Assembly: GCA_046331705.1 (NCBI GenBank)
Contig: JAXLQJ010000005.1
Span: 124,001-188,000, forward strand
Length of the DNA: 64,000 nucleotides
Reading direction: 5' to 3'
From: a bacterium
Lineage (GTDB): Bacteria; JADJOY01
Shown: piece after piece, positions 1-64,000 of the stretch
Numbering within the stretch: the first letter of the stretch is position 1
Layout of the letters: each line of letters begins with the position of its first letter
Position numbers and translations under genes: made by a program
The notes under the pieces: generated by a model
Told to the model about the DNA's origin: nothing
Database searches by the model: none
The model's input: only the letters and a program-made list of their open reading frames with translations

Positions 1-2
1 CC

Positions 3-1139
3 ATCAACATCCACCGGATCATCGCCAACGTGGCGTTCGGCGGATCCGTGGCTGCTGCTTACGCGGCGTGGAAGTACCTGGGCGCCACCACGGACGAAGA
101 GCGAGCCCACTACGACTGGATGGGCTACATCGGCAACTTCGTCGCGATCCTGGCGTTCCTGCCGCTGCCCTTCGCGGGCTACTACCTGGCGCGCGAGATC
201 TACGGCTACAACCAGGCACTCGGCATCATGATGATGGGCGGAGCGTTCTCTTGGCTCTTCATCATTCAAGCGGTGCTGATCGGCAATCTCTTCCTGGCCG
301 CCAACGCCTACCTGTGGCTCGGCATGGGCCGGATCGAGGGCGCCCAGCCGTTCCAGAAGTTCATCAAGTACCTGCTCCTCACGATCGCCTTGTGCTTCGC
401 GGTGTGGGCCACGCCGCGCTCCATCATCTCCACGGTCTCCGAGATTCGCGCGATGGGCGGTTCGACTCACCCCGCGCTCGGCTTCCTGGGTGTGATGTCG
501 GCCAAGAACACGGCGGTCAACATCCTGATCCTCACCACGTTCATGAGCTTCCTGCTCTACCGCCGCTCGGGAAAGCAATCCGTTCGCGAGTGGGCCACGA
601 AGGCGAACCTGGTTCAGTTCGCGCTCTTCTTCGGCGCCGCGGCCTGGGTGATCTTCTTCGGCATCCGCGGCTACTTCGTCGAAGCCAAGGTGCGCATCGG
701 CTACTCGGTCTACCAGGTGGTGGCGGTGCTGTTCGCGATGGTGGCGATCACCGCCATCGACGTCCCGCTCTATCGCGGCGCGCGCTCCACCGGTGAGACC
801 CGCTGGGGGCGAATGCCGCCGCTCTCGCAATACATCCTGATCTTCATCGCGGTCACCTTCACGTGGCTCATGGGCCTCATGGGTTACGTGCGCTCCGGGC
901 TGCGGATGCACTGGCACGTGTACGGCGTCGTCCGTGACAACTCGGTCGACGCCTTCACGCCCACGCTGGGCTTCGCGACCAAGGTGGTTTCGGTGACAGT
1001 CCTGATCTTCTTCGCGCTGATCGGCATGGTCTTCTGGCTCGCGGGCCTCTCCCACGCCCCCGATTGGACCGCCAAGGGCGCGGAGCCGGCCAGCCCGGGC
1101 GCGGGCGGGCACCACGCCGGCGAAGGAGCGGCGGCATGA
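3..1139 (+). CDS. Cytochrome bd-like oxidase subunit I (CydA-like, Nitrospira-type), 5'-truncated by the window edge
   Basis: Frame is open from position 3 (INIHRIIANVAFGG). Polytopic membrane protein with YYLAREIY and a C-terminal WLMGLMGYVRSGLR..WHVYGVVRD segment corresponding to the CydA GRxPW region of bd-like oxidases. Stop overlaps the next ATG (ATGA). Confidence 0.75.
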   Translation: MNIHRIIANVAFGGSVAAAYAAWKYLGATTDEERAHYDWMGYIGNFVAILAFLPLPFAGYYLAREIYGYNQALGIMMMGGAFSWLFIIQAVLIGNLFLAANAYLWLGMGRIEGAQPFQKFIKYLLLTIALCFAVWATPRSIISTVSEIRAMGGSTHPALGFLGVMSAKNTAVNILILTTFMSFLLYRRSGKQSVREWATKANLVQFALFFGAAAWVIFFGIRGYFVEAKVRIGYSVYQVVAVLFAMVAITAIDVPLYRGARSTGETRWGRMPPLSQYILIFIAVTFTWLMGLMGYVRSGLRMHWHVYGVVRDNSVDAFTPTLGFATKVVSVTVLIFFALIGMVFWLAGLSHAPDWTAKGAEPASPGAGGHHAGEGAAA

Positions 1140-1627
1140 GGATTCCGCCCGCGCTCAACGTGGTGGTGCTCGTGATCGCGACCACTGCGTTCTACACCTA
1201 CGTCGGCCAGCTGGTGCCCCAGAAGGAGATCCAGCCGCCCGCGGAGGTGAAGATCTCGAAGGACATGACCACCGCGGACTTGATCAAGGTCGGTGACGAG
1301 ATCGCGCACGGCAAAGGCATGTGCAGCACCTGCCACACGATCGGCAAGACCGGTGCGCTTCGTTACCCCGACCTGCAAGGCGTGGGAGAGCGCGCCAAGA
1401 CTCGCAAGCCCGGCTACAGCGACGTCGACTACTTCGCCGAGTCGCTCTACGAGCCCGACGCGTTCGTCGTACCGGGGTTCAACAAGGGCATGCCCACCAT
1501 CAACAAGGCTCCCATCGGCCTGACCGACGAGGAGATCCTCGCCGTGATGGCTTGGCTCCAGAGCCAGGGCGGCACGCCGAACGTCACCCTCAAGACCACG
1601 CACAAGTACCGGCCAAAGGCCGACTGA
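1136..1627 (+). CDS. Membrane-anchored monoheme c-type cytochrome
   Basis: ATG at 1136 overlaps the upstream TGA; N-terminal TM helix; CSTCH heme motif; ESLYEPDAFVVPGF..GMP distal Met region. Confidence 0.85.
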   Translation: MRIPPALNVVVLVIATTAFYTYVGQLVPQKEIQPPAEVKISKDMTTADLIKVGDEIAHGKGMCSTCHTIGKTGALRYPDLQGVGERAKTRKPGYSDVDYFAESLYEPDAFVVPGFNKGMPTINKAPIGLTDEEILAVMAWLQSQGGTPNVTLKTTHKYRPKAD

Positions 1628-1668
1628 GACACCTGCGAAACGCGCTCGCGGGCCCGAGAGAGATCACC

Positions 1669-2490
1669 GTGAACCTCATCGTCATCGCCGGGATCGTCGC
1701 GGTGCTGATCGTGCTGCGGTTCGTCAGGCCGCCGCTGCCGATCTGGCTATCGGCGTGCTGGCTCGCGGTGTTCGCGCTGGTTCGCTTGGGATTCACGACG
1801 CCGGTGCCCGCCTCGGCCGTCAAGATCTACCTCTCGATCACGACCCTCGCCCTGTTCGTCTACGCGTTCACTTCTGCCGAGCGCGCCGCTCAGATCACCG
1901 GCCCGCTCGGCAAGCTGCTCGCGGAGCCGCGCTACACCCCGTTGCTCGCGCTGGTGGCCGTGGCGATCCCGGCGCTCGTCGCTTTCGACGTCTACAAGAC
2001 GCGGACTGCGCCCATCGAGGCCCCGTTCTTCGCTCGCACGATCCATCCGTCGCCCCCGACCAGCATCACGGTTCACGACGCGGCCGTGGACCTGATCAAG
2101 ACGGAGAATCCGTTCCGGCATCTCAAGGAAAGCGATTCCGACGCGTACAGACGGCACATCGATGCCGGGCGCGCGACCTACTACCAGAATTGCTTCTACT
2201 GTCATGGCGACGGCCTCGGTGGCGATGGGGTGTTCGCGCACGGATACAACCCGCTCCCCACCAAGTTCACCGACCCCAACGTCCTGCCGAACTTCCAGTC
2301 GTCCTTCTTCTTCTGGCGGGTGTCCAAGGGTGGTCCGGGCATGCCCGACGAGGGCGGCCCCGGCGACTCCGCGATGCCGCCCTGGGAGAAGTTCTTGAGC
2401 AACGACGAGATGTGGGAGGTGATTCTCTTCCTCTACGATTTCACCGGCATGCAGCCCAGAGCTCTGGAAGAGCACGGCGCGCACGAATGA
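1669..2490 (+). CDS. Membrane protein with C-terminal monoheme cytochrome c domain
   Basis: GTG start inferred; about 4 hydrophobic helices, then CFYCH and SAMPPW. Confidence 0.8.
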   Translation: MNLIVIAGIVAVLIVLRFVRPPLPIWLSACWLAVFALVRLGFTTPVPASAVKIYLSITTLALFVYAFTSAERAAQITGPLGKLLAEPRYTPLLALVAVAIPALVAFDVYKTRTAPIEAPFFARTIHPSPPTSITVHDAAVDLIKTENPFRHLKESDSDAYRRHIDAGRATYYQNCFYCHGDGLGGDGVFAHGYNPLPTKFTDPNVLPNFQSSFFFWRVSKGGPGMPDEGGPGDSAMPPWEKFLSNDEMWEVILFLYDFTGMQPRALEEHGAHE

Positions 2491-4172
2491 GAGCGATTCG
2501 CGTCGCAGCCCTCGGTGGGCTCGGATTGGCCGCGAGCCTCGGGCTCGCTTCGGCGGCCACCCCCGATCTCGGCACTCCGGCGCAACGCGACGCCGGCAAG
2601 CTGCTCTACGAGAAATACTGCAGCCAATGCCACGGTGAGAAAGGCGATGGCGCTGGGGTCGCCGCCGCCCACCTGAAGCCCAAGCCTCGCGACTTCACCA
2701 AAGGCAAGTTCAAGATCCGTAGCACGCCTGGCGGTTCCGTTCCGACCACCGCCGACCTCGTGCGCATCATCCGCCACGGCATGCCGTACAGCACGATGCC
2801 CGCCTGGCCGAGCTTCAAGGACGACGAGCTCCAATCGCTCGCTTATTACGTGAAGAGTTTCTCCCCGCACTTCTCCGACGCCGAGTCGAACGCGGATCCG
2901 GTCCCGCTGCCCCAGCCGCCACCTTTCTCGAAGGAGCGCGCCGAGCAGGGCAAGAAGCTCTACGCGGACACGGGGTGCGCGCGCTGCCACGGCGTCGCCG
3001 GGCGTGGCGACGGCCCTTCGGCGCCGACGCTCAAGGACGATTGGGGAAACCATCTCCACCCTGCCGTTCTCGAGCGCCCCTGGACCTTTCGCGGAGGCGC
3101 GACGCGCGCCGACATCTTCCGCGCCATCACCACCGGTCTGACCGGCACTCCGATGCCGGCGTTCCAGGAGGCGCTGAGCGAGGAGCAGCGTTGGCAGCTC
3201 GTCGATTTCATCGCGTCGCTCTCCGGGCGTGAGCAACCCAATTACTCGAATCTGGTGCGCGTAGCGCGCGTCAACGGCGAGCTCGACATCACCCAGGCAG
3301 ACGAGACCTTCGCCAGCGCGGAGCCCGCCTTCTTTCCCGTCGTCGGTCAGATCTCGCAACCGGGACGCGAGTTTCACCCATCGTGCAACGGCATCGAGGT
3401 GACGGCCGTCCAGAACGGCACGGACATCGCGATTCGTTTGCGTTGGACGGACATGCGGGCCGAGACCAGCGGCAAGAACGACCCCGCCCAGAAGGTCCCC
3501 GACTGGAAGGACGATCCGTTCGGCGGGGCTCCCAAAGCGGCGGCTCCGGCGACCGACTCCGGCGACGTGTGGGGAGACGAGGTGGCGACACCCGCCGCAG
3601 GCGGGACCGCCGCATCCGGTGCCGGCGGCGACTTCTGGGGCGAGGGCGAATCCGAGCCCGCCGCGGCCAGCCAGACCCCGGAGACTGAGTTCTCGGACGC
3701 GGTCGCGATCCAGTTTCCGCTCGACGAGGCCACCGAGGTTCGCCGCCCGTACTTCATCTTCGGCGACGCGGGCCACGCGGTGGATCTGTGGTTCCTCGAC
3801 CTCGCTCACGCCAACCCCGTGCAGTACGTGGGCAAGGGCTACGAGTCCTTGGAGTCGCAGGGCGCCGGTGACCTCAGCGCGATCAAGCAATACGAACAGG
3901 GGCGCTGGACGGCGATCTTCAAGCGTCCCTTGCGCAGCCGCGGCGGCGCCCATCTCGAGGAAGGCAAGTTCACCCCCGTCGCGTTCAGCGTCTGGGATGG
4001 CTTCAACCGTGAGCGCGGCAACAAGCGCGGGCTCACGACCTGGTACCACCTCTACGTCGAGGCGGGCACGCCCGAGTCGCCGGTCGCACCGATGGCGCGG
4101 GCGGCGGGCTCGGTACTCGCGGTGGAGCTGGTGGTGATCGCCGTGGCGCGGCGTCGTCGCAAGGCGAGCTGA
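2487..4172 (+). CDS. Diheme c-type cytochrome fused to an ethylbenzene-dehydrogenase gamma (EB_dh/DOMON heme-b)-like domain, C-terminal membrane anchor
   Basis: ATGA overlap; signal peptide; CSQCH and CARCH, each followed by MPAW/MPAF; C-terminal FSDAVAIQFP...GRWTAIFKRPL...VAFSVWDG..ERGNK is typical of EbdC/NxrC-like domains; terminal TM helix plus RRRRK. Confidence 0.8.
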   Translation: MRAIRVAALGGLGLAASLGLASAATPDLGTPAQRDAGKLLYEKYCSQCHGEKGDGAGVAAAHLKPKPRDFTKGKFKIRSTPGGSVPTTADLVRIIRHGMPYSTMPAWPSFKDDELQSLAYYVKSFSPHFSDAESNADPVPLPQPPPFSKERAEQGKKLYADTGCARCHGVAGRGDGPSAPTLKDDWGNHLHPAVLERPWTFRGGATRADIFRAITTGLTGTPMPAFQEALSEEQRWQLVDFIASLSGREQPNYSNLVRVARVNGELDITQADETFASAEPAFFPVVGQISQPGREFHPSCNGIEVTAVQNGTDIAIRLRWTDMRAETSGKNDPAQKVPDWKDDPFGGAPKAAAPATDSGDVWGDEVATPAAGGTAASGAGGDFWGEGESEPAAASQTPETEFSDAVAIQFPLDEATEVRRPYFIFGDAGHAVDLWFLDLAHANPVQYVGKGYESLESQGAGDLSAIKQYEQGRWTAIFKRPLRSRGGAHLEEGKFTPVAFSVWDGFNRERGNKRGLTTWYHLYVEAGTPESPVAPMARAAGSVLAVELVVIAVARRRRKAS

Positions 4173-4212
4173 TCGCGCACCAGCGCCGTCGTAGCGAAAG
4201 GCTGGAGGGCTC

Positions 4213-6285
4213 ATGTACGAAACGATCTACGTGCCCGTCGACAACTCCCCCCACTCGAACGAGGCGATCCACCTCGGCGTCGAGCTCGGCAAGGCCTTCT
4301 CGAGCCGCATGGTGGGCTGTCACGTCTACGCCGCGCGCATGCACGACTACCGCTTCAAGCAGATGGAGTTCACGCTCCCCGAGGAGTACCTCGAGGAGAA
4401 CGAGCTCATGCGCCAGCGCAAGATCCACGACAGCCTCATCACCATGGGGCTCAAGCTCATCTCCGACAGCTACTTGGCGCCGATGGCGGAAACGTGTGCC
4501 ACCGCGGGGCTCGAGTTCGAGCCCCGCATGATGGACGGCAAGCACTCGGTGGAGCTGCTGCGCGACATCGACGCGCACGGCTACGATCTGGTGGTGCTGG
4601 GCGCCCTCGGGCTGGGACGCGTACGCGACAGCCAGATCGGCTCGGTGTGCGAGCGCGTGGTGCGCAGCACCACCCGCGACGTGCTCGTCATCAAGGACGT
4701 CCCGGCCAAGGACGGCACCCGCGAGGCGACCAGCGACACGATCCTGGTCGGCATCGACGGCAGCCCGCAGTCCTTCGGCGCGCTGATGACCGCCATCGAG
4801 CTCGCGCGAAAGCTCGGCAAGCGCGTCGAGGCCGTCGCCGTCTACGATCCTTACCTGCACTACTCGGTGTTCGCGAGCGTGGTCGACGTGCTCACCGAGA
4901 AGGCGGCCAAGGTGTTCCGCTTCGAGGAGCAGAACCAGCTCCACGAGGAGATCATCGACACCGGTCTCGCCCAGATCTACGAGTCGCACCTGAAGGTCGC
5001 CGAGCACATGGCGCGCTCGGTGGGCGTCGAGATCACGCGCACCTTGCTCGACGGCAAGGCCTTCCAGAAGGTGCTCGACCACGTCCGCAAGACGCGCCCC
5101 TGGCTCTTGGTGCTGGGACGAATCGGCGTCCACAGCCCGAGCGACGAGCGCTCGCTGGGAAGCAACACCGAGAACCTGCTGCGCCAGGCGCCTTGCAACG
5201 TGCTGCTCACGACGCGCGTCGAGCACCCCGAGCTCGACGTGAAGGCCGAGGAGACCATCCGCTGGACGCCCGAGGCGGAGGAGCGGATGACCAACGTGCC
5301 GCCGCTCGTCCAAGGGATCGCGCGCACCGCGATCTACCGGCTCGCGGTCGAGCAGGGTCATAGCGTGATCACCAGCTCGCTGCTCGACGAGGCGATGGAC
5401 CGCTACATGCCGAAGGCGACCGCCGAGGCGACCACCAAGTTCGCCGAGGCACTCATCCTCGAGCGCGCGAAGGAGCAGCCGGTGGCGGTGTGCCGGCGTT
5501 GCGGCGTCACCGCGAGCGAGACCGAGCCGGTCAAGTGCGCGGTGTGCGGCGCGACCACCTTCGACAAGATCAGCGCCGCGCAAGTCGCCGAGATCATCCG
5601 CATGGAAGGCGGCGCCGAGGCCGAGACCACCTACGATGGCCGCTCGCTGACCTGGACCCAGGACGCGAAGCGCGCGTTGTGGACGCTCAAGGAACCCTAC
5701 CAGCGCCGCCGCACCAAGGCGCGGATCGAGAAATCGGTCCGGCTCAAGCGGCTCGACACCGTGACGCTCGAGCTCGCGCGCGGCGCGATCGAGGACGAGC
5801 TCGGCGCGCCGCTCGCGCTGGGCGAGCGCGAGCCGACGAGCGCAGGCTCCGCCGAAGCCGCGGGGCTCACGCTCGACGACGGCAAGAAGCTGATCGCGCG
5901 CGACGACAAGAAGAACCCGCTCTTCTCCACCCGCAAATGGACCGCGGACGCCGTGCAGCGCGTCTTCCGGGTACCCGCGGGCTTCATGCGAACCAAGACC
6001 CAGGAGCGCATCGAGGCGCTGGCCGACGAGCGCCAGAGCGTGGTCATCGACCTGGCGCTGGTGGAGGAAGCGATCGGCGCGAGCCGACAGCTCATGGCCG
6101 AGATGATCCAGGGCTACGCGGCCAACCCCGAGGCCGCGCGGCGCGTCGTGACCGCGCCGTCCGCACCGGCGCTCGCGCGACCGGGATCCGCGAGCGAGCC
6201 CGTTCCGCTCAACGAGGTCGGCATCATGTCCGCGCTGAGCGCGATGCGGCAGGGCGGCCAGGGCGGCGAGAGCGCCGACAACTGA
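4213..6285 (+). CDS. Tandem universal stress protein domains + rubredoxin-like Zn finger + three PCP_red-like domains
   Basis: GGAGG RBS; two USP domains (IYVPVDNS..DLVVLGALG..GSV; ILVGIDGS..LLVLG..GSN); CRRC..CAVC; three W[T]xxA-type helical repeats starting near 5263, 5653 and 5938. Confidence 0.8.
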   Translation: MYETIYVPVDNSPHSNEAIHLGVELGKAFSSRMVGCHVYAARMHDYRFKQMEFTLPEEYLEENELMRQRKIHDSLITMGLKLISDSYLAPMAETCATAGLEFEPRMMDGKHSVELLRDIDAHGYDLVVLGALGLGRVRDSQIGSVCERVVRSTTRDVLVIKDVPAKDGTREATSDTILVGIDGSPQSFGALMTAIELARKLGKRVEAVAVYDPYLHYSVFASVVDVLTEKAAKVFRFEEQNQLHEEIIDTGLAQIYESHLKVAEHMARSVGVEITRTLLDGKAFQKVLDHVRKTRPWLLVLGRIGVHSPSDERSLGSNTENLLRQAPCNVLLTTRVEHPELDVKAEETIRWTPEAEERMTNVPPLVQGIARTAIYRLAVEQGHSVITSSLLDEAMDRYMPKATAEATTKFAEALILERAKEQPVAVCRRCGVTASETEPVKCAVCGATTFDKISAAQVAEIIRMEGGAEAETTYDGRSLTWTQDAKRALWTLKEPYQRRRTKARIEKSVRLKRLDTVTLELARGAIEDELGAPLALGEREPTSAGSAEAAGLTLDDGKKLIARDDKKNPLFSTRKWTADAVQRVFRVPAGFMRTKTQERIEALADERQSVVIDLALVEEAIGASRQLMAEMIQGYAANPEAARRVVTAPSAPALARPGSASEPVPLNEVGIMSALSAMRQGGQGGESADN

Positions 6286-6337
6286 GCTCCGCGCACTGCC
6301 GCTGCGTCGAGCGTCCGCCCGATCGAGCCTCGTCGCG

Positions 6338-7189
6338 ATGCCCGGCTATCGGTTCTGCCGAACCGACGATCTCGGCTTGCTGGCGGATGCGTACAACCGC
6401 TGCATCGCCGCGCACGTGCCCGGCGCACCCGCGCTCACGGCGGAGCGACTGAAACGGCGCGGGCGCAACGTCGACTTCTGGGCCTCGAGCTCGATGCTGG
6501 CGTTCGGCGATGACGGCCCGATCGGCGTGCTGCTCGCAGCCAAGCGCACGGCAGCAACCTGCCTCCTCGCCGTCGGGCTGCACCCGGACCATCGACGTCA
6601 GGGGCATGCGCGCCATCTGCTCGGATCGCTCGCCCAGAAGCTCGAGATTCTCGGCCCCCCGCGACTGATCTTCGAGGTCGACGCGACGGATGCGGCGACC
6701 CACGGACTGCTCGCGGCGTGCGGATGGCGCGAGACCGGCGAGCTCGCGGACCTGGTCCGGGAGAGCGAAACGCACGCCGCGCCTCGCCCCCCGCAAGCGC
6801 TTCCCGATCTCGCCACGCCAGTCACCTTCGACGAGCTGGCCGCGGTGGGCACGATCGGTTCGTGCGAGTCGTGGACGCGCGCCCGCGCGACCCTCAAGCG
6901 CCGCGCCGGAGAGCTCGAGGGCCTGGCGATCCTCTCCGATCGCGTCGAGGCCTTCTGCCTCTTCGAGCACGGCCCCGACGGCGCCGAGCTCTCGATCGCG
7001 GCGCTCGGGGCGCCCGGCTCGGACGCGGCGCTCGCGCCGCTCGTCGATGCGCTGGCGGCGCGCGGCGCAGCACGGCTGCGTATCCCGCGACTCGGCACGG
7101 ACGAGGTCTCGATCGACTTGCTGGCCGCGCTCGGCTTTCGCAGCGAGCGCCGCTGGTCTCGATTTTCGCTCGACGTGAGCGTCGGGTAG
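6338..7189 (+). CDS. GNAT-family acetyltransferase-like protein
   Basis: VGLHPDHRRQGHARHLL acetyl-CoA binding motif A; second degenerate GNAT half ending ALGF. Confidence 0.7.
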   Translation: MPGYRFCRTDDLGLLADAYNRCIAAHVPGAPALTAERLKRRGRNVDFWASSSMLAFGDDGPIGVLLAAKRTAATCLLAVGLHPDHRRQGHARHLLGSLAQKLEILGPPRLIFEVDATDAATHGLLAACGWRETGELADLVRESETHAAPRPPQALPDLATPVTFDELAAVGTIGSCESWTRARATLKRRAGELEGLAILSDRVEAFCLFEHGPDGAELSIAALGAPGSDAALAPLVDALAARGAARLRIPRLGTDEVSIDLLAALGFRSERRWSRFSLDVSVG

Positions 7190-7205
7190 CCTCGCGCGGA
7201 CCGTC

Positions 7206-8081
7206 ATGAAGAGTTACCACGACATCGTCGGGGACGGCGGCGCCAACGTCCTGGGCCAAGTCCAAGCGATCCGCGCGCGGCGCGCGCGCAACCTGAGCGA
7301 GATCCGCAACCTGATCGCGGTGGCGTCGGGCAAGGGGGGCGTCGGCAAGAGCACGCTCGCGACCCAGCTCGCCGCGGGCCTTCACGACGCCGGTCGCCGC
7401 GTCGCGATCCTCGACGCGGATCTCAACGGCCCCAGCCAGGCTCGGCTCACGGGGCTCGGTCTCAAACCGCTGGTGCCGACGAGCGACGGTCGCGTCGCGC
7501 TTCCCCGAACCGCGCACGGCATCGGCGTGGTCTCGATCGGCGCACTGGTGCCCGAAGGCGAAGAGCTGCGCTTCGACACCGTCGCCAGCGGCGAGATGCA
7601 CACCTGGCGCGCCACGCGCGAGTTCACCTTGCTCGAGGAGCTGCTCGGCACGGTCGCGTGGGGTCCGCTCGACGACCTCGTGATCGACCTACCGCCGGGC
7701 GCGGAGCGCGCCGTCCAGTTCGCGGAGTTCCTCGGGGCGGCGGTGCGATTCGTCGTGATCACGATCCCCAGCTCGCTGGCACGCGGCGTGGTGGCGCGCT
7801 CGCTCGCGGCGCTCGCGAAGACTCCCAACCGCGTGCTCGGATACGTCGAGAACATGAGCGGCTATCACTGCATCGGATGCGCCAGCACCCAGCCGCTGTT
7901 CCCGAGCGAGCAACCGCGCGAGCTCGCGGCGCGGTTCCTGGGAAGCGTTCCGTTCGACCCCGCGCTGGCGGCGCGCTGCGATCGCGGCGAGTCGGTCTTC
8001 GCGCCGCCCACGCTGCCGTCCGCCGCCGCCGTCGCCGCGATCGTGGAACGCGTGATCGCCGCGCTCGAGGAGGTCCCGTGA
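7206..8081 (+). CDS. mrp: Mrp/ApbC/NBP35 family P-loop ATPase (Fe-S cluster carrier)
   Basis: ASGKGGVGKST deviant Walker A, DADLNGPS, DLPPG, ENMSGYHCIGC cluster-binding CxxC. Confidence 0.85.
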   Translation: MKSYHDIVGDGGANVLGQVQAIRARRARNLSEIRNLIAVASGKGGVGKSTLATQLAAGLHDAGRRVAILDADLNGPSQARLTGLGLKPLVPTSDGRVALPRTAHGIGVVSIGALVPEGEELRFDTVASGEMHTWRATREFTLLEELLGTVAWGPLDDLVIDLPPGAERAVQFAEFLGAAVRFVVITIPSSLARGVVARSLAALAKTPNRVLGYVENMSGYHCIGCASTQPLFPSEQPRELAARFLGSVPFDPALAARCDRGESVFAPPTLPSAAAVAAIVERVIAALEEVP

Positions 8082-8521
8082 AGTTCCTCTGCGTCCCCTG
8101 CGATTCCCCGATGCGCCTCGTCGAGACCAAGCCGCCGGATCGCGGCTCGCTCACGCTGCTCTACGCGTGCCCGGCCTGCGGTTACGAGATGGCGATGCTG
8201 ACGAACCCCTTCGAGACCCAGGTGGTGGGCTCGCTCGGTGTGAACGTCGAGCCGGGTGGCGCGCCCAGCGCGCCGACGGCGGGCGCCTCGAAGTGCCCCA
8301 TCGCGGGCATCGCGCGCGGCGAAGCCGAGCCGCTCCCGACCGCGTCGACGGACGCGGGCCCGCTCACGTGGACCGCCGAGGCGGAACGTCGGCTCGACAA
8401 CGTGCCGTCGTTCGCGCGGCCCATGGCGCGCACCGGCGTCGAACGTTTCGCACGCGAGCGCGGCTACGCCCGCATCGACGAGCGGGTCATGGACGAGGCC
8501 AAGGACTTCTTCGGGATGTGA
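8078..8521 (+). CDS. Small Zn-ribbon protein with C-terminal PCP_red-like domain
   Basis: GTGA overlap with mrp and GGAGG RBS; MKFLCVPC..CPAC; SKCP; WTAEAERRLDNVPSFARPMARTGVERFARERGYARIDERVMDEAK. Confidence 0.8.
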   Translation: MKFLCVPCDSPMRLVETKPPDRGSLTLLYACPACGYEMAMLTNPFETQVVGSLGVNVEPGGAPSAPTAGASKCPIAGIARGEAEPLPTASTDAGPLTWTAEAERRLDNVPSFARPMARTGVERFARERGYARIDERVMDEAKDFFGM

Positions 8522-8573
8522 CGGCGCGCGCGCACGCCTCACGCTCACCTCGACCGGCCCGAGCGACGTCGCC

Positions 8574-9914
8574 ATGAATCCCGCGCTTCCGGCGGAACCG
8601 ACGGCGGTATTCGATCGCCCCTACGTCGTCTCGTGGAACCTCACGTATCGGTGCAATCTGGCGTGCGAGCACTGCTACCTCGACGCCGGCCCGAATCCGC
8701 TGGTCGCCAGCGACGCCTTCGCGGACCGGAGCGAGCTCGGCACGGAGGAATGTTTCGCGGTCGCGGACCAGATCGCGCAGCTCGCGCCCGAGTGCGTGAC
8801 GATCCTGACCGGCGGCGAACCGCTGTTGCGCCGCGACATCCTGGCGATCGTCGCCCACGCCGCGAGCCGCGGGCTGTGGGTCGTGGTCGGCACGAACGGT
8901 GTGCGGATCACCGAGAACGTCGCCTCGCAGCTGGCGGCAAACGGCGCACGCGGCGTGGCGCTCTCGCTCGATGCCGTCGACGGCGCGGCGCACGACGCCT
9001 TTCGCAACGTGCGCGGCGCCTTCGCCAACACCGTCGAAGCGGCGCACGTCCTCGCCCGTGTGGGCATGCCGTTCTTGATCCAGACGACCGTCGCGCGTCA
9101 CAACGTGGACGACCTCGAGGCCATCGCGGAGCTGGCGCACGAGCGCCTCGGAGCCAAGGTCTGGAACCTCTACTTCCTGGTCCCCAGCGGTCGCGGCGAG
9201 TACGTCTCCGACCTCGACCCCGCGACCTACGACGGCGTCCTCGAGCGCCTCTACCACCTGCAACGGCGCTTCTCCGGGCGCATGCTGGTGAACGCCAAGT
9301 GCGCGCCCCACCACGTGCGGACGGCGCTCGCGCACGATCCCGACGCGCCCTTGCCGCGGACCTACGCCGGCGGCGCCGGCGGTTGCCCGGCCGGGACCCA
9401 CTACCTGGGGATCCGGCCGAACGGCGACGTCACGCCGTGCCCCTACCTGCCAGTCTTCGCGGGGAACTTGCGCAGCGATTCGCTCGGCGAGATCTGGACC
9501 GACTCGGAGCTCTTCCAGCGCATCCGCAAGCGCGACTCCTTGGGCGGACGGTGCGGCGACTGCGAGCTCAAGTCCGCCTGCGGCGGATGCCGCGCGCGCG
9601 CGCACGGCACGAGCGGCGACTACATGGCGGCCGATCCGCTGTGCGCCCACGAGGTCGGGCGCTTCAAGGACCTGCCCTCGATCGCGCGCCGCGACGAAGG
9701 CTACGGCGAGCGAGCCGCACCGGGGCTGCGCTGGGACCCCGCGGCGCTGGAGCGAATGAAGCAGATCCCGGCCTTCGTGCGCGGCATGGTGACGCGCACG
9801 GTCGAAGCCCACTGCCGCGAGCGCGGGATCACGGTGATCGACGAGCGCACGCTCGCGGAAATCCGCTCGCGAATGCCAGCGGCCCGGGTATTCGGCAAGC
9901 CCGAGCGGTTGTGA
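8574..9914 (+). CDS. Radical SAM/SPASM protein (AhbD/NirJ-like) with C-terminal PCP_red-like domain
   Basis: SWNLTYRCNLACEHCY, LTGGEPL, SPASM cysteines (GCPAG, PCPY, CGDC..CGGCRARA, DPLC); tail WDPAALERMKQIPAFVRGMV..VEAHCRERGITVID. Confidence 0.85.
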   Translation: MNPALPAEPTAVFDRPYVVSWNLTYRCNLACEHCYLDAGPNPLVASDAFADRSELGTEECFAVADQIAQLAPECVTILTGGEPLLRRDILAIVAHAASRGLWVVVGTNGVRITENVASQLAANGARGVALSLDAVDGAAHDAFRNVRGAFANTVEAAHVLARVGMPFLIQTTVARHNVDDLEAIAELAHERLGAKVWNLYFLVPSGRGEYVSDLDPATYDGVLERLYHLQRRFSGRMLVNAKCAPHHVRTALAHDPDAPLPRTYAGGAGGCPAGTHYLGIRPNGDVTPCPYLPVFAGNLRSDSLGEIWTDSELFQRIRKRDSLGGRCGDCELKSACGGCRARAHGTSGDYMAADPLCAHEVGRFKDLPSIARRDEGYGERAAPGLRWDPAALERMKQIPAFVRGMVTRTVEAHCRERGITVIDERTLAEIRSRMPAARVFGKPERL

Positions 9915-9968
9915 GCCGCCACTCCGGCGCCAGCGCGCCTCCAACGCGCGCGCGTCCGTGCCGGTCGC

Positions 9969-10772
9969 TCAGCCCCAGAACTCGTCGCCGCCTTCACCGG
10001 GCTTCGGTGCTTGCGCCGCGAGCCACTGGTCGAACTCCGCCTGCGTGTGGATCGTGACGAAACCACGCATGCGGTAATGACCGAGACCGCAGAGCTGCGC
10101 GCAACCGATCTCGTAGGTGAACTTCGGATCGCCCGTTCGAGCGCGCATCTCCTCGGTCGTCACCGTCGGCTCGAACCACAGCGGCGACTCGATTCCGGGG
10201 ATGGCATCCTGCTTCACCCGCATCTCCCACAGAGCGAAGCTGTGGATCACGTCCTTGCTGCTGAGACGCACGATGACCGGTTTGTGGGCCGGCAGATGAA
10301 GCTGATTCACGGTCGTGATGTCGTCCTTGCCGTGCGCGTCCTCGGGATCGAGACCCAGCGGGTTCGTCTGCGCGTCGACGAAGCGCGGGTCCGTGTGACC
10401 GAAGACACCGTCCGCGCCGGGGTAGTGGAAGTTCCAGGCGAATTGCTCCGCGACCACCCGCACCACGACCGCGTCCTTCTCGGCCGGGAACTTGTCGACG
10501 CGAACCGACCAGAGCGGGATCGAGAAGCCCACCAAGATCACGGCCTCGACCAACGCCACCGCCACTTCCAGGTAGGTGTTCTTGTGTCCCGTGACGCCGA
10601 CGTAGTCCGCTTTCGGGTTCGCGCTCGCTCGGAAGCGGATGAGCGTGTAGACGAAGAACGCGCCCCAGCCCACGAACAGCAAGGCCATCAAGACGTGCAC
10701 GTAGCCGATCACCTGATCGACCTTGGCCCCGTGCTCGGACGCAAGCTGCGGGAGAGACAACCACTCGTGCAT
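9969..10772 (-). CDS. coxB: Cytochrome c oxidase subunit II (CuA), no fused cytochrome c domain
   Basis: Two TM helices, EQFAWNFHYPG, DVIHSF, CAQLCGLGHYRM CuA ligands. Confidence 0.93.
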   Translation of the reverse strand: MHEWLSLPQLASEHGAKVDQVIGYVHVLMALLFVGWGAFFVYTLIRFRASANPKADYVGVTGHKNTYLEVAVALVEAVILVGFSIPLWSVRVDKFPAEKDAVVVRVVAEQFAWNFHYPGADGVFGHTDPRFVDAQTNPLGLDPEDAHGKDDITTVNQLHLPAHKPVIVRLSSKDVIHSFALWEMRVKQDAIPGIESPLWFEPTVTTEEMRARTGDPKFTYEIGCAQLCGLGHYRMRGFVTIHTQAEFDQWLAAQAPKPGEGGDEFWG

Positions 10773-10789
10773 CCGATCCTCCGCTCGCG

Positions 10790-11059
10790 TTAACTCGGGT
10801 TCTCACACGCGGCCGGCGCGGCTGCGAGCGCGGCGGCTCCGCTGAATCGTCGGGCGCGCCTCGACAAGTAGACGAAGAACGTGAGGAAGCCGATCCACAT
10901 CGACGCCACCACGGCGATCAGCAGCCACGCCCCGAGCCGCGCGCCGTCGATCATCGGTCCCGTGGCCTCGCCGTAGCAGGCGGGGCAGGCCCAGACGGCG
11001 GAGCTCGAGAGCGTCAGCGCTGCCGTCGCGAGCAGCGCGACGAGCGGGACTCTCGCCAT
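10790..11059 (-). CDS. Small exported/membrane protein with CxxC immediately after the signal peptide
   Basis: MARVPLVALL..AVWA-CPACYG.. followed by one TM helix; lies within the cox operon. Confidence 0.65.
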   Translation of the reverse strand: MARVPLVALLATAALTLSSSAVWACPACYGEATGPMIDGARLGAWLLIAVVASMWIGFLTFFVYLSRRARRFSGAAALAAAPAACENPS

Positions 11060-11064
11060 CGCGC

Positions 11065-11268
11065 TCACGACTCGAGGCCCCGCAGCTTGCGCAGGAACCA
11101 GCCGCCGTAGCTGAGCAACGCCACCCCGGCTGCCGTCGACGCGGCACCCATCAGCACCATTCCCACGTCGCTCGTGCTGCGCCCCTCGGCGATTCCCCAC
11201 GCCCCGAAACCGAACACCGTGAGCGTCGCCACCAGGATGAACACGACGTGAAAGCCCTTGAGATTCAC
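11065..11268 (-). CDS. Small two-helix membrane protein of the cox operon
   Basis: MNLKGFHVVFI..; two hydrophobic helices; tight operon spacing. Confidence 0.7.
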   Translation of the reverse strand: MNLKGFHVVFILVATLTVFGFGAWGIAEGRSTSDVGMVLMGAASTAAGVALLSYGGWFLRKLRGLES

Positions 11269-11276
11269 GGTGGTGC

Positions 11277-11657
11277 TCAGTGGCCCGCGTGGGCGCCGTG
11301 CTCGCCAGCGGGCTGCGCGACCTTGTCGGGATGAGTCAGCTTGCCGACGTGGTCCACGATGGAAGTCGCGGTGGGCGTCAGCAACAGCACGAAGAAGAAG
11401 CCGACCGTCAATCCCAGCACCGCGAAGATCGTCTTGCGTTCCGAGAGCAGGTGCATGAAGTACGCGGCCACCAACGAGCCCTTGATGGTGGCGATGACCA
11501 GCGCGAGCGCGATCGCCTCGCGCTTCGGCAGATCGAGCTCCGCGACGACCACCGTCACCACGGTCAAGGCCAGCAGGCTACCGAAGACGATCAACGCCGA
11601 ACGTACGTGCTTGTCGAGGTCCGCGGCGTGGTGGTCCACAGCGTGATTCGCGCTCAT
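11277..11657 (-). CDS. coxD: Cytochrome c oxidase subunit IV (CtaF/CoxD family)
   Basis: ALVIATIKGSLVAAYFMHL signature; GGAGG RBS upstream of the ATG at 11657. Confidence 0.85.
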   Translation of the reverse strand: MSANHAVDHHAADLDKHVRSALIVFGSLLALTVVTVVVAELDLPKREAIALALVIATIKGSLVAAYFMHLLSERKTIFAVLGLTVGFFFVLLLTPTATSIVDHVGKLTHPDKVAQPAGEHGAHAGH

Positions 11658-11673
11658 CTCGCCTCCGCCACCG

Positions 11674-12264
11674 TCACAGCAGGTAGAGAACCGGAAAGAG
11701 GAAGATCCAGACCAGATCCACCAGGTGCCAGAACAGGCCGGCATTTTCCACACGATTCGTGAACCATTGCGGATTGGTCTCGAAGAGCCTCGAGCCCGGG
11801 CCCAGCAGATACGCGTTGACCGCCATCCCGCCGATCACGTGCAAACCGTGCAAACCGGTGAGCGTGAAGTAGATCGCCAGGAACGTGTTGGTTCGCGGGA
11901 AGAGACCGTGATGGAACTTGGTCGTGTACTCGAAGTACTTGATGACCAGGAAGATGCAGCCGCAGAGGATCGTGATCCCCATCCATTGGCGGAACTTCCC
12001 GAGGTCGCGTCGCACCAGCGACGCCCAAGCGAGCACCACGGTGATGCTGGAGCTGATCAGCACCAGGGTGTTGGTGAACGCCATCTTGATGTTCAGGATG
12101 GTGCGTCCAGCCGGCCACTCGGAGGCGCCGACGCGCAGCATGATGTAGGCGGCGAAAAGGCCGCCGAAGAGCATCACCTCCGACGCCAGGAAGAGCCAGA
12201 TGCCGATCTTCCCATTCGTCAGCCCGGTATCCGGGCGGGGGTCGACGGTGTACGGGATCTCCAT
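11674..12264 (-). CDS. coxC: Cytochrome c oxidase subunit III
   Basis: WLFLASEVMLFGGLF, LTGLHGLHV, GLFWHLVDLVWIFLFPVLYL. Confidence 0.93.
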   Translation of the reverse strand: MEIPYTVDPRPDTGLTNGKIGIWLFLASEVMLFGGLFAAYIMLRVGASEWPAGRTILNIKMAFTNTLVLISSSITVVLAWASLVRRDLGKFRQWMGITILCGCIFLVIKYFEYTTKFHHGLFPRTNTFLAIYFTLTGLHGLHVIGGMAVNAYLLGPGSRLFETNPQWFTNRVENAGLFWHLVDLVWIFLFPVLYLL

Positions 12265-12270
12265 GCTCGC

Positions 12271-14043
12271 TCACCCCCTGGCCGGATCGAATTGCGGGAA
12301 GAAATCGGTCGCGTGCCCCGGCGCGCTGTACTCGTAAGGCCCGCGATGCGCCTCGGGGATGGTGACGAAGTTGCCGTGCGGCGGTGGCGACGGCGCCGCC
12401 CACTCGAGCGTGGTCGCATCCCACGGATTGTCGGAAACCTTCTCGCCGCCGCGAATGCTCGTGAATAGATTGATCATGAACGGGATCTGCGAGACCGCCA
12501 GACCCCACGCCGAGAAGGACATCACCTTGTTCAGGTACAGGTAGTGCGCGACGTGTGCGTAGGTCTCGCCGCCGTCGGCCATGCGGCGTGACATCCCGGC
12601 GAGGCCTTGGATGAACATCGGGAAGAAGATTCCGTTCATGAACACGAACGACGGCCAGAAGTGCAGCTTGCCGAGGGACTCGCTCATGCGACGTCCGGTC
12701 GCCTTCGGAAACCAGTAATAGACGCCCGCGAACAGCGCGAAGATCGTTCCCGGCGCGACCACGTAGTGGAAGTGCCCGATCACGTAGAGCGTGTCGTGCA
12801 GATGGATGTCGGGAAACGACAGCCCGAGCGGCAGTCCCGTGAGCCCGCCGATGCCGAACATCGGCAAGAAAGCCAACGCGAAGAGCATTGGTGTGGTGAA
12901 TCGAATCGAGCCGCCCCACAACGAGACGAAGAACGCGGTGAGGACGATCACCGAAGGGATCGAGATGATCATCGTCGTGGTCTGGAAGAACGCGGCCATC
13001 ACGCTGCCCATGCCGGTGATGAACATGTGATGCGCCCACACCACGAACGACATGAAGCCCAGGAACACCACCGCGTAGACCATCGCGCGATAGCCCCAGA
13101 GCGGTTTGCGCGTGTTGTTCGCGACCACCTCGGCCACGATGCCCATGGCCGGCAGGATGAGAACGTAGACCTCCGGATGCGCGAGGAACCAGAACAGGTG
13201 CTGCCAGAGCAGCGGGCTACCGCCACCGCTGACGTTCAGCATCTTGCCGCTCACGACCAGACCGCTCGGCAGGAAGAAGCTGGTGCCCGCCACGCGATCC
13301 ATGAGCTGCAGGATGCCGGCGGCCTCGAGCGGCGGGAACGCGAGCAGCAACAGAAACGCGGTCACGAGCTGCGCCCACACGAAGAACGGCAATCGCATGA
13401 ACGTGAGCCCCTTGGTGCGGAGCTGGATCGTGGTGACGATGAAGTTGATGGAGCCGAGCAGTGACGAGGTGATCAGGAAGATCATCCCCACGAGCCACGT
13501 GGTCTGGCCGGGCGAGATGTCGGACAACGGCGGATACGACGTCCACCCCGATTGCGCGGCGCCGCCGGGCAGGAAGAAGCTCGCCAACATGACGACGCCG
13601 CCCATGGCATAGACCCAGTAGCTCGCCATGTTGATGCGCGGGAAGGCCATGTCGGGCGCGCCGATCTGCAGTGGCAGCACGAAATTCCCGAAGGCGCCCA
13701 CGCCGAGCGGCACGACCCCCAGGAACACCATGATCGTGCCGTGCATGGCGCCGAGCTGATTGTAGAAGTCGGGCGCCATCGCGCCGCCCGGCATCACCGC
13801 GTCGCTGAAGAGCTTGCCGAGGCCGAAGGGGAGCGGCTTGCCCGGGAAGGCGAGCTGCCACCGCATCAGCATCATCAAGCAGAAACCGAAGAACAGGAAC
13901 GCGAGCGCCGTGAGCCCGTATTGAATGCCGATGACCTTGTGATCGGTCGAGAACACGTACTTCCGCCAGAACCCGAGCTCGTGATGCTCGGGATGGCCAT
14001 GGCCTCCGCCGTGACTCGAATGGTGCTCATGCGACGAGCTCAT
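12271..14043 (-). CDS. coxA: Heme-copper oxidase subunit I, A1-type
   Basis: STDHKVIG, MHGTIM, GAPDMAFPR, FWFLAHPEVY, WAHHMF, HDT..GHFHYV, GMSRR; His-rich N-terminus. Confidence 0.96.
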   Translation of the reverse strand: MSSSHEHHSSHGGGHGHPEHHELGFWRKYVFSTDHKVIGIQYGLTALAFLFFGFCLMMLMRWQLAFPGKPLPFGLGKLFSDAVMPGGAMAPDFYNQLGAMHGTIMVFLGVVPLGVGAFGNFVLPLQIGAPDMAFPRINMASYWVYAMGGVVMLASFFLPGGAAQSGWTSYPPLSDISPGQTTWLVGMIFLITSSLLGSINFIVTTIQLRTKGLTFMRLPFFVWAQLVTAFLLLLAFPPLEAAGILQLMDRVAGTSFFLPSGLVVSGKMLNVSGGGSPLLWQHLFWFLAHPEVYVLILPAMGIVAEVVANNTRKPLWGYRAMVYAVVFLGFMSFVVWAHHMFITGMGSVMAAFFQTTTMIISIPSVIVLTAFFVSLWGGSIRFTTPMLFALAFLPMFGIGGLTGLPLGLSFPDIHLHDTLYVIGHFHYVVAPGTIFALFAGVYYWFPKATGRRMSESLGKLHFWPSFVFMNGIFFPMFIQGLAGMSRRMADGGETYAHVAHYLYLNKVMSFSAWGLAVSQIPFMINLFTSIRGGEKVSDNPWDATTLEWAAPSPPPHGNFVTIPEAHRGPYEYSAPGHATDFFPQFDPARG

Positions 14044-14170
14044 CAGGCGATTCTCCCTCTACCCGTGGCGATCGAGGCGCTGCGGTCGAACGGCAATCGG
14101 CTCCGGCACGTTGGTGCGGGCGCTGCGGCGGGCTGCGACCGGCCGCCGTGCCGCCGCCGGAGGGCCGAGC

Positions 14171-14884
14171 TCACTTTCCCGGGGCGCTGAACGTGAACGT
14201 GATGCTCTTGGTGTCGCCCTCGGCGATCGTCACCGACTGCTTCTGCGTGCCGAGCTTCTCGTGCCACGCGCTCAGCTCGTAGGTCCCCGCCGGCACGTTC
14301 GCGATCTTGAACTTGCCGTCCTTGCCCGTGACGCTGAAGAACGGGTGCGCGTAGACGCGCACGTACGCGTTCATCCAGGGATGGACGTCGCACTTGACCT
14401 TGAAGAAGCCTTCCTCCTTCGGAAAGCTCGCCTCCTTCTCGGTCACGTTGCCGGGCATGGCCAGGTTGAACTCCTTGTTGAGCTGCGGCAGCGCGTGAAC
14501 GTTGTGCAGGATCGCGTCGGAGTTCTTGAACTTGAGCTGCTGACCGGTCTGGATCCCCAGCACGTGGGGAACGTACATGCAGCCGTTCTGATCGATTTCC
14601 GCCGGGCCGCTCGGGGCGGGATACGTCTTTCCTGCGGGTAGCCCCGACTCGACGCTCACGGCCACGTTCCCGAGGGCGTTGCCGTCTCCCAGCACCAGGA
14701 TGTCGTTGGCAACCGGGCTCGTGTGCTTCCCGGCACAGGTCGGGTCCGCGTCCATGGACACTGGCTTCAGATTCGGCACGGCGCCCGAATAGCTCACCGA
14801 TCCCTCGATCGTTCCGGCCAAGGCCACGCCAACGCACAGCGCTTGGGCGCTGGCGACGACACCGAGAACACGCGCTCGCAACAT
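14171..14884 (-). CDS. Exported cupredoxin-like / carboxypeptidase-regulatory-like domain protein
   Basis: Signal peptide; DQNGCMYVPHV; NSDAILHNVH; KCDVHPWMNAY; VPAGTYELSAWHE. Confidence 0.75.
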   Translation of the reverse strand: MLRARVLGVVASAQALCVGVALAGTIEGSVSYSGAVPNLKPVSMDADPTCAGKHTSPVANDILVLGDGNALGNVAVSVESGLPAGKTYPAPSGPAEIDQNGCMYVPHVLGIQTGQQLKFKNSDAILHNVHALPQLNKEFNLAMPGNVTEKEASFPKEEGFFKVKCDVHPWMNAYVRVYAHPFFSVTGKDGKFKIANVPAGTYELSAWHEKLGTQKQSVTIAEGDTKSITFTFSAPGK

Positions 14885-14918
14885 GACTGAGTCTCCTCCT
14901 CGGATCCGTTTCCGGGGT

Positions 14919-16127
14919 TCAGGCGTTTTCGTAGGTCAACGACTCGGGCAATCGTGGGTCGCGAATGGGAATCAAGGCCGCGCGGGTCAGGTTGAAACCG
15001 AACACGGCCAGGAACGCGCCGCCCACCGCGACCCACGTCGTGAGATCCAGCGCCGTCGGCGCGAATCCGTGCTCGTGAATGTTCGGCATCACGAGCCAGT
15101 GGAGATCCAGGTAGTGCATCGCCAGCATCCAGATCGCGCCCAGGCGCAGCAGCGCCGGGTTGCGTTTCACGGAGCGGGCCATGATGGCGAAGAACGGGAT
15201 CACGAAATGCCCGATCGCCAGAGCGATGGTCACGGTCTTCCAGGAACCGGCGAGCCGGTGCCGGAACCAGATCGTCTCTTCGGGGATGTTCGCGTACCAG
15301 ATCAGGAAGAACTGCGAGAAGCCGATGTACGTCCAGAAGATCGTGAAGCCGTGGAGCAGCTTGCCGAGATCGTGGAAATGATCGGTGGTGAAGACCCCGG
15401 TCACCAGACCGCTGCGGTGCAAACCGACCGTGACGATCGCGATGAACGCATGCGCCGCGACCACCGCTCCCGCGAAGAAGTAGAGGCCGAAGATGGTCGA
15501 GTACCAATGCGGGTCGAGCGACATGATCCAGTCGATCGAGGCGAACGTGATCGAGAGCGCGAACACGAAGAGGGAGGGCGCGGCGGCCATCTGCAGTCGG
15601 CGCGTGATGTCGTGGTCTCCGGTTGCGTCCTGCCGCCGCGACGCTCGACCGAAGTAGACCGACATCGCGAACCACACCACCACGTAGATCACCAGCCGGA
15701 CGAGGAAGAAGCGCGTGTCGAGGTACGGTGCCTTCGAGTGGAGCGCCGGATCCTTCGCGACCAGGTCCGCGTCCGTCCAGATGAAGAGCTCCGACATCCC
15801 CAGCGCGATCGGCAACACCAGCACCGCGAACGCCGGCAACGTCGCCATGGCGTTCTCGGCGATGCGCCGCACGGCCGTGCTCCAGCCAGCCTTCGAGATG
15901 TAGTGGATCAGGACGAAGAAGAGCGCCCCGAGCGCGATGCTCAGGAAGTACAGGAACGCCACCAGCCAGGAGAAGTAGAACTGCTTGAGGTCTGCGCGAC
16001 CGAGAGCCAACGAACCGATCAGCCCGACGACCAACGCGATCCCGCCCGCCGCGGGCAGTCGCCCCCAGCCATTTCCGGGGGGGATGGAGGCGCGATCCGG
16101 GCGAAGGGAATGTGCGGCGTCGCTCAA
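14919..16127 (-). CDS. actF: Alternative complex III subunit ActF
   Basis: TTG start inferred from AGGAG RBS; FASIDWIMSLDPHWYSTIFG, HDLGKL, WTYIGFSQFFLIWYANIPEET signatures. Confidence 0.88.
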   Translation of the reverse strand: MSDAAHSLRPDRASIPPGNGWGRLPAAGGIALVVGLIGSLALGRADLKQFYFSWLVAFLYFLSIALGALFFVLIHYISKAGWSTAVRRIAENAMATLPAFAVLVLPIALGMSELFIWTDADLVAKDPALHSKAPYLDTRFFLVRLVIYVVVWFAMSVYFGRASRRQDATGDHDITRRLQMAAAPSLFVFALSITFASIDWIMSLDPHWYSTIFGLYFFAGAVVAAHAFIAIVTVGLHRSGLVTGVFTTDHFHDLGKLLHGFTIFWTYIGFSQFFLIWYANIPEETIWFRHRLAGSWKTVTIALAIGHFVIPFFAIMARSVKRNPALLRLGAIWMLAMHYLDLHWLVMPNIHEHGFAPTALDLTTWVAVGGAFLAVFGFNLTRAALIPIRDPRLPESLTYENA

Positions 16128-16170
16128 GGCTCGCGAGCTCCTCTGCGTCCCGAGTTCCGACCGCGGGGCA

Positions 16171-16734
16171 TCACGCCCGCCGCGGCACCAGCTCGACGTG
16201 CTTGGCGCCGATCCCGCGGAGAAAGTCCGGTGTCCGCTGCGGATCGAAGCGCGGGTCCCACGATTCGATCGAGATGAAGAACCCGTCGTCGCTCGCACGC
16301 GCGAACCGCTCCGCGTGAAACAGCGGATGGAAGAGCATGGGCAGTTGATTCAGGCCGAACATGCCGAAGACCGCGGCGAACGCGGCGAACAGCACACCCA
16401 GCTCGAAGACGATGGGAATGAACGCCGGCCAGCTGAAATACGGCTTGCCGCTGTAGACGATGGGATAGTCGACGACGCTCATCCACCACTGCATCAGGAG
16501 CGCGCTGGCGGCGCCGACCAGCCCGAGCGCGAGCACCAGGAACGGCAGCCGTGAGCGCCGGAGCCCCATCGCGCGGTCGAGCCCGTGAATGGGAAACGGC
16601 GTGTGCGCGTCCCATCTCGTGTAACCCGCGTCGCGCACCTGCTCGCAGGCTTCGTAGAGCGCCTGGGGCGAGTCCAGCTCGGCGAGCGCGCCGAAATGCT
16701 CGCCCTCGGGCAGGGACGGCATCAACAAGCCCAT
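16171..16734 (-). CDS. actD: Alternative complex III subunit ActD (DUF3341)
   Basis: DAHTPFPIHGLD, DYPIVYSGKP..SWPAFIPIVFELGVLF signatures. Confidence 0.9.
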   Translation of the reverse strand: MGLLMPSLPEGEHFGALAELDSPQALYEACEQVRDAGYTRWDAHTPFPIHGLDRAMGLRRSRLPFLVLALGLVGAASALLMQWWMSVVDYPIVYSGKPYFSWPAFIPIVFELGVLFAAFAAVFGMFGLNQLPMLFHPLFHAERFARASDDGFFISIESWDPRFDPQRTPDFLRGIGAKHVELVPRRA

Positions 16735-16735
16735 C

Positions 16736-18151
<1,416 letters not shown>

Positions 18152-18311
18152 TCGCTACCAAGCACCCGACTGGCGGCCCGATGTACCTCGTCCGTGATCG
18201 ACGTCCGCTACGCTACCGACCTCTCAGCCAGCAACCGTTCCCGTTATCCGGGGGGGCGAGATGTCGCGGACCGCTCGCGCGGCGCGACCGAAATAGGCAG
18301 GAATCGGGGCG

Positions 18312-18340
18312 ACCTTACCAACGGGCGACATCAGGGTCAA
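18312..18340 (-). promoter_or_regulatory. Putative sigma70 promoter of the actCDF-cox operon
   Basis: On the minus strand: TTGACC (-35), 17-nt spacer, TAAGGT (-10), in a comparatively AT-rich intergenic region. Confidence 0.55.
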
Positions 18341-18362
18341 GAAAAACGCGATACGAAATCGT

Positions 18363-18388
18363 AACTCTGTGATGCGGATCACTGAGTT
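18363..18388. promoter_or_regulatory. CRP/FNR-family-like operator palindrome
   Basis: AACTC-TGTGA-TGCGGA-TCACT-GAGTT: 9/10 match to TGTGA-N6-TCACA with extra AACTC/GAGTT arms. Confidence 0.55.
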
Positions 18389-18458
18389 TCGCGCCGATGC
18401 GTCACCAACTGCAGACGCCACAGGCAGCCGGCCGCGTCCACGTTAGGCTTGCGCGCTC

Positions 18459-19613
18459 ATGCCCAACGCACCCTCGCCCGCCACGCCCGAAGCCGCGGCG
18501 CTCACCTTCGAGCGCCCCGAGCACGAGACGTTGCTCGTGCGCCTCGCGGGCCGCTGGCAGATCACCGCGCCGCGCCCCAGCGCGGATGCCGTGCTGAGCG
18601 AGGCCGCGCGCGTTCCGACGCGACGACTCGCCTTCGACGGGAGCGCGCTGGTGGGCTGGGACACCGCCATCCTCACCTTCCTCGCCCGCGTCGAGGAGCT
18701 CGCGCGAGCGCGCTCGCTCACGATCGACCGGGGCGGGTTGCCGGACGGCGTCAATCGGCTCCTGGCGCTCGCCGAGACCGTGCCGGAGAAGAAAGGCGCC
18801 CGCGCCGACACTCAGCGCAAGCCATGGCTCGAGCGGGTCGGCCTGGCGGCGCTGGCGACGTTCGACGGCACCGTCGCATTCGTGCGCTTCGTCGGCGAGG
18901 CCACCATCGCCGCCTCACGCTTGGTGCGCTTCCAGGCGCGCTTCCGGCCTTCGGACTTCTGGTTGGTCGTGCAGGAATGCGGCGCGCAAGCCCTGCCGAT
19001 CGTCACGCTCATCAGCTTCTTGGTGGGCCTGATCATGGCGTTCGTGGGCTCCGTCCAGCTCGAGCTGTTCGGCGCTTCGATCTACGTGGCCAACCTGGTG
19101 GCGATCGCGATGGCGCGCGAGATGGCCGCGATGATGACCGCGATCATCATGGCGGGCCGCACCGGCGCCGCGTTCGCCGCCCAGCTCGGCACCATGAAGG
19201 TCACCGAGGAGCTCGACGCGCTCAGCACGATGGGTCTCGATCCCATCGAGTTCCTGGTGCTGCCGCGCATGCTCGCGCTCAGCCTGATGATGCCGTTGCT
19301 CGCGATCTACGCGAACGTCGTGGGCATGATCGGCGGCGCGGTCGTGGGCATCGGCATGCTGGGGCTGGCGCCCGCGCTCTACTGGGACCAGACCGTCGGT
19401 GCCGTCACCCTCACGCATTTCGGCACCGGGCTCGTGAAGGCGGTGATCTTCGGAGTGATCGTGGCGATCTGCGGCTGTCTGCGCGGGATGCAATGCGGCA
19501 CCAGCGCATCCTCGGTGGGGGAAGCGGCGACCTCGGCCGTGGTGACCTGCATCGTGCTCATCGTCGTCACCGACGGGCTCTTCGCGGTGATCTTCAACGT
19601 CCTCGGCGTGTGA
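18459..19613 (+). CDS. mlaE: MlaE-family ABC permease with N-terminal STAS-like domain
   Basis: REMAAMMTAIIMAGRTGAAFAAQLGTMKVTEELDAL; SVGEAATSAVV. Confidence 0.9.
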   Translation: MPNAPSPATPEAAALTFERPEHETLLVRLAGRWQITAPRPSADAVLSEAARVPTRRLAFDGSALVGWDTAILTFLARVEELARARSLTIDRGGLPDGVNRLLALAETVPEKKGARADTQRKPWLERVGLAALATFDGTVAFVRFVGEATIAASRLVRFQARFRPSDFWLVVQECGAQALPIVTLISFLVGLIMAFVGSVQLELFGASIYVANLVAIAMAREMAAMMTAIIMAGRTGAAFAAQLGTMKVTEELDALSTMGLDPIEFLVLPRMLALSLMMPLLAIYANVVGMIGGAVVGIGMLGLAPALYWDQTVGAVTLTHFGTGLVKAVIFGVIVAICGCLRGMQCGTSASSVGEAATSAVVTCIVLIVVTDGLFAVIFNVLGV

Positions 19614-19633
19614 AGGCACGGGCTCCCGCGACC

Positions 19634-20428
19634 ATGTCCCCCACCGCTTCCGAGGCCGCAGCCCAGTCGCGACCGCCGCACATCGAGGTGCGCGGGCTGA
19701 CGATGGCCTACGGCAGCTTCGTCCTGATGCGCGACGTCACGTTCACCGTGCGCCGCGGCGACATCTTCATCATCATGGGCGGCTCGGGGTGCGGGAAGAG
19801 CACGCTGCTCAAGTACCTGATCGGCTTGAAGGAGACGACCATCGGCGAGATCTGGTACGGCGCCGACAACTTCTCGAGCGCCGATCCGACGCTCAAGGCC
19901 GCGATCCAGCGTCGCTTCGGCGTCCTCTACCAGAAGGGCGCGCTCTTCAGCTCGATGACGCTCGCCGAGAACGTGATGCTGCCGCTCGGCGAGTACACGG
20001 ACCTGAGCCCGCGCGACATGCGCGAGGTCGCCGACCTGAAGCTCGCGCTCGTGGGCCTCAAGGGCTTCGAGGACTTCTTCCCCAGCCAGATCAGCGGCGG
20101 CATGCAGAAGCGCGCCGCGTTGGCGCGCGCCATGGCGCTCGACCCGGAGGTGCTCTTCTTCGACGAGCCGTCGGCGGGCCTGGACCCGATCAGCTCGAAG
20201 CTCTTGGACGACTTGATCCTGGAGCTTCGGGACAGCCTGGGCGCCACGGTGGTGATCGTCACCCACGAGCTGGCGAGCATCTTCGCGATCGGCGACAACT
20301 CGATCTTCCTCGAGCCCGAGGCGCGGACGATCATCGCTCGCGGGCACCCGCGAACGCTGCTCGCCGAGTGCGACGACCCGCGCGTGCGCCGCTTCCTCAC
20401 CCGCGGCGGCGCCGAAGCCGCGGCCTGA
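19634..20428 (+). CDS. mlaF: MlaF-family ABC ATPase
   Basis: GGSGCGKST, ISGGMQKR, FFDEPSAGLDP, VTHE; alternative GTG start at 19610. Confidence 0.9.
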   Translation: MSPTASEAAAQSRPPHIEVRGLTMAYGSFVLMRDVTFTVRRGDIFIIMGGSGCGKSTLLKYLIGLKETTIGEIWYGADNFSSADPTLKAAIQRRFGVLYQKGALFSSMTLAENVMLPLGEYTDLSPRDMREVADLKLALVGLKGFEDFFPSQISGGMQKRAALARAMALDPEVLFFDEPSAGLDPISSKLLDDLILELRDSLGATVVIVTHELASIFAIGDNSIFLEPEARTIIARGHPRTLLAECDDPRVRRFLTRGGAEAAA

Positions 20429-20465
20429 ACCGATCCCGCCAATCCGCCGCGAGAAAGCTCAAGCC

Positions 20466-21419
20466 ATGGGAAAGAAGGCCAACCCCACCCTGATCGGCGC
20501 GTTCGTCGTGGGCGCCGTGGTGCTGACGGTGACCGGCATCCTGGTGTTCGGCTCGGGACGCCTGTTTCGCACCACCTATCCGTTCGTCCTCTACTTCGAC
20601 AGCAACGTGAACGGGTTGCGCATCGGCGCGCCGGTCAAGTTCAAGGGCGTCGAGATCGGCTCGGTCACCCAGATCCGCCTACGCCTCGACCAGTCGGAGC
20701 GCGACACCCACATCCCGGTGCTGGTCGAGATCGACGACGACAAGCTCAAGTCCGCCGGCGTCACCGGCGACTTCGGCGATCGTCGCGTGATGGCGAAGGC
20801 CGTCGAGCTCGGGCTGCGTGGCCGGCTCGAGATGGAGAGCTTCGTCACCGGTGTGCTCTACGTCTACCTCGACTACTACCCCGACACCGCCGCCAACCTC
20901 GTGGCGCAATCGGGGCAGCTCCAAGAGATCCCGACCCTGCCCACCCAGCTCGAGCAGGTGCAAAACGCCGTGCGCGAGGTGCTGAATCGCCTCGACAAGA
21001 TCGACTTCCACGGCCTCGTCGAGCAGCTCACCCACACCGCGGATGCCATCAGCGGGCTGGCTCGCTCCTCGGAGATCCGCACGGCGCTCGATTCGCTCAA
21101 CCAGACGATGGGCTCGATCCGCCAGTTCGCCGACACCCTCAACGCCAACGTCGGGCCGCTCGCCCAGAGCGTCGTGGGCACGGCGCAGAGCCTGCAGGCC
21201 ACCGCCGAGCGCACGCTGGCCGTCGAGGCGGAGCTGCGCGACACGCTGCGCAACGTGAAGACCTTGGTCGATCCCGCCTCGCCGCTCGCGTACGAGCTGA
21301 AGGACGCGCTTCAGAGCCTCGGCCAGGCGTCCCAGGCCGTGCGCATTCTCGCCGACTATCTGCAGCGCAATCCGAACGCCATCGTCGTGGGCCGACCGCC
21401 CGAGAGGAGCACGCCGTGA
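20466..21419 (+). CDS. mlaD: MlaD/MCE (PqiB-like) substrate-binding protein
   Basis: N-terminal TM; GLRIGAPVKFKGVEIGSV MCE motif; helical tail ending LADYLQRNPNAIVVG. Confidence 0.88.
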   Translation: MGKKANPTLIGAFVVGAVVLTVTGILVFGSGRLFRTTYPFVLYFDSNVNGLRIGAPVKFKGVEIGSVTQIRLRLDQSERDTHIPVLVEIDDDKLKSAGVTGDFGDRRVMAKAVELGLRGRLEMESFVTGVLYVYLDYYPDTAANLVAQSGQLQEIPTLPTQLEQVQNAVREVLNRLDKIDFHGLVEQLTHTADAISGLARSSEIRTALDSLNQTMGSIRQFADTLNANVGPLAQSVVGTAQSLQATAERTLAVEAELRDTLRNVKTLVDPASPLAYELKDALQSLGQASQAVRILADYLQRNPNAIVVGRPPERSTP

Positions 21420-22081
21420 CCCCAGCGCCGTCATCCAGTCGACACCCGCGCGGGTCCGCCGCAGGGCCTCGCGCGCTGCTCGGCCTCGTCGCCGCGGCGA
21501 GCCTGACGGCCGCGGGCTGCGGTCTGTCGGCATTCGCGGCGAAGCCGGACCCCACGCGTTTCTTCGTTCTGGCGGCGGCGCCCGCGACCGCGCCCGCCGG
21601 CGCTCTCGATCCGAGCCGCACCCTCGGGCTCGGCCCCATCGACATCCCGAGCTACCTCCAACGCCCCGAGCTGGTGGTGCGCGAGAGCGCCACCGAGATC
21701 CGTCCTTCCTCGTTCGATCGCTGGAGCGAGTCGCTCGACAAGGGCATCGCGCGAGTGCTCGCTCAGGACCTCTCGACCCGGCTCGGGCTCGATCGCGTGA
21801 CGCCCTACCCCTGGTATGCCACTCAGGAACCGACCTACCAGGTACGCATCGATCTGCGCTCGTTCGAGGCCACGGCGAAAGGCGAGATCCAGTTGAGCGC
21901 GCGCTGGGACGTGAAGCGGCTCGGCGGCGACGGACCGCGCATCCAGCGCGACAGCGTGCTCGCACCTCGCGCCGCCGGCACCGACACGCGCGAGATCGTG
22001 GCCGCGCTCAGCGCCGCGCTCGGGCAGCTCGCCGACGAGATCGCCACCGCCGTCGCCACCCTCGACGCAGGTCATCGCTGA
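21416..22081 (+). CDS. PqiC-family ABC-transport auxiliary lipoprotein
   Basis: Lipobox-like AAGC; LGPIDIPSYLQRPELV, DRWSESL signatures; GTGA overlap with mlaD. Confidence 0.82.
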   Translation: MTPAPSSSRHPRGSAAGPRALLGLVAAASLTAAGCGLSAFAAKPDPTRFFVLAAAPATAPAGALDPSRTLGLGPIDIPSYLQRPELVVRESATEIRPSSFDRWSESLDKGIARVLAQDLSTRLGLDRVTPYPWYATQEPTYQVRIDLRSFEATAKGEIQLSARWDVKRLGGDGPRIQRDSVLAPRAAGTDTREIVAALSAALGQLADEIATAVATLDAGHR

Positions 22082-22288
22082 CGCGGCGCGCCCCGTGCCG
22101 GGCGCGCTCCGGGCCATGCGACGATCGGGTCGGGCGGCTCGCCCGCGCGCCCGCACGGCCGCCGGATCGCCCGCTCGCACGACCTTGGCACGAATCCGAT
22201 TTCATTGCCCATTTTCGTCAACCACTTGACGAAATCGGTCGTTTTGAACGGGCCACCGCGGGGGTGCCGGCGCCCAACCATCGGATTT

Positions 22289-22309
22289 TGTTGACAATCG
22301 ATATCAACA
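22289..22309. promoter_or_regulatory. Palindrome TGTTGA-N9-TCAACA containing a TTGACA -35 hexamer
   Basis: TGTTGACAATCGATATCAACA in an AT-rich patch upstream of the FHA-EAL gene. Confidence 0.4.
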
Positions 22310-22473
22310 GTTGCCGTGTGCTCTCCGGCACGCTTCTTGTGAAGCCCTAGCTTGGCGCACACGGATCGATCCGCTTCGGATCTCGGCCACGGGTGGTCGC
22401 TGCGCGGTTCCGCTCCCGGACCCGCAGGCCATTCACGCCCCGCTCGGATGCGGTTCTCACCGGATCGACACCG

Positions 22474-23790
22474 ATGACCACCCCCGAACCCCACCGCCCC
22501 ATGTCGCGATTGACCTCCGTCAGCCACACCGCCCGCTATCAGGTCGCGCTCACCCAGAGCGAGCGTCGCGAGCCCACGCTCACGCTGGTGCGCGGTCCCG
22601 GCATGGGGCGGGTTTTCCCGCTCCTGCCCAGCAAGCGCAGCTACGTGCTGGGGCGCGAGTCCACGTGTGATCTCTTCGTGGACGACCATACGGTGTCGCG
22701 CAGCCACGCGCGCTTCGACGTGCGCCAGGTCGACGGGCTCGACATCGTCGTACGCATCCGGGATCTCGGCAGCACCAACGGCACCTGGCTCAACGGCCAG
22801 CGCATCCAGGAAGCCATCGTCAACGCCGGAGACAAGATCCACGTGGGCGAGGTGATCCTGCGCTTCGACCTGCTCGACAACATCGATCGGGGATTCGCGT
22901 TCCGCGCCGCTGCCGGGGAGTCGCCGACACGCCGCAGCGACCCCCAGATCGAGGCGACCTTCCAGCGCGCCATCGCCGGGATCTGGCTCGCCTACCAGCC
23001 GATCGTGAGCTGGGTGGACCGCCGCATCATCGGCTGGGAAGCGCTGCTGCGCGCCGAGGAGCCCGGGCTCTCGGACCCGCATTCGCTGATCGCCCTCGCC
23101 GAGCGGCTGGGGCGAGTCTGGGAGGTCGGCCGGATCGCGCGCGCGCGGGCCGCCGACGCCGCCGCCGAGCTGCCGCCCGGCACGATGCTCTTCGTCAACC
23201 TGCATCCCAGCGACATCCGCGACGACGATCTCTACCAGCCCACCAGCCCGCTCTCGCGGGTCGCGCACCGCGTGGTCCTCGAGATCACCGAGCGCGCGTC
23301 GCTGGACGGCGTCAACGACCTCGACCACCGCGTCGCGCGGCTGCGGCGGCTCGGCTTCCAGATCGCCGTGGACGACCTGGGCGCGGGCTACGCCGCGCTG
23401 AGCGTGTTCGCCCAGCTCTCGCCCGAGATCGTCAAGATCGACATGGGGATCGTGCGCGACGTGCACAAGAGCCCCACCAAGGCCCGCGTGATCCGCTCGC
23501 TCGCCGACATGTGTCGCGACATGGGCGTGCGCATGATCGTGGAAGGCGTCGAGACCATCGAGGAGCAGCAGAAGGTGATCGAGCTCGGCTGCGATCTGCT
23601 CCAGGGTTACCTCTTCGCCAAGCCGGTGCGCGATCTGCCCGGCACCGAGACCCGCGTGTGCCGCTGGCCGAACGGCGAGTTCCCCGCGGAGGTCGCCGAG
23701 ACCGACCTCATGCGCGCCCGCGAGACCGACGAGCCCGAAGACCGGGATGCGCGGGGGCCGGCGGAGCTCTCCGCGGGCCTCTCGTCCTGA
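22474..23790 (+). CDS. FHA-domain + EAL c-di-GMP phosphodiesterase
   Basis: FHA: LGRE..VSRSHA..DLGSTNGTWLNG. EAL: YQPI, EALLR, VNL, EITE, DDLGAG, KID, EGVE, QGYLF. Start uncertain. Confidence 0.88.
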   Translation: MTTPEPHRPMSRLTSVSHTARYQVALTQSERREPTLTLVRGPGMGRVFPLLPSKRSYVLGRESTCDLFVDDHTVSRSHARFDVRQVDGLDIVVRIRDLGSTNGTWLNGQRIQEAIVNAGDKIHVGEVILRFDLLDNIDRGFAFRAAAGESPTRRSDPQIEATFQRAIAGIWLAYQPIVSWVDRRIIGWEALLRAEEPGLSDPHSLIALAERLGRVWEVGRIARARAADAAAELPPGTMLFVNLHPSDIRDDDLYQPTSPLSRVAHRVVLEITERASLDGVNDLDHRVARLRRLGFQIAVDDLGAGYAALSVFAQLSPEIVKIDMGIVRDVHKSPTKARVIRSLADMCRDMGVRMIVEGVETIEEQQKVIELGCDLLQGYLFAKPVRDLPGTETRVCRWPNGEFPAEVAETDLMRARETDEPEDRDARGPAELSAGLSS

Positions 23791-23845
23791 GCGGCGGCTG
23801 CACGCCCGCGCCGCATCGGCGCGAGGACGCTCGGCCCGCTTCGGG

Positions 23846-25252
23846 TCAGGCGGCGATCGCCGCCCGCAAACGCTCCAGCTCACCGGCGTGGGTGCGCACC
23901 ACCATGCGGGTGCCGTGCTCCTCGTAGGACTCGGAGAGCACCCGACAGCGCGCGTGCACCTCCGAGACCCAGCGCGCCTTCGTGTACGGCACGAAGACGT
24001 CGCCGTCCACCATCCCGCGCTCGAAGAACTCGACGATGCGCCTCCGCACCCGCTCCACGTCCGCACTGCGCTTCGCCGACACGACCAGCGCATCCGGAAA
24101 CTCGGCGGCGCACGCTTGGCGCGCGGCGTCGTCCAGCCGATCGGCCTTGTTGAGCAGCACCAGCTCCGGCGAGTCGCCGGCCTCGAGCTCGCGCAGAACG
24201 CCGCGCGTCACCTCCATGTGCTGACGAAACACGGGGTCCGATGCATCCACCACGTGCAACACGAGTGACGCCTCGCGCGCCTCGGCGAGCGTCGAGCGAA
24301 ACGACGCGACCAGCGCGTGCGGCAGCTTCTTGATGAAGCCAACCGTATCGCTCACCAGGATGCGCGGACGCGTCTCCGGGTGGAGGGCTCGCACCGTGGT
24401 GTCGAGGGTCGCGAAGAGCTTGTCCTCCACCAGCACCCCGCTGCCCGTGAGCAAGCGCATCCACGACGACTTGCCGGCGTTGGTGTAGCCGACCAGCGCG
24501 ACGGTCGCCTGCCGCGCACGGCGATCGCGGCGCGTCGCCGCCTGCTGCTCGATGACCTCGAGCTCGGCGCGCAGCTCGGCGATCCGATCGCGGATCTTGC
24601 GGCGATCCAGCTCGACGTAGGCTTCGCCGGCGCCCTTCCCACCCACCCCGCCCTTCTGGCGATCCTTGCCGATGCCGCTCTCGCGCACCCGCGGCGCCTG
24701 ATAGGTGAGCCGCGCGATCTCCACCTCGAGCGCCGCCTCGCGGCTGCGCGCGTGGCGCCGGAAGATCGCGAGGATCACCGAAGTGCGATCCAGGATCTCG
24801 GCGCCGGTGGCGCGCTCGAGATTGCGCGCCTGGGAAGGCGAGACGTCGTGGTCGAGGATCACGACCGAGGCCTTCTCGCGCGGCGGCGCGGCGGACGGGG
24901 CCTCGTGCGCTTCCCCCTCGTCGAGGTCCTCGGCGTCCGGCTCCTCGACCGGCTCGTCGACCTCGTGCTCGCGCTCCTCCGCCGCGGCGTCCTTGCTCCG
25001 GCGCTTGGGCGGGCCGATCGGGACCACGCCGGTGCCACCGGTCCAGCGCGCGAGCTCCCGCAGCTTGCCCGCGCCGACCACCGCCGAGGCGGCGAGCGAC
25101 GCGCGTCGCTGCGTCACGCGCCCCACCACGCGAACCCCGAGCGTCTTGGCGAGCCGCGCCAGCTCTTCCAGCGACGACTCGAACTCCTCGTCGGAAACGC
25201 CCGAAAGCTGGACGCCGACCAGCACTCCCACTTGCTGCGCGTTCGCGGACAT
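23846..25252 (-). CDS. hflX: GTPase HflX
   Basis: SPSQARNLE, DRT.VILAIF..HAR, GYTNAGKSS, LFATLDTT, DTVGFI, FRSTL, NKAD; acidic insertion in the N-domain. Confidence 0.93.
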   Translation of the reverse strand: MSANAQQVGVLVGVQLSGVSDEEFESSLEELARLAKTLGVRVVGRVTQRRASLAASAVVGAGKLRELARWTGGTGVVPIGPPKRRSKDAAAEEREHEVDEPVEEPDAEDLDEGEAHEAPSAAPPREKASVVILDHDVSPSQARNLERATGAEILDRTSVILAIFRRHARSREAALEVEIARLTYQAPRVRESGIGKDRQKGGVGGKGAGEAYVELDRRKIRDRIAELRAELEVIEQQAATRRDRRARQATVALVGYTNAGKSSWMRLLTGSGVLVEDKLFATLDTTVRALHPETRPRILVSDTVGFIKKLPHALVASFRSTLAEAREASLVLHVVDASDPVFRQHMEVTRGVLRELEAGDSPELVLLNKADRLDDAARQACAAEFPDALVVSAKRSADVERVRRRIVEFFERGMVDGDVFVPYTKARWVSEVHARCRVLSESYEEHGTRMVVRTHAGELERLRAAIAA

Positions 25253-25598
25253 GCCCCGCAAGATGGGCCGCCGCCCACCCCCGGGCAACCCCTCGAACCC
25301 CTCGAACCTCGAGCTCGTCGAGCGCGCGAGCGCGTGGACGCTCTCGGCTCCTCGGAGGATCCGGCGCCACGAGGTGACCGCTCCGGCTCGCTGGGACCTC
25401 GGCGACTCGCTCCGGATCCCTTCGTGTCGAAGCTCGGAGGGCTGCCTCCGCGGCGTCGACCCGTGCTCGCATTCGCGTGGTCGGGGCCTCCGGGGACCGC
25501 TGTCTTCCCGCCGCAATCCTCTACATACTTCCGCAGCTCGGCCGCGCCCTGAGCGGTCCGCGATGACGCGCAGCTCGGGTGTAGGCGATGCGAGCGTC

Positions 25599-28505
25599 AT
25601 GCGCGTCTCTCGGCTCGTCACCCGAATCGCGATCGGTGTCGCGCTCTGCGCAGCGGCACCCGCGATCAGCGACGCCCAACAGCCGAGACACGAGACGGCG
25701 GCGCTCGAGCAGCAGCTCGCGGCGACCACCGGCACCGCCCGCATTCCGGTGCTTCTCGAGCTCGCAGCGCGCAAGCGCGACCAGCCCGGAGACGTGATTC
25801 GGCTCGCCGACGAGGCGATCACGCTGCTCGCCCTCCGACCTTCGGTGGTCGACGAAGTGGCGGCGCGCAGCGCCCGCAGTTACGCGCTACAGGCACAGGG
25901 CGATTACCCGGCGGCGCTCGCGGAAGCGCAGCGGGCCGAACGTGCCGCGCGCATGACAAGGGACGACGCGCTGCTCGGCGAAGCGCTCTACCACGTGGGA
26001 CTCGCCGAGTGGCGAATGGCGCGCTATTCGGAAGCGCTCGAGCACGCCGAGCAGGCCCGCAGCCTCCAGTCGCGGCGCGGCGACTCGGTGGCCCTGGTGC
26101 GCACGCTCAACCTGATCGGCGGAGTTCACCACTCGGAGGGCAGCCTCGACGCCGCGCTCGAGAGCTATCTCACCGCGCTGCGCGCGAGCGAGGCGATCGG
26201 TGACGAGCAATCGGCTGCGCGCTCACACAACAACATCGGGCTCGTCTACTGGGATCTCAAGCGCAACCAGGAGGCGCTCACCGCGCTCGAGCGGGCGCTC
26301 GCGATCCACGAGCGCGTGGGCCCGCTCGAGAACCTCGCGAACACGCTCAACAACGTGGGCATGGTGCTGCTCGAGCTCGGCCGCCCCCTCGAGGGCATCC
26401 CGTATCTGGAGCGCGCACTGGCGCTGGATCGGGAATCCGGGAACCTGTTCGGGCAAGCCAAGGACCTGAGCAACCTCGGCTGGGCGCAACAGGCGCTCCA
26501 CGAGCCGGCGCGGGCGATCGCGTTCCACGAGCAGGCGCTCGCGCTGCGAGAGCACATCGGAGACAAGGACGGAATCGTGCGCACCACGGGCGCGATCGCC
26601 GCAGTCCGGCTCGAACGCGGCGAGACCGCGGCCGCCATCGCCCTTCACGAGCAGGCGATCGCTCTCGCCGAGGAGATCGGCGATCGGCTGGACCAGATCG
26701 CGCAGCTCGAGGCGCTCGCGAAAGCCCGTGAGGTGGCTGGCGACTCGAGCGGTGCGCTGGCCGCGTATCGCCGATTTCACGAGTTGCAGACCACACTCGA
26801 CGACGAGCGCTCGAAGCGCCACGTCGCCGAGCTCGAAGCGCACTATCGACTGCGGGAGCGCGAGCACGAGCTGGCGGCAGCCGAGCAGCTCGCCGCATCG
26901 CGCAGCACGCAGCTTCGCTGGCTCTGGGCCGGTAGCGGCCTGCTCGGTGGCAGCCTCGTGCTGCTCGGTGTCCTCTACACGCTGCGAGGCCGAGCGCAGC
27001 GCGCCCTCGCCGAGTCCGAACAGCGCTACCGCGCGCTCTTCCAGAGCTCGGTCGTGCCAACCTTTCTGATCGAGAGCGGCACGCGCCGCGTGCTCGACCT
27101 CAACGATCCCGCCCGAGCCCTGTGCGGCGGACGATCGGCGGCGACGACGCAGACGATCGACACCCTCGAGCCGCAGTGGATTCGCCAGGCGCTGTGCCGC
27201 GCGCTCGACACGGCCACGGTGGGCGAGCCGCTCGCCGTGGACGACTGCGCGAGCGAGCCCTCGGGCCAAACCCGCTGGACCGAGATCCGCGGCAGCGCGG
27301 TGGCGCTCTCCGGCCGTGCGTGCCGACTGGTGAGCATCCGCGACATCACCAAGTCGCGCATTCAGGAGGAGGCGCTTCAGCGCGACGCCAAGATGCAATC
27401 GCTCGGCGCCCTCGCCGGAGGCATCGCCCACGACTTCAACAACGCGCTCACCGGAATCATCGGCCACGTGTCGCTGGCACGGGAAGGCGAGCCGCATGAG
27501 CGGGCGGAGATGCTCGATCTCGCGGAGAAGGCGGCGCTCGGCGCGCGCCGCCTCACCAATCAACTGCTCGCGTTCGCTCGTGGAGGGCAACCCGCGCGCC
27601 GCCCCACCAACACCGGACGGCTCCTCCGCGACGCCGTGGCGCTGGCCGGGGCCGGCTCGCACATGCGCGTGGACTACGAGATCCCCGACGACCTGTGGCC
27701 CGCTCACGTCGACGCCAGCCAGTTCAGCCAGGTCGTCAGCAATCTCGTCGTCAACGCGCAGCAGGCGACCGCCCAGGGTGGGCGGCTGGTGGTCCGCGCG
27801 TCGAATTGCCAGAGCGCTCCCGTGAATGGCGGCACGACGGACGAGTCACGCTACGTACGGATCGATTTCGAGGACAACGGCAGCGGCATCGCTGACGACA
27901 TCCGCGGCCGCGTCTTCGATCCGTACTTCACCACCAAGAGTGGCAACAACGGTCTCGGGCTCACGACCGCGTTCACGATCTGCCGCAACCACGGGGGCGC
28001 GCTGACGTTCACCTCGCGGGTCGGCGAGGGCACGACGTTCAGCGCGTACTTCCCGGCAGCGAGCGAGCCCGTCGCCGAGCCGGCGGCGCCACCTGCGGCA
28101 CGCCCGGTCGGTATCGGCAGCATCCTCGTGCTGGACGACGAGCCGCTGGTCCGAAACGTCCTGAAGCGCATGCTCGAGCAATGGGGCTACACCGTCGAAA
28201 CGGTCGCCGACGGGCGTGCGGCGGTGGAGCGCTACGCCGAGCGCTTGGAGCGCGGCGCCCCATTCGATCTCCTGATCATGGACCTCACCATTCCCGGCGG
28301 CATGGGCGGCCGGCAGGCGATCACCGAGATCCTCGCGATCGATCCGCGAGCGCGCGCCGTGGTCGCGAGCGGCTACTCCGATGACCCGACGATGTCCCAG
28401 TATCGGGAGGCGGGCTTCATCGCCGCCCTCGCCAAGCCGTTCCGCAAGGCCGAGCTGGCGCAAATCCTCGAAGCCGCGATGCCGAGTCCCTCTGCCCCGA
28501 GCTGA
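25599..28505 (+). CDS. Hybrid sensor histidine kinase: exported TPR sensor, TM, PAS, HisKA, HATPase, receiver
   Basis: Signal peptide; repeated A..xNNxG TPR units; TM; LAGGIAHDFNNAL; NLVVNA, DNGSG, FDPYFTTK, GLGL; REC ILVLDDE..MDL..AKP. Confidence 0.9.
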   Translation: MRVSRLVTRIAIGVALCAAAPAISDAQQPRHETAALEQQLAATTGTARIPVLLELAARKRDQPGDVIRLADEAITLLALRPSVVDEVAARSARSYALQAQGDYPAALAEAQRAERAARMTRDDALLGEALYHVGLAEWRMARYSEALEHAEQARSLQSRRGDSVALVRTLNLIGGVHHSEGSLDAALESYLTALRASEAIGDEQSAARSHNNIGLVYWDLKRNQEALTALERALAIHERVGPLENLANTLNNVGMVLLELGRPLEGIPYLERALALDRESGNLFGQAKDLSNLGWAQQALHEPARAIAFHEQALALREHIGDKDGIVRTTGAIAAVRLERGETAAAIALHEQAIALAEEIGDRLDQIAQLEALAKAREVAGDSSGALAAYRRFHELQTTLDDERSKRHVAELEAHYRLREREHELAAAEQLAASRSTQLRWLWAGSGLLGGSLVLLGVLYTLRGRAQRALAESEQRYRALFQSSVVPTFLIESGTRRVLDLNDPARALCGGRSAATTQTIDTLEPQWIRQALCRALDTATVGEPLAVDDCASEPSGQTRWTEIRGSAVALSGRACRLVSIRDITKSRIQEEALQRDAKMQSLGALAGGIAHDFNNALTGIIGHVSLAREGEPHERAEMLDLAEKAALGARRLTNQLLAFARGGQPARRPTNTGRLLRDAVALAGAGSHMRVDYEIPDDLWPAHVDASQFSQVVSNLVVNAQQATAQGGRLVVRASNCQSAPVNGGTTDESRYVRIDFEDNGSGIADDIRGRVFDPYFTTKSGNNGLGLTTAFTICRNHGGALTFTSRVGEGTTFSAYFPAASEPVAEPAAPPAARPVGIGSILVLDDEPLVRNVLKRMLEQWGYTVETVADGRAAVERYAERLERGAPFDLLIMDLTIPGGMGGRQAITEILAIDPRARAVVASGYSDDPTMSQYREAGFIAALAKPFRKAELAQILEAAMPSPSAPS

Positions 28506-28542
28506 GCGTCCTGCACAACGTCAGCGACGAGAGCGCGCGCTC

Positions 28543-28576
28543 GGTACGTGCGGGCGGGGCACCCGCCGCACGTACC
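28543..28576. repeat. GC-rich inverted repeat (hairpin) downstream of the kinase gene
   Basis: GGTACGTGCG..CGCACGTACC arms with an inner GCGGG/CCCGC stem; no U-tract. Confidence 0.6.
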
Positions 28577-28949
28577 CGCCGCACGGTCGGAGGACCGACT
28601 CCACGCCGACGCGGACCGTGCGCTCACGACGCGCACGCACGCCCCCGAGGAAGCCGCCCGGAGGTGCCCGCCCGGAGGTGCCACCTTCGAGCCGGCGATC
28701 TCTGCTGCCTCCGAGCAGCACGAGCGGGTGCACGCGATCGGGTCGCAGCAAGCTCCGGCGGAGCGAGATCTCGCGCCCACTCGCTGTGTCATCTGCGTCA
28801 CGTTTCTGGCCTCCGTGTGTCGAATCTGAACGGGCTGGTTCGGCAGCTCGAGACCGGATTCGTGCTCCCGCGCGCGATGCACGCGAGCGCGCCTCGGAAA
28901 TCACGAGACTTTTTCGGGTGTGGGGCCCGGGGACGAGTCGATGGCTCCC

Positions 28950-28964
28950 TGGCACCTCGCTTGC
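28950..28964 (+). promoter_or_regulatory. sigma54 (-24/-12) promoter
   Basis: TGGCAC-CTCGC-TTGC, an exact TGGCAC-N5-TTGC consensus, located in an intergenic region. Confidence 0.75.
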
Positions 28965-28975
28965 GATGGGGTCAG

Positions 28976-29074
28976 GGCACTTCGCGAATCCCTCTCCCCA
29001 GGGTCGCGCCGACTGCGCGAGACCGGCCTCCGAGCCCCGCTTCCCAGCGAGGCTCGCGAGGTCGGTCCTTTTTT
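28976..29074 (+). ncRNA. Putative sigma54-dependent small RNA (~100 nt, three stem-loops, C-rich loops)
   Basis: Lies between the sigma54 promoter and an intrinsic terminator; hairpins CCCT-CTCCCC-AGGG, TCGCGC-CGACT-GCGCGA and the long terminator stem; no credible ORF. Confidence 0.6.
29021..29074 (+). terminator. Rho-independent terminator
   Basis: GACCGGCCTC/GAGGTCGGTC + CGAGCC/GGCTCG + CGCT/AGCG stem, TCCC loop, followed by TTTTTT. Confidence 0.8.
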
Positions 29075-29154
29075 GTGTGGCCTTCGCTCCTGCGTCGTCC
29101 TTGCGTGCGCTCGTCGGAGCATGCGAAACCCGCTCGCGAGCGGACGAGCGGGTT

Positions 29155-30246
29155 GTGAACTTCCGAGCTTCCCACGGCACCGCCCGACGGGCAGGAATCG
29201 CGGCGCTCGTCCTCACGGCGCTGGTCGCGGCGAGCTGCGAATCGAACGCACCCACCGCCCCCGCGGACTGTTTCGACCCCCGAGCGTGCAGCCTCGCCGA
29301 CGCCGCTGCGACCGCGGGCATTCGCGTGGGCGTGGCCGCCGCACCGGGCGATCTCGCCGTCGAGACGCTGGTCACGCGCGAATTCGACGCGCTCAGCCTC
29401 GAAGGCGAGCTGCTCTGGGAACACGTCCACCCTGCGCGTGACCGCTGGGACTTCGACGCCGCCGATCGCACCCTCGCGTTCGCGGCGGCGCATCACCTGG
29501 AAACGACCGCTACGCACTTTCTGTGGGACCAGGCGGTGCCCATCAGCTCCACCCCCGACTGGGTGAAGGCGATCACCGATCCCGACGAGCTGCGGGCGGT
29601 GATGCGCGAGCACATGCGCATGCTGGGCCAGCGCTACGGCAAACAGGTGACGCGCTGGAACGTCGTCAACGAGCCGCACCGCTACTTCGACGACGTTCTC
29701 TATCCCAACCACTTCCACCGCGTGCTCGGTCCGGACTACATCGCGGAGGCGTTCCGGATCGCCGCCGACGAGGCGCCGCGATCCCAACGCTGGCTCAACG
29801 AGATCCTCACCGAGTACGAGCCCAAGAAGGCGGACGCGCTGGTGCGGCTGGCGCGCGATCTGGTGGAACGCGGCGTTCCGATCGACGGCGTGAGCCTCCA
29901 AGGCCATCTCTTCGTGGGCGAGGCGGACTGGGAGATCGTGCGCGACACGCTGGCGCGGCTCTCGGCCCTCGGCCTCGCGACCGGGTTCTCCGAGGTGGAC
30001 GTGCCGGTGCTGCCGTTCTCGCCGGATCGGCTCCAGATTCAGGCCGACCGCACCGTTCGCCTCATCGACGCGTGCCTCGCCGCGCCGCGCTGCGGCTCGA
30101 TCACCTGGTGGGGGATCGACGACTCCGTCTCGTGGCTGAACTGGTTTCTCGCGCCAGGGCTTTCGCCGTTGCTCTTCGACGAGTCCCTCGCACCCAAACC
30201 CGCCTACTTCGCCGCCAAGGAACGCCTCTTCCGCGGCCGCGAATGA
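29155..30246 (+). CDS. Glycoside hydrolase family 10 (endo-1,4-beta-xylanase-like) lipoprotein
   Basis: Lipobox VAASC; WNVVNEP acid/base; GPDYIAEAF; IDGVSLQGH; FSEVDV nucleophile; WGIDD..SW; PKPAY. Confidence 0.82.
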   Translation: MNFRASHGTARRAGIAALVLTALVAASCESNAPTAPADCFDPRACSLADAAATAGIRVGVAAAPGDLAVETLVTREFDALSLEGELLWEHVHPARDRWDFDAADRTLAFAAAHHLETTATHFLWDQAVPISSTPDWVKAITDPDELRAVMREHMRMLGQRYGKQVTRWNVVNEPHRYFDDVLYPNHFHRVLGPDYIAEAFRIAADEAPRSQRWLNEILTEYEPKKADALVRLARDLVERGVPIDGVSLQGHLFVGEADWEIVRDTLARLSALGLATGFSEVDVPVLPFSPDRLQIQADRTVRLIDACLAAPRCGSITWWGIDDSVSWLNWFLAPGLSPLLFDESLAPKPAYFAAKERLFRGRE

Positions 30247-30293
30247 GGACGTCCACTCACCAGCGCGAGCGGCGCGAGCGGCGCATTCGCAGC

Positions 30294-31082
30294 TCAGCGG
30301 AACCAGCTCGCGAATCGCTGCGTCGCCGCTCGAAACAGACCCGACTCTGGGGGCCGCGGCGGTTCCGCCTGCCGCAGCGGATGATCACCAAGATCCGGCC
30401 AATACTCGCTCGGTTCGCGCGCCCAGGGCGCGCGATGCCGCGGATTGCGCGGATCCCGCCCTTCGAAACTCGCCTGGGCCTCACAATCGTGCAGCACCGA
30501 CGAAACGTCACTCGCCACTCGCTCCAGAAAGGACGCGGCCGTCTTCGCCAGCGGATGGATCACGTTGCGGCGCGACTCGGGTGCAAGGTAGTGCACGTGA
30601 CCGGCGCGATCGCCGCTTCGAACGAGCGTCAAGAAGCCGTGGCTCGACGAGCAGCCGAAGACGAGCCAAGAATCGTCGGGCGGGTAGATCGAAGCGGCGG
30701 CCGTCCACTTGTTGCGCTCGACGATCCACCGAAGATCACCGCCAGGCTGAAGGCGCCGCGTCGCGGGAAGCCAGTCGACGATGGGTAGCAGTCGGAGCAA
30801 CGGCTCCGGCCCGCGTTCCGATCGGAGGATGCAGATCTCGGCGCCGTCCGCGACGTCGTAGAGCGACCGCAATCCACCAGCGGGCAGCTCGGGCGGTCCG
30901 AGCAGCGTGGCGGCGCGCTGGAGCGCGAAGCCGGGTGGGGGTGGCCCGAGGAAGTGCTCGACGGGAACTGCAACCTCGGGCAATCCCGCGAGCTCGATCG
31001 CGGGAAAGAGCAAGCCCGGGTCGAGATCGTCGAAGAGGCTGAGGAACGAACGCGCCGTTGGCTTCCGCGGCAGGCGACTCAC
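30294..31082 (-). CDS. Hypothetical protein (weak SMI1/KNR4-like resemblance)
   Basis: GTG overlapping the GGDEF stop (GTGA); globular-looking composition; LRSLYDVADGAEI segment. Confidence 0.5.
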   Translation of the reverse strand: MSRLPRKPTARSFLSLFDDLDPGLLFPAIELAGLPEVAVPVEHFLGPPPPGFALQRAATLLGPPELPAGGLRSLYDVADGAEICILRSERGPEPLLRLLPIVDWLPATRRLQPGGDLRWIVERNKWTAAASIYPPDDSWLVFGCSSSHGFLTLVRSGDRAGHVHYLAPESRRNVIHPLAKTAASFLERVASDVSSVLHDCEAQASFEGRDPRNPRHRAPWAREPSEYWPDLGDHPLRQAEPPRPPESGLFRAATQRFASWFR

Positions 31083-32200
31083 CGGTTCTCGGTGATGTCG
31101 GTGAGGCGAGACTTCTGGCCGGGCATGGCTGCGAGGACGCGGTTGCGCCCCGACCGCTTGGCTTCGTAGAGCCACTCGTCCGCGCTCTTCAAGAGCTCGT
31201 CGGCGGTGGCGGCGTCCTCGGGAAAGGTCGCGATGCCGCCGCTCAGCGTCACGGCGCCGCGCGGCTGGCGCTCCGCGTGCGGGAACGGGTGCTTCTCGAC
31301 GAAGCGCCGGAAGCGATCGGCCATGAACTCGGCCACGTCCTTGGGCGTGCGGCGGAAGAGCACCACGAACTCCTCGCCGCCGTAGCGTGCCGACACGTCC
31401 ACGGCGCGCGGGAAGTTCTTCTTCACGAGCATCGCCAGCTCGGAGAGCACCGCGTCTCCCGCGGGATGGCCGTTGGTGTCGTTGTAGTGCTTGAACCAGT
31501 CGATGTCGAAGAGGAAGAGCGAGAGCTGCTTGCCGGTGTCGCGCGCCTCCTCGACCTCGCGCGCGAGATTGTCGAGGAAATAGCGCTTGTTCTTGAGACC
31601 GGTGAGCGAGTCGGACTCGGCGCGCTCCTCGAGCTGGCGCGTGAGCGCCGCCTGCTTGAGCGCCGTGCCCGCCACCACGCCGAGGCTCGCGAGCAAGCTC
31701 TTGGTACCCGGTGTCAGGCCCGGCTCGACGCCGCCCATCGCGACGACGCCCAGCACCTCGCGCTCCCACACGATCGGCGCGGCCACGTCGAGCCCGTCGT
31801 CGCAGGGGCGAACGGGACGGCGCTCACGATCGTTGATCGCGAACAGGCCACGCGCCGCGTCGCGGCTCACCACCACGGCGCCCATCGCCGCCCGGCCCAC
31901 GAGCCCGATGCCGGGCTCGACGTCGAAGCTGCTGCGCCGGTCCTGCTCGTAACCCTTGAGCGCCCGCGGCTCGACGGGTCCGCCGCGCTGAGCGCGCAGC
32001 AGCACGATGATCCGGCGCGGCTGGAAGAGCGTGTCCACCGCCTCCAGCAAGACGTCGGGGATGTCGCGTTCGGGAAGCCGCCGCGAGAATCCGCGCAGCA
32101 CTTCGGGCAAGCGGTGGACGCGCTCGACGAGATGGCTGTACGCCGAGCGCGCGACCCCACCGTGGTCGCCCCCACTGCGGGAAGGTGGCTCGAACAACAT
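31079..32200 (-). CDS. GAF-domain diguanylate cyclase
   Basis: DSLTGLKN, DIDWFKHYNDTNGHPAGD, RAVD I-site, RYGGEEF, LYEAKRSGRN. Confidence 0.9.
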   Translation of the reverse strand: MLFEPPSRSGGDHGGVARSAYSHLVERVHRLPEVLRGFSRRLPERDIPDVLLEAVDTLFQPRRIIVLLRAQRGGPVEPRALKGYEQDRRSSFDVEPGIGLVGRAAMGAVVVSRDAARGLFAINDRERRPVRPCDDGLDVAAPIVWEREVLGVVAMGGVEPGLTPGTKSLLASLGVVAGTALKQAALTRQLEERAESDSLTGLKNKRYFLDNLAREVEEARDTGKQLSLFLFDIDWFKHYNDTNGHPAGDAVLSELAMLVKKNFPRAVDVSARYGGEEFVVLFRRTPKDVAEFMADRFRRFVEKHPFPHAERQPRGAVTLSGGIATFPEDAATADELLKSADEWLYEAKRSGRNRVLAAMPGQKSRLTDITENR

Positions 32201-32374
32201 GGATTCAGGGCCTCGACCTTCCCGGGTGAACGACCTCGCCCGGTGCTGCTCAAGAGAATCGCATCGACACGGGTCCGCGCGCTAGAGCAGCGCCACTGCG
32301 ACCCGCGCGGAGCCACCCGGCGGGGATCGCATCATCCGCCTCGTTTCGACCTCGAGGCGGCGGGTACCGCCCAT

Positions 32375-33790
32375 TCAGCGCGCACCGAAGCGCAGCTTCT
32401 CGGCGGCGAAACCGAGCCCCGAGCGCCGTGAGCTGCTGGCGTTCTTGCGTTCCTCGCGCTCTTTCTCCTTGCGCGACTCGAAGAGCCGAATCTCGCGCAG
32501 GGCTTCGTGGCTCTTGGGATCGAGCTTGAGCGCCGCGCGGTAGTAGCTGAGCGCCTTGTCGACGTCGCCGCGGGCCTTCCAGTAATGGCCGACCCCGATC
32601 CGATAGGACGCGTTGTTCGGCTGTAGATCGACCGCCTTGCGCAGCGACGCCTCGATCGCCTGGCGATTCGCCGAGCTCTCCACGCCGCGCGCGCGCTGCA
32701 GCGATTGCGCGAGCAGGAAGTGGTACTCGGCCTCGGTCGCGTGAAGCGCGATCGCTCGCTGGAAGTGCTGGATCGCCACCTCGAAGTTCGCCTGCTTGAA
32801 GGCCAGCCGTCCCTTCTCGTGGTCGATCATCGCCTCGATGATGGCGCTGGCCTCGAGGCGCTTCTTCTCGCGCTCGGGGTCGGCGAGCTTCTTCAGGTAC
32901 TCCTGACGGCTCGCGTCGGTGCGCAGGTCCTGGAACGCTTGGTTCAAGCGCGACGCGAGCTCGCGCACCTTGGAGAGCTCGTCCTCTTTCATGACCGAGA
33001 GGAAGCGGTCGGGATGGTATTGCTTGGCGAGCTTGAAGTAGGCCGATTTGATCTCGTCGAGCGGTGCGTCCTGCTTGACGCCCAAGAGCTCGAACCAGTT
33101 GCGCTTCATGAGCTCGGCGTGCTGCGCGAGGAGCTCCGTCCGCGCGGCTTCCATCGAGTCGGGCGCCTTCGCCGGCTCGGGCGCGGCGGGCTTGGTCTCG
33201 GCGCCGGGCGTCGTCGCCGCGGGCGCGACCGCGCTCGCGGCCGTGGGCGTCGCCGTCGCCGCCGGCTTCGCGGGGTGCAGCGGGAGCACCACCGGCTTGG
33301 CAGCTTGAGGTGCGCTCGGCGCGGCCGGCGTGATCACCGCCGCAGCGGGCTTCGCCTCGGCGGTCGCGATCTGCGCCAGCGCCGCCGGGCGCGCCGGCGC
33401 GCTCAGGTGCGGTGGGATCTCCGCAGGCGAGGGCGAACGCGGCGTGTCCACGCGATCGGTGGGGGCCTCGCGAAACCGCGATTCCCTGTCGCCACCACTC
33501 GCGGGGGCCGCGGCGGCCGCGGAAGCCTCCGCGACCCCGGGCGCACCACGAGGAGGTGGCGTGGCGGGCGGTGGGGGCGGCGACACGGCAGGCGCGGAGG
33601 GGGGCGCGGAGACAGCCGATGGCGCCTCGGCGGACGGGGCACCGGCGAGCTTGATGTTGCTCGGCGCCTGGTTTCGATCCACGATCACCAACGCGGCACA
33701 GCTCGGGCACTTGAACTGGAAGCGCTGATGGTGGATGCCATCCAGGTTCAGATTGAACGCCGCCTGACACTTTTCACAGGTGATTCGCAT
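32375..33790 (-). CDS. MJ0042-type zinc ribbon + Pro/Ala linker + DnaJ domain + TPR protein
   Basis: MRITCEKC..KCPSC; low-complexity linker; NWFELLGV..IKSAYFKLAKQYHPD; TPR helices. Confidence 0.85.
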   Translation of the reverse strand: MRITCEKCQAAFNLNLDGIHHQRFQFKCPSCAALVIVDRNQAPSNIKLAGAPSAEAPSAVSAPPSAPAVSPPPPPATPPPRGAPGVAEASAAAAAPASGGDRESRFREAPTDRVDTPRSPSPAEIPPHLSAPARPAALAQIATAEAKPAAAVITPAAPSAPQAAKPVVLPLHPAKPAATATPTAASAVAPAATTPGAETKPAAPEPAKAPDSMEAARTELLAQHAELMKRNWFELLGVKQDAPLDEIKSAYFKLAKQYHPDRFLSVMKEDELSKVRELASRLNQAFQDLRTDASRQEYLKKLADPEREKKRLEASAIIEAMIDHEKGRLAFKQANFEVAIQHFQRAIALHATEAEYHFLLAQSLQRARGVESSANRQAIEASLRKAVDLQPNNASYRIGVGHYWKARGDVDKALSYYRAALKLDPKSHEALREIRLFESRKEKEREERKNASSSRRSGLGFAAEKLRFGAR

Positions 33791-34042
33791 GAGTCGTCGC
33801 CCCGCCCTCGACCGAGCTTCCGTGAGCATGGAAGCCTTGGTAGCGGGGAAAGCAGTTTCCGTACCGATCGCGCCGGACGCGAGCCGCGAGCGGCCTGCCG
33901 ACGATTGGTGACAATCCGAATGAACTCGGCCGTTTCCCGATGGGCTCGGCATGCCACGCGAAACCGCCTGGCCCGCAGACCGCCGACCACCTGACGGTTC
34001 GTCACACCTCTGACGCCCAAGACGTACCCTCTGGAGACTTCC

Positions 34043-34312
34043 ATGATCGAGAACGTGTCGAGCTTCGCCCGCGCCGCCGACGTCGTGATCGATCTGCTTC
34101 GCGAGATGCTCGACGAGCTCCGCGGCATGCGGATCGAAGTGACCCAGACGCTGGGGTCCATCCGAACGGACCTCACGACGCTGCAAGCCGAGCTGGACCG
34201 GGTGGGCAAGGCGCTCGTGCAGTCGCCCGACACGCCGCCACCACCGCGCCCCTCGCCCGTGCACCGGTCGGCCACCAAGCACGCCACGCGCGGCCCCGCC
34301 CGCCGCCGCTGA
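34043..34312 (+). CDS. Small hypothetical coiled-coil protein
   Basis: GGAG RBS upstream; heptad-like Leu pattern; divergent from the DnaJ gene. Confidence 0.5.
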   Translation: MIENVSSFARAADVVIDLLREMLDELRGMRIEVTQTLGSIRTDLTTLQAELDRVGKALVQSPDTPPPPRPSPVHRSATKHATRGPARRR

Positions 34313-34518
34313 GCGGCTCGCCCGGCTCCCGCGCGGCCGCCCGCTGACCCGGGAGCGGACTGGTATGGTTGGCGCATGGGCGGCGTTGGGACGGGCACGC
34401 AAACCCTCCGCCGGCGGAACCGTTCACGGCGGACGCCGCACTCGAGTTTCTCGACCGCACCGATCACGCCGCCGGCGTCAGGCATCGACGACTCGCGACG
34501 AACGACGTGCCGAGCCCG

Positions 34519-36633
34519 ATGAGCTCCCACGCCCCTGCTAGCCGCGACGTGCCGCTGGTCCGCCAGCTCGAAGCGCCATCCGAGCTGCGCGGCATCTCGG
34601 TGATCCTGTTCAGCGGCGGACGCGGCACCAGCTCGATCGCGCGGGCGCTGGTCGCGCACCCGCAGGTGCGTCTGACGGTGCTGGTGAACGCGTACGACGA
34701 CGGACTCTCGACCGGCCGGCTGCGGCGCTTCGTCCCCGGCATGCTCGGTCCCTCGGACGTGCGCAAGAACGCCGCGGCGCTGATGCCGACGGACGAGCGT
34801 TGCCAGCGCGCCCTGCAAGCCATCCTCGAGCACCGGCTTCCCGAAGGGATCTCGCGTGACGCGGCACGCGCCGTCCTTCGCGCCCTCGCGGGCCGCGGCG
34901 AGGCGCCGGTCGATTTCCGTCACGCGCAGCTTCTGCCGCAGTTGAGCCTCCGCCAGGCGAGCGAGCTCGCGCGCGCGCTGGACGCCTTCGCGGCGCACGA
35001 GGAGGCCGCCCATCGCGCGGGGACGGACTTCGAGTTCGGCGACTGCTCGCTGGGGAACCTGGTGTTCACGGGCGGATACCTCGACCGCGGACACGACTTC
35101 AACGCCGCCGTCGACTGGTTCGGTGCGCTCTGCGAGTCGCGCGCACGGATCTGCAATCTGACGGACGGCCGGAACCTGGTGCTGGTCGGCTTGAAGGCGG
35201 ACGGACGATTCCTGCCCGACGAAGCCTCGATCGTCGCTCCCCAGGACGCGACGGCGATCGAGGAGATCTTCTTGCTGCCGGACTATCTCGGCGCGGACGA
35301 ACGCCGCGATCTCGAGCGTCTCGACCTCGCGGGCCGCCGCCGTTTCCTGCGCGAGCGGGAACGCGCTCCCGAGCCGAACCCGGCGGCCGTCGCGGCGCTC
35401 GAGCACGCGGACGTCATCGTGTACGGCCCGGGAACCCAGCACTCCTCGCTCTTCCCGAGCTATCTGACCCGCGCCGTTCCCGACGCCATCGCGGCCAACC
35501 AGCGCGCCGTCAAGGTCTTCATCGCCAACCTCCACGAGGACCACGACATCCGCGATCGCTCGCTCGCCGAGATCCTCGACCTCTTCGCTTTCTACATGAG
35601 CGGCAAGCAACCGACGCGGCGGCCGCCGCCGACGCTGGTCACCCGGCTCTTCGCGCACGCGCCCGACGCCGTCGCGACGGGCACCAACCCGCTCGCGACG
35701 TGTCTTCCGCTCGAGACTCCGGCCGACTTCGCCTCGATCACCGCGCGCGACTGGGAGCTCGGCGGCGGTCGCCACTCCGCGGGGATGACCGTGGAGGAGA
35801 TCTTGCGGCTGGTGGGCAGCGCCCAGGGCCTACGGGTGCGGCCGACGCGCGAGATGGTGTCGATCGTGGTGCCCGCGCTCGACGAGGAGCGCAGCGTGGG
35901 CGCCGTGCTCGACGAGCTCTTGGCGCTGCGCTTCGCGGCGCCGACACTCGAGCTCGAGGTCGTGCTGGTCGATGGCGGCTCGCTCGACGCCACCGCCTCG
36001 ATCGCACGTTCCCGGGCCGGCGTGCGGGTCTACGAGCTGGCACGCGGCTCCGGGCGGGGTGCCGCGCTCAGGCTCGGGATCGAGAAAGCGCGCGGCAACG
36101 TGATCGTGTTCTTCCCCGCCGACGGCGAGTACCGCGCCTCCGACGTGCTGCGCGTGGTGGAGCCCGTGCTCGCCGACGAGTACCTCGCGGTCTTCGGCAG
36201 CCGCGCGGTGAAGTGCGTGGACCTCACCGGACGGCTCAAGTCGATCTACGGCGACGACACGCTCGGCTACCTGGTGGGCAAGTACGGAGGCATCGCGATC
36301 AGCATCGCGTCGCTCTTGCTCTACAACCGCTTCGTCACCGATCCGCTCACGACGCTCAAGGCCTTCGACGCGTCGCTGCTCAAATCGCTCGACCTGCGCG
36401 CCCGGGGCGTCGATCTCGAAGGCGAGATCGTCGCCAAGCTCTGCGAGGCGCACGAGTACATCCTCGAGGTCCCCGTGTCCTACGCGCCGCGCACCAAGGC
36501 CCAGGGCAAGAAGACCCGGGTCGGCGGCGGCCTGCAGGTGATCGCGCGGCTGGTGACGCAACGCCTGCGCCTCGCGCTGCGCCGAACGCTTCAGAAGCGC
36601 GAGTCGAGAGCCGTCCAGACGAGCGCGCGATAG
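34519..36633 (+). CDS. CofD/YvcK (2-phospho-L-lactate transferase-like) domain fused to a GT2 glycosyltransferase
   Basis: FSGGRG, NAYDDGLSTGRLR, PSDVRK, SLGNL, ADVIVYGPGTQHSSL; GT2 part SIVVPALDE, VDGGS.D, EVPVSYAPR..GKK. Confidence 0.8.
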   Translation: MSSHAPASRDVPLVRQLEAPSELRGISVILFSGGRGTSSIARALVAHPQVRLTVLVNAYDDGLSTGRLRRFVPGMLGPSDVRKNAAALMPTDERCQRALQAILEHRLPEGISRDAARAVLRALAGRGEAPVDFRHAQLLPQLSLRQASELARALDAFAAHEEAAHRAGTDFEFGDCSLGNLVFTGGYLDRGHDFNAAVDWFGALCESRARICNLTDGRNLVLVGLKADGRFLPDEASIVAPQDATAIEEIFLLPDYLGADERRDLERLDLAGRRRFLRERERAPEPNPAAVAALEHADVIVYGPGTQHSSLFPSYLTRAVPDAIAANQRAVKVFIANLHEDHDIRDRSLAEILDLFAFYMSGKQPTRRPPPTLVTRLFAHAPDAVATGTNPLATCLPLETPADFASITARDWELGGGRHSAGMTVEEILRLVGSAQGLRVRPTREMVSIVVPALDEERSVGAVLDELLALRFAAPTLELEVVLVDGGSLDATASIARSRAGVRVYELARGSGRGAALRLGIEKARGNVIVFFPADGEYRASDVLRVVEPVLADEYLAVFGSRAVKCVDLTGRLKSIYGDDTLGYLVGKYGGIAISIASLLLYNRFVTDPLTTLKAFDASLLKSLDLRARGVDLEGEIVAKLCEAHEYILEVPVSYAPRTKAQGKKTRVGGGLQVIARLVTQRLRLALRRTLQKRESRAVQTSAR

Positions 36634-38072
36634 GGCGCCATCTCCATCTTGGTCTCGAAACGCCGCCGCACGAAGTTGATCGCCTGGCGGACGATCTTGA
36701 GGGGATGGCTGAGCAGCTTGAGCAGCAAGAACGAGCGATAGAGCTTCATCCGGAAGAGCGAGAGCGCGGCGTAGTCGGCGCGCCAGCTCGGGCTGAAGCT
36801 GAGCTCGGATAGCGTCTCGTAGCCGGTGAGCTCGGGAAAGATCGCGGCGCCGGGGATCGGCGCCACCACGAAGAGCGCGATCTCGTCGAGGCCCCCGAGC
36901 GTGAGCGATCGCGCGAGATCGGCCGTTTGCTCGAGATCGGCCCCGGTCTCCCCGGGGAAGCCGAGCACGAAGCAGGCCTGCGATCGGATCCCGACCTCGT
37001 TCATGCGCCGCACCAGCCGCAGCGCGTGGCCGGGGTCGAACGGCTTCTCGATCAGATCCAGCACCCGTGCCGAGCCGCTCTCGGGCGAGATCGAGACGTA
37101 CCGGCAGCCGGCGGCCGCCATCAGGTCGATCGTCTCCTCGTCCTTGAGGGTCTCGACCTTGGTGCCGGCGACGATCTTCCACGTGACCTCGAGCTTGCGA
37201 TCGAGGATCTCCCGGCAGATCGCGCGCGTGCGGCGGTCGTCGATGGTCGGGTTCAAGTCCTCGACGTGGAACTCGCGCACGCCCAGGGTGCGCGCGAAGT
37301 GCTCCATCTCGTCCACCACGCTGGTCGCCGAACGCGGCCGCCAGGTGCGGCGGTTGGTCTTGGGGACCACGCAGAACCGACACGGGTACGGACAGCCACG
37401 TGACGTGAGGATGGGCAGGTAGCGGTCGCTGGTGAGCGGGCCGTGGGCGAAGTGGAGCCGCCAATAGCTCTCGACCGGGAAGAGATCCCAGGCCGGAAAC
37501 GGGAGCTGGTCGAGCGCTCGGTCGAAGCCTGCTGGCTCGTTGCGAAAGGACGGGCTCAGCACGCCGTCGACCTGTGCCAGCGAGGCGCGGTCGGATGCGA
37601 GCGCCGCGACCACCCGCAACCCTCGGCGCTCCGGCTCGCCGGTCAGCAGGTAATCCGCGCCCGCCTCGAACAAGGAGCCCGCCACGGGCTCGAGCGCGTA
37701 CGCCGTGACGGCCTGCGTGTTCTCGACCACGATCCGCGGCAGCGCGGGGTGCCGCTCGCGCAGCGCGCGCAGGATCGACACCACCGCCAGGTGGTTCACC
37801 ACCTGGTTCGCGTAGACGAACACGCCCACGGCATCGTCGGGGATCCGCTCCGCCACCTCGGCGGGCTCGAGCCCCAGCACCATGAACCCGTGCTCGCGCC
37901 GGACCTGGCGCGGAGCGCTCGCGAAGGCGTCGATCACGCGCACGTCGTGACCGGCGCCGCGCAACGTGGCGGCCAGCGACGCGAGGCCGATGGGCATGTA
38001 GACGATGCCCGTGGTGAAGCGATCGCTGCGCTGCACCAACAGATTGGGACTGACCAGCGCTACCGTGCTCAC
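36591..38072 (-). CDS. B12-binding domain radical SAM protein
   Basis: PIGLASLAA N-terminal cobalamin-binding-type domain; TSRGCPYPCRFC; ESGS; FVLGFPGET. Confidence 0.88.
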   Translation of the reverse strand: MSTVALVSPNLLVQRSDRFTTGIVYMPIGLASLAATLRGAGHDVRVIDAFASAPRQVRREHGFMVLGLEPAEVAERIPDDAVGVFVYANQVVNHLAVVSILRALRERHPALPRIVVENTQAVTAYALEPVAGSLFEAGADYLLTGEPERRGLRVVAALASDRASLAQVDGVLSPSFRNEPAGFDRALDQLPFPAWDLFPVESYWRLHFAHGPLTSDRYLPILTSRGCPYPCRFCVVPKTNRRTWRPRSATSVVDEMEHFARTLGVREFHVEDLNPTIDDRRTRAICREILDRKLEVTWKIVAGTKVETLKDEETIDLMAAAGCRYVSISPESGSARVLDLIEKPFDPGHALRLVRRMNEVGIRSQACFVLGFPGETGADLEQTADLARSLTLGGLDEIALFVVAPIPGAAIFPELTGYETLSELSFSPSWRADYAALSLFRMKLYRSFLLLKLLSHPLKIVRQAINFVRRRFETKMEMAPYRALVWTALDSRF

Positions 38073-38120
38073 GGGGATCTCGCGAGAAGAGTCTGGCGCA
38101 TCGGGCGCGACGACGGCCGG

Positions 38121-38843
38121 TCAGCGGAACCGGTAGCGCAGCAAGGTCTGGATCGCGATGAGCCCGTCGATCGCGCGGATCTTCTTGCCCTCCTCGACCG
38201 AGCGCGGCACGTATGCGATGGGGACCTCACGAATCGGGATCCCTTGATGGATGAGCTTCGCGGTCAGCTCGTGATCGGTCTCGAACCCGGCGGTCTCCAC
38301 CGTGATGCTGCGCAGGAACGAGGTCGGGTAGATCTTGTAGGCGGTGAGCAGGTCGGTCAGCCAGCGGCCGTAGAGCGCCAGCGTCAGCGTCGAGAGGAGG
38401 ATGTTCATCCCCCACGGACCGAGCCCCTGACGCGGATGTCGCGCCGGCGTCGGCCAGCGCCAGCCACGGTCGCGGAGCACGCCCAGCGGCCGGCTCCCGT
38501 ACACCGCGACGCGATCTTCCCCGCGCAACGCCTCGAGCATCGGCCGGTAATCACTCGGGTCGTACTCGAGATCGGCATCCTGGACGAGCACGAAGTCGCC
38601 GGTCGCCTCGCGCACGCCGTGCTGCACGGCGGCCCCCTTGCCGCGGTTCTCCTGGTGCAGCACGCGCGCGAAGCCGACCGACTCGGCGACCGAACGGGTG
38701 TCGTCCTTCGAACCGTCGTCGACCACCACGATCTCCTTCGCGTACCCGAGCCGCTCGGTATCCACGGCGAACACCCGCCGCAGCACCTCGGCGAGATGGG
38801 GGCCCTCGTTGAAGGCCGGCACGACGATACTGAGCGTCTTCAT
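38121..38843 (-). CDS. GT2 glycosyltransferase (DPM1/polyprenol-phosphate type)
   Basis: SIVVPAFNE, VDDGSKD, NRGKGAA, QDADLEY, EVPIAYVPRS..GKKI. Confidence 0.9.
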   Translation of the reverse strand: MKTLSIVVPAFNEGPHLAEVLRRVFAVDTERLGYAKEIVVVDDGSKDDTRSVAESVGFARVLHQENRGKGAAVQHGVREATGDFVLVQDADLEYDPSDYRPMLEALRGEDRVAVYGSRPLGVLRDRGWRWPTPARHPRQGLGPWGMNILLSTLTLALYGRWLTDLLTAYKIYPTSFLRSITVETAGFETDHELTAKLIHQGIPIREVPIAYVPRSVEEGKKIRAIDGLIAIQTLLRYRFR

Positions 38844-38877
38844 CGTTCATCCTCTCACGCGATCGACTCGGGAACGG

Positions 38878-40338
38878 TCACGGTGGCGCCGCCGACGTGC
38901 GCCGGCGCAGCTCGGCGCTCGCCAGCGCGAGATCGTCGGCGGTGTTGATGCCGAAGCTCTCGGTGACGTCGTCGAGACGCACCGCGAGCACGCTCCCCGC
39001 GCCTCGCTCGAAGCGCGGGAGCAGCGGCAGCAGATTGAGCTCGCCCGTGCGCGAGCCGCGCGCCGCCGGATCGCCGAGCTCGCGCAAGACCGAGAACAAC
39101 GCGGCGGCGTCGAACGCGAACACACCGCAATCGCTCTCGCCGGGCCCGGCGCCCATCGGGTCTCCCTCGCGCTGCTGTCGGACACGGAGGAGCCGGCCCT
39201 GCGTATCGCGCTCGAAGCGGATGTAGGGATCGTCGCGCATCACCGTGGGAAGGGTGAGCAAGGCGCCCAGGCGGCGCTCGTGTGCGCCGACGCAAGCGCC
39301 GAGGGTCCGCTCCCGAACCAGCACCTGGTCTCCCCACACCACCAGCGCGCCGGGCGTCCGCACCTCGGGCTCCGCGCGGATCACCGCGTCGGCCATGCCG
39401 ATGGGGCTGGGCTGCTCGACCACTCGCGCCGCCTCGCCCAGCCTGGCGCGCACGATCGGCTCCACCTCGGCGCGCGCCGCGGGCGCCACCACGAACACGA
39501 ACCGCGACGCCACCGGCTCGATCGCGTCGACGAGCCAGTCGAGCGCGGTCCGTCCGAGCACCGGACAGAGCAGCTTGGGCCGATCCAGCCCGAGCCGCGA
39601 GCCGCGCCCTGCAGCGGGGATGATCGCCGTCCACCGCTCCTTCCGCACCGGCCGATCCGGAAGCTCCGCGATCGCCACCACACGTCTGGGCTCCGACGAC
39701 GCGAGCTCCGCGACACCGTCGATGACGGTCTCGGCCCCCAGCGCCACGAGCTCCTCGGGGAGCAGCAGCCCGGCGCAACCGATCACCGCCAAACCGGCGG
39801 CGCGTGCGGCGCCGATCCCGGCCGCGGAGTCCTCGACCACCCGCACCGCCCCGGGAGGAACGTCGAGCGCGCTCAGCGAGCGTAGATAGATCTCCGGCGC
39901 GGGCTTGGCCGCGCGGACGTCCTCGCCGCTGATCACGCTGGCGAAGAGCGCGCGGCTGTGGGAAGCGTCGAGGAAGATCTCGACGGCGTCGCGGCTGGCG
40001 GCGCTGGCGAGCGCCAGCCGGTGGCGGGCGGCGAGCGCCGCGAGGGTCTCGGCCACGCGCGGCGCCAAGGGCGGCGCCGCGCGCAGGTGCGCGCGAGCGA
40101 GCTCGCGCTTGCGCGCGACCAGCGTCCGCAGCAGCTCGTCGTCGACGGCGACGCCCGCCTCGCCCAGCAGCCGCGCGATCGCCTCGTCGGTGCGCACGCC
40201 AGCGATCCGCGCGTAGTCGACGGCGACGCCGAACGGCTCGAGCGTGCGCCGGAACGACTCGCCGTGGATCGCCGCGGAATCCCAGAGCACGCCATCGAGA
40301 TCGAAGATGAGCGCATCGACCCCGGCGAGCACGCTCAA
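38878..40338 (-). CDS. HAD-family phosphatase fused to a GlmU-like nucleotidyltransferase
   Basis: TTG start overlapping the upstream stop; FDLDGVL, KPAPEIY, VEDS..GI; then AIIPAAGRGSRL..PK, QPSPIGMADA, WGD, GINTADDL. Confidence 0.82.
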   Translation of the reverse strand: MSVLAGVDALIFDLDGVLWDSAAIHGESFRRTLEPFGVAVDYARIAGVRTDEAIARLLGEAGVAVDDELLRTLVARKRELARAHLRAAPPLAPRVAETLAALAARHRLALASAASRDAVEIFLDASHSRALFASVISGEDVRAAKPAPEIYLRSLSALDVPPGAVRVVEDSAAGIGAARAAGLAVIGCAGLLLPEELVALGAETVIDGVAELASSEPRRVVAIAELPDRPVRKERWTAIIPAAGRGSRLGLDRPKLLCPVLGRTALDWLVDAIEPVASRFVFVVAPAARAEVEPIVRARLGEAARVVEQPSPIGMADAVIRAEPEVRTPGALVVWGDQVLVRERTLGACVGAHERRLGALLTLPTVMRDDPYIRFERDTQGRLLRVRQQREGDPMGAGPGESDCGVFAFDAAALFSVLRELGDPAARGSRTGELNLLPLLPRFERGAGSVLAVRLDDVTESFGINTADDLALASAELRRRTSAAPP

Positions 40339-41315
40339 GGACGGCTCCGCGCGAGCACCAGGAACTGCGACAGGTGGTACGTGAACGGCAGGTGCCCGAG
40401 CCCGAGCGCGCGGACCAAGCGATGCAGCGGTCCGACCGGCCGCGCGCACAGCGACGCTCGCTGCAGCACGTAGCCCCATTCGAGGGTCTGCCAGAGCGGC
40501 CGGATCGCGAGCACGTCGAAGCCGCGCTCGTCCAGGAAGCGGCGGATCGTGGCGCGGTCGAAGTACGTGAGATGGACGCTGAGGAAGAAGGGCCAGCGCC
40601 AGCCCATCGCGCGGGCGACGACCCCCGAGAGATCCGGATAGCTCACCACCAGGTGCCCGCCGGGGCGCAGGACCCGCCGCACCTCGGTGATCGCCGCGCT
40701 CGGATCGGTGAGATGCTCGAGGACGTCCCACAGCGTCACCAGGTCGAACGAGGACTCGGGAAAACGCTGCTCCGCGAGCGTGCCGGCCCGGACGTCCACG
40801 CCGTAGCCGTCGCGCGCCTGGCTCGCGAGCCAGCGGCTCGGCTCGACTCCCGTCGCGGCGTATCCGCGTTGCTTCGCGGCAGCGGGAAACGCGCCACCGG
40901 CGCAGCCGACGTCGAGCACGCGGGTGGCGCGCGGGTCGAGCGCGAGCTGCCGCTCCAACCACCGCAGGCTGCGGTCGAAGGTCCGGATGCGCATCGGGTT
41001 CTGCTCGAAGAAGGTCGGATCCACCGCGTCGGCGTAGGCGGACACGATGAGATCGGCACGAATCCGCGGGCTCAGGTACGCGACCGAGCAGCGGTCGCAG
41101 CGGACGAGCTGGTCGAAGAGCTCGCGGTCGCTCGCCGAGCGATAGATCTCGGCCAGCGTTGCCGGGGTCAGCTCCGCCGGGTAGCGGGCGGCGCGCATCA
41201 CCGAGAACCGCTCGCTCCCACAGAGCGGACACGGAACGTTCTCCAGGAGGTCGGACGTTCGAATCGCCCCGCCACGGTCATCCGGCGATGGGGCAGCGAC
41301 AGGCGCCGAGTCCAC
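40335..41315 (-). CDS. Class I SAM-dependent methyltransferase with N-terminal Zn-binding motif
   Basis: CPLC..CDRC; VLDVGCAGG; FDLVTLWDVLEH; LRPGG. Confidence 0.88.
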   Translation of the reverse strand: MDSAPVAAPSPDDRGGAIRTSDLLENVPCPLCGSERFSVMRAARYPAELTPATLAEIYRSASDRELFDQLVRCDRCSVAYLSPRIRADLIVSAYADAVDPTFFEQNPMRIRTFDRSLRWLERQLALDPRATRVLDVGCAGGAFPAAAKQRGYAATGVEPSRWLASQARDGYGVDVRAGTLAEQRFPESSFDLVTLWDVLEHLTDPSAAITEVRRVLRPGGHLVVSYPDLSGVVARAMGWRWPFFLSVHLTYFDRATIRRFLDERGFDVLAIRPLWQTLEWGYVLQRASLCARPVGPLHRLVRALGLGHLPFTYHLSQFLVLARSRP

Positions 41316-41634
41316 GTCGATCTCCTCGATTCAGCGTCGCGCGAATGCGCGCGAGCGCGAGCGCGACGGGCGGACCGGCCCGGGACGTCGGCCCGAGACG
41401 CGCGCACGCGCTCGGATCGGGTGCGGCCGCATCGACGACGAGGGATCGAGCACTGGCAAGCGCTGGTGGGTGATCCGCACGGGAATTCGGGGCGCGTGTA
41501 TCTTGGCGCGCGCGCTCGGCGCTGGCGAGGGAGTCGCCGCTGGGATGCGGCTCGGCGCCGCGAAGCCCCCCGCGCCGCCGCGTCGAGCCAGCCACGCACG
41601 CGAACCGCAACCGCGCACCGAACCCTTGCCGTCC

Positions 41635-43176
41635 ATGAGCGGTAGCGAACGCCAGCCGACGCCCGAGCCGCTCGCGGCGTCGCCCGCGCCGTCTTTCGCC
41701 CCGCCACGGGTGGCGCTCGGCGTGGCGCTGCTCATCGCGCTCGCGTTCCTGTTCGTCCACTCGTCCTCGGCGGCGATCGTGGGGCTCGATCCGACCTTCG
41801 GCATCCGCAACGCGGAAGCTCGGGGCGCTTGGTTGGTTCTCGGTGCTGTCGCAGGGGCGCTGACGTGTGCGCGCCCGCTGGCGGGCTATGCGAGCCAGCG
41901 GCGCCTCGCTGGGCGCGGTGCGAGCGCCGGCGGCCAGGGCCCGAACGTGCGGTGGGCTTCGCGGGCGCTCGCGATCTCGTCACTCGCGTGCCTCGCGATC
42001 GGTGCGCTGCGCGTGGTCGCGTACTTCTCGCGAGCGCGCCTTCCGGGACTCGAGCCCGACGTGGCCGCTTATGTCCACCTGGCGCGTGCCATGACGCACG
42101 CCTACGACACCGGCCCGCGCGAGCCGCTCGTGATCTGGCTCGCGCGCGTCGCGCTCGGGATCGCCGGCGATGGCCGCATCGCGCCGGCGCTGCTGACGTC
42201 GGCGTTGTTCCCAATCCTGGCGCTCCAGGTGTTTCGGCTCGCGTACTCGATCGTGCCGAGGTTCGAGGTCGCGTGGGCGAGCGCAGCGGTCTTCCTCTCG
42301 AACCAGGAGATGCTGGCGCTCGCGTGCTCGGGAGTGCGCGACACCTACTTCCTGAGCGGCCTCGTGGTGCTGGCGCGGCTCGCGGTCACTCCGGGCACCG
42401 CGCTGAGCCCGTGGCGCTGGGCGGCGTGGCTCACGGTCGGCTGCCTGGCGACCATCGGCATCCGCATCACGAGCCTGCCGCCGGTGCTCGTGCTGGTGGC
42501 GTACATCGTGGTACGCAACCGGCTGCGGCCGGTGTTGCTGGTGCCCGCGCTGGCCGCGACGATCGTGGTGCTCGGTCCGTATCTCGTCCAGTGCCAGCGG
42601 CAGTACGGCGACGCCTTCCATTCGGCCAACATCCACGCCGTGTGGTGGCGCAACTACGAGTTCGTGACGCTGAAGGGCACCGGCTGCTCGGGATGCCCGA
42701 CTCGCGAGGAGCTGGCGACGAACCCCTACGCAGGCGCACCCACGTCCACGTTCCGGTACGTGTTCGGGATGCGGTCGCTGCCCGAGCTGACCACCCAGAC
42801 GATTCGCGGCGCGATCGCCCTCTTCCTGGACCCGACGTCGAAGTACTTCCGCTTCTTCCTCGGCGTGCGTCACCGGAACACGCTGGGCGGACAGGTGTTG
42901 AGCTACCTCATGCTCGCGCTGCCTTTCTACGCGAGCGTGATGGCGCCGCTGCCCTGGCACCGGCGCGTGCTGTTCCTGGTGCCGGTACTCTTCATCAACG
43001 TCTCGGTGTTCACCGCCATGCTGGACATGCCGGAGCGCATCTTCGCGGCGGCGATCCCGTTCGCGGCGATCGCGTGGGGGGTCGGCGGCGGCGAGATCGC
43101 CCGCGCGTTGCGGCACCTCGCCGGCGTGGAAGCGAGCAGCACCGGGCCGAGCGGCTGGATCGCGAGCGCGACGTAG
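41635..43176 (+). CDS. Polytopic membrane protein, probable GT-C (ArnT/PMT-like) glycosyltransferase
   Basis: About 12 hydrophobic segments; EPDVAAYV..REP first-loop motif; GVRD; beside the GT2 cluster. Start uncertain. Confidence 0.6.
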   Translation: MSGSERQPTPEPLAASPAPSFAPPRVALGVALLIALAFLFVHSSSAAIVGLDPTFGIRNAEARGAWLVLGAVAGALTCARPLAGYASQRRLAGRGASAGGQGPNVRWASRALAISSLACLAIGALRVVAYFSRARLPGLEPDVAAYVHLARAMTHAYDTGPREPLVIWLARVALGIAGDGRIAPALLTSALFPILALQVFRLAYSIVPRFEVAWASAAVFLSNQEMLALACSGVRDTYFLSGLVVLARLAVTPGTALSPWRWAAWLTVGCLATIGIRITSLPPVLVLVAYIVVRNRLRPVLLVPALAATIVVLGPYLVQCQRQYGDAFHSANIHAVWWRNYEFVTLKGTGCSGCPTREELATNPYAGAPTSTFRYVFGMRSLPELTTQTIRGAIALFLDPTSKYFRFFLGVRHRNTLGGQVLSYLMLALPFYASVMAPLPWHRRVLFLVPVLFINVSVFTAMLDMPERIFAAAIPFAAIAWGVGGGEIARALRHLAGVEASSTGPSGWIASAT

Positions 43177-43304
43177 CGCGCGTCCATCCGTCGGAGCGGT
43201 CCCGCCCGAGAGCGGAGCCTGCGCGGCCGCCGCGCGCCGCGCTGCGCGGCTTCGCCGCGATGGGCGGGGGTCGGCACGGCTCCCGCAAGAAACTTGACTC
43301 GAAA

Positions 43305-43318
43305 TAGAACACGTTCTA
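43305..43318. promoter_or_regulatory. Perfect palindrome TAGAAC-AC-GTTCTA (KstR-type TnnAACnnGTTnnA operator)
   Basis: Sits just 3' of a TTGACT -35 hexamer (43294-43299) and 35 nt before the GMC start codon. Confidence 0.65.
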
Positions 43319-43353
43319 CATCGGACCCTCTTCCCCCCATCGGAGCGTCGTCC

Positions 43354-44979
43354 ATGTCGAACGCGAGCTACGACTACATCGTGATCGGTGCCGGTTCCGC
43401 CGGTTGCGTCATCGCCAACCGACTCGGCGAGGATCCCAAGACGCGGATACTCGTCATCGAGGCCGGCGGCAGCGACAAATCGTTCCTGTTTCGACGACCC
43501 GGCGCGCTGGCGATCGTCTACGAGAGCCCACAGCTCAAGGCGATGAGCGATTGGGGTTACAAGACCGCGCCCCAGAAGTTCATGGACGGCCGGGTGATGC
43601 CGTGGACACGCGGCAAGGTGCTGGGCGGATGCAGCTCGGTGAACGGCATGCTCTACATCCGTGGACACCGCGCCAACTACGACGAGTGGCGCGATTGGGG
43701 GAACCCGGGCTGGGGCTACGACGAGGTCCTGCCCTACTTCAAGAAGTCGGAAGGCTTCGAGAAGGGCGAGAGCACCTACCACGGCGGGCGCGGACCGCTC
43801 GGCGTGACCAGCCAGGACGGCCAGTCGATCGTCACCCACGCCTTCAACAAGGCGATGGCCGGCGCGTGTGGCGTGCCGGTGATCGACGATTTCAACGGCG
43901 AGCAACAGGAAGGCGCGTGCTCGTACCACCAGACGTGCGCCAACCGAAAGCGCATCAGCACCGCGGTGGCGTTTCTCTACCCCGCCATGGAGCGCGGGAA
44001 CGTCGAGGTCGCCGACAAGGCCCTCGTCCACAAGATCGTGATCGAGAACGGCCGCGCCACCGGTGTCGTCTACTCGCGCAACGGAGCGCTCGTGACCGCC
44101 CGCGCCGGCACCGAGGTGATCCTCTCGGCGGGCGCCATCGGCTCGCCGCAGATCCTGATGCTCTCGGGCGTCGGCCCCGCGGACCATCTGCGCTCGCTCG
44201 GCATCGACGTCGCGGCCGATCTGCCGGGCGTCGGTCAGAACCTCCACGACCACCTGATGGTCCCCGTTCGCTACGAGACCACCGCGGCGTCCGGCCACAC
44301 CAGCACGGCCCCCCACTACCTCGGGGGCATGCTGCGCGACTTCCTCTTCAACTCGGGCTGGTTCGGGAAGACGTTCCTGGAAGGCGGCGCGTTCGTGAAG
44401 ACGCGCGGCGAGGAGCCGATTCCCGACCTGCAGTTCTTCGGCCTGCCGTGGGCGTATCCGGAACCCAACGACGACGGCCCCAAGAAGGGCGTCATCTCGA
44501 AGAAGCCGAGCTTCACGGTGCTCGCGGGGATGATCTATCCGAAGAGCCGCGGCGAGGTGCGCTTGCTGAGCACCGACCCCAACGCCGCGCCGCTCATCGA
44601 CCCGCACTACCTCGAGCACGAGGACGACATGCGGGTGATGATGCGCGGCCTCGAGATCGCGCGCCAGGTGGGCGGCCAGGATCCCTTCAAGCAATACGTG
44701 ATCGCGGAGCGCACGCCCGGATCGAGCTGCGCGAGCGCCGACCAGCTTCGCGCCCACATCCGGCTCTTCGCGAAGACGATCTATCACCCGGTGGGCACCT
44801 GCAAGATGGGCAACGACGCGCTCGCGGTGGTGAACCACGCGCTGCGGGTGCGCGGCGTGGAGCGGCTGCGCGTGGCCGACGCATCGATCATGCCCAAGAT
44901 CGTGGGCGGCAACACCAACGCGCCGTCGATCATGATCGGCGAGAAGTGCGCCGATCTGATCAAGAACGCCACGGCGTGA
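43354..44979 (+). CDS. GMC-family FAD oxidoreductase (choline dehydrogenase-like)
   Basis: YDYIVIGAGSAG, RGKVLGGCSSVNGM, AGAIGSPQILMLSGVG, VGQNLHDH, YHPVGTC, GNTNAP. Confidence 0.93.
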   Translation: MSNASYDYIVIGAGSAGCVIANRLGEDPKTRILVIEAGGSDKSFLFRRPGALAIVYESPQLKAMSDWGYKTAPQKFMDGRVMPWTRGKVLGGCSSVNGMLYIRGHRANYDEWRDWGNPGWGYDEVLPYFKKSEGFEKGESTYHGGRGPLGVTSQDGQSIVTHAFNKAMAGACGVPVIDDFNGEQQEGACSYHQTCANRKRISTAVAFLYPAMERGNVEVADKALVHKIVIENGRATGVVYSRNGALVTARAGTEVILSAGAIGSPQILMLSGVGPADHLRSLGIDVAADLPGVGQNLHDHLMVPVRYETTAASGHTSTAPHYLGGMLRDFLFNSGWFGKTFLEGGAFVKTRGEEPIPDLQFFGLPWAYPEPNDDGPKKGVISKKPSFTVLAGMIYPKSRGEVRLLSTDPNAAPLIDPHYLEHEDDMRVMMRGLEIARQVGGQDPFKQYVIAERTPGSSCASADQLRAHIRLFAKTIYHPVGTCKMGNDALAVVNHALRVRGVERLRVADASIMPKIVGGNTNAPSIMIGEKCADLIKNATA

Positions 44980-44992
44980 GAGGACGCGACCG

Positions 44993-45760
44993 ATGAGATC
45001 CGCCGCCAAACGCGCTCGGCCCGAGCAGGTGCTCGAGCCCGGGCAATACCGCATCGCCGATCGGATCGTGTCGCTGCCGGTGTGGGTGCGCGACGCGAGC
45101 GTGGCGTTCGCGAGCTTCAGCGTGCCGACCCGCGCGGCCAAGGCGGTGATCGGGAACCCGCGCGTCGAGCTCGCCGAGGTGTTTCCTGGTCGCGCGATGG
45201 CGAGCATCGCCGCGATCGAGTATCGCGAGAACGATCTCGGCCAATACAACGAGCTCGCGATCGCGTTCGTGGTGCGGATGGGCGGCGGCCGCGCGCTGCC
45301 GCTCGTCGGCATGACCATCGACTCGATGCGCGGCAACATCGGCACCTACATCCATCGCCTACCGGTCACCACCGAGTTCTCGTGCGAAGCCGGTCGCGCC
45401 ATCTGGGGGCTGCCCAAGACCGTCGAGAAGATCTCCATCCGCGAGGAGAGCGGAAAGCGCATCGCCACGCTCACGTCGGGCGACGACCACGTGCTCACGC
45501 TGATGGTGAAGGCCGGCGGCAAGCGCACGTTCCACGAGGCACCGCTGGTGGCGCTCGCGACCCTCGATGGCGTGCTGCGGAAGACGCCGTTCAGCGCCAG
45601 CGGCAGCGGGCTCGGCTTTCGCCTCGGCGGCGCGAGCCTGACCCTCGGCAAGCACCCCATCGCCGACGAGCTGCGTTTCCTCGGGTTGCCCAAACGCGCG
45701 CTCATGAGCGGTGGCGTGGCGAAGATGAGCGCGCGCTACGAAGCGGCCGTGGAGCTGTGA
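44993..45760 (+). CDS. Acetoacetate decarboxylase-like (ADC) family protein
   Basis: EYRENDLGQYNELAI, YIHRLPV, GRAIWGLPK Schiff-base Lys motif. Confidence 0.8.
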   Translation: MRSAAKRARPEQVLEPGQYRIADRIVSLPVWVRDASVAFASFSVPTRAAKAVIGNPRVELAEVFPGRAMASIAAIEYRENDLGQYNELAIAFVVRMGGGRALPLVGMTIDSMRGNIGTYIHRLPVTTEFSCEAGRAIWGLPKTVEKISIREESGKRIATLTSGDDHVLTLMVKAGGKRTFHEAPLVALATLDGVLRKTPFSASGSGLGFRLGGASLTLGKHPIADELRFLGLPKRALMSGGVAKMSARYEAAVEL

Positions 45761-46308
45761 GCCTGCTCGTCACGGCCGCGTCTTCGCTCGACGGCAGTCG
45801 ACTCGAGCGCGGTGCTCCACCCCGGCGGCGTTGGCGAGCGATTCGCTCGCCGCTTCGCGCGCTCGTGCTCGTCGGGTGCGCGGCGCTCGCCGCTTCCTGC
45901 CACCGCGAGCCCCCCGCCGCGACACCGGAGGCCGCGCTCGGCGGATTGCTCGCCGCCGCGGCGGATCGAGACGAGATGCACGCGCGCCGCTTCCTCACCA
46001 GCCGCACGCTCGAGCTGATGGGCTCGATCGAGAGCACGGCCCGCGCCATCCACGCCACCAACGTCCCCGAGCACGTGCTCGCGAGCTTCCTCGAGAACTT
46101 CGCGCGCCAAGCGCCTGCGCTCATTGGCGCCGAGCCGAGTGGCAATCACGCCACCCTCGCGATCCGCTACCGCAGCGGTCACGCCGCGCGGCCTCGACTT
46201 CCGGAAGGAAGACGGCGCCTGGAAGCTCGATCTCACGAAGACCTGGAGCCGAAGCCGCGGCGCTCCTCGAAGGCGCGCGCGGCCGCCTCGAGGCCTCGCC
46301 CGTGGTGA
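45757..46308 (+). CDS. Putative lipoprotein (DUF4878-like), apparent frameshift near 46190
   Basis: GTGA overlap; lipobox LAASC; the expected C-terminal LDFRKEDGAWKLDL lies in a different frame. Confidence 0.5.
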   Translation: MSLLVTAASSLDGSRLERGAPPRRRWRAIRSPLRALVLVGCAALAASCHREPPAATPEAALGGLLAAAADRDEMHARRFLTSRTLELMGSIESTARAIHATNVPEHVLASFLENFARQAPALIGAEPSGNHATLAIRYRSGHAARPRLPEGRRRLEARSHEDLEPKPRRSSKARAAASRPRPW

Positions 46309-46712
46309 GATCATCCGCGGCGACGACGACGATTGACGTCGTCCCTCGGGTCACCCCACGCATCCGCGAGCAGCGCGCTCCGTCGCGTCGCCCATCCACG
46401 CGCGCTCGAGGCGCGTGCTCCATCGCATCGGCACGGGGCGAAAGGCGCGAACCGTCGCCGCCCCCGGAACGGGCGGGACGCAACGAAAGTAGCAGTCTCA
46501 TCCCCCGAAGTACGCAGTCCCGACCGTCCCCGCCGGCGGCGCGCGGTGATCGCACGCGAAACGGGCGCCATCGACGGCCCTCACCGCTGGCTCGTTTCGT
46601 GCTGTAGTGGCGCGGGGATGTACGGACTCCTGACCTGATTCCGCACGCGCGCGCATGGTTTCCAGCATTCGCGGATCGATGGCAGGCTGGAGGCGGCGCT
46701 GAAGCCGCGATC

Positions 46713-48813
46713 GTGGCGCTTGTCGCGCGCTCGACGAGCCTGGCGGCGACGATCGCCGTCACGAGCACGGCTGACGATCTCGATCTCGGACCGAACGGCG
46801 ACTGCACGCTGCGCGAGGCGATCCTCGCTGCGAACGGCGACGTCGCCGTCGATGGCTGCGCGGCCGGCAGCGGCGCGGACACGATCGTCCTGCCCGCGGG
46901 GCGCTACACGCTCACCATCCCGCGCCCTGCCGACGACAGCGACTCACCGTTGGTCGGCGACCTCGACATCGCAGGCGACCTCACCGTCGAAGGCGCCGGT
47001 GCCGACGCCACGATCCTCGACGCCAACCACATCTCCCGCGCCCTCGACATCGCCGATGGCGGCCACACCGTCACCCTCCGCGACGTCACGATCACCAACG
47101 GCAACGCGGAGCTCGACCTGGGCAGGCCCACGATACCAGGCAGCGGGCGTGGCGAGCGTCGACGCATCGCTCGTCATCGAGCGTTTGGTATTCGATGGCG
47201 ACACCGCTCTCGGCGTCCGGCTACCGCGCTGGCGGCCTCGGTGGCGCACTGGCGAGCATCGGCGGGTCCGTCGCGGTGCATGACGCCGTCTTCGATCAAT
47301 ACCGCCGGATATCCAGGCGGCGGCGCGGTGTGGCTCTCGAACACCACAGCAACGTTCGTCGACTCGTCCTTTCTGGCCAATCACCAGTTCGGTGCAATCG
47401 CCGGCTTTCTCGGCAGCTTGTTCTACCTGGGCAGGGCCGAGATCTCCCGCTCGAACGAAGGCGTGATCTCCATCATGGGCTACGTTCGTAGAAATAATTC
47501 CAGGCCAGCTCGGCGGGCGCAATCGCCAGCGGCAGTCCGCACCGGCCCTGGAACTGCCGGTCTCGCTGCTCGCGGCATCATCGTTCATCAGCAATCCGCG
47601 CGGACTCGTGTGGCGGCGCCGTCCTGGCGGTCGGCGATCTCGACGTGCGGGAAGGCGAGTTCACGGGAAACTCGAGCGCTGGTGGCTGGAATGCCCGGCG
47701 CCGATCCACATAACAGGCATGATCGTGGCGTTCGAGATCCAACACGCTCCGACCGGTCACGGTCCACGACAACGGTGCGGCCATTCGGCGCCGGAGATAC
47801 TCGCCGCGCCCGACTCGACGGAGATCTCACTCTGACGGACTCCGTGGTGAGCGAGAACGCCGGCGACGAAGCCGGGGGCTTCTCGCACGGTCCTGGGGAC
47901 TTCCGCGATGCGAACCCTGACGCGAACGACGATCGCCGAAAACCAGGCGATCCGCTGCGCGGGCATCGCGTGGTCCCATCCGTTCCAAGAAAACGCGACC
48001 CTGGCAATGGCGAGCTCATCGATCGTCGCGAACGTGTCAGCAGAGCAAGGGAGCGGGCTGTGTTCCGAAGGTGATGCGACGAGCTCGGTCTTCATCGCAA
48101 GCTCCACGATCTCGGGAAACACGGATCCTACGGGAGCCCACGCGGTATCGATCGACGGACCGTCGGTCTCGTCAGCGGCCACGATCCTCGATGGCGACTG
48201 CGTGTTGGGTGCGGGGTCGACGATCACCAGCCGTGGCGGGAATCTCGAGAGCCCTGGGAACACCTGCGGTCTCGACCAGCCGAGCGATCTCGTGTCGGTG
48301 CCGAACGCCGGGCTCGGCGCGCTCGGCAACTACGGTGGCCCGACGCCCACCGTGCCGCTCTTGCCCGGTAGCCCCGCCATCGACTCACTGCTCGCCCTGC
48401 GCTGCGAAGGTACCGATCAACGCGGCGTCGAGCGTCCGCAGGACGGCGACGGCGACGGACTCGCCGTCTGCGATCGCGGCGCCTTCGAGGTCACCTGCAC
48501 CGGCGACGACACGGACGGCGACGGCTTCGCCGACGCTTGCGACAACTGCCCCACTCTCGCGAACGCCTCCCAGCTCGACGCCGACGGCGACTTCGTGGGC
48601 GACGGCTGCGACAACTGCCCCACCCTCGCCAACACCGACCAAGGCGACACCGACGGCGATGGCCTCGGCAACCTCTGCGACTCCATGCCCTGCGGCGGCA
48701 TCGGCCCGACGGCCAACCACCGCTCCGCATCCTACGGTCTGCTCACAGCCGCCCTCTCCGCGGCGTTGGTCGCGCTGCGGCGAAGCCGATCGCTCAGCCG
48801 TCGGGCGCGCTGA
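46713..48813 (+). pseudogene. CSLREA-domain / choice-of-anchor Q surface protein with TSP type-3 repeats, multiply frameshifted
   Basis: DCTLREAILAAN; GDLDI; beta-helix GG repeats scattered over three frames at about 47140-47910; [28 protein letters not shown]; DxDGDG..DNCP repeats; C-terminal TM plus Arg-rich tail. Confidence 0.7.
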
Positions 48814-49750
48814 GTCTCGTCCACGCGGCTTCGAGGCGCTTTTCGCGGGCGCTGCCGGCCACCGCGAGCAAGGCGCGATCGCGTTCCCAGCGCGCTCGGG
48901 TCGCATCGTCGACGCGCGCCCAACAGGGGTCGATCGCGACGAGCAGCCGCCCCTGGTCGCGAAACACGCCGCCGAGCGCGAGATGCGTGGCGATCGCGCG
49001 CGGATCGGCGAGTGCGAGCCCGCGCAGCGCCACCAGGTGCGCGAGCAAATCCTCGCGAAGGTCGCGCGGCCAGTCGAACACGAACGCGAGCCGTGTCAGG
49101 TGTGCGCCGAGCGCCGCCGCCACGTGCACGTCCTCGACGGTGCGGAAGGGCTTCACGTAGTCCGCGTAGCCGTCGCCGGGGAGCACGTCGTCGTCGGCCA
49201 CGGCCACCTCGTCGAGCGTCACGGCGCCGTGCGAGATCTCCGGGACGAACGCGATGCCGTGCATCGGCTCGACGGTCACGCCGGGGGCGTCGCCGCGCAC
49301 GCGCACCAGCTTGATCGCGGGCCGCCCGTCGGCAGCGAGACCGGCGCGCGCGGCGACGAGCAGCTCCGTTGCGTGCGGCGAATGCGTGGCCCAGCTCTTC
49401 CGCCCGTTGAGCCGCAGCGTGCCGGCGGCGGCGCGAACGAGCGTGGTCTCGAGGGCGCGCGGATGATTGCCCTTCGCCTCCGTCACGCAGAGCGAGACCA
49501 CGCGCTCCTCGGGAATCGCGGGCACGAGCCGGGCGAGCGCCGCCTGATAGCCCGCGGCGAAAGCGAACGCCACGCGGTCGGCGAGCGCGCCGCGCGCGAT
49601 CGCGCGGTCGACGGGCACGCGCCAATCCGCGGTTTCGGCGCGGATCGATTGCCACCACGCCGTGAGCGTGTCGTGCGTCTCGGCGGCGTCCCGCGCGCGC
49701 CCCACGGTGTGGACGAGCCAGTCGAGAATCCGTAGCTCGTCGTCGACCAC
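48794..49750 (-). CDS. Short acyl-CoA dehydrogenase-like protein
   Basis: [52 protein letters not shown] start inferred. Confidence 0.72.
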
Positions 49751-49752
49751 CG

Positions 49753-50409
49753 TCAGGGCTCGCGCGCCTCGGTGGCGATCAGGTCCAGCACCTGGGCGAG
49801 CCGTTCGATGTCGAGGTCGCCGGGGCGGCGGAAGCCCACGAATCGCACCCCCGCGCCGCGCGCCGCCTCCTCGTCGAAGCGCGAATCGCCCACCACGATC
49901 GCCTCGCCGCGAGCGACCGCGAGCAGCTCGCACGCACGCTCGACCATGTCGGGCGCGGGCTTGGCGCGTGCCACGTCGTTGCCGCCCACCACCACGTCGG
50001 GCCGCAGCGACGCGATCGCGAGGATCTCGCGCGCCAGCTCGCGAGGCGTGTTGGTGATCACCGCGGTGCGCACGCCGCGCTGCCGCAGCTCGGCGAGGAC
50101 GGGTGCCGCGGCGGGATCGATGCGCAGATGCTCGCCGTGATCCCGAAAATGGAGCGTGTAGTAGCGCTCGATCTCGTCGACGCCGTGGCGGGGGAAGAAC
50201 GTGGCCACGTCCGCATCCACACCCTGCCCCCACGAAGCGTGGAACGCCTCGCGCGAGACCGGCGCGTAGCCGAGATCGCGGGAGGCTCCGTCGATCAGGT
50301 GGAACCACACCTCGTAGCTCTCGACCAGGACGCCGTCCATGTCGAAGAGCACGGCGCGCGGGCCGCGAGCAGCGTCGAGCGACGCGCGCACCGGAGCCGC
50401 GCCGGTCAC
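49753..50409 (-). CDS. HAD-family hydrolase (phosphoglycolate phosphatase-like)
   Basis: FDMDGVL, ITN, KPAPD, VGDS..D. Confidence 0.88.
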
Positions 50410-50852
50410 AGCACTTCGAGCACTTCGTCGGCGTGGCGCGCCGCGTTCACGTCGTCGAAGACGTGCGCGATCTTGCCCTTCTCGTCGATGATGAACGTCC
50501 AGCGGCGGTTGAGACCGAGCACGCCCATCAGCCCGCCGATGGTGCCGTAGGCCTTACCGATGGCCTTATCCGGGTCGGCGAGCAGCGGGAAGTTGAGCTT
50601 GAACTTGCTGGTGAACTTCTGGTGCGAGGCGACGTCGTCGCTCGAGACGCCGAGCACCTCGGCGCCTTTGGCGCGGATCTCGGAGATGTGGTCGCGGAAG
50701 CTGCACGCCTCCTTGGTGCAACCCGGCGTGTCGTCCTTCGGGTAGAAGTAGAGGACCACCTTCTTGCCCCGGAAATCGGCGAGCTTCACGGTCTTGCCGG
50801 TGGTGTCCTGGGTGGTGAACTCGGGCGCCGCGTCGCCGACCTTGAGCTTCAT
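50406..50852 (-). CDS. bcp: Peroxiredoxin Bcp/PrxQ
   Basis: [37 protein letters not shown]. Confidence 0.93.
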
Positions 50853-51032
50853 TCGATTGCCCCCGTCGCATGTGCGTGAAACGCGCAACGTAGTCGAGGG
50901 CCTCGTTCCGGCGCAATCGAAGGAAGGGCGACGCGGCGGATCGAGGCCACGCGCCGGCGACTCCGCACGCGTTGCGGGCCCTCGGGATCTTCCCTAGGAT
51001 CGGCGGCACTTCTCCCGAGCACGAGGTCCTCG

Positions 51033-53426
51033 ATGCCATCATCCGCGCGGTTTCAGCGGCCGTTCGTCGCCACGCTGCTCGCGATCTGCACGTCGTGCGC
51101 CGTGCCACCGAGGATCTACGTCGATCACCCGGAGGTCTTCACGCGGGAGCGACTGCTGACCGCGCGCAATCGCGAGCAGTACTGGCTCGAGAAGCAGCTC
51201 GAACGCGACACGGAACCCGGCCTCCAGGGTCTGCGCCAGCTCACGAGGTTTCAGGGCACCTTCGTCGAGGCCGCGGCATCGGTCGGACCGGCCTCGAGCG
51301 ACGAGACGTCGGGAGTGGGGAGCAAGGCACCCGCCGTGCCCGAGGCGGGGCTGCCCGATCCGTCGAAGATCGTCCGATCGCAAGCGAAGCTCACGGCGAT
51401 CGAGGAATTCGAGGAGCGGCTCGCGTACCGCAACGCCGTCAACGCCTCCTTGCGCGAGGTGGAGCTCGACGACGCGCACGATCTCTTCGGTCAAACCATC
51501 TACACGCTCAAGTTCGACGTGACGGTGCTGCCTGGCGAGAGCGATGCCGACTACGCCGTCCTCGACTTCTGGCTGTGCAACGTCGGGTACCAGGAGGGTC
51601 AAGATCAGGACCGATGCCAGCCGACGAAGATCGACGCGCTGGATCAGGGCGACGAGCCGGCACCTGCACCACCTTCGACGGACCCCACACCAAAGACACC
51701 GGCAGCGAAGAACGCACCGTCCAAGGACGACGCCGCGTTCGACGATCCGGACAGCGTCCGCGCGCGCACGTTCATCCACCGCTGGGCCGAGAGCGTCCAG
51801 AACGAGATCAACACCACGATCGCCTCGTACCAGCGGCGGATCTTCGAGAAGTCGCTGGGCGAGGAGGAACGAGGCCGCCTGCTCGCGGAATCCCAATCGC
51901 TCTACGACGAGCACGGCGCTCCGTCGCTGCAAGCGATTCTGCAGGAGGGCGACAGATCCCGGATGGCGGTCGACGCAAGGCAACCCGAGGTCGACCCGGC
52001 CCGCCGCGTCGCGGTGGGCCGTGACCTCGCCCACCTGGTCGCCGACCGGTACCGATTCGCGTTCTACGACCTGCTGTGGATCAGCGAACCGCGCCAGCTC
52101 CCGAACGACCGCATCCCGACCCACGTGGTGGGGGTCGCCCTCGCCCAGCGAACGGGCGAGACCGTCGCGCAGGCCGAGAAACGCGTCTGGCAGGCGCTCG
52201 TCGATCGATACGACCAACACGTGCAGCCGCTGGCACGTGGCACGGGCTTCGTCTACTCCGTCGAGCCCAAGAGCTACGCGCAGAACGTCTCCGACGTCGC
52301 GGGACGCGAGAGCATGCGCGTGCTGATCGCCTCACTCGCCGCCTCTGGGAAGAAGGATCGGATCGCCGCGAAGGAGTTCAACCAGACGATCGACCAGACA
52401 CAGCAGCTCCTGCAGACGATCGAGCGCCACCCTCGCGTGGTGGGGTACGTCCGCGGGCGCCAGCAATTCGGCTGGCTCATCGGCCCGCGCTTCGCGATCG
52501 ACGATTCGGGCCGGGTCTCGTTCGAGCACACTCCGGAGCAGCTCTCGATGCAGGTGTCGGTCGCGATTCCCGCGCTCGCGACCCATCTCAAGATCTACGG
52601 CCGCTATCGCTGGTATCACCCCGACGGCTCGCCCGCGCACCGGCAGTGGTGGCTCGTGGGCGCTGCCCGGTCCACGGATCTCTGGCCGGAGCACGCCCGC
52701 AACATGCTCGCCGTGAGCTTGCCCTACGATCCGTCGGCGGTGACCACGACGATCCTCTCGGCACGTTATGGCGAGACCACCGGCCACAGCCGGTCTGCGC
52801 AATACGGTACGGCGGCCAGCGACGATCGTCCCACGACCAGCGGCCCCGGAACCTCCTGGAGCTCGGCGGCGTCCGCGCCTCTCGTGGAGACGACGCACTA
52901 CGAGGTGCGCGCCGGTGAGGCTCAGGAGCTCGTGATCCGGGGACTCCGTCTCTGGAAGAACCCGCAGGTCTTCGTGGGGGGACAACGCGCCGATCGCGTC
53001 GAGGTGCTGCCGGACATGAAAGGACTCTGGGCTCGGTTCGAGCAGCTGCGCATGCCTCCCGCGGTCACCCAGGAACGAGCGCCGCGCGACCCGCGCTCGC
53101 CGCCGCCGCCGAGCGGGGTCTCGCGAAGTGTGGTGCCGGCCTACGTCGCCGCCGCGAAGGAGATCGAGATCGAGCGCACGCGAAAGGGAAGTGGCGCCGA
53201 GGATACGCGCATCAAGGAGGTGCAACATGCCGTCGCGATCCCCGGCGCGGATTACGTCGATGCGGACCTGGACGTCGTGACCTCGAACGGCGCGGCGCAG
53301 ATTCCCGGCGGCGTGCGCATCCACCCACCGATCCCGAGGGCGTTCCTCGAATCGCCAGCGAAGCCGACGGCGCCTTCAGCACCTCCCGCGAAGCCCGAGA
53401 CGCCGGCCAAGCCGACCGGGAGATGA
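51033..53426 (+). CDS. Large hypothetical lipoprotein
   Basis: 797-aa ORF with GC3-rich codon usage; lipoprotein-like signal LLAICTSC; no family recognised. Confidence 0.7.
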   Translation: MPSSARFQRPFVATLLAICTSCAVPPRIYVDHPEVFTRERLLTARNREQYWLEKQLERDTEPGLQGLRQLTRFQGTFVEAAASVGPASSDETSGVGSKAPAVPEAGLPDPSKIVRSQAKLTAIEEFEERLAYRNAVNASLREVELDDAHDLFGQTIYTLKFDVTVLPGESDADYAVLDFWLCNVGYQEGQDQDRCQPTKIDALDQGDEPAPAPPSTDPTPKTPAAKNAPSKDDAAFDDPDSVRARTFIHRWAESVQNEINTTIASYQRRIFEKSLGEEERGRLLAESQSLYDEHGAPSLQAILQEGDRSRMAVDARQPEVDPARRVAVGRDLAHLVADRYRFAFYDLLWISEPRQLPNDRIPTHVVGVALAQRTGETVAQAEKRVWQALVDRYDQHVQPLARGTGFVYSVEPKSYAQNVSDVAGRESMRVLIASLAASGKKDRIAAKEFNQTIDQTQQLLQTIERHPRVVGYVRGRQQFGWLIGPRFAIDDSGRVSFEHTPEQLSMQVSVAIPALATHLKIYGRYRWYHPDGSPAHRQWWLVGAARSTDLWPEHARNMLAVSLPYDPSAVTTTILSARYGETTGHSRSAQYGTAASDDRPTTSGPGTSWSSAASAPLVETTHYEVRAGEAQELVIRGLRLWKNPQVFVGGQRADRVEVLPDMKGLWARFEQLRMPPAVTQERAPRDPRSPPPPSGVSRSVVPAYVAAAKEIEIERTRKGSGAEDTRIKEVQHAVAIPGADYVDADLDVVTSNGAAQIPGGVRIHPPIPRAFLESPAKPTAPSAPPAKPETPAKPTGR

Positions 53427-53429
53427 GCG

Positions 53430-54932
53430 ATGCGAGCCCGCCGAGCCACGCAGACGTCGCACCGCCCGATCGCTCCGCTGCGCTCCGTGGGCTCGATCCT
53501 CGTCGGAACGACGTTGCTTGCGGGCATCGCGTGTGCCCGGCTCGGCACCGCGACGGGCCAGCGGGAGGCGACGCCGCCGACCGGCCACCCCATCACCGCG
53601 ATCGTCGGCGCGACCGTCATCCACCCCGAACGCGACGAGGCGGCGGCGGTTGCGCCGGACACCACCCTCGTCATCGAGGGCGAGCGGATTCGCGCCGTCG
53701 GACCGCGCGAGTCCGTCGCGGTGCCGGCAGGCGCGACCATCGTCGACGGAAGCGGGAAATGGGTGGTGCCCGGCCTCGTCGACGGACACGTGCACTTCTT
53801 CCAGTCCGGGAATCTCTACACGCGGCCGGACGTCGCGGACTTCCACGCCGTGGTGCCGTACGCCGCCGAGGTGGCGCGCAACCGAGCGCGATTGCCGGCC
53901 ACCTTCGTGGTCTGGTTGGCGAGCGGTGTCACGGGTGTCGTGGACGTGGGCGGCCCGATGTGGAACTTCGAGGTGCGCGACGCCGCTCGCGCCAATCCGC
54001 TCGCGCCCATCGTCAAGGTCGCCGGGCCGCTGGTGTCCATGATCGACCGGCCCCAACTCGACCTCGGCGATCCGCCGATCATCCGGGCCGCATCCGCGGA
54101 CGAAGCACGAGCGCTCGTCGCCCGTGAGCTCGCCCGCCAGCCCGACTACGTGAAGGTTTGGTTCATTCACGACTCAGGTGACGATCTCGCCGCGCAGTCG
54201 GTCATCGTGAAGGCCGCCGCCGACGCCGCCCACGCCGCCGGGGTGCCGCTCGCGGTCCACGCCACCGAGCGGGTGACCGCCAAGGCGGCGCTGCGCTGCG
54301 GCGCCGACTACCTCGTGCACTCGGTCGAGGACGAGCCCGTGGATGCCGAGTTCCTGGCGCTCGCGAAGCAACGTCACGCGCTCTATTGCCCGACGCTCTT
54401 CGTGGGATCGGGCTACGACTACGCGCTCTCGAATCGCTGGCGCCCCACCGATGCCGAGTCACGCCTCGCCGATCCGCGGATTCTCGCCTCCATGCGGGAC
54501 CTCGACCGGATGCCCACGGAGAAGATCCCCGACCGCGTGAGGAAGTACATGGCGCGCAGCGGCCCGATCGACGTGCCGCGGGTGCTCCTCGACAACCTGC
54601 GAGCGGTCCGTGACGCCGGCATCCCGATCGTGATGGGCACCGACGCCGGCAACATCGGCACGCTCCACGGACCTTCCGTGTACCGCGAGATGGCGCTCAT
54701 GGAGCGCGCCGGGCTGAGCCGCCTCGAGGTGCTGCGCTCGGCGACCACCCACGGTGCCAGGGCCTTGCGCATGGAAGGCGAGGTCGGCGCGATCCGGCCT
54801 GGGATGATCGCGGACCTGGTCGTCGCCGACGCCAATCCACTCGACGATCTGGCGAACCTGAGCCGTGCCTGGCGCGTGGTGAAGGACGGCCGCTTCCACG
54901 ATCCACGCGAGCTCATGGCCGCCCTCGATTGA
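53430..54932 (+). CDS. Exported amidohydrolase family protein
   Basis: PGLVDGHVH, VKVW, AVHA, LVHS, GTDAG, GMIADLVV..NPL; signal/lipoprotein N-terminus. Confidence 0.88.
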   Translation: MRARRATQTSHRPIAPLRSVGSILVGTTLLAGIACARLGTATGQREATPPTGHPITAIVGATVIHPERDEAAAVAPDTTLVIEGERIRAVGPRESVAVPAGATIVDGSGKWVVPGLVDGHVHFFQSGNLYTRPDVADFHAVVPYAAEVARNRARLPATFVVWLASGVTGVVDVGGPMWNFEVRDAARANPLAPIVKVAGPLVSMIDRPQLDLGDPPIIRAASADEARALVARELARQPDYVKVWFIHDSGDDLAAQSVIVKAAADAAHAAGVPLAVHATERVTAKAALRCGADYLVHSVEDEPVDAEFLALAKQRHALYCPTLFVGSGYDYALSNRWRPTDAESRLADPRILASMRDLDRMPTEKIPDRVRKYMARSGPIDVPRVLLDNLRAVRDAGIPIVMGTDAGNIGTLHGPSVYREMALMERAGLSRLEVLRSATTHGARALRMEGEVGAIRPGMIADLVVADANPLDDLANLSRAWRVVKDGRFHDPRELMAALD

Positions 54933-55934
54933 ATGCCCGAGCTTCCCGACCTCACCGTCTATCTCGGTTGCTTGGCACCGCGAGTGCTCGGCCAGACGAT
55001 CGAGCGCGTCCGCATCCAGAGCCCGTTCCTGGTGCGCACGGCCGACCCGCCCATTCGCGCGATCGAAGGCAAGCGCGTGACGGGATTGCGCCGCGTGGGC
55101 AAGCGGATCGTGCTGGCGCTCGAGGACGATCTCTTCCTCATCATCCACCTGATGATCGCGGGGCGCTTGCGCTGGCGCGAGCGGGGCGCCGCCGTGCCCG
55201 GCAAGCTCGGCCTCGCCGCATTCGACTTCCCGAGCGGGGCGCTGCTCGTCACCGAAGCGAGCAGCCACAAGCGCGCCGCGGTCCACCTGGTGCGCGGCGA
55301 AGCGGCGCTCGCCGCCCACGATCCGGGCGGCATCGAGCCGCTCGAATGCGACGCGGCGGCATTCCGCGTGGCGCTCGCGCGCGAGAACCGCACCCTCAAG
55401 CGCGCGCTCACCGATCCGCGCCTGGTGAGCGGCATCGGCAACGCCTACTCCGACGAGATCCTGCACCGCGCGCGGCTCTCGCCCCTGACCCTCACGAGCC
55501 GCCTCGGCGACGAGGAGTGGGGCCGCCTCTTCGCGGCGACGCGCACGACCTTGATCGAATGGACGGACCGACTTCGCGCCGCGGTCGGCGACGGCTTCCC
55601 CGAGAAGGTCACCGCCTTCCACGACGCGATGGCGGTCCATGGCCGCTTCGGAAAACCGTGCCCCGACTGTGGCGCTGCCGTGCAGCGGCTGGTCTTCGCA
55701 GCGAACGAGGCCAACTACTGCGCGCGCTGTCAGACCGGCGGCCGGCTGCTGGCGGATCGCGCGCTCTCGAAGCTCATGAAGCAGGATTGGCCACGCTCGC
55801 TGGAAGAGCTCGAGGAACGCCGAGAGCGAGCGAGCTCGCCGACGATCGAGCGCTCCGAGACGAGCCCACCGCGCCCGCCCACCAACCCGGCGGCACGAAA
55901 TCAGCGCCCATCACGGGGTACGACACGCTCGTGA
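54933..55934 (+). CDS. Fpg/Nei family DNA glycosylase
   Basis: N-terminal MPELPD, GKR, HLMIAG, H2TH GIGNAYSDEIL, CPDC..CARCQ zinc finger. Confidence 0.9.
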   Translation: MPELPDLTVYLGCLAPRVLGQTIERVRIQSPFLVRTADPPIRAIEGKRVTGLRRVGKRIVLALEDDLFLIIHLMIAGRLRWRERGAAVPGKLGLAAFDFPSGALLVTEASSHKRAAVHLVRGEAALAAHDPGGIEPLECDAAAFRVALARENRTLKRALTDPRLVSGIGNAYSDEILHRARLSPLTLTSRLGDEEWGRLFAATRTTLIEWTDRLRAAVGDGFPEKVTAFHDAMAVHGRFGKPCPDCGAAVQRLVFAANEANYCARCQTGGRLLADRALSKLMKQDWPRSLEELEERRERASSPTIERSETSPPRPPTNPAARNQRPSRGTTRS

Positions 55935-56262
55935 ACGCCGCCGGTCGCGGCCAGCCGCGGCGCTGCGCCCACCGCAGGATCCCGAGCACGGCCGTCGTCT
56001 CGTAGAGCTCCTCGAGACCGAAGACCAGCGCCAGCGTCACGATCCACGGCGCGGCGAAGATCCCGCCCATCCCCAGCCCGATGAGCGCGAGACCGGCGAG
56101 CGCGAACCGCAGCGCCGCCACGAGGGGAATCGCGCGAGCGAGTGTGTCGTGTCCTGCGCGGCTCGCCGCCACGAACGTTGGAAACCCGACGACCAAGCGA
56201 GTCGAGCCGATTCCCGCGAGGATCGCGCCAGCGGTGAGCGCAGCCAGCATCGCCACCCACAT
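55774..56262 (-). CDS. Small hypothetical membrane protein
   Basis: GGAGG RBS; three hydrophobic helices ending GLEELYET; 3' end overlaps the Fpg gene. Confidence 0.55.
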   Translation of the reverse strand: MWVAMLAALTAGAILAGIGSTRLVVGFPTFVAASRAGHDTLARAIPLVAALRFALAGLALIGLGMGGIFAAPWIVTLALVFGLEELYETTAVLGILRWAQRRGWPRPAAFTSVSYPVMGADFVPPGWWAGAVGSSRSARSSASSLALGVPRALPASVANPAS

Positions 56263-56631
56263 CGTCACCTCCCGAGGCGTTCGCGCCGCGCGGCGGGCGC
56301 GAGGCCTTGCCGCGATCGAACCAGCAAGCACGGTGCCGCGGCGCGAGACCGCGAACGCGCGGCAGCGCGCAACACGACGGGCGCGGACGCCGCCCGATGC
56401 GTCTTGGCGACACGCCTGCGTGCAGCCGCAAGCGGCACGGCGAATGCCGCGCGTCGAGCGTAAGCGACGCCTGGAATTGGCCCCGCAGGTCGAACACGCG
56501 GTGCCCTGCGGACGAACGATCCACGGACCCGCGACGGAGACCGACGCCCCTTGACCCCGGCGCTCCGCGATCCGTACGATGACCGGATCCACACGATCCG
56601 CGCCATGCAGCGCGGGAAGGAGCGCGAATCC

Positions 56632-57534
56632 ATGAATCGAACGCGATGGGGCCGATTGGTCGCCACGGCTGCAGCGGCGGCCACCCTCGGCGCGAGCGTG
56701 GCCCAAGCAGGTGCCGACGATCGGCCGTTCACCCTCGGCGACACCGAGTACGCGAGCCAGGCGGCGTTCGTGAAGAGCGGACGCCGCTGCGCGACGCCCG
56801 AGGTCGACGCCGACACGGCTGCCGAGATCGACGCCGAGGTCCGCGACCATCTCGCGCGCCATCCCGGCATCGAGCTCAGCACCCCCGCCACCATCAACGT
56901 CTACGTGCACGTGATCTACAGCGGAACGACGGGCAACGTGCCGGACTCTCAGATCTCGGCGCAGATCGCGGTGCTGAACGCCGCTTACGCGGGAACCGGC
57001 CTCTCCTTCACGCTGGCCGGTGTCGACCGCACCAACAACGCCACCTGGTTCGCGATGTCGGACGGCACCTCCGCGGAGTCGGCAGCGAAGACCGCGTTGC
57101 GCCGGGGCGGCAAGGCCGACCTCAACCTCTACACCGCCAATCCGAGCGGCGGGATCCTCGGCTGGGCGACGTTCCCGTGGAGCTACAACTCGAATCCCAA
57201 GGACGACGGCGTGGTCGTCCTCTACTCGTCGCTGCCGGGCGGCACCGCCGCTCCCTACAACGAGGGCGATACGGCCACCCACGAGATCGGCCACTGGGTC
57301 GGGCTCTATCACACCTTCCAGGGCGCCTGCACCAACTCGGGCGACAGCGTCTCGGACACTCCCGCCGAGCGCAGCGCCGCCTACGGTTGCCCGACGGGTC
57401 GGGACAGCTGCAAGACCAAGTCGGGCCTCGACCCGATCACGAACTTCATGGACTACACCGACGACTCCTGCATGAACAAGTTCAGCGCGGGTCAGATCAC
57501 GCGACTCAAGAGCATGCTCGCGACGTATCGCTGA
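56632..57534 (+). CDS. Secreted M43 (pappalysin/ulilysin-like) zinc metalloprotease
   Basis: Signal peptide; RCAT cysteine-switch-like propeptide; [21 protein letters not shown] Met-turn; FSAGQ. Confidence 0.92.
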
Positions 57535-57575
57535 GGATCGCGCGAAACCGGCTCGCCGACGCCGCGAGCCGCTCG

Positions 57576-57602
57576 ACGGGCTCCCCTCGGGGAGCCCGTT
57601 TT
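57576..57602 (+). terminator. Rho-independent terminator after the protease gene
   Basis: ACGGGCTCCC-CTCG-GGGAGCCCGT followed by TTT. Confidence 0.75.
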
Positions 57603-57671
57603 CGATTCCGCCGAGCGCGACGCGACCCTTCCCGGACGGACAGAGGGCGACTCTCGATCGCGCCTCATCCC

Positions 57672-59072
57672 ATGACGACGACACGCCGCGTACCGCTGGT
57701 CGTGGTCGGCGCGGGTGCCGCCGGGATCTTCGCCGCGCTCGCCGCGCGCGGGGCGATCGCCGGCGACGGCTCCTTCCGGACGCCGGCCTCCACGTCGCCC
57801 GAGGTGCTGCTCGTCGACGGCAGCCGGCGCCCGGGGGCGAAGATCCTGGTCTCGGGCGGCGGGCGCTGCAACGTGACCAATGCCCGCGTGCGCCCCACCG
57901 ACTTCGAGACGGACGCCCCTCACGCGCTGCGCGCCATCCTCGCAGCGTTCCCGCCCGAAGCGGTCCGGCGCTTCTTCGCGTCGCGCGGTGTGCCGCTCCA
58001 CGAGGAAGCCCTGGGCAAGCTCTTCCCCGTCACCGACGATGCGCGCACCGTGCTCGCGGCGCTCGGCGGCGCGCTCGTCGACGCAGGCGTTCACACCGAT
58101 TTCGGTGCCGTCGTCGCGAAGCTCGAGCGCGCCGACGGCGGGTTCGCCGTCACTCGCACGGGTCGCGACGATGGGATCGCGGCAGCGCGACTGGTGGTGG
58201 CGACGGGCGGGCGAAGTCTCCCGAAGACCGGCTCGACTGGCGCGGGGTACGGCTTCGCGGAAGCGCTCGGGCTCGCGGTGCTTCCCCAGCAACCGGCCCT
58301 GACGCCGCTCGTCCTCGGCCCCGCTCACCCGCTCGAGGGGCTCGCCGGGATGACCGTGCCGGCGCTCCTCACGCTGGTGCAGCGCGGCACGCCAGACGAA
58401 CAGATCGCGGGAGCACGCTTTCGTCCCCTCGCCCGCGCTGCCGGCAGTCTGCTCGTGACCCATCGCGGCATCTCCGGTCCCGCAGCGCTCGACGTGAGCG
58501 CCGGTTGCGCCCGTTCCCTGGCGACCGGCGAGGGTGCCGAGCTGGTCGCCGACCTGTGGGCGCTCGGCGGAACCCGTGGCGAGGCCTTCGGCTTTTCGCG
58601 CGCCGGGAAGCCGCCGGGAGCCTGCGTGCCTCCCGATCTCGCGCCGGCCTCGATCCGGTTCGAGGAATTTCACGCGGAGGTCGGCGCTGTGGCGGACGCG
58701 CGCGCCATCGGCCCCACCCTTGCGGCGGTGCTGCCGCAGCGACTCGTCGAGCGGGTGCTCGCCGTTGCCGGGCTCGAGGCGCGCCGTGCCATCGACAGCC
58801 TTCCGCTCGGCCAGTGGCGCAAGCTCTTCCGCGCGGTCGCACGCGTGCGACTGCCGCTCGCCGGAACCGCCGGCTACGCCAAGGCCGAAGTCACGAGCGG
58901 AGGCATACCGCTCGCTTCGCTCGGGCGTACCACGCTCGAAGCGCGGGACGCGCCCGGGCTGCATTTCTGCGGAGAGGTCGTGAACGTCACCGGCCGACTG
59001 GGCGGCTTCAACTTCCAGTGGGCGTGGGCGAGCGGGGTCGCGGCGGGTCGCGCCGCAGCCTCCGCGAGCTGA
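57672..59072 (+). CDS. HI0933/BaiN-family FAD-dependent oxidoreductase
   Basis: VVGAGAAG, GAKILVSGGGRCNVTN, ATGGRS.PKTGSTG.GY, THRGISGPA, AEVTSGG, GGFNFQWAWASG. Confidence 0.9.
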   Translation: MTTTRRVPLVVVGAGAAGIFAALAARGAIAGDGSFRTPASTSPEVLLVDGSRRPGAKILVSGGGRCNVTNARVRPTDFETDAPHALRAILAAFPPEAVRRFFASRGVPLHEEALGKLFPVTDDARTVLAALGGALVDAGVHTDFGAVVAKLERADGGFAVTRTGRDDGIAAARLVVATGGRSLPKTGSTGAGYGFAEALGLAVLPQQPALTPLVLGPAHPLEGLAGMTVPALLTLVQRGTPDEQIAGARFRPLARAAGSLLVTHRGISGPAALDVSAGCARSLATGEGAELVADLWALGGTRGEAFGFSRAGKPPGACVPPDLAPASIRFEEFHAEVGAVADARAIGPTLAAVLPQRLVERVLAVAGLEARRAIDSLPLGQWRKLFRAVARVRLPLAGTAGYAKAEVTSGGIPLASLGRTTLEARDAPGLHFCGEVVNVTGRLGGFNFQWAWASGVAAGRAAASAS

Positions 59073-59078
59073 CCGGCG

Positions 59079-59549
59079 TCAAATTGCCGCCGCAGGCTCC
59101 GGAAAGCTGGCGGCGTGCTTCGCGATCCACTCGCACGCGGCCTCGCTTCGTGTGAGCTTCCGGCCTTCGCGAACGCGTATCCGCTCCTGATACTCCTGGA
59201 TGTGGCAGACCTGCTCGATCATGCGCGCGCGGTAGGCGGTGTCGCCGCCCAGGAACTGGATGCCGACGTCGAACCCGTCCGCGGTGGCCTTGCACCAGGC
59301 CACCTGCCCCACGATGGTGGCGGCGGGGTCGAGCGCTCGAATGCGGATCGATACCGTGGTGCCGGGACGAATCGGGCTCGGGGTGGAGAACGCGAGGCCG
59401 CCGTAGCCGAGATCTCGGATCGGCTGCAAGCGCGCGGGCCGCTCGCTGGCGACGGTCACCGCGATCGGGATGGAGGCGGGGTGACGGATGAACTCGCGCC
59501 GCTCGCGCGCTTCCGATGCCGGCGTGCGAGTGTCTTCCACTCGTTCCAT
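59079..59549 (-). CDS. PilZ domain protein
   Basis: ERREFIR (RxxxR), DLGYGGL, VAWC..VGIQF; tail RMIEQVCHI..AACEWI. Confidence 0.82.
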   Translation of the reverse strand: MERVEDTRTPASEARERREFIRHPASIPIAVTVASERPARLQPIRDLGYGGLAFSTPSPIRPGTTVSIRIRALDPAATIVGQVAWCKATADGFDVGIQFLGGDTAYRARMIEQVCHIQEYQERIRVREGRKLTRSEAACEWIAKHAASFPEPAAAI

Positions 59550-59919
59550 CGCCCCGCGCTGACGTCCGGCGATGCGTGCAACCGAGGTTCGTGGTGCGCT
59601 TCTCATGGCCCCTCCGGCATCCTGCCGCGGGCATGTCGGGCTCGCGTGACGCTCGAACCGTGACTGCAAAGCTCCTGCCCACGCGAGCACGAACCCGGCA
59701 CGTCGCCTAACCGCGCGCGACGTCGGACCTTTTGCCAACACGGACGGTGCGTCGGCGCGCCGCCCGAGCAGGACCGACCGGAATCGGCAATTCCGTCCTA
59801 GTCCACTTCGACCCAGCGCACGAATTGCGTCGTGAGCGCGGCCCGATCCCTCGCCTCGGCGGGAGATCGAGCGCCCAAGTGGCGCCCATGATCGCGCCAG
59901 CGCCGCTCGCGAGCGCGGA

Positions 59920-60972
59920 TCAGCGCGGCGCGACGGGCAGCATTCGCGGGGCAGGCGTCCGGAGGCGCAGCGCCGGCACGGGCGGCTCGGGCGCGGCCAT
60001 CGTCTCGACGCCGATGGCGCGCAGGAGCTCGGCGTCGGCGTCCGTCTCCGGATTCGGCGTCGTGAGCAGCCGCTCGCCGTAGAAGATCGAGTTGGCGCCG
60101 GCGAGGAAGCACAGCACCTGCGCTTCCCGCGTGAGGCTGGTGCGACCGGCGCTGAGCCGCACCTGGGTGCTCGGCATCAGGATGCGCGCGGTCGCGATCA
60201 TGCGGACGAGATCGAGCGGATCGAAGCTCCGTTCCGCTTCGAGCGGCGTCCCCTCGACGCGCACCAAACCGTTGATCGGCACGCTCTCGGGGTGCGGATC
60301 GAGATTCGCGAGCGTCGCCAGCAGGCCGGCGCGGTCGCGAAGCGACTCGCCCATGCCGATGATCCCGCCGCAACACACCGTGATTCCCGCCTCGCGGACG
60401 TTCGCGAGTGTCCGCAGCCGATCCTCGTAGGTCCGGGTGCTGACGATCTCGCCGTAGTACTCGGGGCTGGTGTCGAGATTGTGGTTGTACGCGGTGAGGC
60501 CCGCCTCCGCGAGCCGGTGGGCTTGCGAAGCGGTGAGCATGCCGAGGGTGACGCACGCCTCGAGCCCGAGCGCGCTCACACCGCGCACCATCTCGAGCAC
60601 CGCGTCGAACTCGGCGCCGTCGCGCACCTCGCGCCACGCCGCCCCCATGCAGAATCGCGAGGCGCCCACCTCGCGGGCGCGCCGCGCCGCGGCCAGCACG
60701 TCGTCCACGAGCATCATCGGCTGCTTGTCGACGGGCGTCTCGTAATGCGCGGATTGCGGGCAATAGCCGCAGTCCTCCGGGCAGCCGCCGGTCTTGATGC
60801 TGAGCAACGTCGCGAGCTGCACGGTGTTGGGGCGATTGTGGGCGTGGTGCACGAGGCTAGCGCGGTGCACCAGCTCGAGGAGCGGCGAGCTCAGGATGGA
60901 GACGATCTCGTCGACGGACCAATCGTGGCGGACGGCTGGCTCGACGTTCGCGACGGCAGCGCTGGTGCTCAT
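59920..60972 (-). CDS. bioB: Biotin synthase
   Basis: [67 protein letters not shown]. Confidence 0.96.
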
Positions 60973-61074
60973 GAAGACCTCCGAACCAACGAGCCTACGT
61001 GCGCGTCTCGCACGCATCAACCCGCCGCGGGTGCCGTTCCACGGGCCGCTCGTGCGGTGCGCGCCCCGCTCGGC

Positions 61075-61914
61075 TCATGAATCGGCGGCGATCACCTCGG
61101 GGGGCTCGACGTGGCCCGCCGCGATCGCCCGCGCCACCAGAGCGCGCAACGCGTCGACGTCGGCCAGCGATTTGCCGGCGGTCTCGATCGGCTCGCCCAC
61201 CACCACGCGCAGCTCGCGAATCCGGTGCGCGAGCGCACGGCCGAACACCCGCCGTCGCGGCGCCGCCAGCCGTTCTTCGACGGTGATGGGCACCAGCGGC
61301 ACCTGCGCCTCGATGGCCAGCACGAAGGCTCCGCGCTTGAGCGGTCGGAGCTCGCCGTCGTACGAGCGACGGCCTTCGGCGAAGACCAGCAGCGAGTGGC
61401 CCCGCGCCATCTCGGCCAGCGCGAGGCGGTACGCGCGGCTGCGGGTGTCGGGATCGCCGAGGCGCACGAACACCATGCCGCTCTTCTCCGCGGCCCACCC
61501 GTAGCCCGGGATCTTGCGCAACCCGGGCTTCATGAGCGCGCGCCACTGGAAGCGCGCGGCGGCGGCGAAGGCGTAGAAGTCGAACTCGCTCGCGTGATTG
61601 GCGACCAGCACCCAGGGGCGACGCGGATCGAGCCGCTCGAAGCCGATGGCCGTCCACCGCACGCCGCACATCGCCAGCGTCACCCGCCCCCAGAAGCGCG
61701 CGAAGATCGCCTGGCCGATCGAGCCGCCGTTGGGATGAACCGCGACCAGCACCAGCGACGGGATCGCGATCACGACGTGCCAGAAGAGAATCACCGCCGC
61801 ACGCCACAGCGAGAGCAGCGCGTCGCCAGCGCACGGGCCGCGCGACTCGGAACGAGGTGACGTCGCGGCGGCGGGATCGGGCGCCGCGGCGGGAGTGCTC
61901 GGCGGCTCGCTCAT
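61075..61914 (-). CDS. 1-acyl-sn-glycerol-3-phosphate acyltransferase (PlsC family)
   Basis: ANHASEFD (HX4D), FAEGRRS, LKRGAF, VPLVPI; ATGA overlap with the upstream gene. Confidence 0.85.
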   Translation of the reverse strand: MSEPPSTPAAAPDPAAATSPRSESRGPCAGDALLSLWRAAVILFWHVVIAIPSLVLVAVHPNGGSIGQAIFARFWGRVTLAMCGVRWTAIGFERLDPRRPWVLVANHASEFDFYAFAAAARFQWRALMKPGLRKIPGYGWAAEKSGMVFVRLGDPDTRSRAYRLALAEMARGHSLLVFAEGRRSYDGELRPLKRGAFVLAIEAQVPLVPITVEERLAAPRRRVFGRALAHRIRELRVVVGEPIETAGKSLADVDALRALVARAIAAGHVEPPEVIAADS

Positions 61915-63176
61915 TCGTCCGCGCGCGGCCCTGGGGCCACCTCGAGGGGATGCGCGACGAGCCGCGTGAACTCCTCCGGACCGCGCTCGTCGCCAGGGCG
62001 AGGAAAGATCGTGACCGAGGTCGCGCGCCACGCGCGCCCGCTCACGCCGCCGGTGGAGCGGAGCACGAAGCCGAGCGGGCCGACCGCGGGCACGCCGGCG
62101 CGCTCGACTCGCTGGTCGCCGCAGCGAAGCCGCGCCTCGAAGGGGGCGGCCGGATCGAGGACCAACACGTTCGCGATCGTCGCTGCGTCGCTGGAAACAC
62201 GCCAGCCGGTGAACGGCTCTCCATCGAGCGGCAGAGGAGCGTCCCCGCCGCGACCGTCGAGCACGGCGCGGCCACCGGCGCCCGTCAGCACCCGAAACGG
62301 CGCCGCGTCCGCGCGCCACCAGCCGGAGAGCTCGATCGTGAGTCGACTCACCACGTAGTCGACGATCGCGGGCAGCTCGAGGCGCACGGGAAACGTGTAG
62401 TGGTACGGGTAGAAACGCGCTTGCTGCGTGCTCTCGGCGGTGGTGCGACCGAAGGGTAACCGGACCCGGTAGCCGATCTCGCGCAGCACGACGATCGGGC
62501 CGCCCTCGAGGTCGAGGAGCTCGGATACCAGATCGTCGCGATTGGTCTCGACGTCCACGCCGATCGCGATCAGCCGTGCCTGCGACGCGGACTCGAGACC
62601 GGCGAAGACGTTCCGCCCATTCCCTCCGCAGCGGGGCATCACCGCCAGGGTCGCGAAGAGCGCGGGATCGTGCGCCTCGAACGCGATGTCGTAGCAGCGC
62701 GCGGTGATGCGACGCGACTCGCGGGCGTAGAGCGTCGGCGCGAAATCGGCGCTCGCGTCCGATCCGACCGCATCCGGCGCCGTGCCGACGTAGAAGAAGC
62801 CCCGCGCTTCGTCGAGTGGATCGCGCACGCGCACGGCGCGCAGGCCCGCCGCGCGGGCGGCGGGCGCCTCGCCGCCGATGCTCTCGGCGAGCACGACGGC
62901 CGTCGGCACGGCACCCGGCAGCCGTTGCTGCGGCACCGCGATCCAGGCGTCGCCTTGGAACGCGAACACACGTTCTCCCGCACCGACCGGGGCGATCTCG
63001 ACGGGCTCGAAATAGCGCTCGGCGCGGATCGGCTCGAAGGAGGAGGAGGCCTCGCTCGTCGCGGCGCGCACGGACGGCGCGCTCGCGAGGCCGAGCGCGC
63101 CGAGCGCGCCGAGCACAGCGAGCAACGGGACGCCCGCAGCGGACGGCGCGCGCGGGCCACCGGCCCGCTCACTCAT
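61911..63176 (-). CDS. Hypothetical exported protein
   Basis: Signal peptide (..SVRA); beta-rich composition; tightly coupled to the PAP2 and acyltransferase genes. Confidence 0.65.
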   Translation of the reverse strand: MSERAGGPRAPSAAGVPLLAVLGALGALGLASAPSVRAATSEASSSFEPIRAERYFEPVEIAPVGAGERVFAFQGDAWIAVPQQRLPGAVPTAVVLAESIGGEAPAARAAGLRAVRVRDPLDEARGFFYVGTAPDAVGSDASADFAPTLYARESRRITARCYDIAFEAHDPALFATLAVMPRCGGNGRNVFAGLESASQARLIAIGVDVETNRDDLVSELLDLEGGPIVVLREIGYRVRLPFGRTTAESTQQARFYPYHYTFPVRLELPAIVDYVVSRLTIELSGWWRADAAPFRVLTGAGGRAVLDGRGGDAPLPLDGEPFTGWRVSSDAATIANVLVLDPAAPFEARLRCGDQRVERAGVPAVGPLGFVLRSTGGVSGRAWRATSVTIFPRPGDERGPEEFTRLVAHPLEVAPGPRADE

Positions 63177-63825
63177 CCCAGCTCGCAACTCGCGCCGCCC
63201 GCCAGGCGCGCGCGGACGCGGCGAGCGAACGGCGGTAGACCAGCCACGCGAGCAGCGCGCCCGCCGGCACGTCCACCACGAAATGCCGCTTCACCAGCAC
63301 GGTGGAGACGGCGATCGCCGCCGTCGAGAGCCAGATCGGCGCGCGCCAGCGCGGGCAGGTGTCGTGGATGGAGAGCGCCGACCAGGTCGCGAGCGCCACG
63401 TGCAGGCTCGGAAAGGCGTTGAAGCCGTAGTCGGCGAAGAGCGCGTTCTTGCGGAGGATCCACTCGCCCGCGGCGTCCCCGAGCGGCGGATACGCCATCC
63501 GCGCCGGCAGCAGCACGAAGGTCGCGAAGCTCACGGCCAGCACCCCGGCGACCGCGCGTGTCGCCGTGACGAAGAGCCGCGCGTCGCGCGCCACGAGCGG
63601 TGGCAGCAGGATTTGGAGGTAGCAGAGCGCGTAGGCGTACGCCGCCGCCGGCACGTACGGCAACGCCGCATCGAGCGGCGTCGCGAGGTCGATTCCCGCA
63701 ACGCCGCCGCGCACCAGCAGTCTCGGGATGCCGAAGTAGCCGAGCCCGAAGAAGGTGGCGAGACCGATGCCCGCCGCGAGCGTGCGCGCACGACTGGGGC
63801 GGTCGCGCCGATCCGCGCCGCTCAG
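63169..63825 (-). CDS. PAP2-superfamily membrane phosphatase/phosphotransferase
   Basis: LDAALPYVP, NAFPSLH, STVLVKRHFVVDV motifs; start uncertain, placed at the upstream gene's stop. Confidence 0.8.
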   Translation of the reverse strand: MSGADRRDRPSRARTLAAGIGLATFFGLGYFGIPRLLVRGGVAGIDLATPLDAALPYVPAAAYAYALCYLQILLPPLVARDARLFVTATRAVAGVLAVSFATFVLLPARMAYPPLGDAAGEWILRKNALFADYGFNAFPSLHVALATWSALSIHDTCPRWRAPIWLSTAAIAVSTVLVKRHFVVDVPAGALLAWLVYRRSLAASARAWRAARVASWDE

Positions 63826-63998
63826 CCGCGGAGCTCCTCGAGCTTCGCCAGCACCTCGTCGACGTGGCCCGCGACCTTCACCTTGGGCCACGACGCGCGC
63901 ACGACACCCTTCGGATCGAGCAGCACGGTGCTGCGGATGATTCCCATCATGCTGCGCCCGTACATCTTCTTCTCGCCCCAGGCGCCGTAGGCCTCGAT
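63822..63998 (-). CDS. bcp: Second Bcp/PrxQ peroxiredoxin, C-terminal part (5' end beyond the window)
   Basis: My translation, absent from the ORF track: IEAYGAWGEKKMYGRSMMGIIRSTVLLDPKGVVRASWPKVKVAGHVDEVLAKLEELRG*. Confidence 0.85.
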   Translation of the reverse strand: MEAYGAWGEKKMYGRSMMGIIRSTVLLDPKGVVRASWPKVKVAGHVDEVLAKLEELRG

Positions 63999-64000
63999 CA

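Follow-up and report, generated by a model that had tools for sequence, protein, structure and literature searches.

Introduction

In Nitrospirota, the bd-like oxidase cluster 'TO_1' has been described as a bd-like CydA together with a periplasmic cytochrome b and two cytochromes c (bioRxiv 10.1101/2021.11.15.468770); the OR-N family, within the cytochrome bd superfamily, is a further point of comparison (bioRxiv 10.1101/2021.01.16.426971). In the portions of these two texts available to us, the terms 'radical SAM', 'universal stress' and 'protochlorophyllide' do not occur. The proteins encoded behind the cluster studied here resemble parts of several other systems. PCP_red (PF08369), a three-helix domain, forms the C-terminus of the DPOR subunit BchB/ChlB; structures of the isolated domain are available as 2kru and, for Asr4154, as 2l09. 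AhbD and NirJ2, the haem b synthases (TIGR04545/TIGR04055), combine a CX3CX2C radical SAM core with a SPASM auxiliary-cluster domain. The Fe-S cluster carriers of the Mrp/NBP35/ApbC group, including MrpORP, have a PF10609 P-loop ATPase domain and an invariant CxxC, and ATP-binding tandem universal stress proteins (USPs) are represented by TTHA0350, Rv2623 (3cis) and UspE.

Here we describe a locus that brings these elements together, in a 64,000-nucleotide stretch of DNA (the window; contig JAXLQJ010000005.1 of assembly GCA_046331705.1, positions 124,001 to 188,000).

Results

Gene content of the locus

The original prediction had placed genes for a USP, a GNAT acetyltransferase, an Mrp protein and a radical SAM enzyme behind a bd-like oxidase/cytochrome c cluster, and the profile searches bear out both the cluster (A-D) and the neighbours (E-I; Table 1). 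The cluster has the same make-up as TO_1, but A here follows genes for a cytochrome c7 and a QrcB/QrcC-like protein. Orthologues of A (47-92% identical) adjoin the gene set in other genomes.

Table 1. Features of the locus by position in the window. Each of the five PCP_red segments was scanned separately against PF08369 (gathering score 32.5 bits).
Feature	Position	Strand	Description	Evidence
A	1..1139	+	bd-like CydA-type membrane protein; 5' part precedes the window (full gene G000:C5:123259-125139)	PF01654 83.8 bits (full ORF, window-start part read from the genome)
B	1136..1627	+	Monohaem cytochrome c, N-terminal membrane anchor	PF00034 30 bits; one CxxCH in translation
C	1669..2490	+	Membrane protein, C-terminal cytochrome c domain	PF13442 40.9 bits
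D	2487..4172	+	Dihaem cytochrome c fused to EB_dh-type periplasmic cytochrome b domain	PF13442 93.7, PF00034 85.1, PF09459 65.6 bits
E	4213..6285	+	Tandem USP, PCP_red 1, Zn ribbon, PCP_red 2 (diverged), PCP_red 3; 690 aa	USP 129.1 bits (Pfam)
PCP_red module E1	5263..5394	+		49.7 bits, E 3.8e-13
Zn ribbon of E	5491..5547	+	CxxC-x11-CxxC (C427, C430, C442, C445)	Weak HypA and Zn-ribbon matches
PCP_red module E2	5653..5802	+	Diverged copy	16.6 bits, E 0.0085; hhalign 94.9% to E3; three modelled helices
PCP_red module E3	5938..6072	+		33.4 bits, E 4.7e-8
F	6338..7189	+	GNAT acetyltransferase; C-terminal half matches no family	PF00583 30.1 bits
G	7206..8081	+	Mrp/NBP35-type P-loop ATPase	PF10609 177.9 bits; invariant CxxC (C222, C225)
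H	8078..8521	+	Zn ribbon (C5, C8, C31, C34), disordered linker with invariant Cys73-Pro74, PCP_red	GTG start
PCP_red module of H	8369..8503	+		66.3 bits, E 2.5e-18; rmsd 0.9 A to 2kru
I	8574..9914	+	Radical SAM/SPASM enzyme closest to AhbD/NirJ2, C-terminal PCP_red; 446 aa	Radical_SAM 70.1, SPASM 45.4 bits; CX3CX2C
PCP_red module of I	9732..9860	+		45.3 bits, E 9e-12

In structure comparison, residues 1-340 of the E model fold like ATP-bound TTHA0350 (3ab8_B, E 8.3e-17) and like Rv2623 (3cis), and a G-x2-G-x9-G-S pattern, which we take to be the ATP-binding motif of USPs, is invariant in 35 orthologues. E differs from the described tandem USPs: both of its USP domains contain long helical inserts that are almost invariant, and its tail of 350 residues holds the PCP_red modules and a Zn ribbon, whose four cysteines are invariant among the 35 orthologues. 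G shares the P-loop domain and CxxC of the Fe-S carriers but scores below the cut-offs of ApbC (115.7 against 348 bits) and MrpORP (165.4 against 450), carries a conserved N-terminal extension with an invariant Asp-Gly-Gly and is translationally coupled to the adaptor H, whose start overlaps the stop of G by 4 nt; the same overlap was found in 44 of 69 loci.

The likeness of I to AhbD/NirJ2 spans the full length (profile positions 2-337 of 339), and I is the only strong AhbD-like gene product of its genome, the next scoring 109.8 bits. Other families score lower (AhbC 144, NirJ 161, MftC 157 and PqqE 139 bits). Since its scores to TIGR04545 (291.4 bits) and TIGR04055 (279.3 bits) fall far under the cut-offs of 500, the substrate of I may differ from that of AhbD/NirJ2. 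I further differs from these enzymes in its added PCP_red domain, in the USP-PCP_red protein that always accompanies it and in its tie to a bd-like oxidase.

PCP_red modules

Five modules of about 45 residues had been proposed in E, H and I, with starts that proved exact, and four of the five exceed the PF08369 gathering score. E2 falls under it. However, with sub-alignments of orthologues E2 matches E3 in hhalign at a probability of 94.9% (P 4.6e-8, 49 columns) and the modules of H and I at 41% and 49%, as against at most 2.2% in 15 comparisons of modules with three control segments. In addition, the AlphaFold2 model of E has the three-helix pattern of PCP_red here (H483-489, H495-511, H519-530), and weak PF08369 matches recur at the same middle position in orthologues of E. 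E2 is thus a diverged copy of PCP_red. The fold is that of solved PCP_red domains: the C-terminal domain of the H model superposes on 2kru over 52 columns (Table 1), and also on 2l09 and on BchB (2ynm_D).

A profile search of the whole 8.17-Mb genome gave four PF08369 matches, all at these genes, and therefore no BchB is present. Unlike in BchB/ChlB, where PCP_red is part of DPOR, the proteins here lack an Oxidored_nitro domain and the genome has no DPOR; PCP_red is joined instead to USP, Zn-ribbon and radical SAM proteins, in up to three copies per chain. Alignments of orthologues contain no conserved Cys or His in PCP_red, which therefore gives no hint of cofactor binding.

Synteny and co-occurrence with the bd-like oxidase

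Among the best 80 of at least 423 related loci, G-H-I occur in 76 and F in 50, and in the 62 of these 80 with at least 8 kb of upstream sequence, E is found in 42 and D in 40. In one genome (G007) G-H-I are relocated and E still stands beside A-D. Furthermore, three minimal loci from two phyla (L088, L090 and L091) place a USP-PCP_red and a radical SAM-PCP_red protein beside oxidase genes, with no Mrp, Zn-ribbon-PCP_red or GNAT gene at any of the three.

The gene set follows the oxidase across genomes. Of 301 genomes evenly sampled from the phylum of G006, 28 have PCP_red and 22 the bd-like A, all 22 within the 28, while none of the 273 PCP_red-negative genomes has A; two of the 22 (G058 and G155) are unpublished. 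All 21 genomes with at least three modules have A. The six with PCP_red and no A carry one or two modules each, and the one of them that was examined (G269) encodes BchB-type proteins. Similarly, among 201 genomes from the phylum of G009, a strong A occurs in 12, all with at least two modules, whereas the 134 PCP_red-negative genomes are all without it. The window's own phylum has six genomes; four of them contain both A and PCP_red, and neither was found in the other two (86% and 74% complete, same genus). The association anticipated between this gene set and the bd-like oxidase is strong, with all these counts coming from related and not independent genomes.

Discussion

Building on the domain identities, synteny and co-occurrence observed here, we propose, with moderate confidence, that E-I form a dedicated maturation module for a haem-type cofactor of the bd-like oxidase. 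The module would be a cytoplasmic accessory of the complex encoded by A-D just upstream. Its catalytic part would be I, which most likely modifies an iron tetrapyrrole for that complex, by conversion of coprohaem to haem b or a related side-chain change. The haem context of the locus agrees with this: a second ChdC copy stands about 5 kb beyond I in G006 and G282, and the HemY-type gene and the review statement given below also fit. Against it, neither AhbA/B (sirohaem decarboxylase) nor ChdC was found in the genome (95.7% complete), so that a source of coprohaem can only be inferred, and HemN and a ferrochelatase already allow haem b synthesis without I.

The same likeness to AhbD/NirJ2 could mean that I simply makes haem b for the organism without oxygen, as an AhbD-type coprohaem decarboxylase at the end of a coproporphyrin-dependent route, and that it and its helpers lie near oxidases only because these need haem. 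This genome lacks HemF as well as ChdC in our searches, the gene for a HemY-type oxidase (TIGR00562, 240.9 bits) is located some 5.5 kb upstream of the operon, and 12 of the 22 set-positive genomes of the first sample have no ChdC match. In addition, a review (PMC10114771) names an AhbD-like radical SAM enzyme as one that 'might be responsible' for decarboxylating coprohaem anaerobically. However, a housekeeping enzyme should not track one oxidase, and in the sampled phyla the set occurs only in genomes with the bd-like A. Nor is ChdC rarer where the set is present (strong matches in 6 of 22 and any match in 10 of 22, against 94 of the remaining 279). With a true HemN (592.9 bits) and a ferrochelatase also encoded, the window's genome can make haem b without I, which itself scores below the equivalog cut-offs. 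We therefore consider a general role in haem synthesis unlikely.

The original prediction had proposed PCP_red as a shared docking tag for Mrp or another partner. On the Mrp reading, the domain would bind this ATPase in the way that the terminal domain of BchB would bind the L-protein, and Mrp would deliver Fe-S clusters or metal to E, H and I one after another. Several observations agree with contact between G and H. G carries the CxxC of Fe-S carriers, the two genes are translationally coupled, and fused Mrp-H proteins exist (L014 and L074, plus P0129 and P0131 with five member sequences each), as do fused H-radical SAM proteins. Many of the fused proteins, however, are singleton clusters from metagenome assemblies and could be frameshift artefacts, given the 4-nt overlap of G and H. 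Structure prediction for a G dimer with H scored 0.49 (runs 0.43, 0.49 and 0.51; best of three controls 0.00), with contact agreement between runs of at least 83% and partner pLDDT of at least 69. Of 80 solved complexes, 58 reached the mark for such predictions, as did 2 of 110 mismatched pairs; only 7 of the 80, however, passed with a score of 0.60 or less, against both of the mismatched pairs that passed, and the prediction thus weakly supports binding. It yields no interface, and the Zn ribbon of H rather than PCP_red may touch Mrp. Furthermore, the available portions of the DPOR texts describe a BchB helix that covers the substrate cavity in trans but are silent on BchB's last domain and any contact of it with the L-protein. 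Because the minimal loci in two phyla keep PCP_red on USP and radical SAM proteins with neither Mrp nor H nearby, Mrp is not the conserved partner of PCP_red; the sole Mrp of one minimal-locus genome (G112) is encoded elsewhere, is only 36% identical and resembles the second, housekeeping-type copies of other genomes. In terms of gene content, docking to Mrp is thus not the conserved core of the gene set, and G and H are a coupled lineage add-on. A general docking function for Mrp is accordingly doubtful, rather more so than the haem synthesis reading; of the earlier proposal, dedicated cofactor maturation still fits the AhbD-like enzyme I, while Mrp as the shared server is not supported.

Peptide cysteines are frequent targets of SPASM enzymes, and I might instead modify the invariant Cys in the linker of H, as well as the similar motif in the tails of some E proteins, with PCP_red as the domain by which enzyme and substrate recognize each other. 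All 76 H sequences have Cys73-Pro74 (70 have Phe75 and 65 Met78) within a linker of pLDDT <50, H-radical SAM fusions occur, and 15 of 35 E orthologues have a Cys-Pro motif in the C-terminal tail (the same Arg-Cys-Pro-Phe form in 13). However, I scores 291 bits to AhbD against at most 157 for the peptide maturases listed, H is missing from the minimal loci and the motif from the window's own E, and a Cys-Pro motif could equally be a haem-regulatory-type ligand, all of which makes protein modification quite improbable.

For the dedicated maturation module, we suggest that the conserved core is I together with the tandem-USP protein E, each with a PCP_red domain. These domains would mediate protein-protein contacts that keep E and I bound to each other or to a common target, and E would couple the enzyme to nucleotide (energy) status. 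In the window's lineage and Acidobacteriota, this core was extended in three ways: a Zn ribbon and two further PCP_red modules arose in E; the coupled pair of G and its adaptor H was added and probably supplies [4Fe-4S] clusters for I, a direction of transfer that we likewise infer; and the locus acquired the GNAT F, which may acetylate the USP protein or be under its control.

In summary, this gene set is unstudied, and the bd-like oxidase to which it is tied is itself enigmatic. Five copies of PCP_red, a domain otherwise known from chlorophyll synthesis, here link a USP protein, the adaptor of a putative Fe-S carrier and an enzyme resembling haem synthases, which together probably mature a haem-type cofactor for this oxidase.

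Results

Five PCP_red modules in three proteins

The original prediction held that one helical module, resembling the PCP_red domain, occurs five times in three proteins encoded behind a bd-like oxidase, and this was borne out, with the segments starting as given at 5263, 5653, 5938, 8369 and 9732. PCP_red membership was taken as a PF08369 match at or above the Pfam gathering score of 32.5 bits, with each segment scanned singly, and four of the five segments reached it (Table). The remaining one, the second module (E2) of the tandem universal stress protein (USP) E, is tied to the family through the adjacent module E3. When module sub-alignments, taken from alignments of 35 orthologues of E, 76 of the zinc-ribbon protein H and 50 of the radical SAM/SPASM protein I, were compared with hhalign, E2 matched E3 with a probability of 94.9% (P 4.6e-8, 49 columns) and the modules of H and I with 41% and 49%, respectively; the probability of a module against any of three control segments was at most 2.2% in 15 comparisons. 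The short-long-medium three-helix pattern of E1 and E3 is also seen in E2 in an AlphaFold2 model of E (mean pLDDT 73.4), and the model of H (mean pLDDT 74.6, rising above 90 in the C-terminal 45 residues) fits the solved PCP_red structure 2kru with an rmsd of 0.9 A over 52 columns and a TM-score by target of 0.78. The three-helix fold of the solved domains 2kru and 2l09 is thus present in the model of H and, by model and hhalign together, in E2.

Over 5,400 clusters of public sequences belong to the PCP_red family, and a search of the literature naming PF08369, PCP_red or IPR013580 found nothing on its function; in the available passages of three papers on DPOR, the role of this domain, the last one of BchB, is not addressed. 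PF08369 matched the 8.17-Mb genome of the window four times, always inside this gene set, and since there are no matches elsewhere the genome contains no DPOR. Similarly, E, H and I are not members of BchB/ChlB: PF00148 (Oxidored_nitro) had no match on any of the three, and the scores of E (34.5 bits) and H (42.1 bits) do not reach the TIGR01278 (BchB/ChlB) cut-off of 490.

Gene organization and habitat

Table. Features of the oxidase locus, its flanks and related loci. Plain coordinates refer to the window; L085 is a locus spanning the DNA before it, L090 a locus of genome G367, and G000 the genome of the window (G006 and G282, other genomes compared).
Feature	Coordinates	Strand	Remarks
Second ActB-like and NrfD pair	L085:849-5330	-	before the window
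HemY-type proto/coproporphyrinogen oxidase	L085:6263-7717 = G000:C5:116263-117717	-	about 5.5 kb before the operon
Cytochrome c7-type multihaem protein, then QrcB/QrcC-like (ActB-like) iron-sulfur protein	L085:8984-12657	+	second protein 1134 aa; directly before A
B, C		+	two cytochromes c
D		+	dihaem cytochrome c fused to EB_dh cytochrome b domain
E	4213-6285	+	USP half, PCP_red 1, four-Cys zinc ribbon, PCP_red 2, PCP_red 3
Helical inserts of E	4333-4503, 4855-5019		residues 41-97, 215-269
PCP_red module E1			PF08369 49.7 bits; above gathering score
PCP_red module E2			PF08369 16.6 bits, E 0.0085; by itself below gathering score
PCP_red module E3			PF08369 33.4 bits; above gathering score
F	6338-7189	+	GNAT
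G	7206-8081	+	Mrp/NBP35-type ATPase
H	8078-8521	+	GTG start after GGAGG; overlaps stop codon of G by 4 nt
Cys-Pro motif of H	8294-8302		residues 73-75
PCP_red module of H			PF08369 66.3 bits; above gathering score
I	8574-9914	+	radical SAM/SPASM and PCP_red
PCP_red module of I			PF08369 45.3 bits; above gathering score
aa3-type cytochrome c oxidase operon (COX2, COX4, COX1), then ActD and NrfD/ActC (ACIII)	9969-18151	-	
Protein with CarboxypepD_reg domain	14171-14884		between the COX operon and the ActD/NrfD/ActC genes
Mla-type ABC transporter set	18459-22081	+	MlaE, ATPase, MlaD, auxiliary lipoprotein
Second radical SAM/SPASM gene of L090	L090:9076-10287	-	without PCP_red; G367
Second ChdC copies	G006:C3:3850252-3850812; G282:C47:75257-75826		about 5 kb beyond the rSAM-PCP_red gene

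The 14 kb preceding the window were read along with it; A to I all lie on the + strand, and A sits between the QrcB/QrcC-like gene and B. The CydA-like protein A matched PF01654 (83.8 bits) only in the N-terminal part, profile positions 2-240 of 418. With this partial CydA, a pair of cytochromes c and a periplasmic cytochrome b, A-D has the composition described for TO_1, and the cluster is accordingly classed with the bd-like oxidases of TO_1 type or the OR-N family. The c7-type and QrcB/QrcC-like pair directly before A suggests an ACIII-like module that uses the bd-like membrane subunit. A promoter and terminator scan of 3900-10200 gave no site of either kind, a result that is uninformative at 70% G+C.

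Downstream of I lies an aa3-type oxidase, a widespread kind, and COX1 follows I in 30 of the 56 loci with enough flank. A tie of the PCP_red genes to the aa3 oxidase was considered and set aside, as after a split the set remains with A-D.

At least half of the sampled words of the stretch were recovered in 17 runs from 11 studies of activated sludge, wastewater and digester metagenomes, all labelled 'DNA?', the kind being a software guess. Contigs of three metatranscriptome libraries (two studies) match stretches of C, D, E, G, I and the COX genes and differ from the window by 0-3 positions; as DNA carry-over is possible, they were not counted as proof of expression, and uncovered stretches carry no information either way.

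Co-occurrence with bd-like oxidases

The predicted tie of the gene set to the bd-like oxidase holds in all three phyla sampled, with co-occurrence of 22/22, 12/12 and 4/4, figures that are counts and not statistics, the sampled genomes being related and not independent. The largest set comes from the phylum of G006, the genome of a locus labelled Vicinamibacterales (L020), for which an even sample of 301 genomes was used. PCP_red was found in 28 of these and A in 22, all of them within the 28; every genome with at least three modules (21/21) has A, and none of the 273 PCP_red-negative genomes does. The six genomes with PCP_red and without A carry one or two modules each, and in the one that was inspected (G269) these belong to two Oxidored_nitro and PCP_red proteins, that is, BchB-type proteins. 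Two of the 22 genomes (G058 and G155) are unpublished, and without them the count is 20/20; the match to A in G006 holds TGA stops, so this copy may be broken or mis-assembled.

The second sample comprised 201 genomes from the phylum of G009 (the genome of locus L058). Of these, 67 contain PCP_red, for the most part one module within an ORF of about 270-290 aa. A strong match to A (47-71% identity) was found in 12 genomes, all with at least two modules, and in 0 of the 134 PCP_red-negative genomes; in at least eight of the 12, A and a module lie on one contig within about 10 kb. Furthermore, about 45 of the 201 genomes have a single PCP_red in an ORF of about 270-290 aa without a bd-like A. 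These ORFs represent a different PCP_red architecture, possibly that of the rubredoxin-like and PCP_red cluster which a protein-cluster atlas offered as a lead (labelled Nitrospirota, score 0.80); the atlas also yielded leads to rSAM-SPASM-PCP_red clusters labelled Nitrospinota.

In the GTDB phylum of the window itself, represented by six genomes, four have both PCP_red and A; neither was found in the remaining two, which belong to the same genus (86% and 74% complete).

A two-gene core beside the oxidase

A scan of one genome per species returned at least 423 loci with a relative of I, of which the best 80 (59-84% identical, mostly labelled Acidobacteriota) were kept. Many of these best 80 of at least 423 loci end at contig ends or at the 10-kb flank. 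With the window proteins as tblastn queries, H and I were recovered at all 80, G at 76, E at 56, F at 50 and D at 43; of the 62 loci that extend 8 kb or more upstream of G, 42 have E and 40 have D there. Insertions between E and F are unrelated genes (in L054, a beta-propeller protein, an amidohydrolase and an MFS transporter), and in a locus with G-H-I alone (L009), E sits on another contig of that genome, directly after A-D.

The smallest arrangement was found in one locus of the first phylum (L088, genome G112) and two of the second (L090 in G367 and L091 in G488). Here the bd-like CydA, cytochromes c and dihaem c/EB_dh genes adjoin only two PCP_red genes, encoding a tandem USP of 390-411 aa that carries a single PCP_red and, directly after it, a radical SAM/SPASM protein with PCP_red (407-421 aa). 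Mrp, the zinc-ribbon-PCP_red protein and GNAT are all absent at these three loci, so the conserved partnership is that of USP-PCP_red and rSAM-PCP_red beside a bd-like oxidase. G112 has exactly two PCP_red modules genome-wide, and the one Mrp match that it has, at 36% identity, resembles the second, housekeeping-type copies of other genomes. The lineage of the window and Acidobacteriota have added the extra modules of E, as well as F, G and H. In L090, a cytochrome b/b6 gene adjoins the oxidase genes and a second radical SAM/SPASM gene follows the rSAM-PCP_red gene.

The PCP_red modules had been proposed as docking tags for Mrp or another partner. We do not accept Mrp as a conserved docking partner, mainly because the minimal loci lack it; docking on it is at best a lineage-specific extra. 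G and H themselves are closely linked: the stop codon of G and the start of H overlap by 4 nt in 44 of 69 loci and are separated by 12 nt in 12 more, and in two loci G and H form a single ORF. Among 99 longer relatives of H there are fusions of Mrp with H (two clusters, with five members apiece), fusions of H with rSAM and a small number of triple fusions; we regard these as weak Rosetta-stone evidence, because most are singletons from metagenome assemblies, where an error of 1 nt would join the overlapping G and H. The suggested complex prediction, run for a dimer of G with H, lends the pairing weak support, with a score of 0.49 (runs of 0.43, 0.49 and 0.51), whereas none of three controls scored above 0.00. 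The runs share at least 83% of their contacts and partner pLDDT is at least 69; the output gave no interface. The mark for this score is reached by 58 of 80 solved complexes and by two of 110 mismatched pairs; at 0.60 or below lie only seven of those 80 solved complexes, together with both mismatches that passed. We read G-H as one unit in which H is the adaptor between a private Mrp and the E/I core.

Features of E, G and H

By fold and sequence, E is a putative ATP-binding tandem USP: PF00582 matched it with 129.1 bits in two stretches, and its USP half folds like the ATP-bound TTHA0350 (3ab8_B, E 8.3e-17) and Rv2623. Both USP domains contain long helical inserts that are near-invariant across 35 orthologues and look like a conserved surface for a partner. 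G has the hallmarks of an Mrp/NBP35/ApbC Fe-S carrier (PF10609, 177.9 bits; C222 and C225 of the CxxC motif invariant in 59 sequences), and its score of 115.7 bits is below the cut-off of 348 for the ApbC equivalog. H consists of a four-Cys zinc ribbon similar in structure to the one in NrdR, a disordered linker and the PCP_red domain; homology of its ribbon to that of E was rejected (hhalign 0.9%).

Within the linker of H, Cys73-Pro74 is invariant in 76/76 sequences and is followed by Phe in 70/76 and, three positions on, by Met in 65/76. A Cys-Pro also occurs in the C-terminal tail of 15 of 35 E orthologues, 13 times as Arg-Cys-Pro-Phe, and is absent from the tail of the E in the window. We take the Cys-Pro and hydrophobic residue of H to resemble haem-regulatory motifs; it could, on another reading, be the modification target of a SPASM enzyme.

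I and haem synthesis

I is a radical SAM and SPASM protein (PF04055, 70.1 bits; PF13186, 45.4 bits), in which the CX3CX2C cysteines C27, C31 and C34 are invariant in 50 orthologues. Its best family matches over the whole profile are AhbD (TIGR04545, 291.4 bits) and NirJ2 (279.3 bits), both short of the curated cut-offs of 500, and it is the sole strong AhbD-like gene in its genome (next best, 109.8 bits). The sirohaem route in which AhbD acts is not represented: PF17805 (AhbA/B) had no match in this 95.7% complete genome, nor were ChdC or HemF found there. A true HemN (592.9 bits, cut-off 325) and a ferrochelatase are present, and haem b can thus be made without I; the HemY-type gene near the operon scored 240.9 bits against TIGR00562 (cut-off 97.85).

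It might be argued that I is simply a housekeeping haem synthase. For the anaerobic decarboxylation of coprohaem in the coproporphyrin route, one review states that a radical SAM enzyme resembling AhbD 'might be responsible' (PMC10114771). Against a housekeeping role, true HemN is already encoded in the genome, and the 301-genome sample shows no inverse relation with ChdC, which is neither rarer nor commoner with the set: strong ChdC matches occur in six of 22 set-positive genomes, and matches of any strength in 10/22, compared with 94/279 other genomes. In G006 and G282 a second ChdC copy lies beyond the rSAM-PCP_red gene. The ChdC data, together with the strict link to A, fit a tetrapyrrole enzyme dedicated to the bd-like oxidase better than a housekeeping haem synthase, and we have kept the latter only as a rival. 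For the dedicated enzyme, we infer a tetrapyrrole substrate.

Discussion

The original interpretation is partly supported: a maturation role and the tie to the oxidase survive, and docking on Mrp is reduced to, at best, an extra of some lineages. In the mechanism that we now propose, to which we would give roughly an even chance, the AhbD-derived radical SAM enzyme I and E, an ATP-binding USP scaffold, would be linked by their PCP_red domains and would jointly prepare a haem-type cofactor for the bd-like oxidase. In an extended form, Mrp-H would supply Fe-S clusters.

A broader version, which we consider rather unlikely, is that bd-like (OR-N/TO_1) oxidases would obligatorily need a cytoplasmic machine, an AhbD-derived radical SAM enzyme with an ATP-sensing USP gate, in which a special haem is made or remodelled. 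PCP_red would then be a portable coupling domain between the enzyme and its scaffold, extended in some lineages to a private source of Fe-S clusters. Its recruitment onto BchB by DPOR would point to a general role of the domain in the assembly of tetrapyrrole enzymes.

One preprint (bioRxiv 10.1101/2021.11.15.468770) ranks the bd-like oxidases with those candidate terminal oxidases whose expression is highest in nitrite- and manganese-oxidising bacteria, and the accessible text of the Nitrospina genome paper mentions a 'putative zinc finger' protein in the NXR/bd-like cluster. The term 'radical SAM' does not occur in the accessible portions of the OR-N preprint (bioRxiv 10.1101/2021.01.16.426971), the TO_1 Manganitrophaceae preprint or the Nitrospina genome paper, nor do 'universal stress' and 'protochlorophyllide' in those of the latter two. 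Full-text searches, covering main texts, found no paper that connects the bd-like oxidases with PCP_red, radical SAM enzymes or USPs, and no published paper pairing 'PCP_red' or 'bd-like oxidase' with 'radical SAM'; likewise, the literature on bd-like oxidases, NirJ, AhbD and Mrp yielded nothing linking these.

If true, the proposed role would be the first function of PCP_red outside chlorophyll synthesis. The bd-like oxidases have been enigmatic since the Nitrospira and Nitrospina genomes, and proof is still wanting as to which haems they contain, where their electrons come from and even whether they reduce oxygen. The gene pair described here tracks these oxidases throughout the genomes sampled from three phyla and encodes an enzyme that resembles the oxygen-independent haem synthase, which provides a concrete handle on them.

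Follow-up and report, generated by a model that had tools for sequence, protein, structure and literature searches.

How does a heme-copper oxidase take in protons through its K-channel when the lysine of that channel, a residue regarded as indispensable in the enzyme family, has been lost? The question is raised by a gene cluster in a 64,000-nucleotide stretch of bacterial DNA, referred to here as the window. The K-channel has two proposed roles. The preliminary description of the locus had suggested that protons might take another route, or that the chemistry or the ion coupling might differ.

Subunit I lacks the K-channel lysine

The features of subunit I on which the question turns are as follows.

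12271–14043, minus strand: coxI, heme-copper oxidase subunit I of the A family, 590 aa, with Glu in the HPEVY motif (A1-like); PF00115 at 445.8 bits, best solved match 1ar1_A at E 7e-124
12943–12945, minus strand: codon of Val367, at the K-channel lysine position (K354 in P. denitrificans, K362 in R. sphaeroides, K319 in bovine), from the ungapped phmmer alignment and the translation
12952–12963, minus strand: Ser361-Ile-Pro-Ser364 of helix VIII, from the translation; Ser364 (12954–12952) stands at the Thr351/Thr359 position

Helix VIII (window positions 12975–12910, minus strand) reads TMIISIPSVIVLTAFFVSLWGG. In a phmmer search against solved chains, it aligns without gaps to the P. denitrificans (1ar1_A, E 7e-124) and R. 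sphaeroides (1m56_A, E 1e-122) enzymes, with Val367 at the Lys354/Lys362 position and Ser364 at the Thr351/Thr359 position. The preliminary description had placed Val and Ser at these same sites (K319/K362 and T316/T359), and had named a lysine appearing there under a proper alignment as the observation that would overturn it; the alignment agrees with its placement and brings no such lysine to light. Among 121 proteins, comprising the query and its 120 closest relatives (75–97% identical), Ile, Val or Leu occupies the lysine position in all 119 that match the motif, the other two giving no pattern match. The loss of the K-channel lysine is thereby confirmed as real, due neither to chance nor to error. 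A third K-channel residue, Ser291, is replaced by Ala304 in the phmmer alignment. Ser361 lies one turn nearer the active site than Ser364 and adds a hydroxyl above it; this serine is clade-specific, being present in 50 of 50 clade sequences, with Gly or Ala in its place in all 30 lysine-bearing relatives.

In the available text of PMC3084760, which follows the Pereira/Sousa scheme, the A1 D-channel comprises Asp124, Asn199, Asn113, Asn131, Tyr35, Ser134, Ser193 and Glu278, and the A1 K-channel Lys354, Thr351, Ser291 and Tyr280. By the residue set given there, the D-channel of CoxI is complete, with all eight positions found in the alignment to 1ar1_A (D131, N138, N120, N200, Y42, S141, the Ser193 equivalent and E291 in HPEVY). 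The corresponding K-channel positions hold Val367, Ser364, Ala304 and Tyr293, so that the Tyr alone is unchanged, with a conservative replacement of the Thr. The cross-link Tyr293 and His101, 289, 338, 339, 424 and 426 all align to their P. denitrificans counterparts, as in O2-reducing heme-copper oxidases, and Tyr293 of helix VI, the six His (two ligands of heme a, one of heme a3 and three of CuB) and Arg486/487 are invariant or nearly so across a 43-row alignment. The two alignments therefore uphold the earlier reading that the D-channel residues, the cross-linking Tyr, the six His ligands and the RR pair are retained.

For type A1, then, the D-channel set fits and the K-channel set does not. 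Placement in the A family is supported: best matches are all A-type, and a FastTree tree of 191 rows, with no B or C outgroup, puts the clade in the midst of A1 and A2 sequences. The B family has no D-channel, no Glu278 and a Thr/Ser/Tyr K-channel analogue, whereas CoxI has both the D-channel and Glu291. The NCBIfam equivalog model TIGR02891 (CtaD_CoxA) scores CoxI at 585 bits, under its curated cut-off of 670.75 bits.

An additional intramembrane glutamate in subunit II

Subunit II is encoded in the same cluster, and four of its features bear on the question.

9969–10772, minus strand: coxII, CuA subunit II, 267 aa, with no heme c domain; TIGR02866 at 1e-38, PF00116
10545–10547, minus strand: codon of Glu76, an extra intramembrane Glu in TM2, aligned to Pro by phmmer
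10566–10568, minus strand: codon of Glu69, the K-channel entrance Glu (E78 in P. denitrificans, E101 in R. sphaeroides, E62 in bovine) by phmmer
10095–10097, minus strand: codon of Gln226; the CuA loop reads C-A-Q-L-C here and C-S-E-L-C, with Glu, in canonical enzymes

The K-channel begins at Glu62 of subunit II and is lined by helix II of that subunit, according to the available text of PMC6115622. CoxII carries LEVAVALVE at 10571–10545 (minus strand), which substantiates an earlier remark on an extra intramembrane Glu: E76 follows the entrance-equivalent E69 by seven residues in TM2, two helical turns above it. In P. denitrificans, R. sphaeroides and T. thermophilus caa3, phmmer aligns a Pro of subunit II to this position.

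Position 76 is acidic in all 42 clade loci with a readable coxII (Glu in 41, Asp in one) and in none of the 80 lysine-bearing loci, which have Thr, Pro, Val, Ala, Phe or Ser; since the co-variation is one evolutionary event in a single clade, this contrast does not represent 122 independent trials and a Fisher P overstates it. E76 belongs to the nearly invariant residues of CoxII, though mean column identity is just 35%, and its conservation exceeds that of the entrance Glu, which is present in 35 of the 42 clade loci and in 30 of 30 lysine-bearing genome loci. Loci of other lysine-less lineages (L072, L092, L093, L099 and L121) are acidic at position 76 in none of five cases, so that a Glu at this site is no general requirement for life without the lysine. 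A scan of metagenomes, queried with nine aligned lysine-less representatives of the 'IPF' type, returned mostly ordinary A-type loci at 46% identity or less, four of them lysine-less. Convergence, in which independent lysine-less lineages would also have a subunit II Glu, was rejected with zero of five acidic at +7, and the association thus comes from one clade.

Two other charged residues were considered as compensators and rejected. Glu305, beside the Ser291 position, has Glu or Asp counterparts that are also common in lysine-bearing relatives, including the A2 paralogue of the same genome. Lys267, in a 12-residue insert in loop V–VI, is on the periplasmic side and is common to lysine-bearing neighbors.

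The CuA site of CoxII, with the motif CAQLCGLGHYRM, is that of a cytochrome c-type rather than a quinol oxidase: the ligands C224, C228, H232 and M235 are invariant, as is H177 (41 rows). The Gln226 position holds Gln in 41 of 42 clade loci and Glu in 29 of 30 lysine-bearing loci. The CxxCH motif of caa3 oxidases is absent from the window CoxII and from all 72 genome-locus CoxII sequences read.

Modeling of the subunit I–II interface

The CoxI–CoxII model reaches an ipSAE of 0.91 against 0.00 for the best control, on a scale whose calibration mark is attained by 116 of 157 solved complexes and 2 of 215 mismatched pairs; this calibration is only rough here because custom alignments were used, and a textbook pair such as CoxI–CoxII may pass from the model's memory. 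Partner pLDDT is 86, and the contacts of three runs agree to at least 98%. On the CoxII side, the modeled interface comprises residues 65, 69, 72–73, 76–77, 79–80 and 83–85, and on the CoxI helix VIII side residues 354–355, 358, 361–362, 365–366, 369 and 372–373, a list that includes neither Val367 nor Ser364. Further modeled contacts connect CoxI residues 372/375 with TM1 residues 39–43, 393–405 with TM1 residues 25–40, and 410 with TM2 residues 84–88.

E69 and E76 are both predicted to lie on the CoxI-facing side of TM2. The preliminary description had proposed looking in a structure model for a compensating polar residue, and E76, on the TM2 face predicted to touch CoxI, is a candidate for such a residue. 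No E76-to-helix-VIII pair is among the 25 contact pairs listed; judged from these pairs, E76 would be level with CoxI residues 366–367.

Distribution of the lysine-less clade

The 55 lysine-less sequences of the window type form one clade with support of 100 in the 191-row FastTree tree. Record titles place clade members in Acidobacteriota, Verrucomicrobiota, Planctomycetota, Ignavibacteriota, Fidelibacterota and other phyla, and the enzyme is common among uncultured bacteria of soil, fresh water and the sea. In six clade loci, four of them with planctomycete record titles, coxII lies upstream of coxI, and E76 is retained despite this operon rearrangement. Three members, L046, L048 and L063, lack the D-channel entrance and still have E76 and Glu278. 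P0139 and P0183 of the sister group are both lysine-less, P0139 with a Glu beside the lysine position in helix VIII itself; a close relative of P0139, sought for its coxII in the window's GTDB phylum, was not found among the six genomes of that phylum. Pipelines annotate the enzyme loosely, as 'cbb3-type' in some sources.

The enzyme appears to be the sole terminal oxidase of some carriers: it is the only PF00115 match in three of ten carrier genomes checked, with no cytochrome bd found, genome completeness not being stated. In metatranscriptomes (four runs from three studies), short contigs are identical or nearly identical to parts of the blue-copper gene, coxI, coxIII/IV and coxII. Given their low depth, shares of at most 0.17 and lack of coverage at the Val367 codon, these contigs were set aside as signs of expression or habitat.

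A proposed proton path and its alternatives

On balance, the enzyme probably functions as an A-family (A1-like) cytochrome/cupredoxin:O2 oxidoreductase, with its K-type proton input rebuilt across the interface of subunits I and II. In place of the helix VIII lysine, now Val, Ile or Leu, the ionizable carrier would be the buried E76 in TM2 of subunit II, which lies two helical turns higher than the entrance Glu E69 and would sit at the depth of the former lysine site. Protons would pass from the cytoplasm to E69 and E76 of subunit II, on to Ser364 and Ser361 of helix VIII, and from there to the cross-linked Tyr293 and heme a3/CuB, while the D-channel and Glu291 would remain for the other chemical protons and for pumped protons. 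The sequence pattern and the model suggest that E76 probably takes over the job of the lysine; on this path it would itself carry protons, and the enzyme would pump them. Because its charge is opposite to that of Lys, E76 could not copy any electrostatic role of the lysine.

A different possibility is that the K-type path is simply gone, with all chemical and pumped protons entering through the intact D-channel and E76 having a structural, lipid-facing or assembly role. The D-channel is indeed complete in CoxI, the same solution is proposed, in the available text of 10.1101/2020.03.01.968255, for the lysine-less oxidases of acidophilic iron oxidizers, and the five lysine-less loci outside the clade manage without a Glu at position 76. 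We nevertheless regard it as rather unlikely. E76 is conserved in 42 of 42 loci, more strictly than the entrance Glu, and faces subunit I in the model; moreover, the three members without D-channel entrance residues retain it, and under a D-channel-only scheme they would have no input channel at all.

A path within subunit I alone, B-family-like and formed by Ser361, Ser364 and waters, would reduce E76 to electrostatic tuning. Ser361 and Ser364 are clade-specific, and ba3 oxidase has hydroxyl residues at these helix VIII positions, which speaks for such a path. Lower in subunit I, however, no new polar residue stands in for Lys or Ser291, and the apolar Val367 and Ala304 leave a gap between the N-side and Ser364, which E76 would fill; an arrangement confined to subunit I is accordingly improbable. 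Least credible, and in our view very improbable, is a change of chemistry, such as the reduction of NO or H2O2 or a scavenging of O2 that conserves no energy, for which the K-channel would no longer be needed. Nothing specific favors it, except that five other PF00115 genes in the genome mean that this copy could be specialized. It conflicts with the presence of the cross-link Tyr, three CuB His, Glu278, the D-channel and CuA, and with the three of ten genomes checked in which no other terminal oxidase was found. Of the options raised in the preliminary description, an alternative proton route is thus favored by E76 (42 of 42 against 0 of 80 loci) and its modeled face, and different chemistry is disfavored by the retained active site and CuA.

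The proposed interface path may even represent a third design of K-type input, although we hold this only tentatively: an E69–E76 relay on TM2 of subunit II leading to Ser364/Ser361, with a neutral/anionic carrier in place of the cationic Lys, and serving as sole input where the D-channel entrance is lost. If this two-Glu relay is real, the members without the D-channel entrance would amount to an A-family lineage that had independently reached the single-channel design of the B family, and they may differ in H+/e- stoichiometry or O2 affinity. The clade offers a natural test, with a hydrophobic residue at the lysine site and a carboxylate from the neighboring subunit; should the enzyme turn over and pump normally, a positive charge at that site would not be required.

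Comparison with known oxidases

Canonical A1 aa3 oxidases (P. denitrificans 1AR1/1QLE, R. sphaeroides 1M56) are the best solved matches over the whole length (E ~1e-123). They share with the window enzyme the twelve-helix core, the six His, the His-Tyr cross-link Tyr, Glu278, the full D-channel, a CuA subunit II with entrance Glu, and subunits III and IV. The window enzyme differs from them in subunit I (Lys354 to Val, Ser291 to Ala, Thr351 to Ser), in subunit II (Glu76 for Pro in TM2, Gln for Glu in the CuA loop, no cytochrome c domain), and in its gene order coxI-III-IV-II with a blue-copper gene upstream.

Thermus thermophilus ba3 has no K-channel lysine; its helix VIII carries hydroxyl residues, and its channel starts at a Glu of subunit II. 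By analogy, it is the closest functional counterpart of a putative Glu(II)-plus-Ser path. The window enzyme lies inside family A in the tree; in ba3 neither the D-channel nor Glu278 is present, and subunit II has a single TM. For the B-family K-channel analogue, Thr/Ser/Tyr and S309 are named in the available texts of PMC3084760 and PMC11214002.

Lysine-less A-family oxidases are already in print for acidophilic Fe(II) oxidizers and their relatives (Degli Esposti et al., 10.1101/2020.03.01.968255; PMC8239418) and for Ferrigenium straubiae (10.64898/2026.01.22.701106). As far as the available parts of these papers go, their oxidases likewise have a hydrophobic residue for Lys and a retained D-channel, and the papers leave undecided what the change does. 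In the same parts, they are described as A2 type with the COX2 entrance Glu lost as well, whereas the window clade is A1-like, mostly keeps the entrance Glu and has gained a second one. The 'atypical' oxidase of M. roseus was rejected as a clade member, being an A2-type cc(o/b)o3 enzyme in the available text of PMC5492636. The literature found, to which the supplementary lysine-less COX1 lists of Degli Esposti et al. do not belong, contains no paper on this clade or on a subunit II Glu replacing Lys and no biochemical study of any clade member. Prior characterization of the subclade, the other objection anticipated at the outset, was not encountered there.

Genomic context

The genes around coxI and coxII are listed below.

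11674–12264, minus strand: coxIII, subunit III, 196 aa; NCBIfam aa3 subunit III and CyoC-type models, ~1e-35
11277–11753, minus strand: coxIV, small subunit IV; TIGR02229 at 39.5 bits (cut-off 37.25), PF03626
10790–11268, minus strand: two small overlapping ORFs between coxIV and coxII, of 67 aa (11065–11268) and up to 136 aa (10790–11200)
14171–14884, minus strand: secreted amicyanin-like blue-copper protein of two domains, immediately upstream of coxI; matches to the type 1 copper domain 5fc9_A at 3e-5 and to amicyanins
14919–18151, minus strand: ACIII membrane subunits ActC' (16736–18151), ActD' (16171–16734) and ActF' (within 14919–16298); PF03916, PF11821

coxIII follows coxI in nearly all related loci, and the true start of coxIV is probably internal to the listed ORF. 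The two small ORFs gave no family match; tblastn finds their relatives at the equivalent place in many related loci, and the ORF at 10790–11200 starts with a signal-like stretch and contains a CPAC motif and a single TM. The blue-copper protein, with H127, C165, H168 and M171 invariant in 44 of 44 relatives and a C-terminal CarboxypepD_reg domain, is a likely electron donor to CuA.

As in the ACIII-caa3 clusters of Rhodothermus marinus and Flavobacterium johnsoniae, the oxidase genes lie downstream of act genes, but only ActC', ActD' and ActF' are encoded beside the lysine-less oxidase, where ActA, ActB and ActE are absent. Genes past 18161 are on the opposite strand. A full actABCDEF-sco-caa3 cluster lies 20–30 kb upstream on the same contig; ActC', ActD' and ActF' are 55, 45 and 34% identical to ActC, ActD and ActF of this full ACIII, and an A2-type caa3 adjoining it is one of the five further PF00115 genes of the genome.

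Subunit I without the K-channel lysine

The features of the oxidase subunits in the window are as follows.
12271-14043, minus strand: coxI, an ORF of 590 aa, A-type cytochrome c oxidase subunit I (CoxI)
12945-12943, minus strand: codon of CoxI Val367, aligned by phmmer to Lys354/Lys362
9969-10772, minus strand: coxII, subunit II (CoxII)
10571-10545, minus strand: LEVAVALVE in CoxII
10095-10097, minus strand: codon of CoxII Gln226, in a CuA loop that reads C-A-Q-L-C against the canonical C-S-E-L-C

CoxI finds its best matches among all solved chains in the phmmer search in P. denitrificans 1ar1_A (7e-124) and R. sphaeroides 1m56_A (1e-122). Its helix VIII, TMIISIPSVIVLTAFFVSLWGG (minus-strand translation of window 12975-12910), aligns to both without gaps, placing Val367 at the K-channel lysine (Lys354 in P. 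denitrificans, Lys362 in R. sphaeroides) and Ser364 at Thr351/Thr359. Both substitutions had been reported in the preliminary description, and the absence of the lysine is confirmed. Ala304 occupies the position of Ser291, the third K-channel residue by the definition in the available text of PMC3084760, and all eight D-channel residues of the same definition are present. The Glu of the HPEVY motif, the cross-link Tyr293, the six His and the Arg486/Arg487 pair are likewise retained in the phmmer alignment, as previously described, and these residues, with the D-channel, are invariant or nearly so across a 43-row alignment. The N-terminus of CoxI is His-rich (MSSSHEHHSSHGGGHGHPEHHE, residues 1-22, window 13978-14043, minus strand) and is predicted to lie on the cytoplasmic side.

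Extent of the lysine-less clade

Together with its 120 nearest sequences (75-97% identical), CoxI gives a set of 121 proteins. The lysine position is Ile, Val or Leu in all 119 that match the helix VIII motif pattern; the other two do not match it. Among 150 representatives obtained by 50% clustering, the A-type sequences without the lysine form several groups. A FastTree tree of 191 rows was built from 81 locus and window CoxI sequences, the A2-type paralogue from the same genome (L001), and representatives of at least 450 aa with the CuB His and with residues at the D124 and K354 columns, fragments being excluded. Sequences of the window's kind form a single clade in this tree, with 55 tips, support of 100 and a long stem. 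Its sister pair, the representatives P0139 and P0183, also lacks the lysine, and further lysine-less groups lie elsewhere: fused I+III proteins with a Lys-to-Gln change, an 'IPF' group and several smaller ones. Because these groups occupy separate positions, the lysine has been lost several times. P0139 carries a Glu immediately beside the lysine position (IAELL), and, in a group separate from the sister pair, fused I+III proteins (P0169-P0268) have Gln or His at that position together with an altered Asn113.

Loci of the clade come from metagenome-assembled genomes labelled Vicinamibacteria and other Acidobacteriota, Verrucomicrobiota, Planctomycetota, Ignavibacteriota, Fidelibacterota (Marinimicrobia), Hydrogenedentota and others. 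Only six species genomes of the collection fall in the GTDB phylum of the window's own genome.

The A-type definition in the available text of PMC3084760 includes the lysine. In the accessible parts of their work, Degli Esposti et al. (10.1101/2020.03.01.968255, PMC8239418) describe family A COX1 proteins with a hydrophobic residue in its place, from acidophilic iron oxidisers and others, report that the COX2 entrance Glu is lost in those oxidases, and infer several independent losses of the lysine. The lysine is likewise replaced in Ferrigenium, where the available text of a 2026 preprint (10.64898/2026.01.22.701106) leaves the meaning open. An A-type oxidase without the lysine is therefore already known and not new. 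In the article texts searched, we found no description of the A1-like clade or of a subunit II Glu that goes along with the absence of the lysine. The clade is moderately interesting as a natural experiment on the purpose of this residue.

An acidic residue in subunit II accompanies the loss

The extra intramembrane Glu noted earlier in subunit II is present in LEVAVALVE, as correctly described as the rest of the sequence features. Of the two Glu in TM2 of CoxII, phmmer aligns E69 with Glu78, the entrance residue of P. denitrificans, and E76 with a Pro. Both coxI and coxII were examined in 80 genome loci. The clade is represented by 50 CoxI sequences, including that of the window, and coxII is readable for 42; in eight loci (L009, L017, L023, L028, L035, L037, L043, L049) it lies beyond the end of the fetched piece.

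Residue at CoxII position 76 by group of loci
Lysine-less clade (n=42): Glu 41, Asp 1
Lys-bearing genome loci (n=30): Thr 21, Pro 8, Val 1
Lys-bearing metagenome loci (n=50): Pro, Ala, Phe or Ser
Other lysine-less lineages (n=5): Leu, Met, Pro, Ser, Pro

By these counts, an acidic residue at position 76 is specific to the clade and universal among the clade loci read, a contrast that reflects a single evolutionary change, strictly retained thereafter, and not many independent trials. How the residue is retained within the clade also carries information. In a CoxII alignment with a mean column identity of 35%, E76 hardly varies; it is better retained than the entrance Glu E69 (35 of 42 clade loci), and it is still present in the six clade loci where coxII precedes coxI, four of them with planctomycete labels. 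In three deep members of the clade (L046, L048, L063) the D-channel residues Asp124, Asn131 and Asn113 are gone, and both E76 and Glu278 are kept. The deep representatives P0125, P0127 and P0131 have also lost the D-channel entrance Asp124, Asn131 and Asn113, with Glu278 retained.

Ser361 of CoxI, one turn above Ser364, is also clade-specific (50/50, against 0/30 in Lys-bearing loci). Gln226 of CoxII occurs in 41/42 clade loci and in 1/30 Lys-bearing loci, the other 29 having Glu; in canonical enzymes this Glu also coordinates the Mg/Mn ion where subunits I and II meet.

Modelled geometry and a candidate proton route

The CoxI-CoxII complex was modelled from alignments built for this analysis, with three controls. 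The model has an ipSAE of 0.91 (best control 0.00), contact agreement between runs of at least 98% and a partner pLDDT of 86. CoxI-CoxII is a textbook case, which a predictor may pass on memorised structures. A pass denotes likeness to solved oxidases only, and the placement alone is used here. When the tool was calibrated, 116 of 157 solved complexes and 2 of 215 mismatched pairs attained the mark, a rough guide where own alignments are supplied. The predicted interface comprises CoxII residues 65, 69, 72-73, 76-77, 79-80 and 83-85, a single helical stripe that holds both E69 and E76, and CoxI helix VIII residues 354-355, 358, 361-362, 365-366, 369 and 372-373; Val367 and Ser364 are not among the interface residues listed. 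Further modelled contacts join helix VIII 372/375 to TM1 39-43, helix IX 393-405 to TM1 25-40, and CoxI residue 410 to TM2 84-88. Counting residues along the helices from these anchors would place E76 level with CoxI 366-367, where the lysine formerly stood, with E69 close to the end on the cytoplasmic side.

According to the available text of PMC7196763, the canonical K-channel supplies substrate protons in two reductive steps. It starts at a subunit II Glu, helix II of subunit II is among the surrounding helices, and the oxidised enzyme is reduced drastically more slowly when the lysine is mutated (PMC6115622, available portion). We regard it as fairly probable that E76 replaces the lysine as mid-channel carrier. 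E76, which within the membrane is probably in its protonated form when at rest, would receive protons from E69 and the cytoplasm and would hand them to Ser364, Ser361 and Tyr293.

The main competing explanation, that all protons enter through the D-channel and E76 has a structural role, appears unlikely and fits poorly with the clade members that lack D-channel residues and retain E76. A path within subunit I alone seems improbable. The preliminary description had allowed for an alternative proton route, different chemistry or different ion coupling; the first is supported, and changed chemistry is very improbable, since the features that define the O2-reducing site are all present in CoxI and CuA is complete in CoxII.

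Genomic setting

The window's genome (G000; 8.17 Mb, 118 contigs) encodes six PF00115 genes. One of these is an A2-type caa3 oxidase with the lysine, beside a complete actABCDEF cluster and sco; this cluster (L091) lies 20-30 kb upstream of the lysine-less oxidase on the same contig. The lysine-less enzyme is the sole PF00115 match in three of the ten other carrier genomes (G002, G004, G006; completeness unreported), one of which has a 4.1-Mb contig, and cytochrome bd has no match in these three. Being the only terminal-oxidase match in three genomes argues for a main respiratory role over a side activity.

On the minus strand, the gene order is ActC', ActD', ActF', a secreted two-domain blue-copper protein, coxI, coxIII, coxIV, two small ORFs and coxII.
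14919-18151, minus strand: membrane module of alternative complex III (ACIII), ActC', ActD' and ActF', immediately upstream of the genes for the cupredoxin and the oxidase
16736-18151, minus strand: ActC', ACIII membrane subunit
14171-14884, minus strand: secreted blue-copper protein, with an amicyanin-like type 1 copper domain and a CarboxypepD_reg-like beta-sandwich
10790-11268, minus strand: two small conserved ORFs between coxIV and coxII, one of 67 aa, the other with a signal-like start, a CPAC motif and one TM helix

Genes past ActC' lie on the opposite strand, so ActA, ActB and ActE are missing at this locus. The order ActC'D'F'-cupredoxin-cox is common to L010, L013 and L014, and two verrucomicrobial loci have ActB-C-D-E-F upstream in place of ActC'D'F'. 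The order coxI-III-IV-II is usual in the clade. No haem c motif occurs in subunit II of the 72 genome loci read, and the two small ORFs have no family match. The blue-copper protein matches a type 1 copper domain and amicyanins, its ligand positions H127, C165, H168 and M171 are invariant in 44/44 relatives, and in many loci its gene comes right before coxI, both in the clade and in Lys-bearing neighbours.

Convergent with coxII, at 7206-9914 on the plus strand, a gene for a NUBPL/ParA-type P-loop protein precedes one for a radical SAM-SPASM protein whose C-terminal domain is PCP_red. The radical SAM gene has relatives next to the oxidase operon in L010 and L013, and also close to the Lys-bearing Gemmatimonadota-type loci L071, L073, L074 and L085.

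Follow-up and report, generated by a model that had tools for sequence, protein, structure and literature searches.

What the locus raises

Between a gene for a hybrid histidine kinase and one for a GH10 glycoside hydrolase, the stretch of DNA analysed here (64,000 nt, hereafter the window) contains a short interval, positions 28950–29074, in which a sequence-only reading had recognized a sigma-54-type promoter followed closely by a folded, terminated transcript. The question is whether this interval is an RNA gene in its own right or the leader of the gene that follows it and, if the former, what such an RNA would do. The host is an uncultured wastewater bacterium represented by a metagenome-derived genome of 8.17 Mb with 70% G+C.

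A sigma-54-type promoter leading into a predicted folded, terminated RNA

The exact TGGCAC-N5-TTGC motif of the sequence-only reading was confirmed on the forward strand at 28950–28964, where TGGCAC occupies 28950–28955 (GG at 28951–28952), followed by the spacer CTCGC and by TTGC at 28961–28964 (GC at 28963–28964). In the geometry of sigma-54 promoters, the C of TTGC, within the GC dinucleotide, is at -12, so that transcription is expected to start at about 28976, inside GGG 28975–28977. By itself, the strict motif is not rare in this genome, with 12 copies in 8.17 Mb compared with 5–12 for the spacings N3, N4, N6 and N7. We then considered the relaxed form, GGCAC-N5-TTGC, across the whole genome, distinguishing coding-like from non-coding-like DNA by the codon-position periodicity of G+C. 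This motif lies in non-coding-like DNA at 65 of its 80 sites, compared to 5/42 for N2, 14/58 for N3, 16/106 for N4, 9/61 for N6, 13/106 for N7 and 10/51 for N8, and to a baseline of 14% of 3000 random genome positions that lack coding periodicity. GGCAC-N5-TTGC behaves as a true promoter class in the JADJOY01 genome, and it is this genome-wide behavior, together with conservation in relatives, that places the locus above chance.

The genome encodes one rpoN gene and yields 49 matches to the Sigma54_activat domain, 44 of them at E ≤ 1e-37, corresponding to approximately 44 activator genes; none of the 49 matches falls on the 252-kb contig that carries the window. When 73 sigma-54-like sites of the genome were examined for a strong terminator in the ~330 nt that follow, only this one had it, and the locus is accordingly well suited to experimental study. 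A simple scanner detected no sigma-70-like promoter in 27500–30500. Dependence of the RNA gene on sigma-54 appears quite probable, and since no other sigma-54 promoter of this genome leads straight into a strong terminator, one signaling pathway appears to be dedicated to RNA output.

The predicted small RNA extends over approximately 99 nt, from 28976 to 29074 on the forward strand, as delineated by the onset of conservation at GGG 28975–28977, by its fold and by the lack of a reading frame. For a 103-nt stretch, the predicted folding energy is -54.2 kcal/mol (z = -4.13), which none of 200 dinucleotide shuffles equaled, in agreement with the folded RNA of about 100 nt, ending in a terminator with six T, that had been read from the sequence. 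In the three-hairpin form, all elements of which are on the forward strand, hairpin 1 pairs 28990–28992 with 29001–29003 around the loop UCUCCCCA, or around CUCCCC (28994–28999) if a U-A pair closes; hairpin 2 pairs UCGCGC (29004–29009) with GCGCGA (29015–29020) around the loop CGACU; and the intrinsic terminator (29021–29074) consists of a long bulged stem (29021–29067) with the apical loop UCCC, a C, and T6 at 29069–29074. A simple scanner run over 27500–30500 missed this terminator, which we attribute to stem rules that do not accommodate a long, bulged stem. The three hairpins originally described are possible as such, but a nested alternative, in which CGCGA (28983–28987) pairs with UCGCG of the 5' arm of hairpin 2 and hairpins 1 and 2 become a single domain, is predicted to be 2–4 kcal/mol more stable in all four sequences available. 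The C-rich loop is predicted to be unpaired in every fold, nested or three-hairpin, of all four sequences.

A coding region was considered and rejected. The frame of GH10 continues without a stop as far back as 28381, but the indels between terminator and start that distinguish the window genome (G000) from its relative G002 are not multiples of three, coding periodicity at the site is low, and the block occurs without GH10 in two genomes.

Conservation of the promoter-RNA unit in four of six genomes of the phylum

Sampling at the family, order, class and phylum levels returns the same six genomes, four of which (G000, G002, G003 and G005) contain the promoter together with the RNA. In a DNA search of 61 genomes, the unit was recovered with 90% identity over 126 nt in G002 and 79% over 80 nt in G003, both from the same genus, and with 78% over 123 nt in G005, from another genus of the family; the remaining matches among the 61 genomes were all short, with E > 0.001. 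From the four RNAs we constructed a covariance model, R1, which scores them at 93–122 bits and detects one copy per genome, that is, a single-copy unit without paralogs. The two genomes without an R1 match, G001 and G004, are 89% and 74% complete and consist of 990 and 850 contigs, respectively; their hflX loci, as well as that of G002, break off at contig ends by the 5' end of hflX, just where the RNA would be expected, so that the missing match in G001 and G004 does not amount to absence. An exact scan for the core motif identified 13 metagenome loci and 18 genome loci, only four of which score at least 93 bits with R1. Among the confirmed loci, three are the known relatives, and L037 is identical to L038 and matches the G005 locus at 100% identity along 3266 nt, bringing the total number of distinct RNA sequences to four. 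Among 185,579 species genomes, the core motif is confined to this phylum, and R1 found no match when applied to a sample of 151 genomes from the phylum to which a 'Myxococcales' MAG belongs.

Conservation, measured as invariant columns in the four-way alignment of G000, G002, G003 and G005, closely follows the predicted architecture. The region upstream, from -70 to -27, has 7 invariant columns of 47; the promoter GGCAC..TTGC, 11 of 14; the spacer between TTGC and GGG, 0 of 10; nucleotides 1–52 of the RNA, 42 of 54; the rest of the terminator, 15 of 43; the U-tract, 4 of 6; and the sequence downstream of the RNA, 4 of 47. Thus, conservation sets in exactly at the predicted start, peaks in the 5' domain and fades through the terminator.

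The pattern of substitutions bears on the structure as well. The 18 pairs of the terminator stem show 3 compensatory and 6 one-sided changes, with 90% of cells paired, and over the whole structure 93.5% of cells pair, compared with 25–47% when the 3' partners are slid by 1–3 columns. A U-tract follows the terminator stem in all four genomes. The CCC/GGG stem of hairpin 1 is invariant, with a loop that is C-rich in each genome, and hairpin 2 retains six invariant pairs around a 5-nt loop that varies (CGACU, UUCAC, CUCGU), as fits a hairpin, given a variable loop between invariant arms. Because the nine pairs of these two stems never vary, they receive no covariation support, so that the search for homologs and covariation suggested by the sequence-only reading bore fruit for the terminator but not for hairpins 1 and 2. 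Neither the terminator loop UCCC nor the loop of hairpin 2 is conserved in the four-way alignment. Hence, of the three loops initially described, CUCCCC is the only C-rich one that is a family feature, its C-rich character being kept in 4 of 4 genomes.

With no reading frame and with conservation alongside its promoter in four of the six genomes, the independent, unannotated promoter-to-terminator unit of the sequence-only reading stands. We consider it highly likely that this is a real RNA gene that has escaped annotation.

A constant upstream neighbor and variable downstream genes

The constant neighbor of the RNA is hflX (23852–25243, reverse strand), whose product is 71% identical to the HflX of G005 (tblastn); the copies in G003 and G005 carry HflX domains. 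In both G003 and G005, the RNA is directly divergent from hflX, with an FHA-EAL gene beyond it, and the same FHA-EAL gene is present in the window at 22351–23790 on the forward strand. There, a 3.2-kb kinase gene separates hflX from the RNA, whereas no such gene lies between them in G003 and G005. The kinase open reading frame (ORF; 24705–28505, forward strand) encodes a hybrid histidine kinase with TPR, HisKA, HATPase and receiver domains (Pfam). Its first ~540 nt overlap hflX on the opposite strand, so that the true kinase start is probably located after 25243.

On the other side, the GH10 glycoside hydrolase gene occupies 29122–30246 on the forward strand (Pfam Glyco_hydro_10, E 7.7e-60). 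Its product is 81% identical in amino acid sequence to the G002 protein in an alignment that begins at residue 1, for which reason we assign the start to ATG 29122, 47 nt past the T-run; the distance of 80 nt given by the sequence-only reading fits GTG 29156 alone. Among the four genomes with the RNA, GH10 follows it only in G000 and G002. In G003, it is followed by an unrelated ORF of 135 amino acids with no Pfam match, and in G005, by a convergent gene whose stop overlaps the terminator of the RNA. Strong homologs of this convergent gene are present at other places in the remaining genomes, with E-values of 1e-145 to 1e-193 in four of them and 1e-79 in G003. The distance from the terminator to the start of a co-directional ORF is 47 nt in G000, ~43 nt in G002 and ~51 nt in G003. 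Because the downstream gene varies among the four genomes, the RNA does not appear to be tied as a leader to any one gene; the downstream ORF may nevertheless be served by some read-through from the promoter.

Two short boxes are embedded in the otherwise divergent DNA upstream of the promoter. The invariant 10-mer GTCACGTTTC (28797–28806, forward strand), exact in all four genomes, is a candidate activator (enhancer) site; it is located 154–159 nt before GGCAC in each of them, and the surrounding DNA differs between the genera. A second box, ATCACG with a T-run (28900–28915, forward strand), lies between the distal box and the promoter in each of the four genomes, with ATCACG 51–54 nt before GGCAC. 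What stays constant for both boxes is the spacing from the sigma-54 promoter and not that from hflX; neither shows dyad symmetry. From its sequence, this layout is what might be expected of a sigma-54 promoter that has an activator site far upstream and a further site in between. As a marker of a regulon, GTCACGTTTC was rejected: it occurs in 15 copies in the genome, and the other 14 are not ahead of any sigma-54 site. The ATCACG/T-run box resembles an IHF site only loosely, and this assignment was rejected as well, the consensus being absent at the locus and no IHF-type motif being enriched at the other 64 sigma-54 sites.

A C-rich loop and its candidate targets

As the best overall explanation of the locus, we favor, with modest confidence, a stand-alone, sigma-54-dependent, trans-acting RNA with a C-rich loop. 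Under this scenario, RNA polymerase carrying sigma-54 would transcribe the ~99-nt RNA (28976–29074, forward strand) from TGGCAC-N5-TTGC with the involvement of an enhancer-binding protein, and transcription would stop at the intrinsic terminator of the RNA itself. The functional part would be the near-invariant 5' domain (nt 1–52), which displays the CUCCCC loop in every predicted fold. The RNA would act in trans, independently of Hfq, with the CUCCCC loop pairing to G-rich sequences of the GGGGAG type located in or close to ribosome-binding sites, and such pairing would lower the translation or stability of the respective mRNAs once the sigma-54 activator is switched on. We regard pairing in trans to G-rich ribosome-binding sites as the most likely mechanism, albeit an unproven one. 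A model of the type established for sX13 (see below) is preferred because CUCCCC is the sole conserved single-stranded element, and we put forward loop-mediated pairing with mRNAs only tentatively, as a plausible part of the scenario that could well prove wrong.

Neither Hfq nor ProQ was found in the G000 genome, which is 95.7% complete. The genome does contain csrA, but the RNA holds no GGA, and a role as a CsrA sponge was accordingly rejected.

A search by complementarity over the genome returned 81 sites with at least 9 contiguous complementary bases besides the RNA's own locus. Judging by the printed sequence contexts, approximately 12 of the 81 lie 2–11 nt before an ATG, a count tempered by the fact that a purine-rich word is expected to match ribosome-binding sites anyway. 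The candidates are functionally mixed and include ResB/CcsA, an M12B protease, EF-Tu and a methyltransferase, among others. Target duplex energies are inflated, because the calculation let the stem of the RNA itself unfold. The top candidate is a ResB/CcsA fusion gene in which two bases separate GGGGAGAGGG from the ATG, and it was rejected because the complementarity is reduced to GGGGTGAGG in G001 and G002 and is less still in G003 and G005. The adjacent hflX is not a credible target either: its ribosome-binding site offers GGGG only. Target prediction, as proposed in the sequence-only reading and carried out here by complementarity, thus produced no candidate that survives comparison, the best one not being conserved.

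There is a different way to read the 5' domain. A nine-base segment of loop and stem (CUCCCCAGG) shows complementarity to CCUGGGGAG in the 16S rRNA, and HflX is a ribosome-splitting GTPase. The RNA might conceivably be the single sigma-54-controlled riboregulator of a candidate phylum for which neither Hfq nor ProQ turned up, with its invariant 52-nt 5' domain serving as a two-state switch directed at the translation machinery and not at single mRNAs. We keep this reading open because of the 16S complementarity, the adjacency of hflX and the outcome of the target search, in which no conserved mRNA target was found, and consider it very improbable. If true, it would mean a starvation- or stress-gated global brake, that is, a Pxr-like role played through a different mechanism.

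Competing explanations

The pairing scenario has to be weighed against readings in which the RNA does not pair with mRNAs, or in which there is no functional RNA at all. The sequence-only reading had itself offered an alternative, namely, a cis-acting attenuating leader of the downstream gene, here GH10, with the short RNA as a by-product. This reading draws on the co-directional ORF found 43–51 nt past the terminator in three of the four genomes, on the failure to find a sigma-70-like promoter in 27500–30500, and on a contig from the RNA runs that begins at 29071 and runs into GH10, although a contig cannot show a start. However, the genes that would be controlled are unrelated (GH10 compared with a 135-aa ORF without a Pfam match), GH10 itself follows in only two of the four genomes, and in G005 the next gene is convergent, with its stop overlapping the terminator. 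Moreover, the spacer between the terminator and the ORF is not conserved (4 of 47 columns invariant), the terminator is strong, with a U-tract in all four genomes, and no antiterminator is apparent: on inspection, nothing was seen in the conserved 5' domain that could pair with the terminator's left arm. We therefore disfavor attenuation of GH10 and regard a leader function in general as unlikely. A comparably unlikely alternative, which accepts the RNA and dispenses with the pairing loop, is that the 5' domain is recognized by a protein as a shape or sequence, or toggles between folds. The nine stem pairs of hairpins 1 and 2 show no variation, nor does the 5' tail, and over the same divergence the terminator stem has changed at 13 of its 18 pairs; three CGCG segments have two alternative pairings that exclude each other, 2–4 kcal/mol apart, an arrangement that would freeze all three; and the complementarity search for targets gave nothing conserved. 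On the other hand, there are no repeated protein-binding motifs, and the lack of GGA in the RNA makes a CsrA sponge unlikely; four sequences are too few to separate sequence constraint from slow compensatory change; and the C-rich loop, as the sole conserved single-stranded element, fits pairing.

The two remaining explanations do away with the RNA. The conserved blocks could be protein-binding sites in the intergenic region on the hflX side, acting at the level of DNA, as the position of the unit within the upstream region of hflX in G003 and G005 might suggest, along with the perfect palindrome TTCGCGAA at approximately +7 to +14. Yet the unit is intact in G000 despite the 3.2-kb kinase gene that precedes hflX there, the boxes hold their distance to the promoter and not to hflX, and the compensatory changes in the terminator stem point to RNA structure as the object of selection, all of which leaves a DNA-level element highly improbable. 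Even less credible is a chance juxtaposition of a fortuitous sigma-54-like motif and an unrelated terminator. The strict motif does occur 12 times in the genome and is not more common than the other spacings, but the block made up of promoter, start, 5' domain and terminator is conserved as a whole in two genera, and 65 of the 80 relaxed motifs lie in non-coding-like DNA.

Relationship to known small RNAs

The stand-alone, trans-acting RNA that we favor can be compared with several characterized systems. Myxococcus, in which Pxr is found, has many sigma-54 activators, as does the genome studied here, and, to our knowledge, lacks Hfq. The pxr gene is described as a 108-nt, multi-stem-loop RNA gene with an apparently sigma-54 promoter, downstream of the activator gene nla19 (PMC5568312). 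With its length of ~99 nt, its sigma-54 promoter and a three-hairpin fold that is possible even if the nested fold is 2–4 kcal/mol better, the present RNA finds in Pxr its closest known example in layout and promoter type. The Pxr-like character proposed in the sequence-only reading holds for layout and goes no further: the Rfam, species-genome and R1 searches detected no homology of sequence or structure, and the adjacent activator gene of the nla19 type is lacking, the contig carrying no activator gene and the constant neighbor being hflX. Furthermore, the host belongs to a separate phylum of six species. The Rfam search suggested at the outset, with Pxr in mind, gave no Pxr match at E ≤ 10, a result to be read with the proviso that Rfam 15 may or may not hold a Pxr model.

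With respect to the probable mode of action, the analogy lies elsewhere. The CCCC loops of sX13, a Xanthomonas RNA, are reported to repress mRNAs with G-rich motifs at their ribosome-binding sites, and Hfq is not needed (PMC3771888). Likewise, 6C, from Actinobacteria, is reported to bind its targets through C-rich loops without chaperones (PMC6486639). As in these highly structured RNAs, a CCCC motif is predicted to be exposed in an apical loop here, one such loop (CUCCCC) being conserved in all four genomes, whereas sX13 has two or three C-rich loops compared with the single conserved one. The present RNA also differs from both in its sigma-54 promoter and bears no sequence relation to either. 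By analogy, its mode of action probably resembles that of sX13 and 6C. RsaE/RoxS and RepG are further sRNAs with C-rich loops.

In regulatory logic, the counterparts are sigma-54-dependent sRNAs with known activators, namely Qrr1-5 (LuxO), GlmY (GlrR) and CrcZ (CbrB). The present locus would belong to the sigma-54-dependent sRNA class in that it combines a conserved -24 GG/-12 GC promoter, correctly spaced from the predicted 5' end of the RNA, with rpoN in the genome. Such a -24/-12 promoter is common to these sRNAs, in which it is joined to upstream activator sites and makes expression dependent on a signal; at the present locus, the two conserved boxes are candidates for sites of this kind. 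Qrr acts with Hfq, and CrcZ sequesters Hfq/Crc. GlmY is reported to be a decoy for the RNA-binding protein RapZ (PMC7073468). The locus departs from all three in that Hfq and ProQ were not found here and that Rfam gave no match to any of them.

In the 64-kb window, no Rfam family reached its gathering score. At E ≤ 10, four matches around the RNA, all at chance level and none of them Pxr, were obtained, the best being Scr3202 (RF02833), from Streptomyces. This alignment is the best in Rfam and runs the full length of the model (1–95), with C-rich loops and the terminator in register; yet it scores 26.4 bits compared with a gathering score of 52, at E 0.17 in an 801-nt search. Being below the gathering score, membership in this family was rejected, and the likeness is one of composition and layout.

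These comparisons identify the locus as, very probably, a previously uncatalogued small regulatory RNA gene. It is a new RNA family built on a known design and involves no new principle; its significance is that it provides the first testable post-transcriptional regulator for an uncultured, large-genome, signaling-rich wastewater phylum.

Occurrence in environmental sequence data

In four metatranscriptome runs from three studies, contigs thinly cover parts of the kinase and GH10 genes; none of these contigs spans 28669–29070, and they say nothing either way on the RNA. The region 27500–30500 itself was present, with at least half of the sampled words, in 14 DNA sequencing runs, one of them possibly the source, contributed by 10 studies on activated sludge, digesters and wastewater.

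Genomic neighbourhood of the RNA unit

Between hflX and the gene for the predicted small RNA lies a hybrid histidine kinase gene, which, in comparison with the relatives G003 and G005, occupies this position only in the window. The arrangement could reflect either insertion in the window genome or loss in the two relatives. Read from the GTG at 24705, the kinase ORF overlaps hflX, on the opposite strand, by ~540 nt (window 23852–28505), and its start therefore appears to be over-called. In three fragmented relatives, the contigs (G001:C818, G002:C521 and G004:C266) stop at or within the 5' end of hflX. Assembly of the segment in which the RNA and the kinase gene would be expected seems to be difficult in these genomes, perhaps owing to strain differences there.

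c-di-GMP genes flank the RNA locus on both sides, namely, an FHA-EAL gene upstream of hflX (window 22351–23790) and a GAF-GGDEF gene convergent with the GH10 gene (window 31079–32200); a GGDEF gene likewise follows GH10 in G002.

Sites complementary to the RNA

The 16S rRNA gene of the window genome (G000:C1:283671) carries a nine-base complement, CCTGGGGAG, of CUCCCCAGG, which is part of hairpin 1, the 5' hairpin with the conserved C-rich loop. This match is probably coincidental, given that the loop in G003 has one additional C and pairs more poorly with the same rRNA segment. The genome-wide complementarity scan also surfaced a repeat containing CCTGGGGAGAGCGCGCCCGGATGTGCTCGAT, present in four near-identical copies (G000:C67:22355, C4:200658, C37:28669 and C110:514).

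Sigma-54 and related sites in the genome and phylum

The window genome encodes a single rpoN and about 44 sigma-54 activators; a whole-genome search found neither Hfq nor ProQ. Within the phylum, represented by only six genomes in the collection, five retain GGTAC-N5-TTGC, a sigma-54-like site with T replacing C, ~30–55 nt 5' of the gene for a ResB/CcsA cytochrome c assembly fusion (G000:C8, about 11350–11370, and the loci L073, L074, L075 and L076 in relatives). GGCAC-N5-TTGC also occurs at C34:35704, on the same strand as csrA (C34:35359–35514) and ~190 nt past it (region G000:C34:35359–35720).

The window itself contains a second sigma-54-type promoter, recognized by its sequence motif, CGGCAC-N5-TTGC, on the minus strand (56323–56337), followed ~65 nt downstream by a GGGAGG ribosome-binding site and the ATG/GTG start of a gene whose product has a hydrophobic N-terminus.
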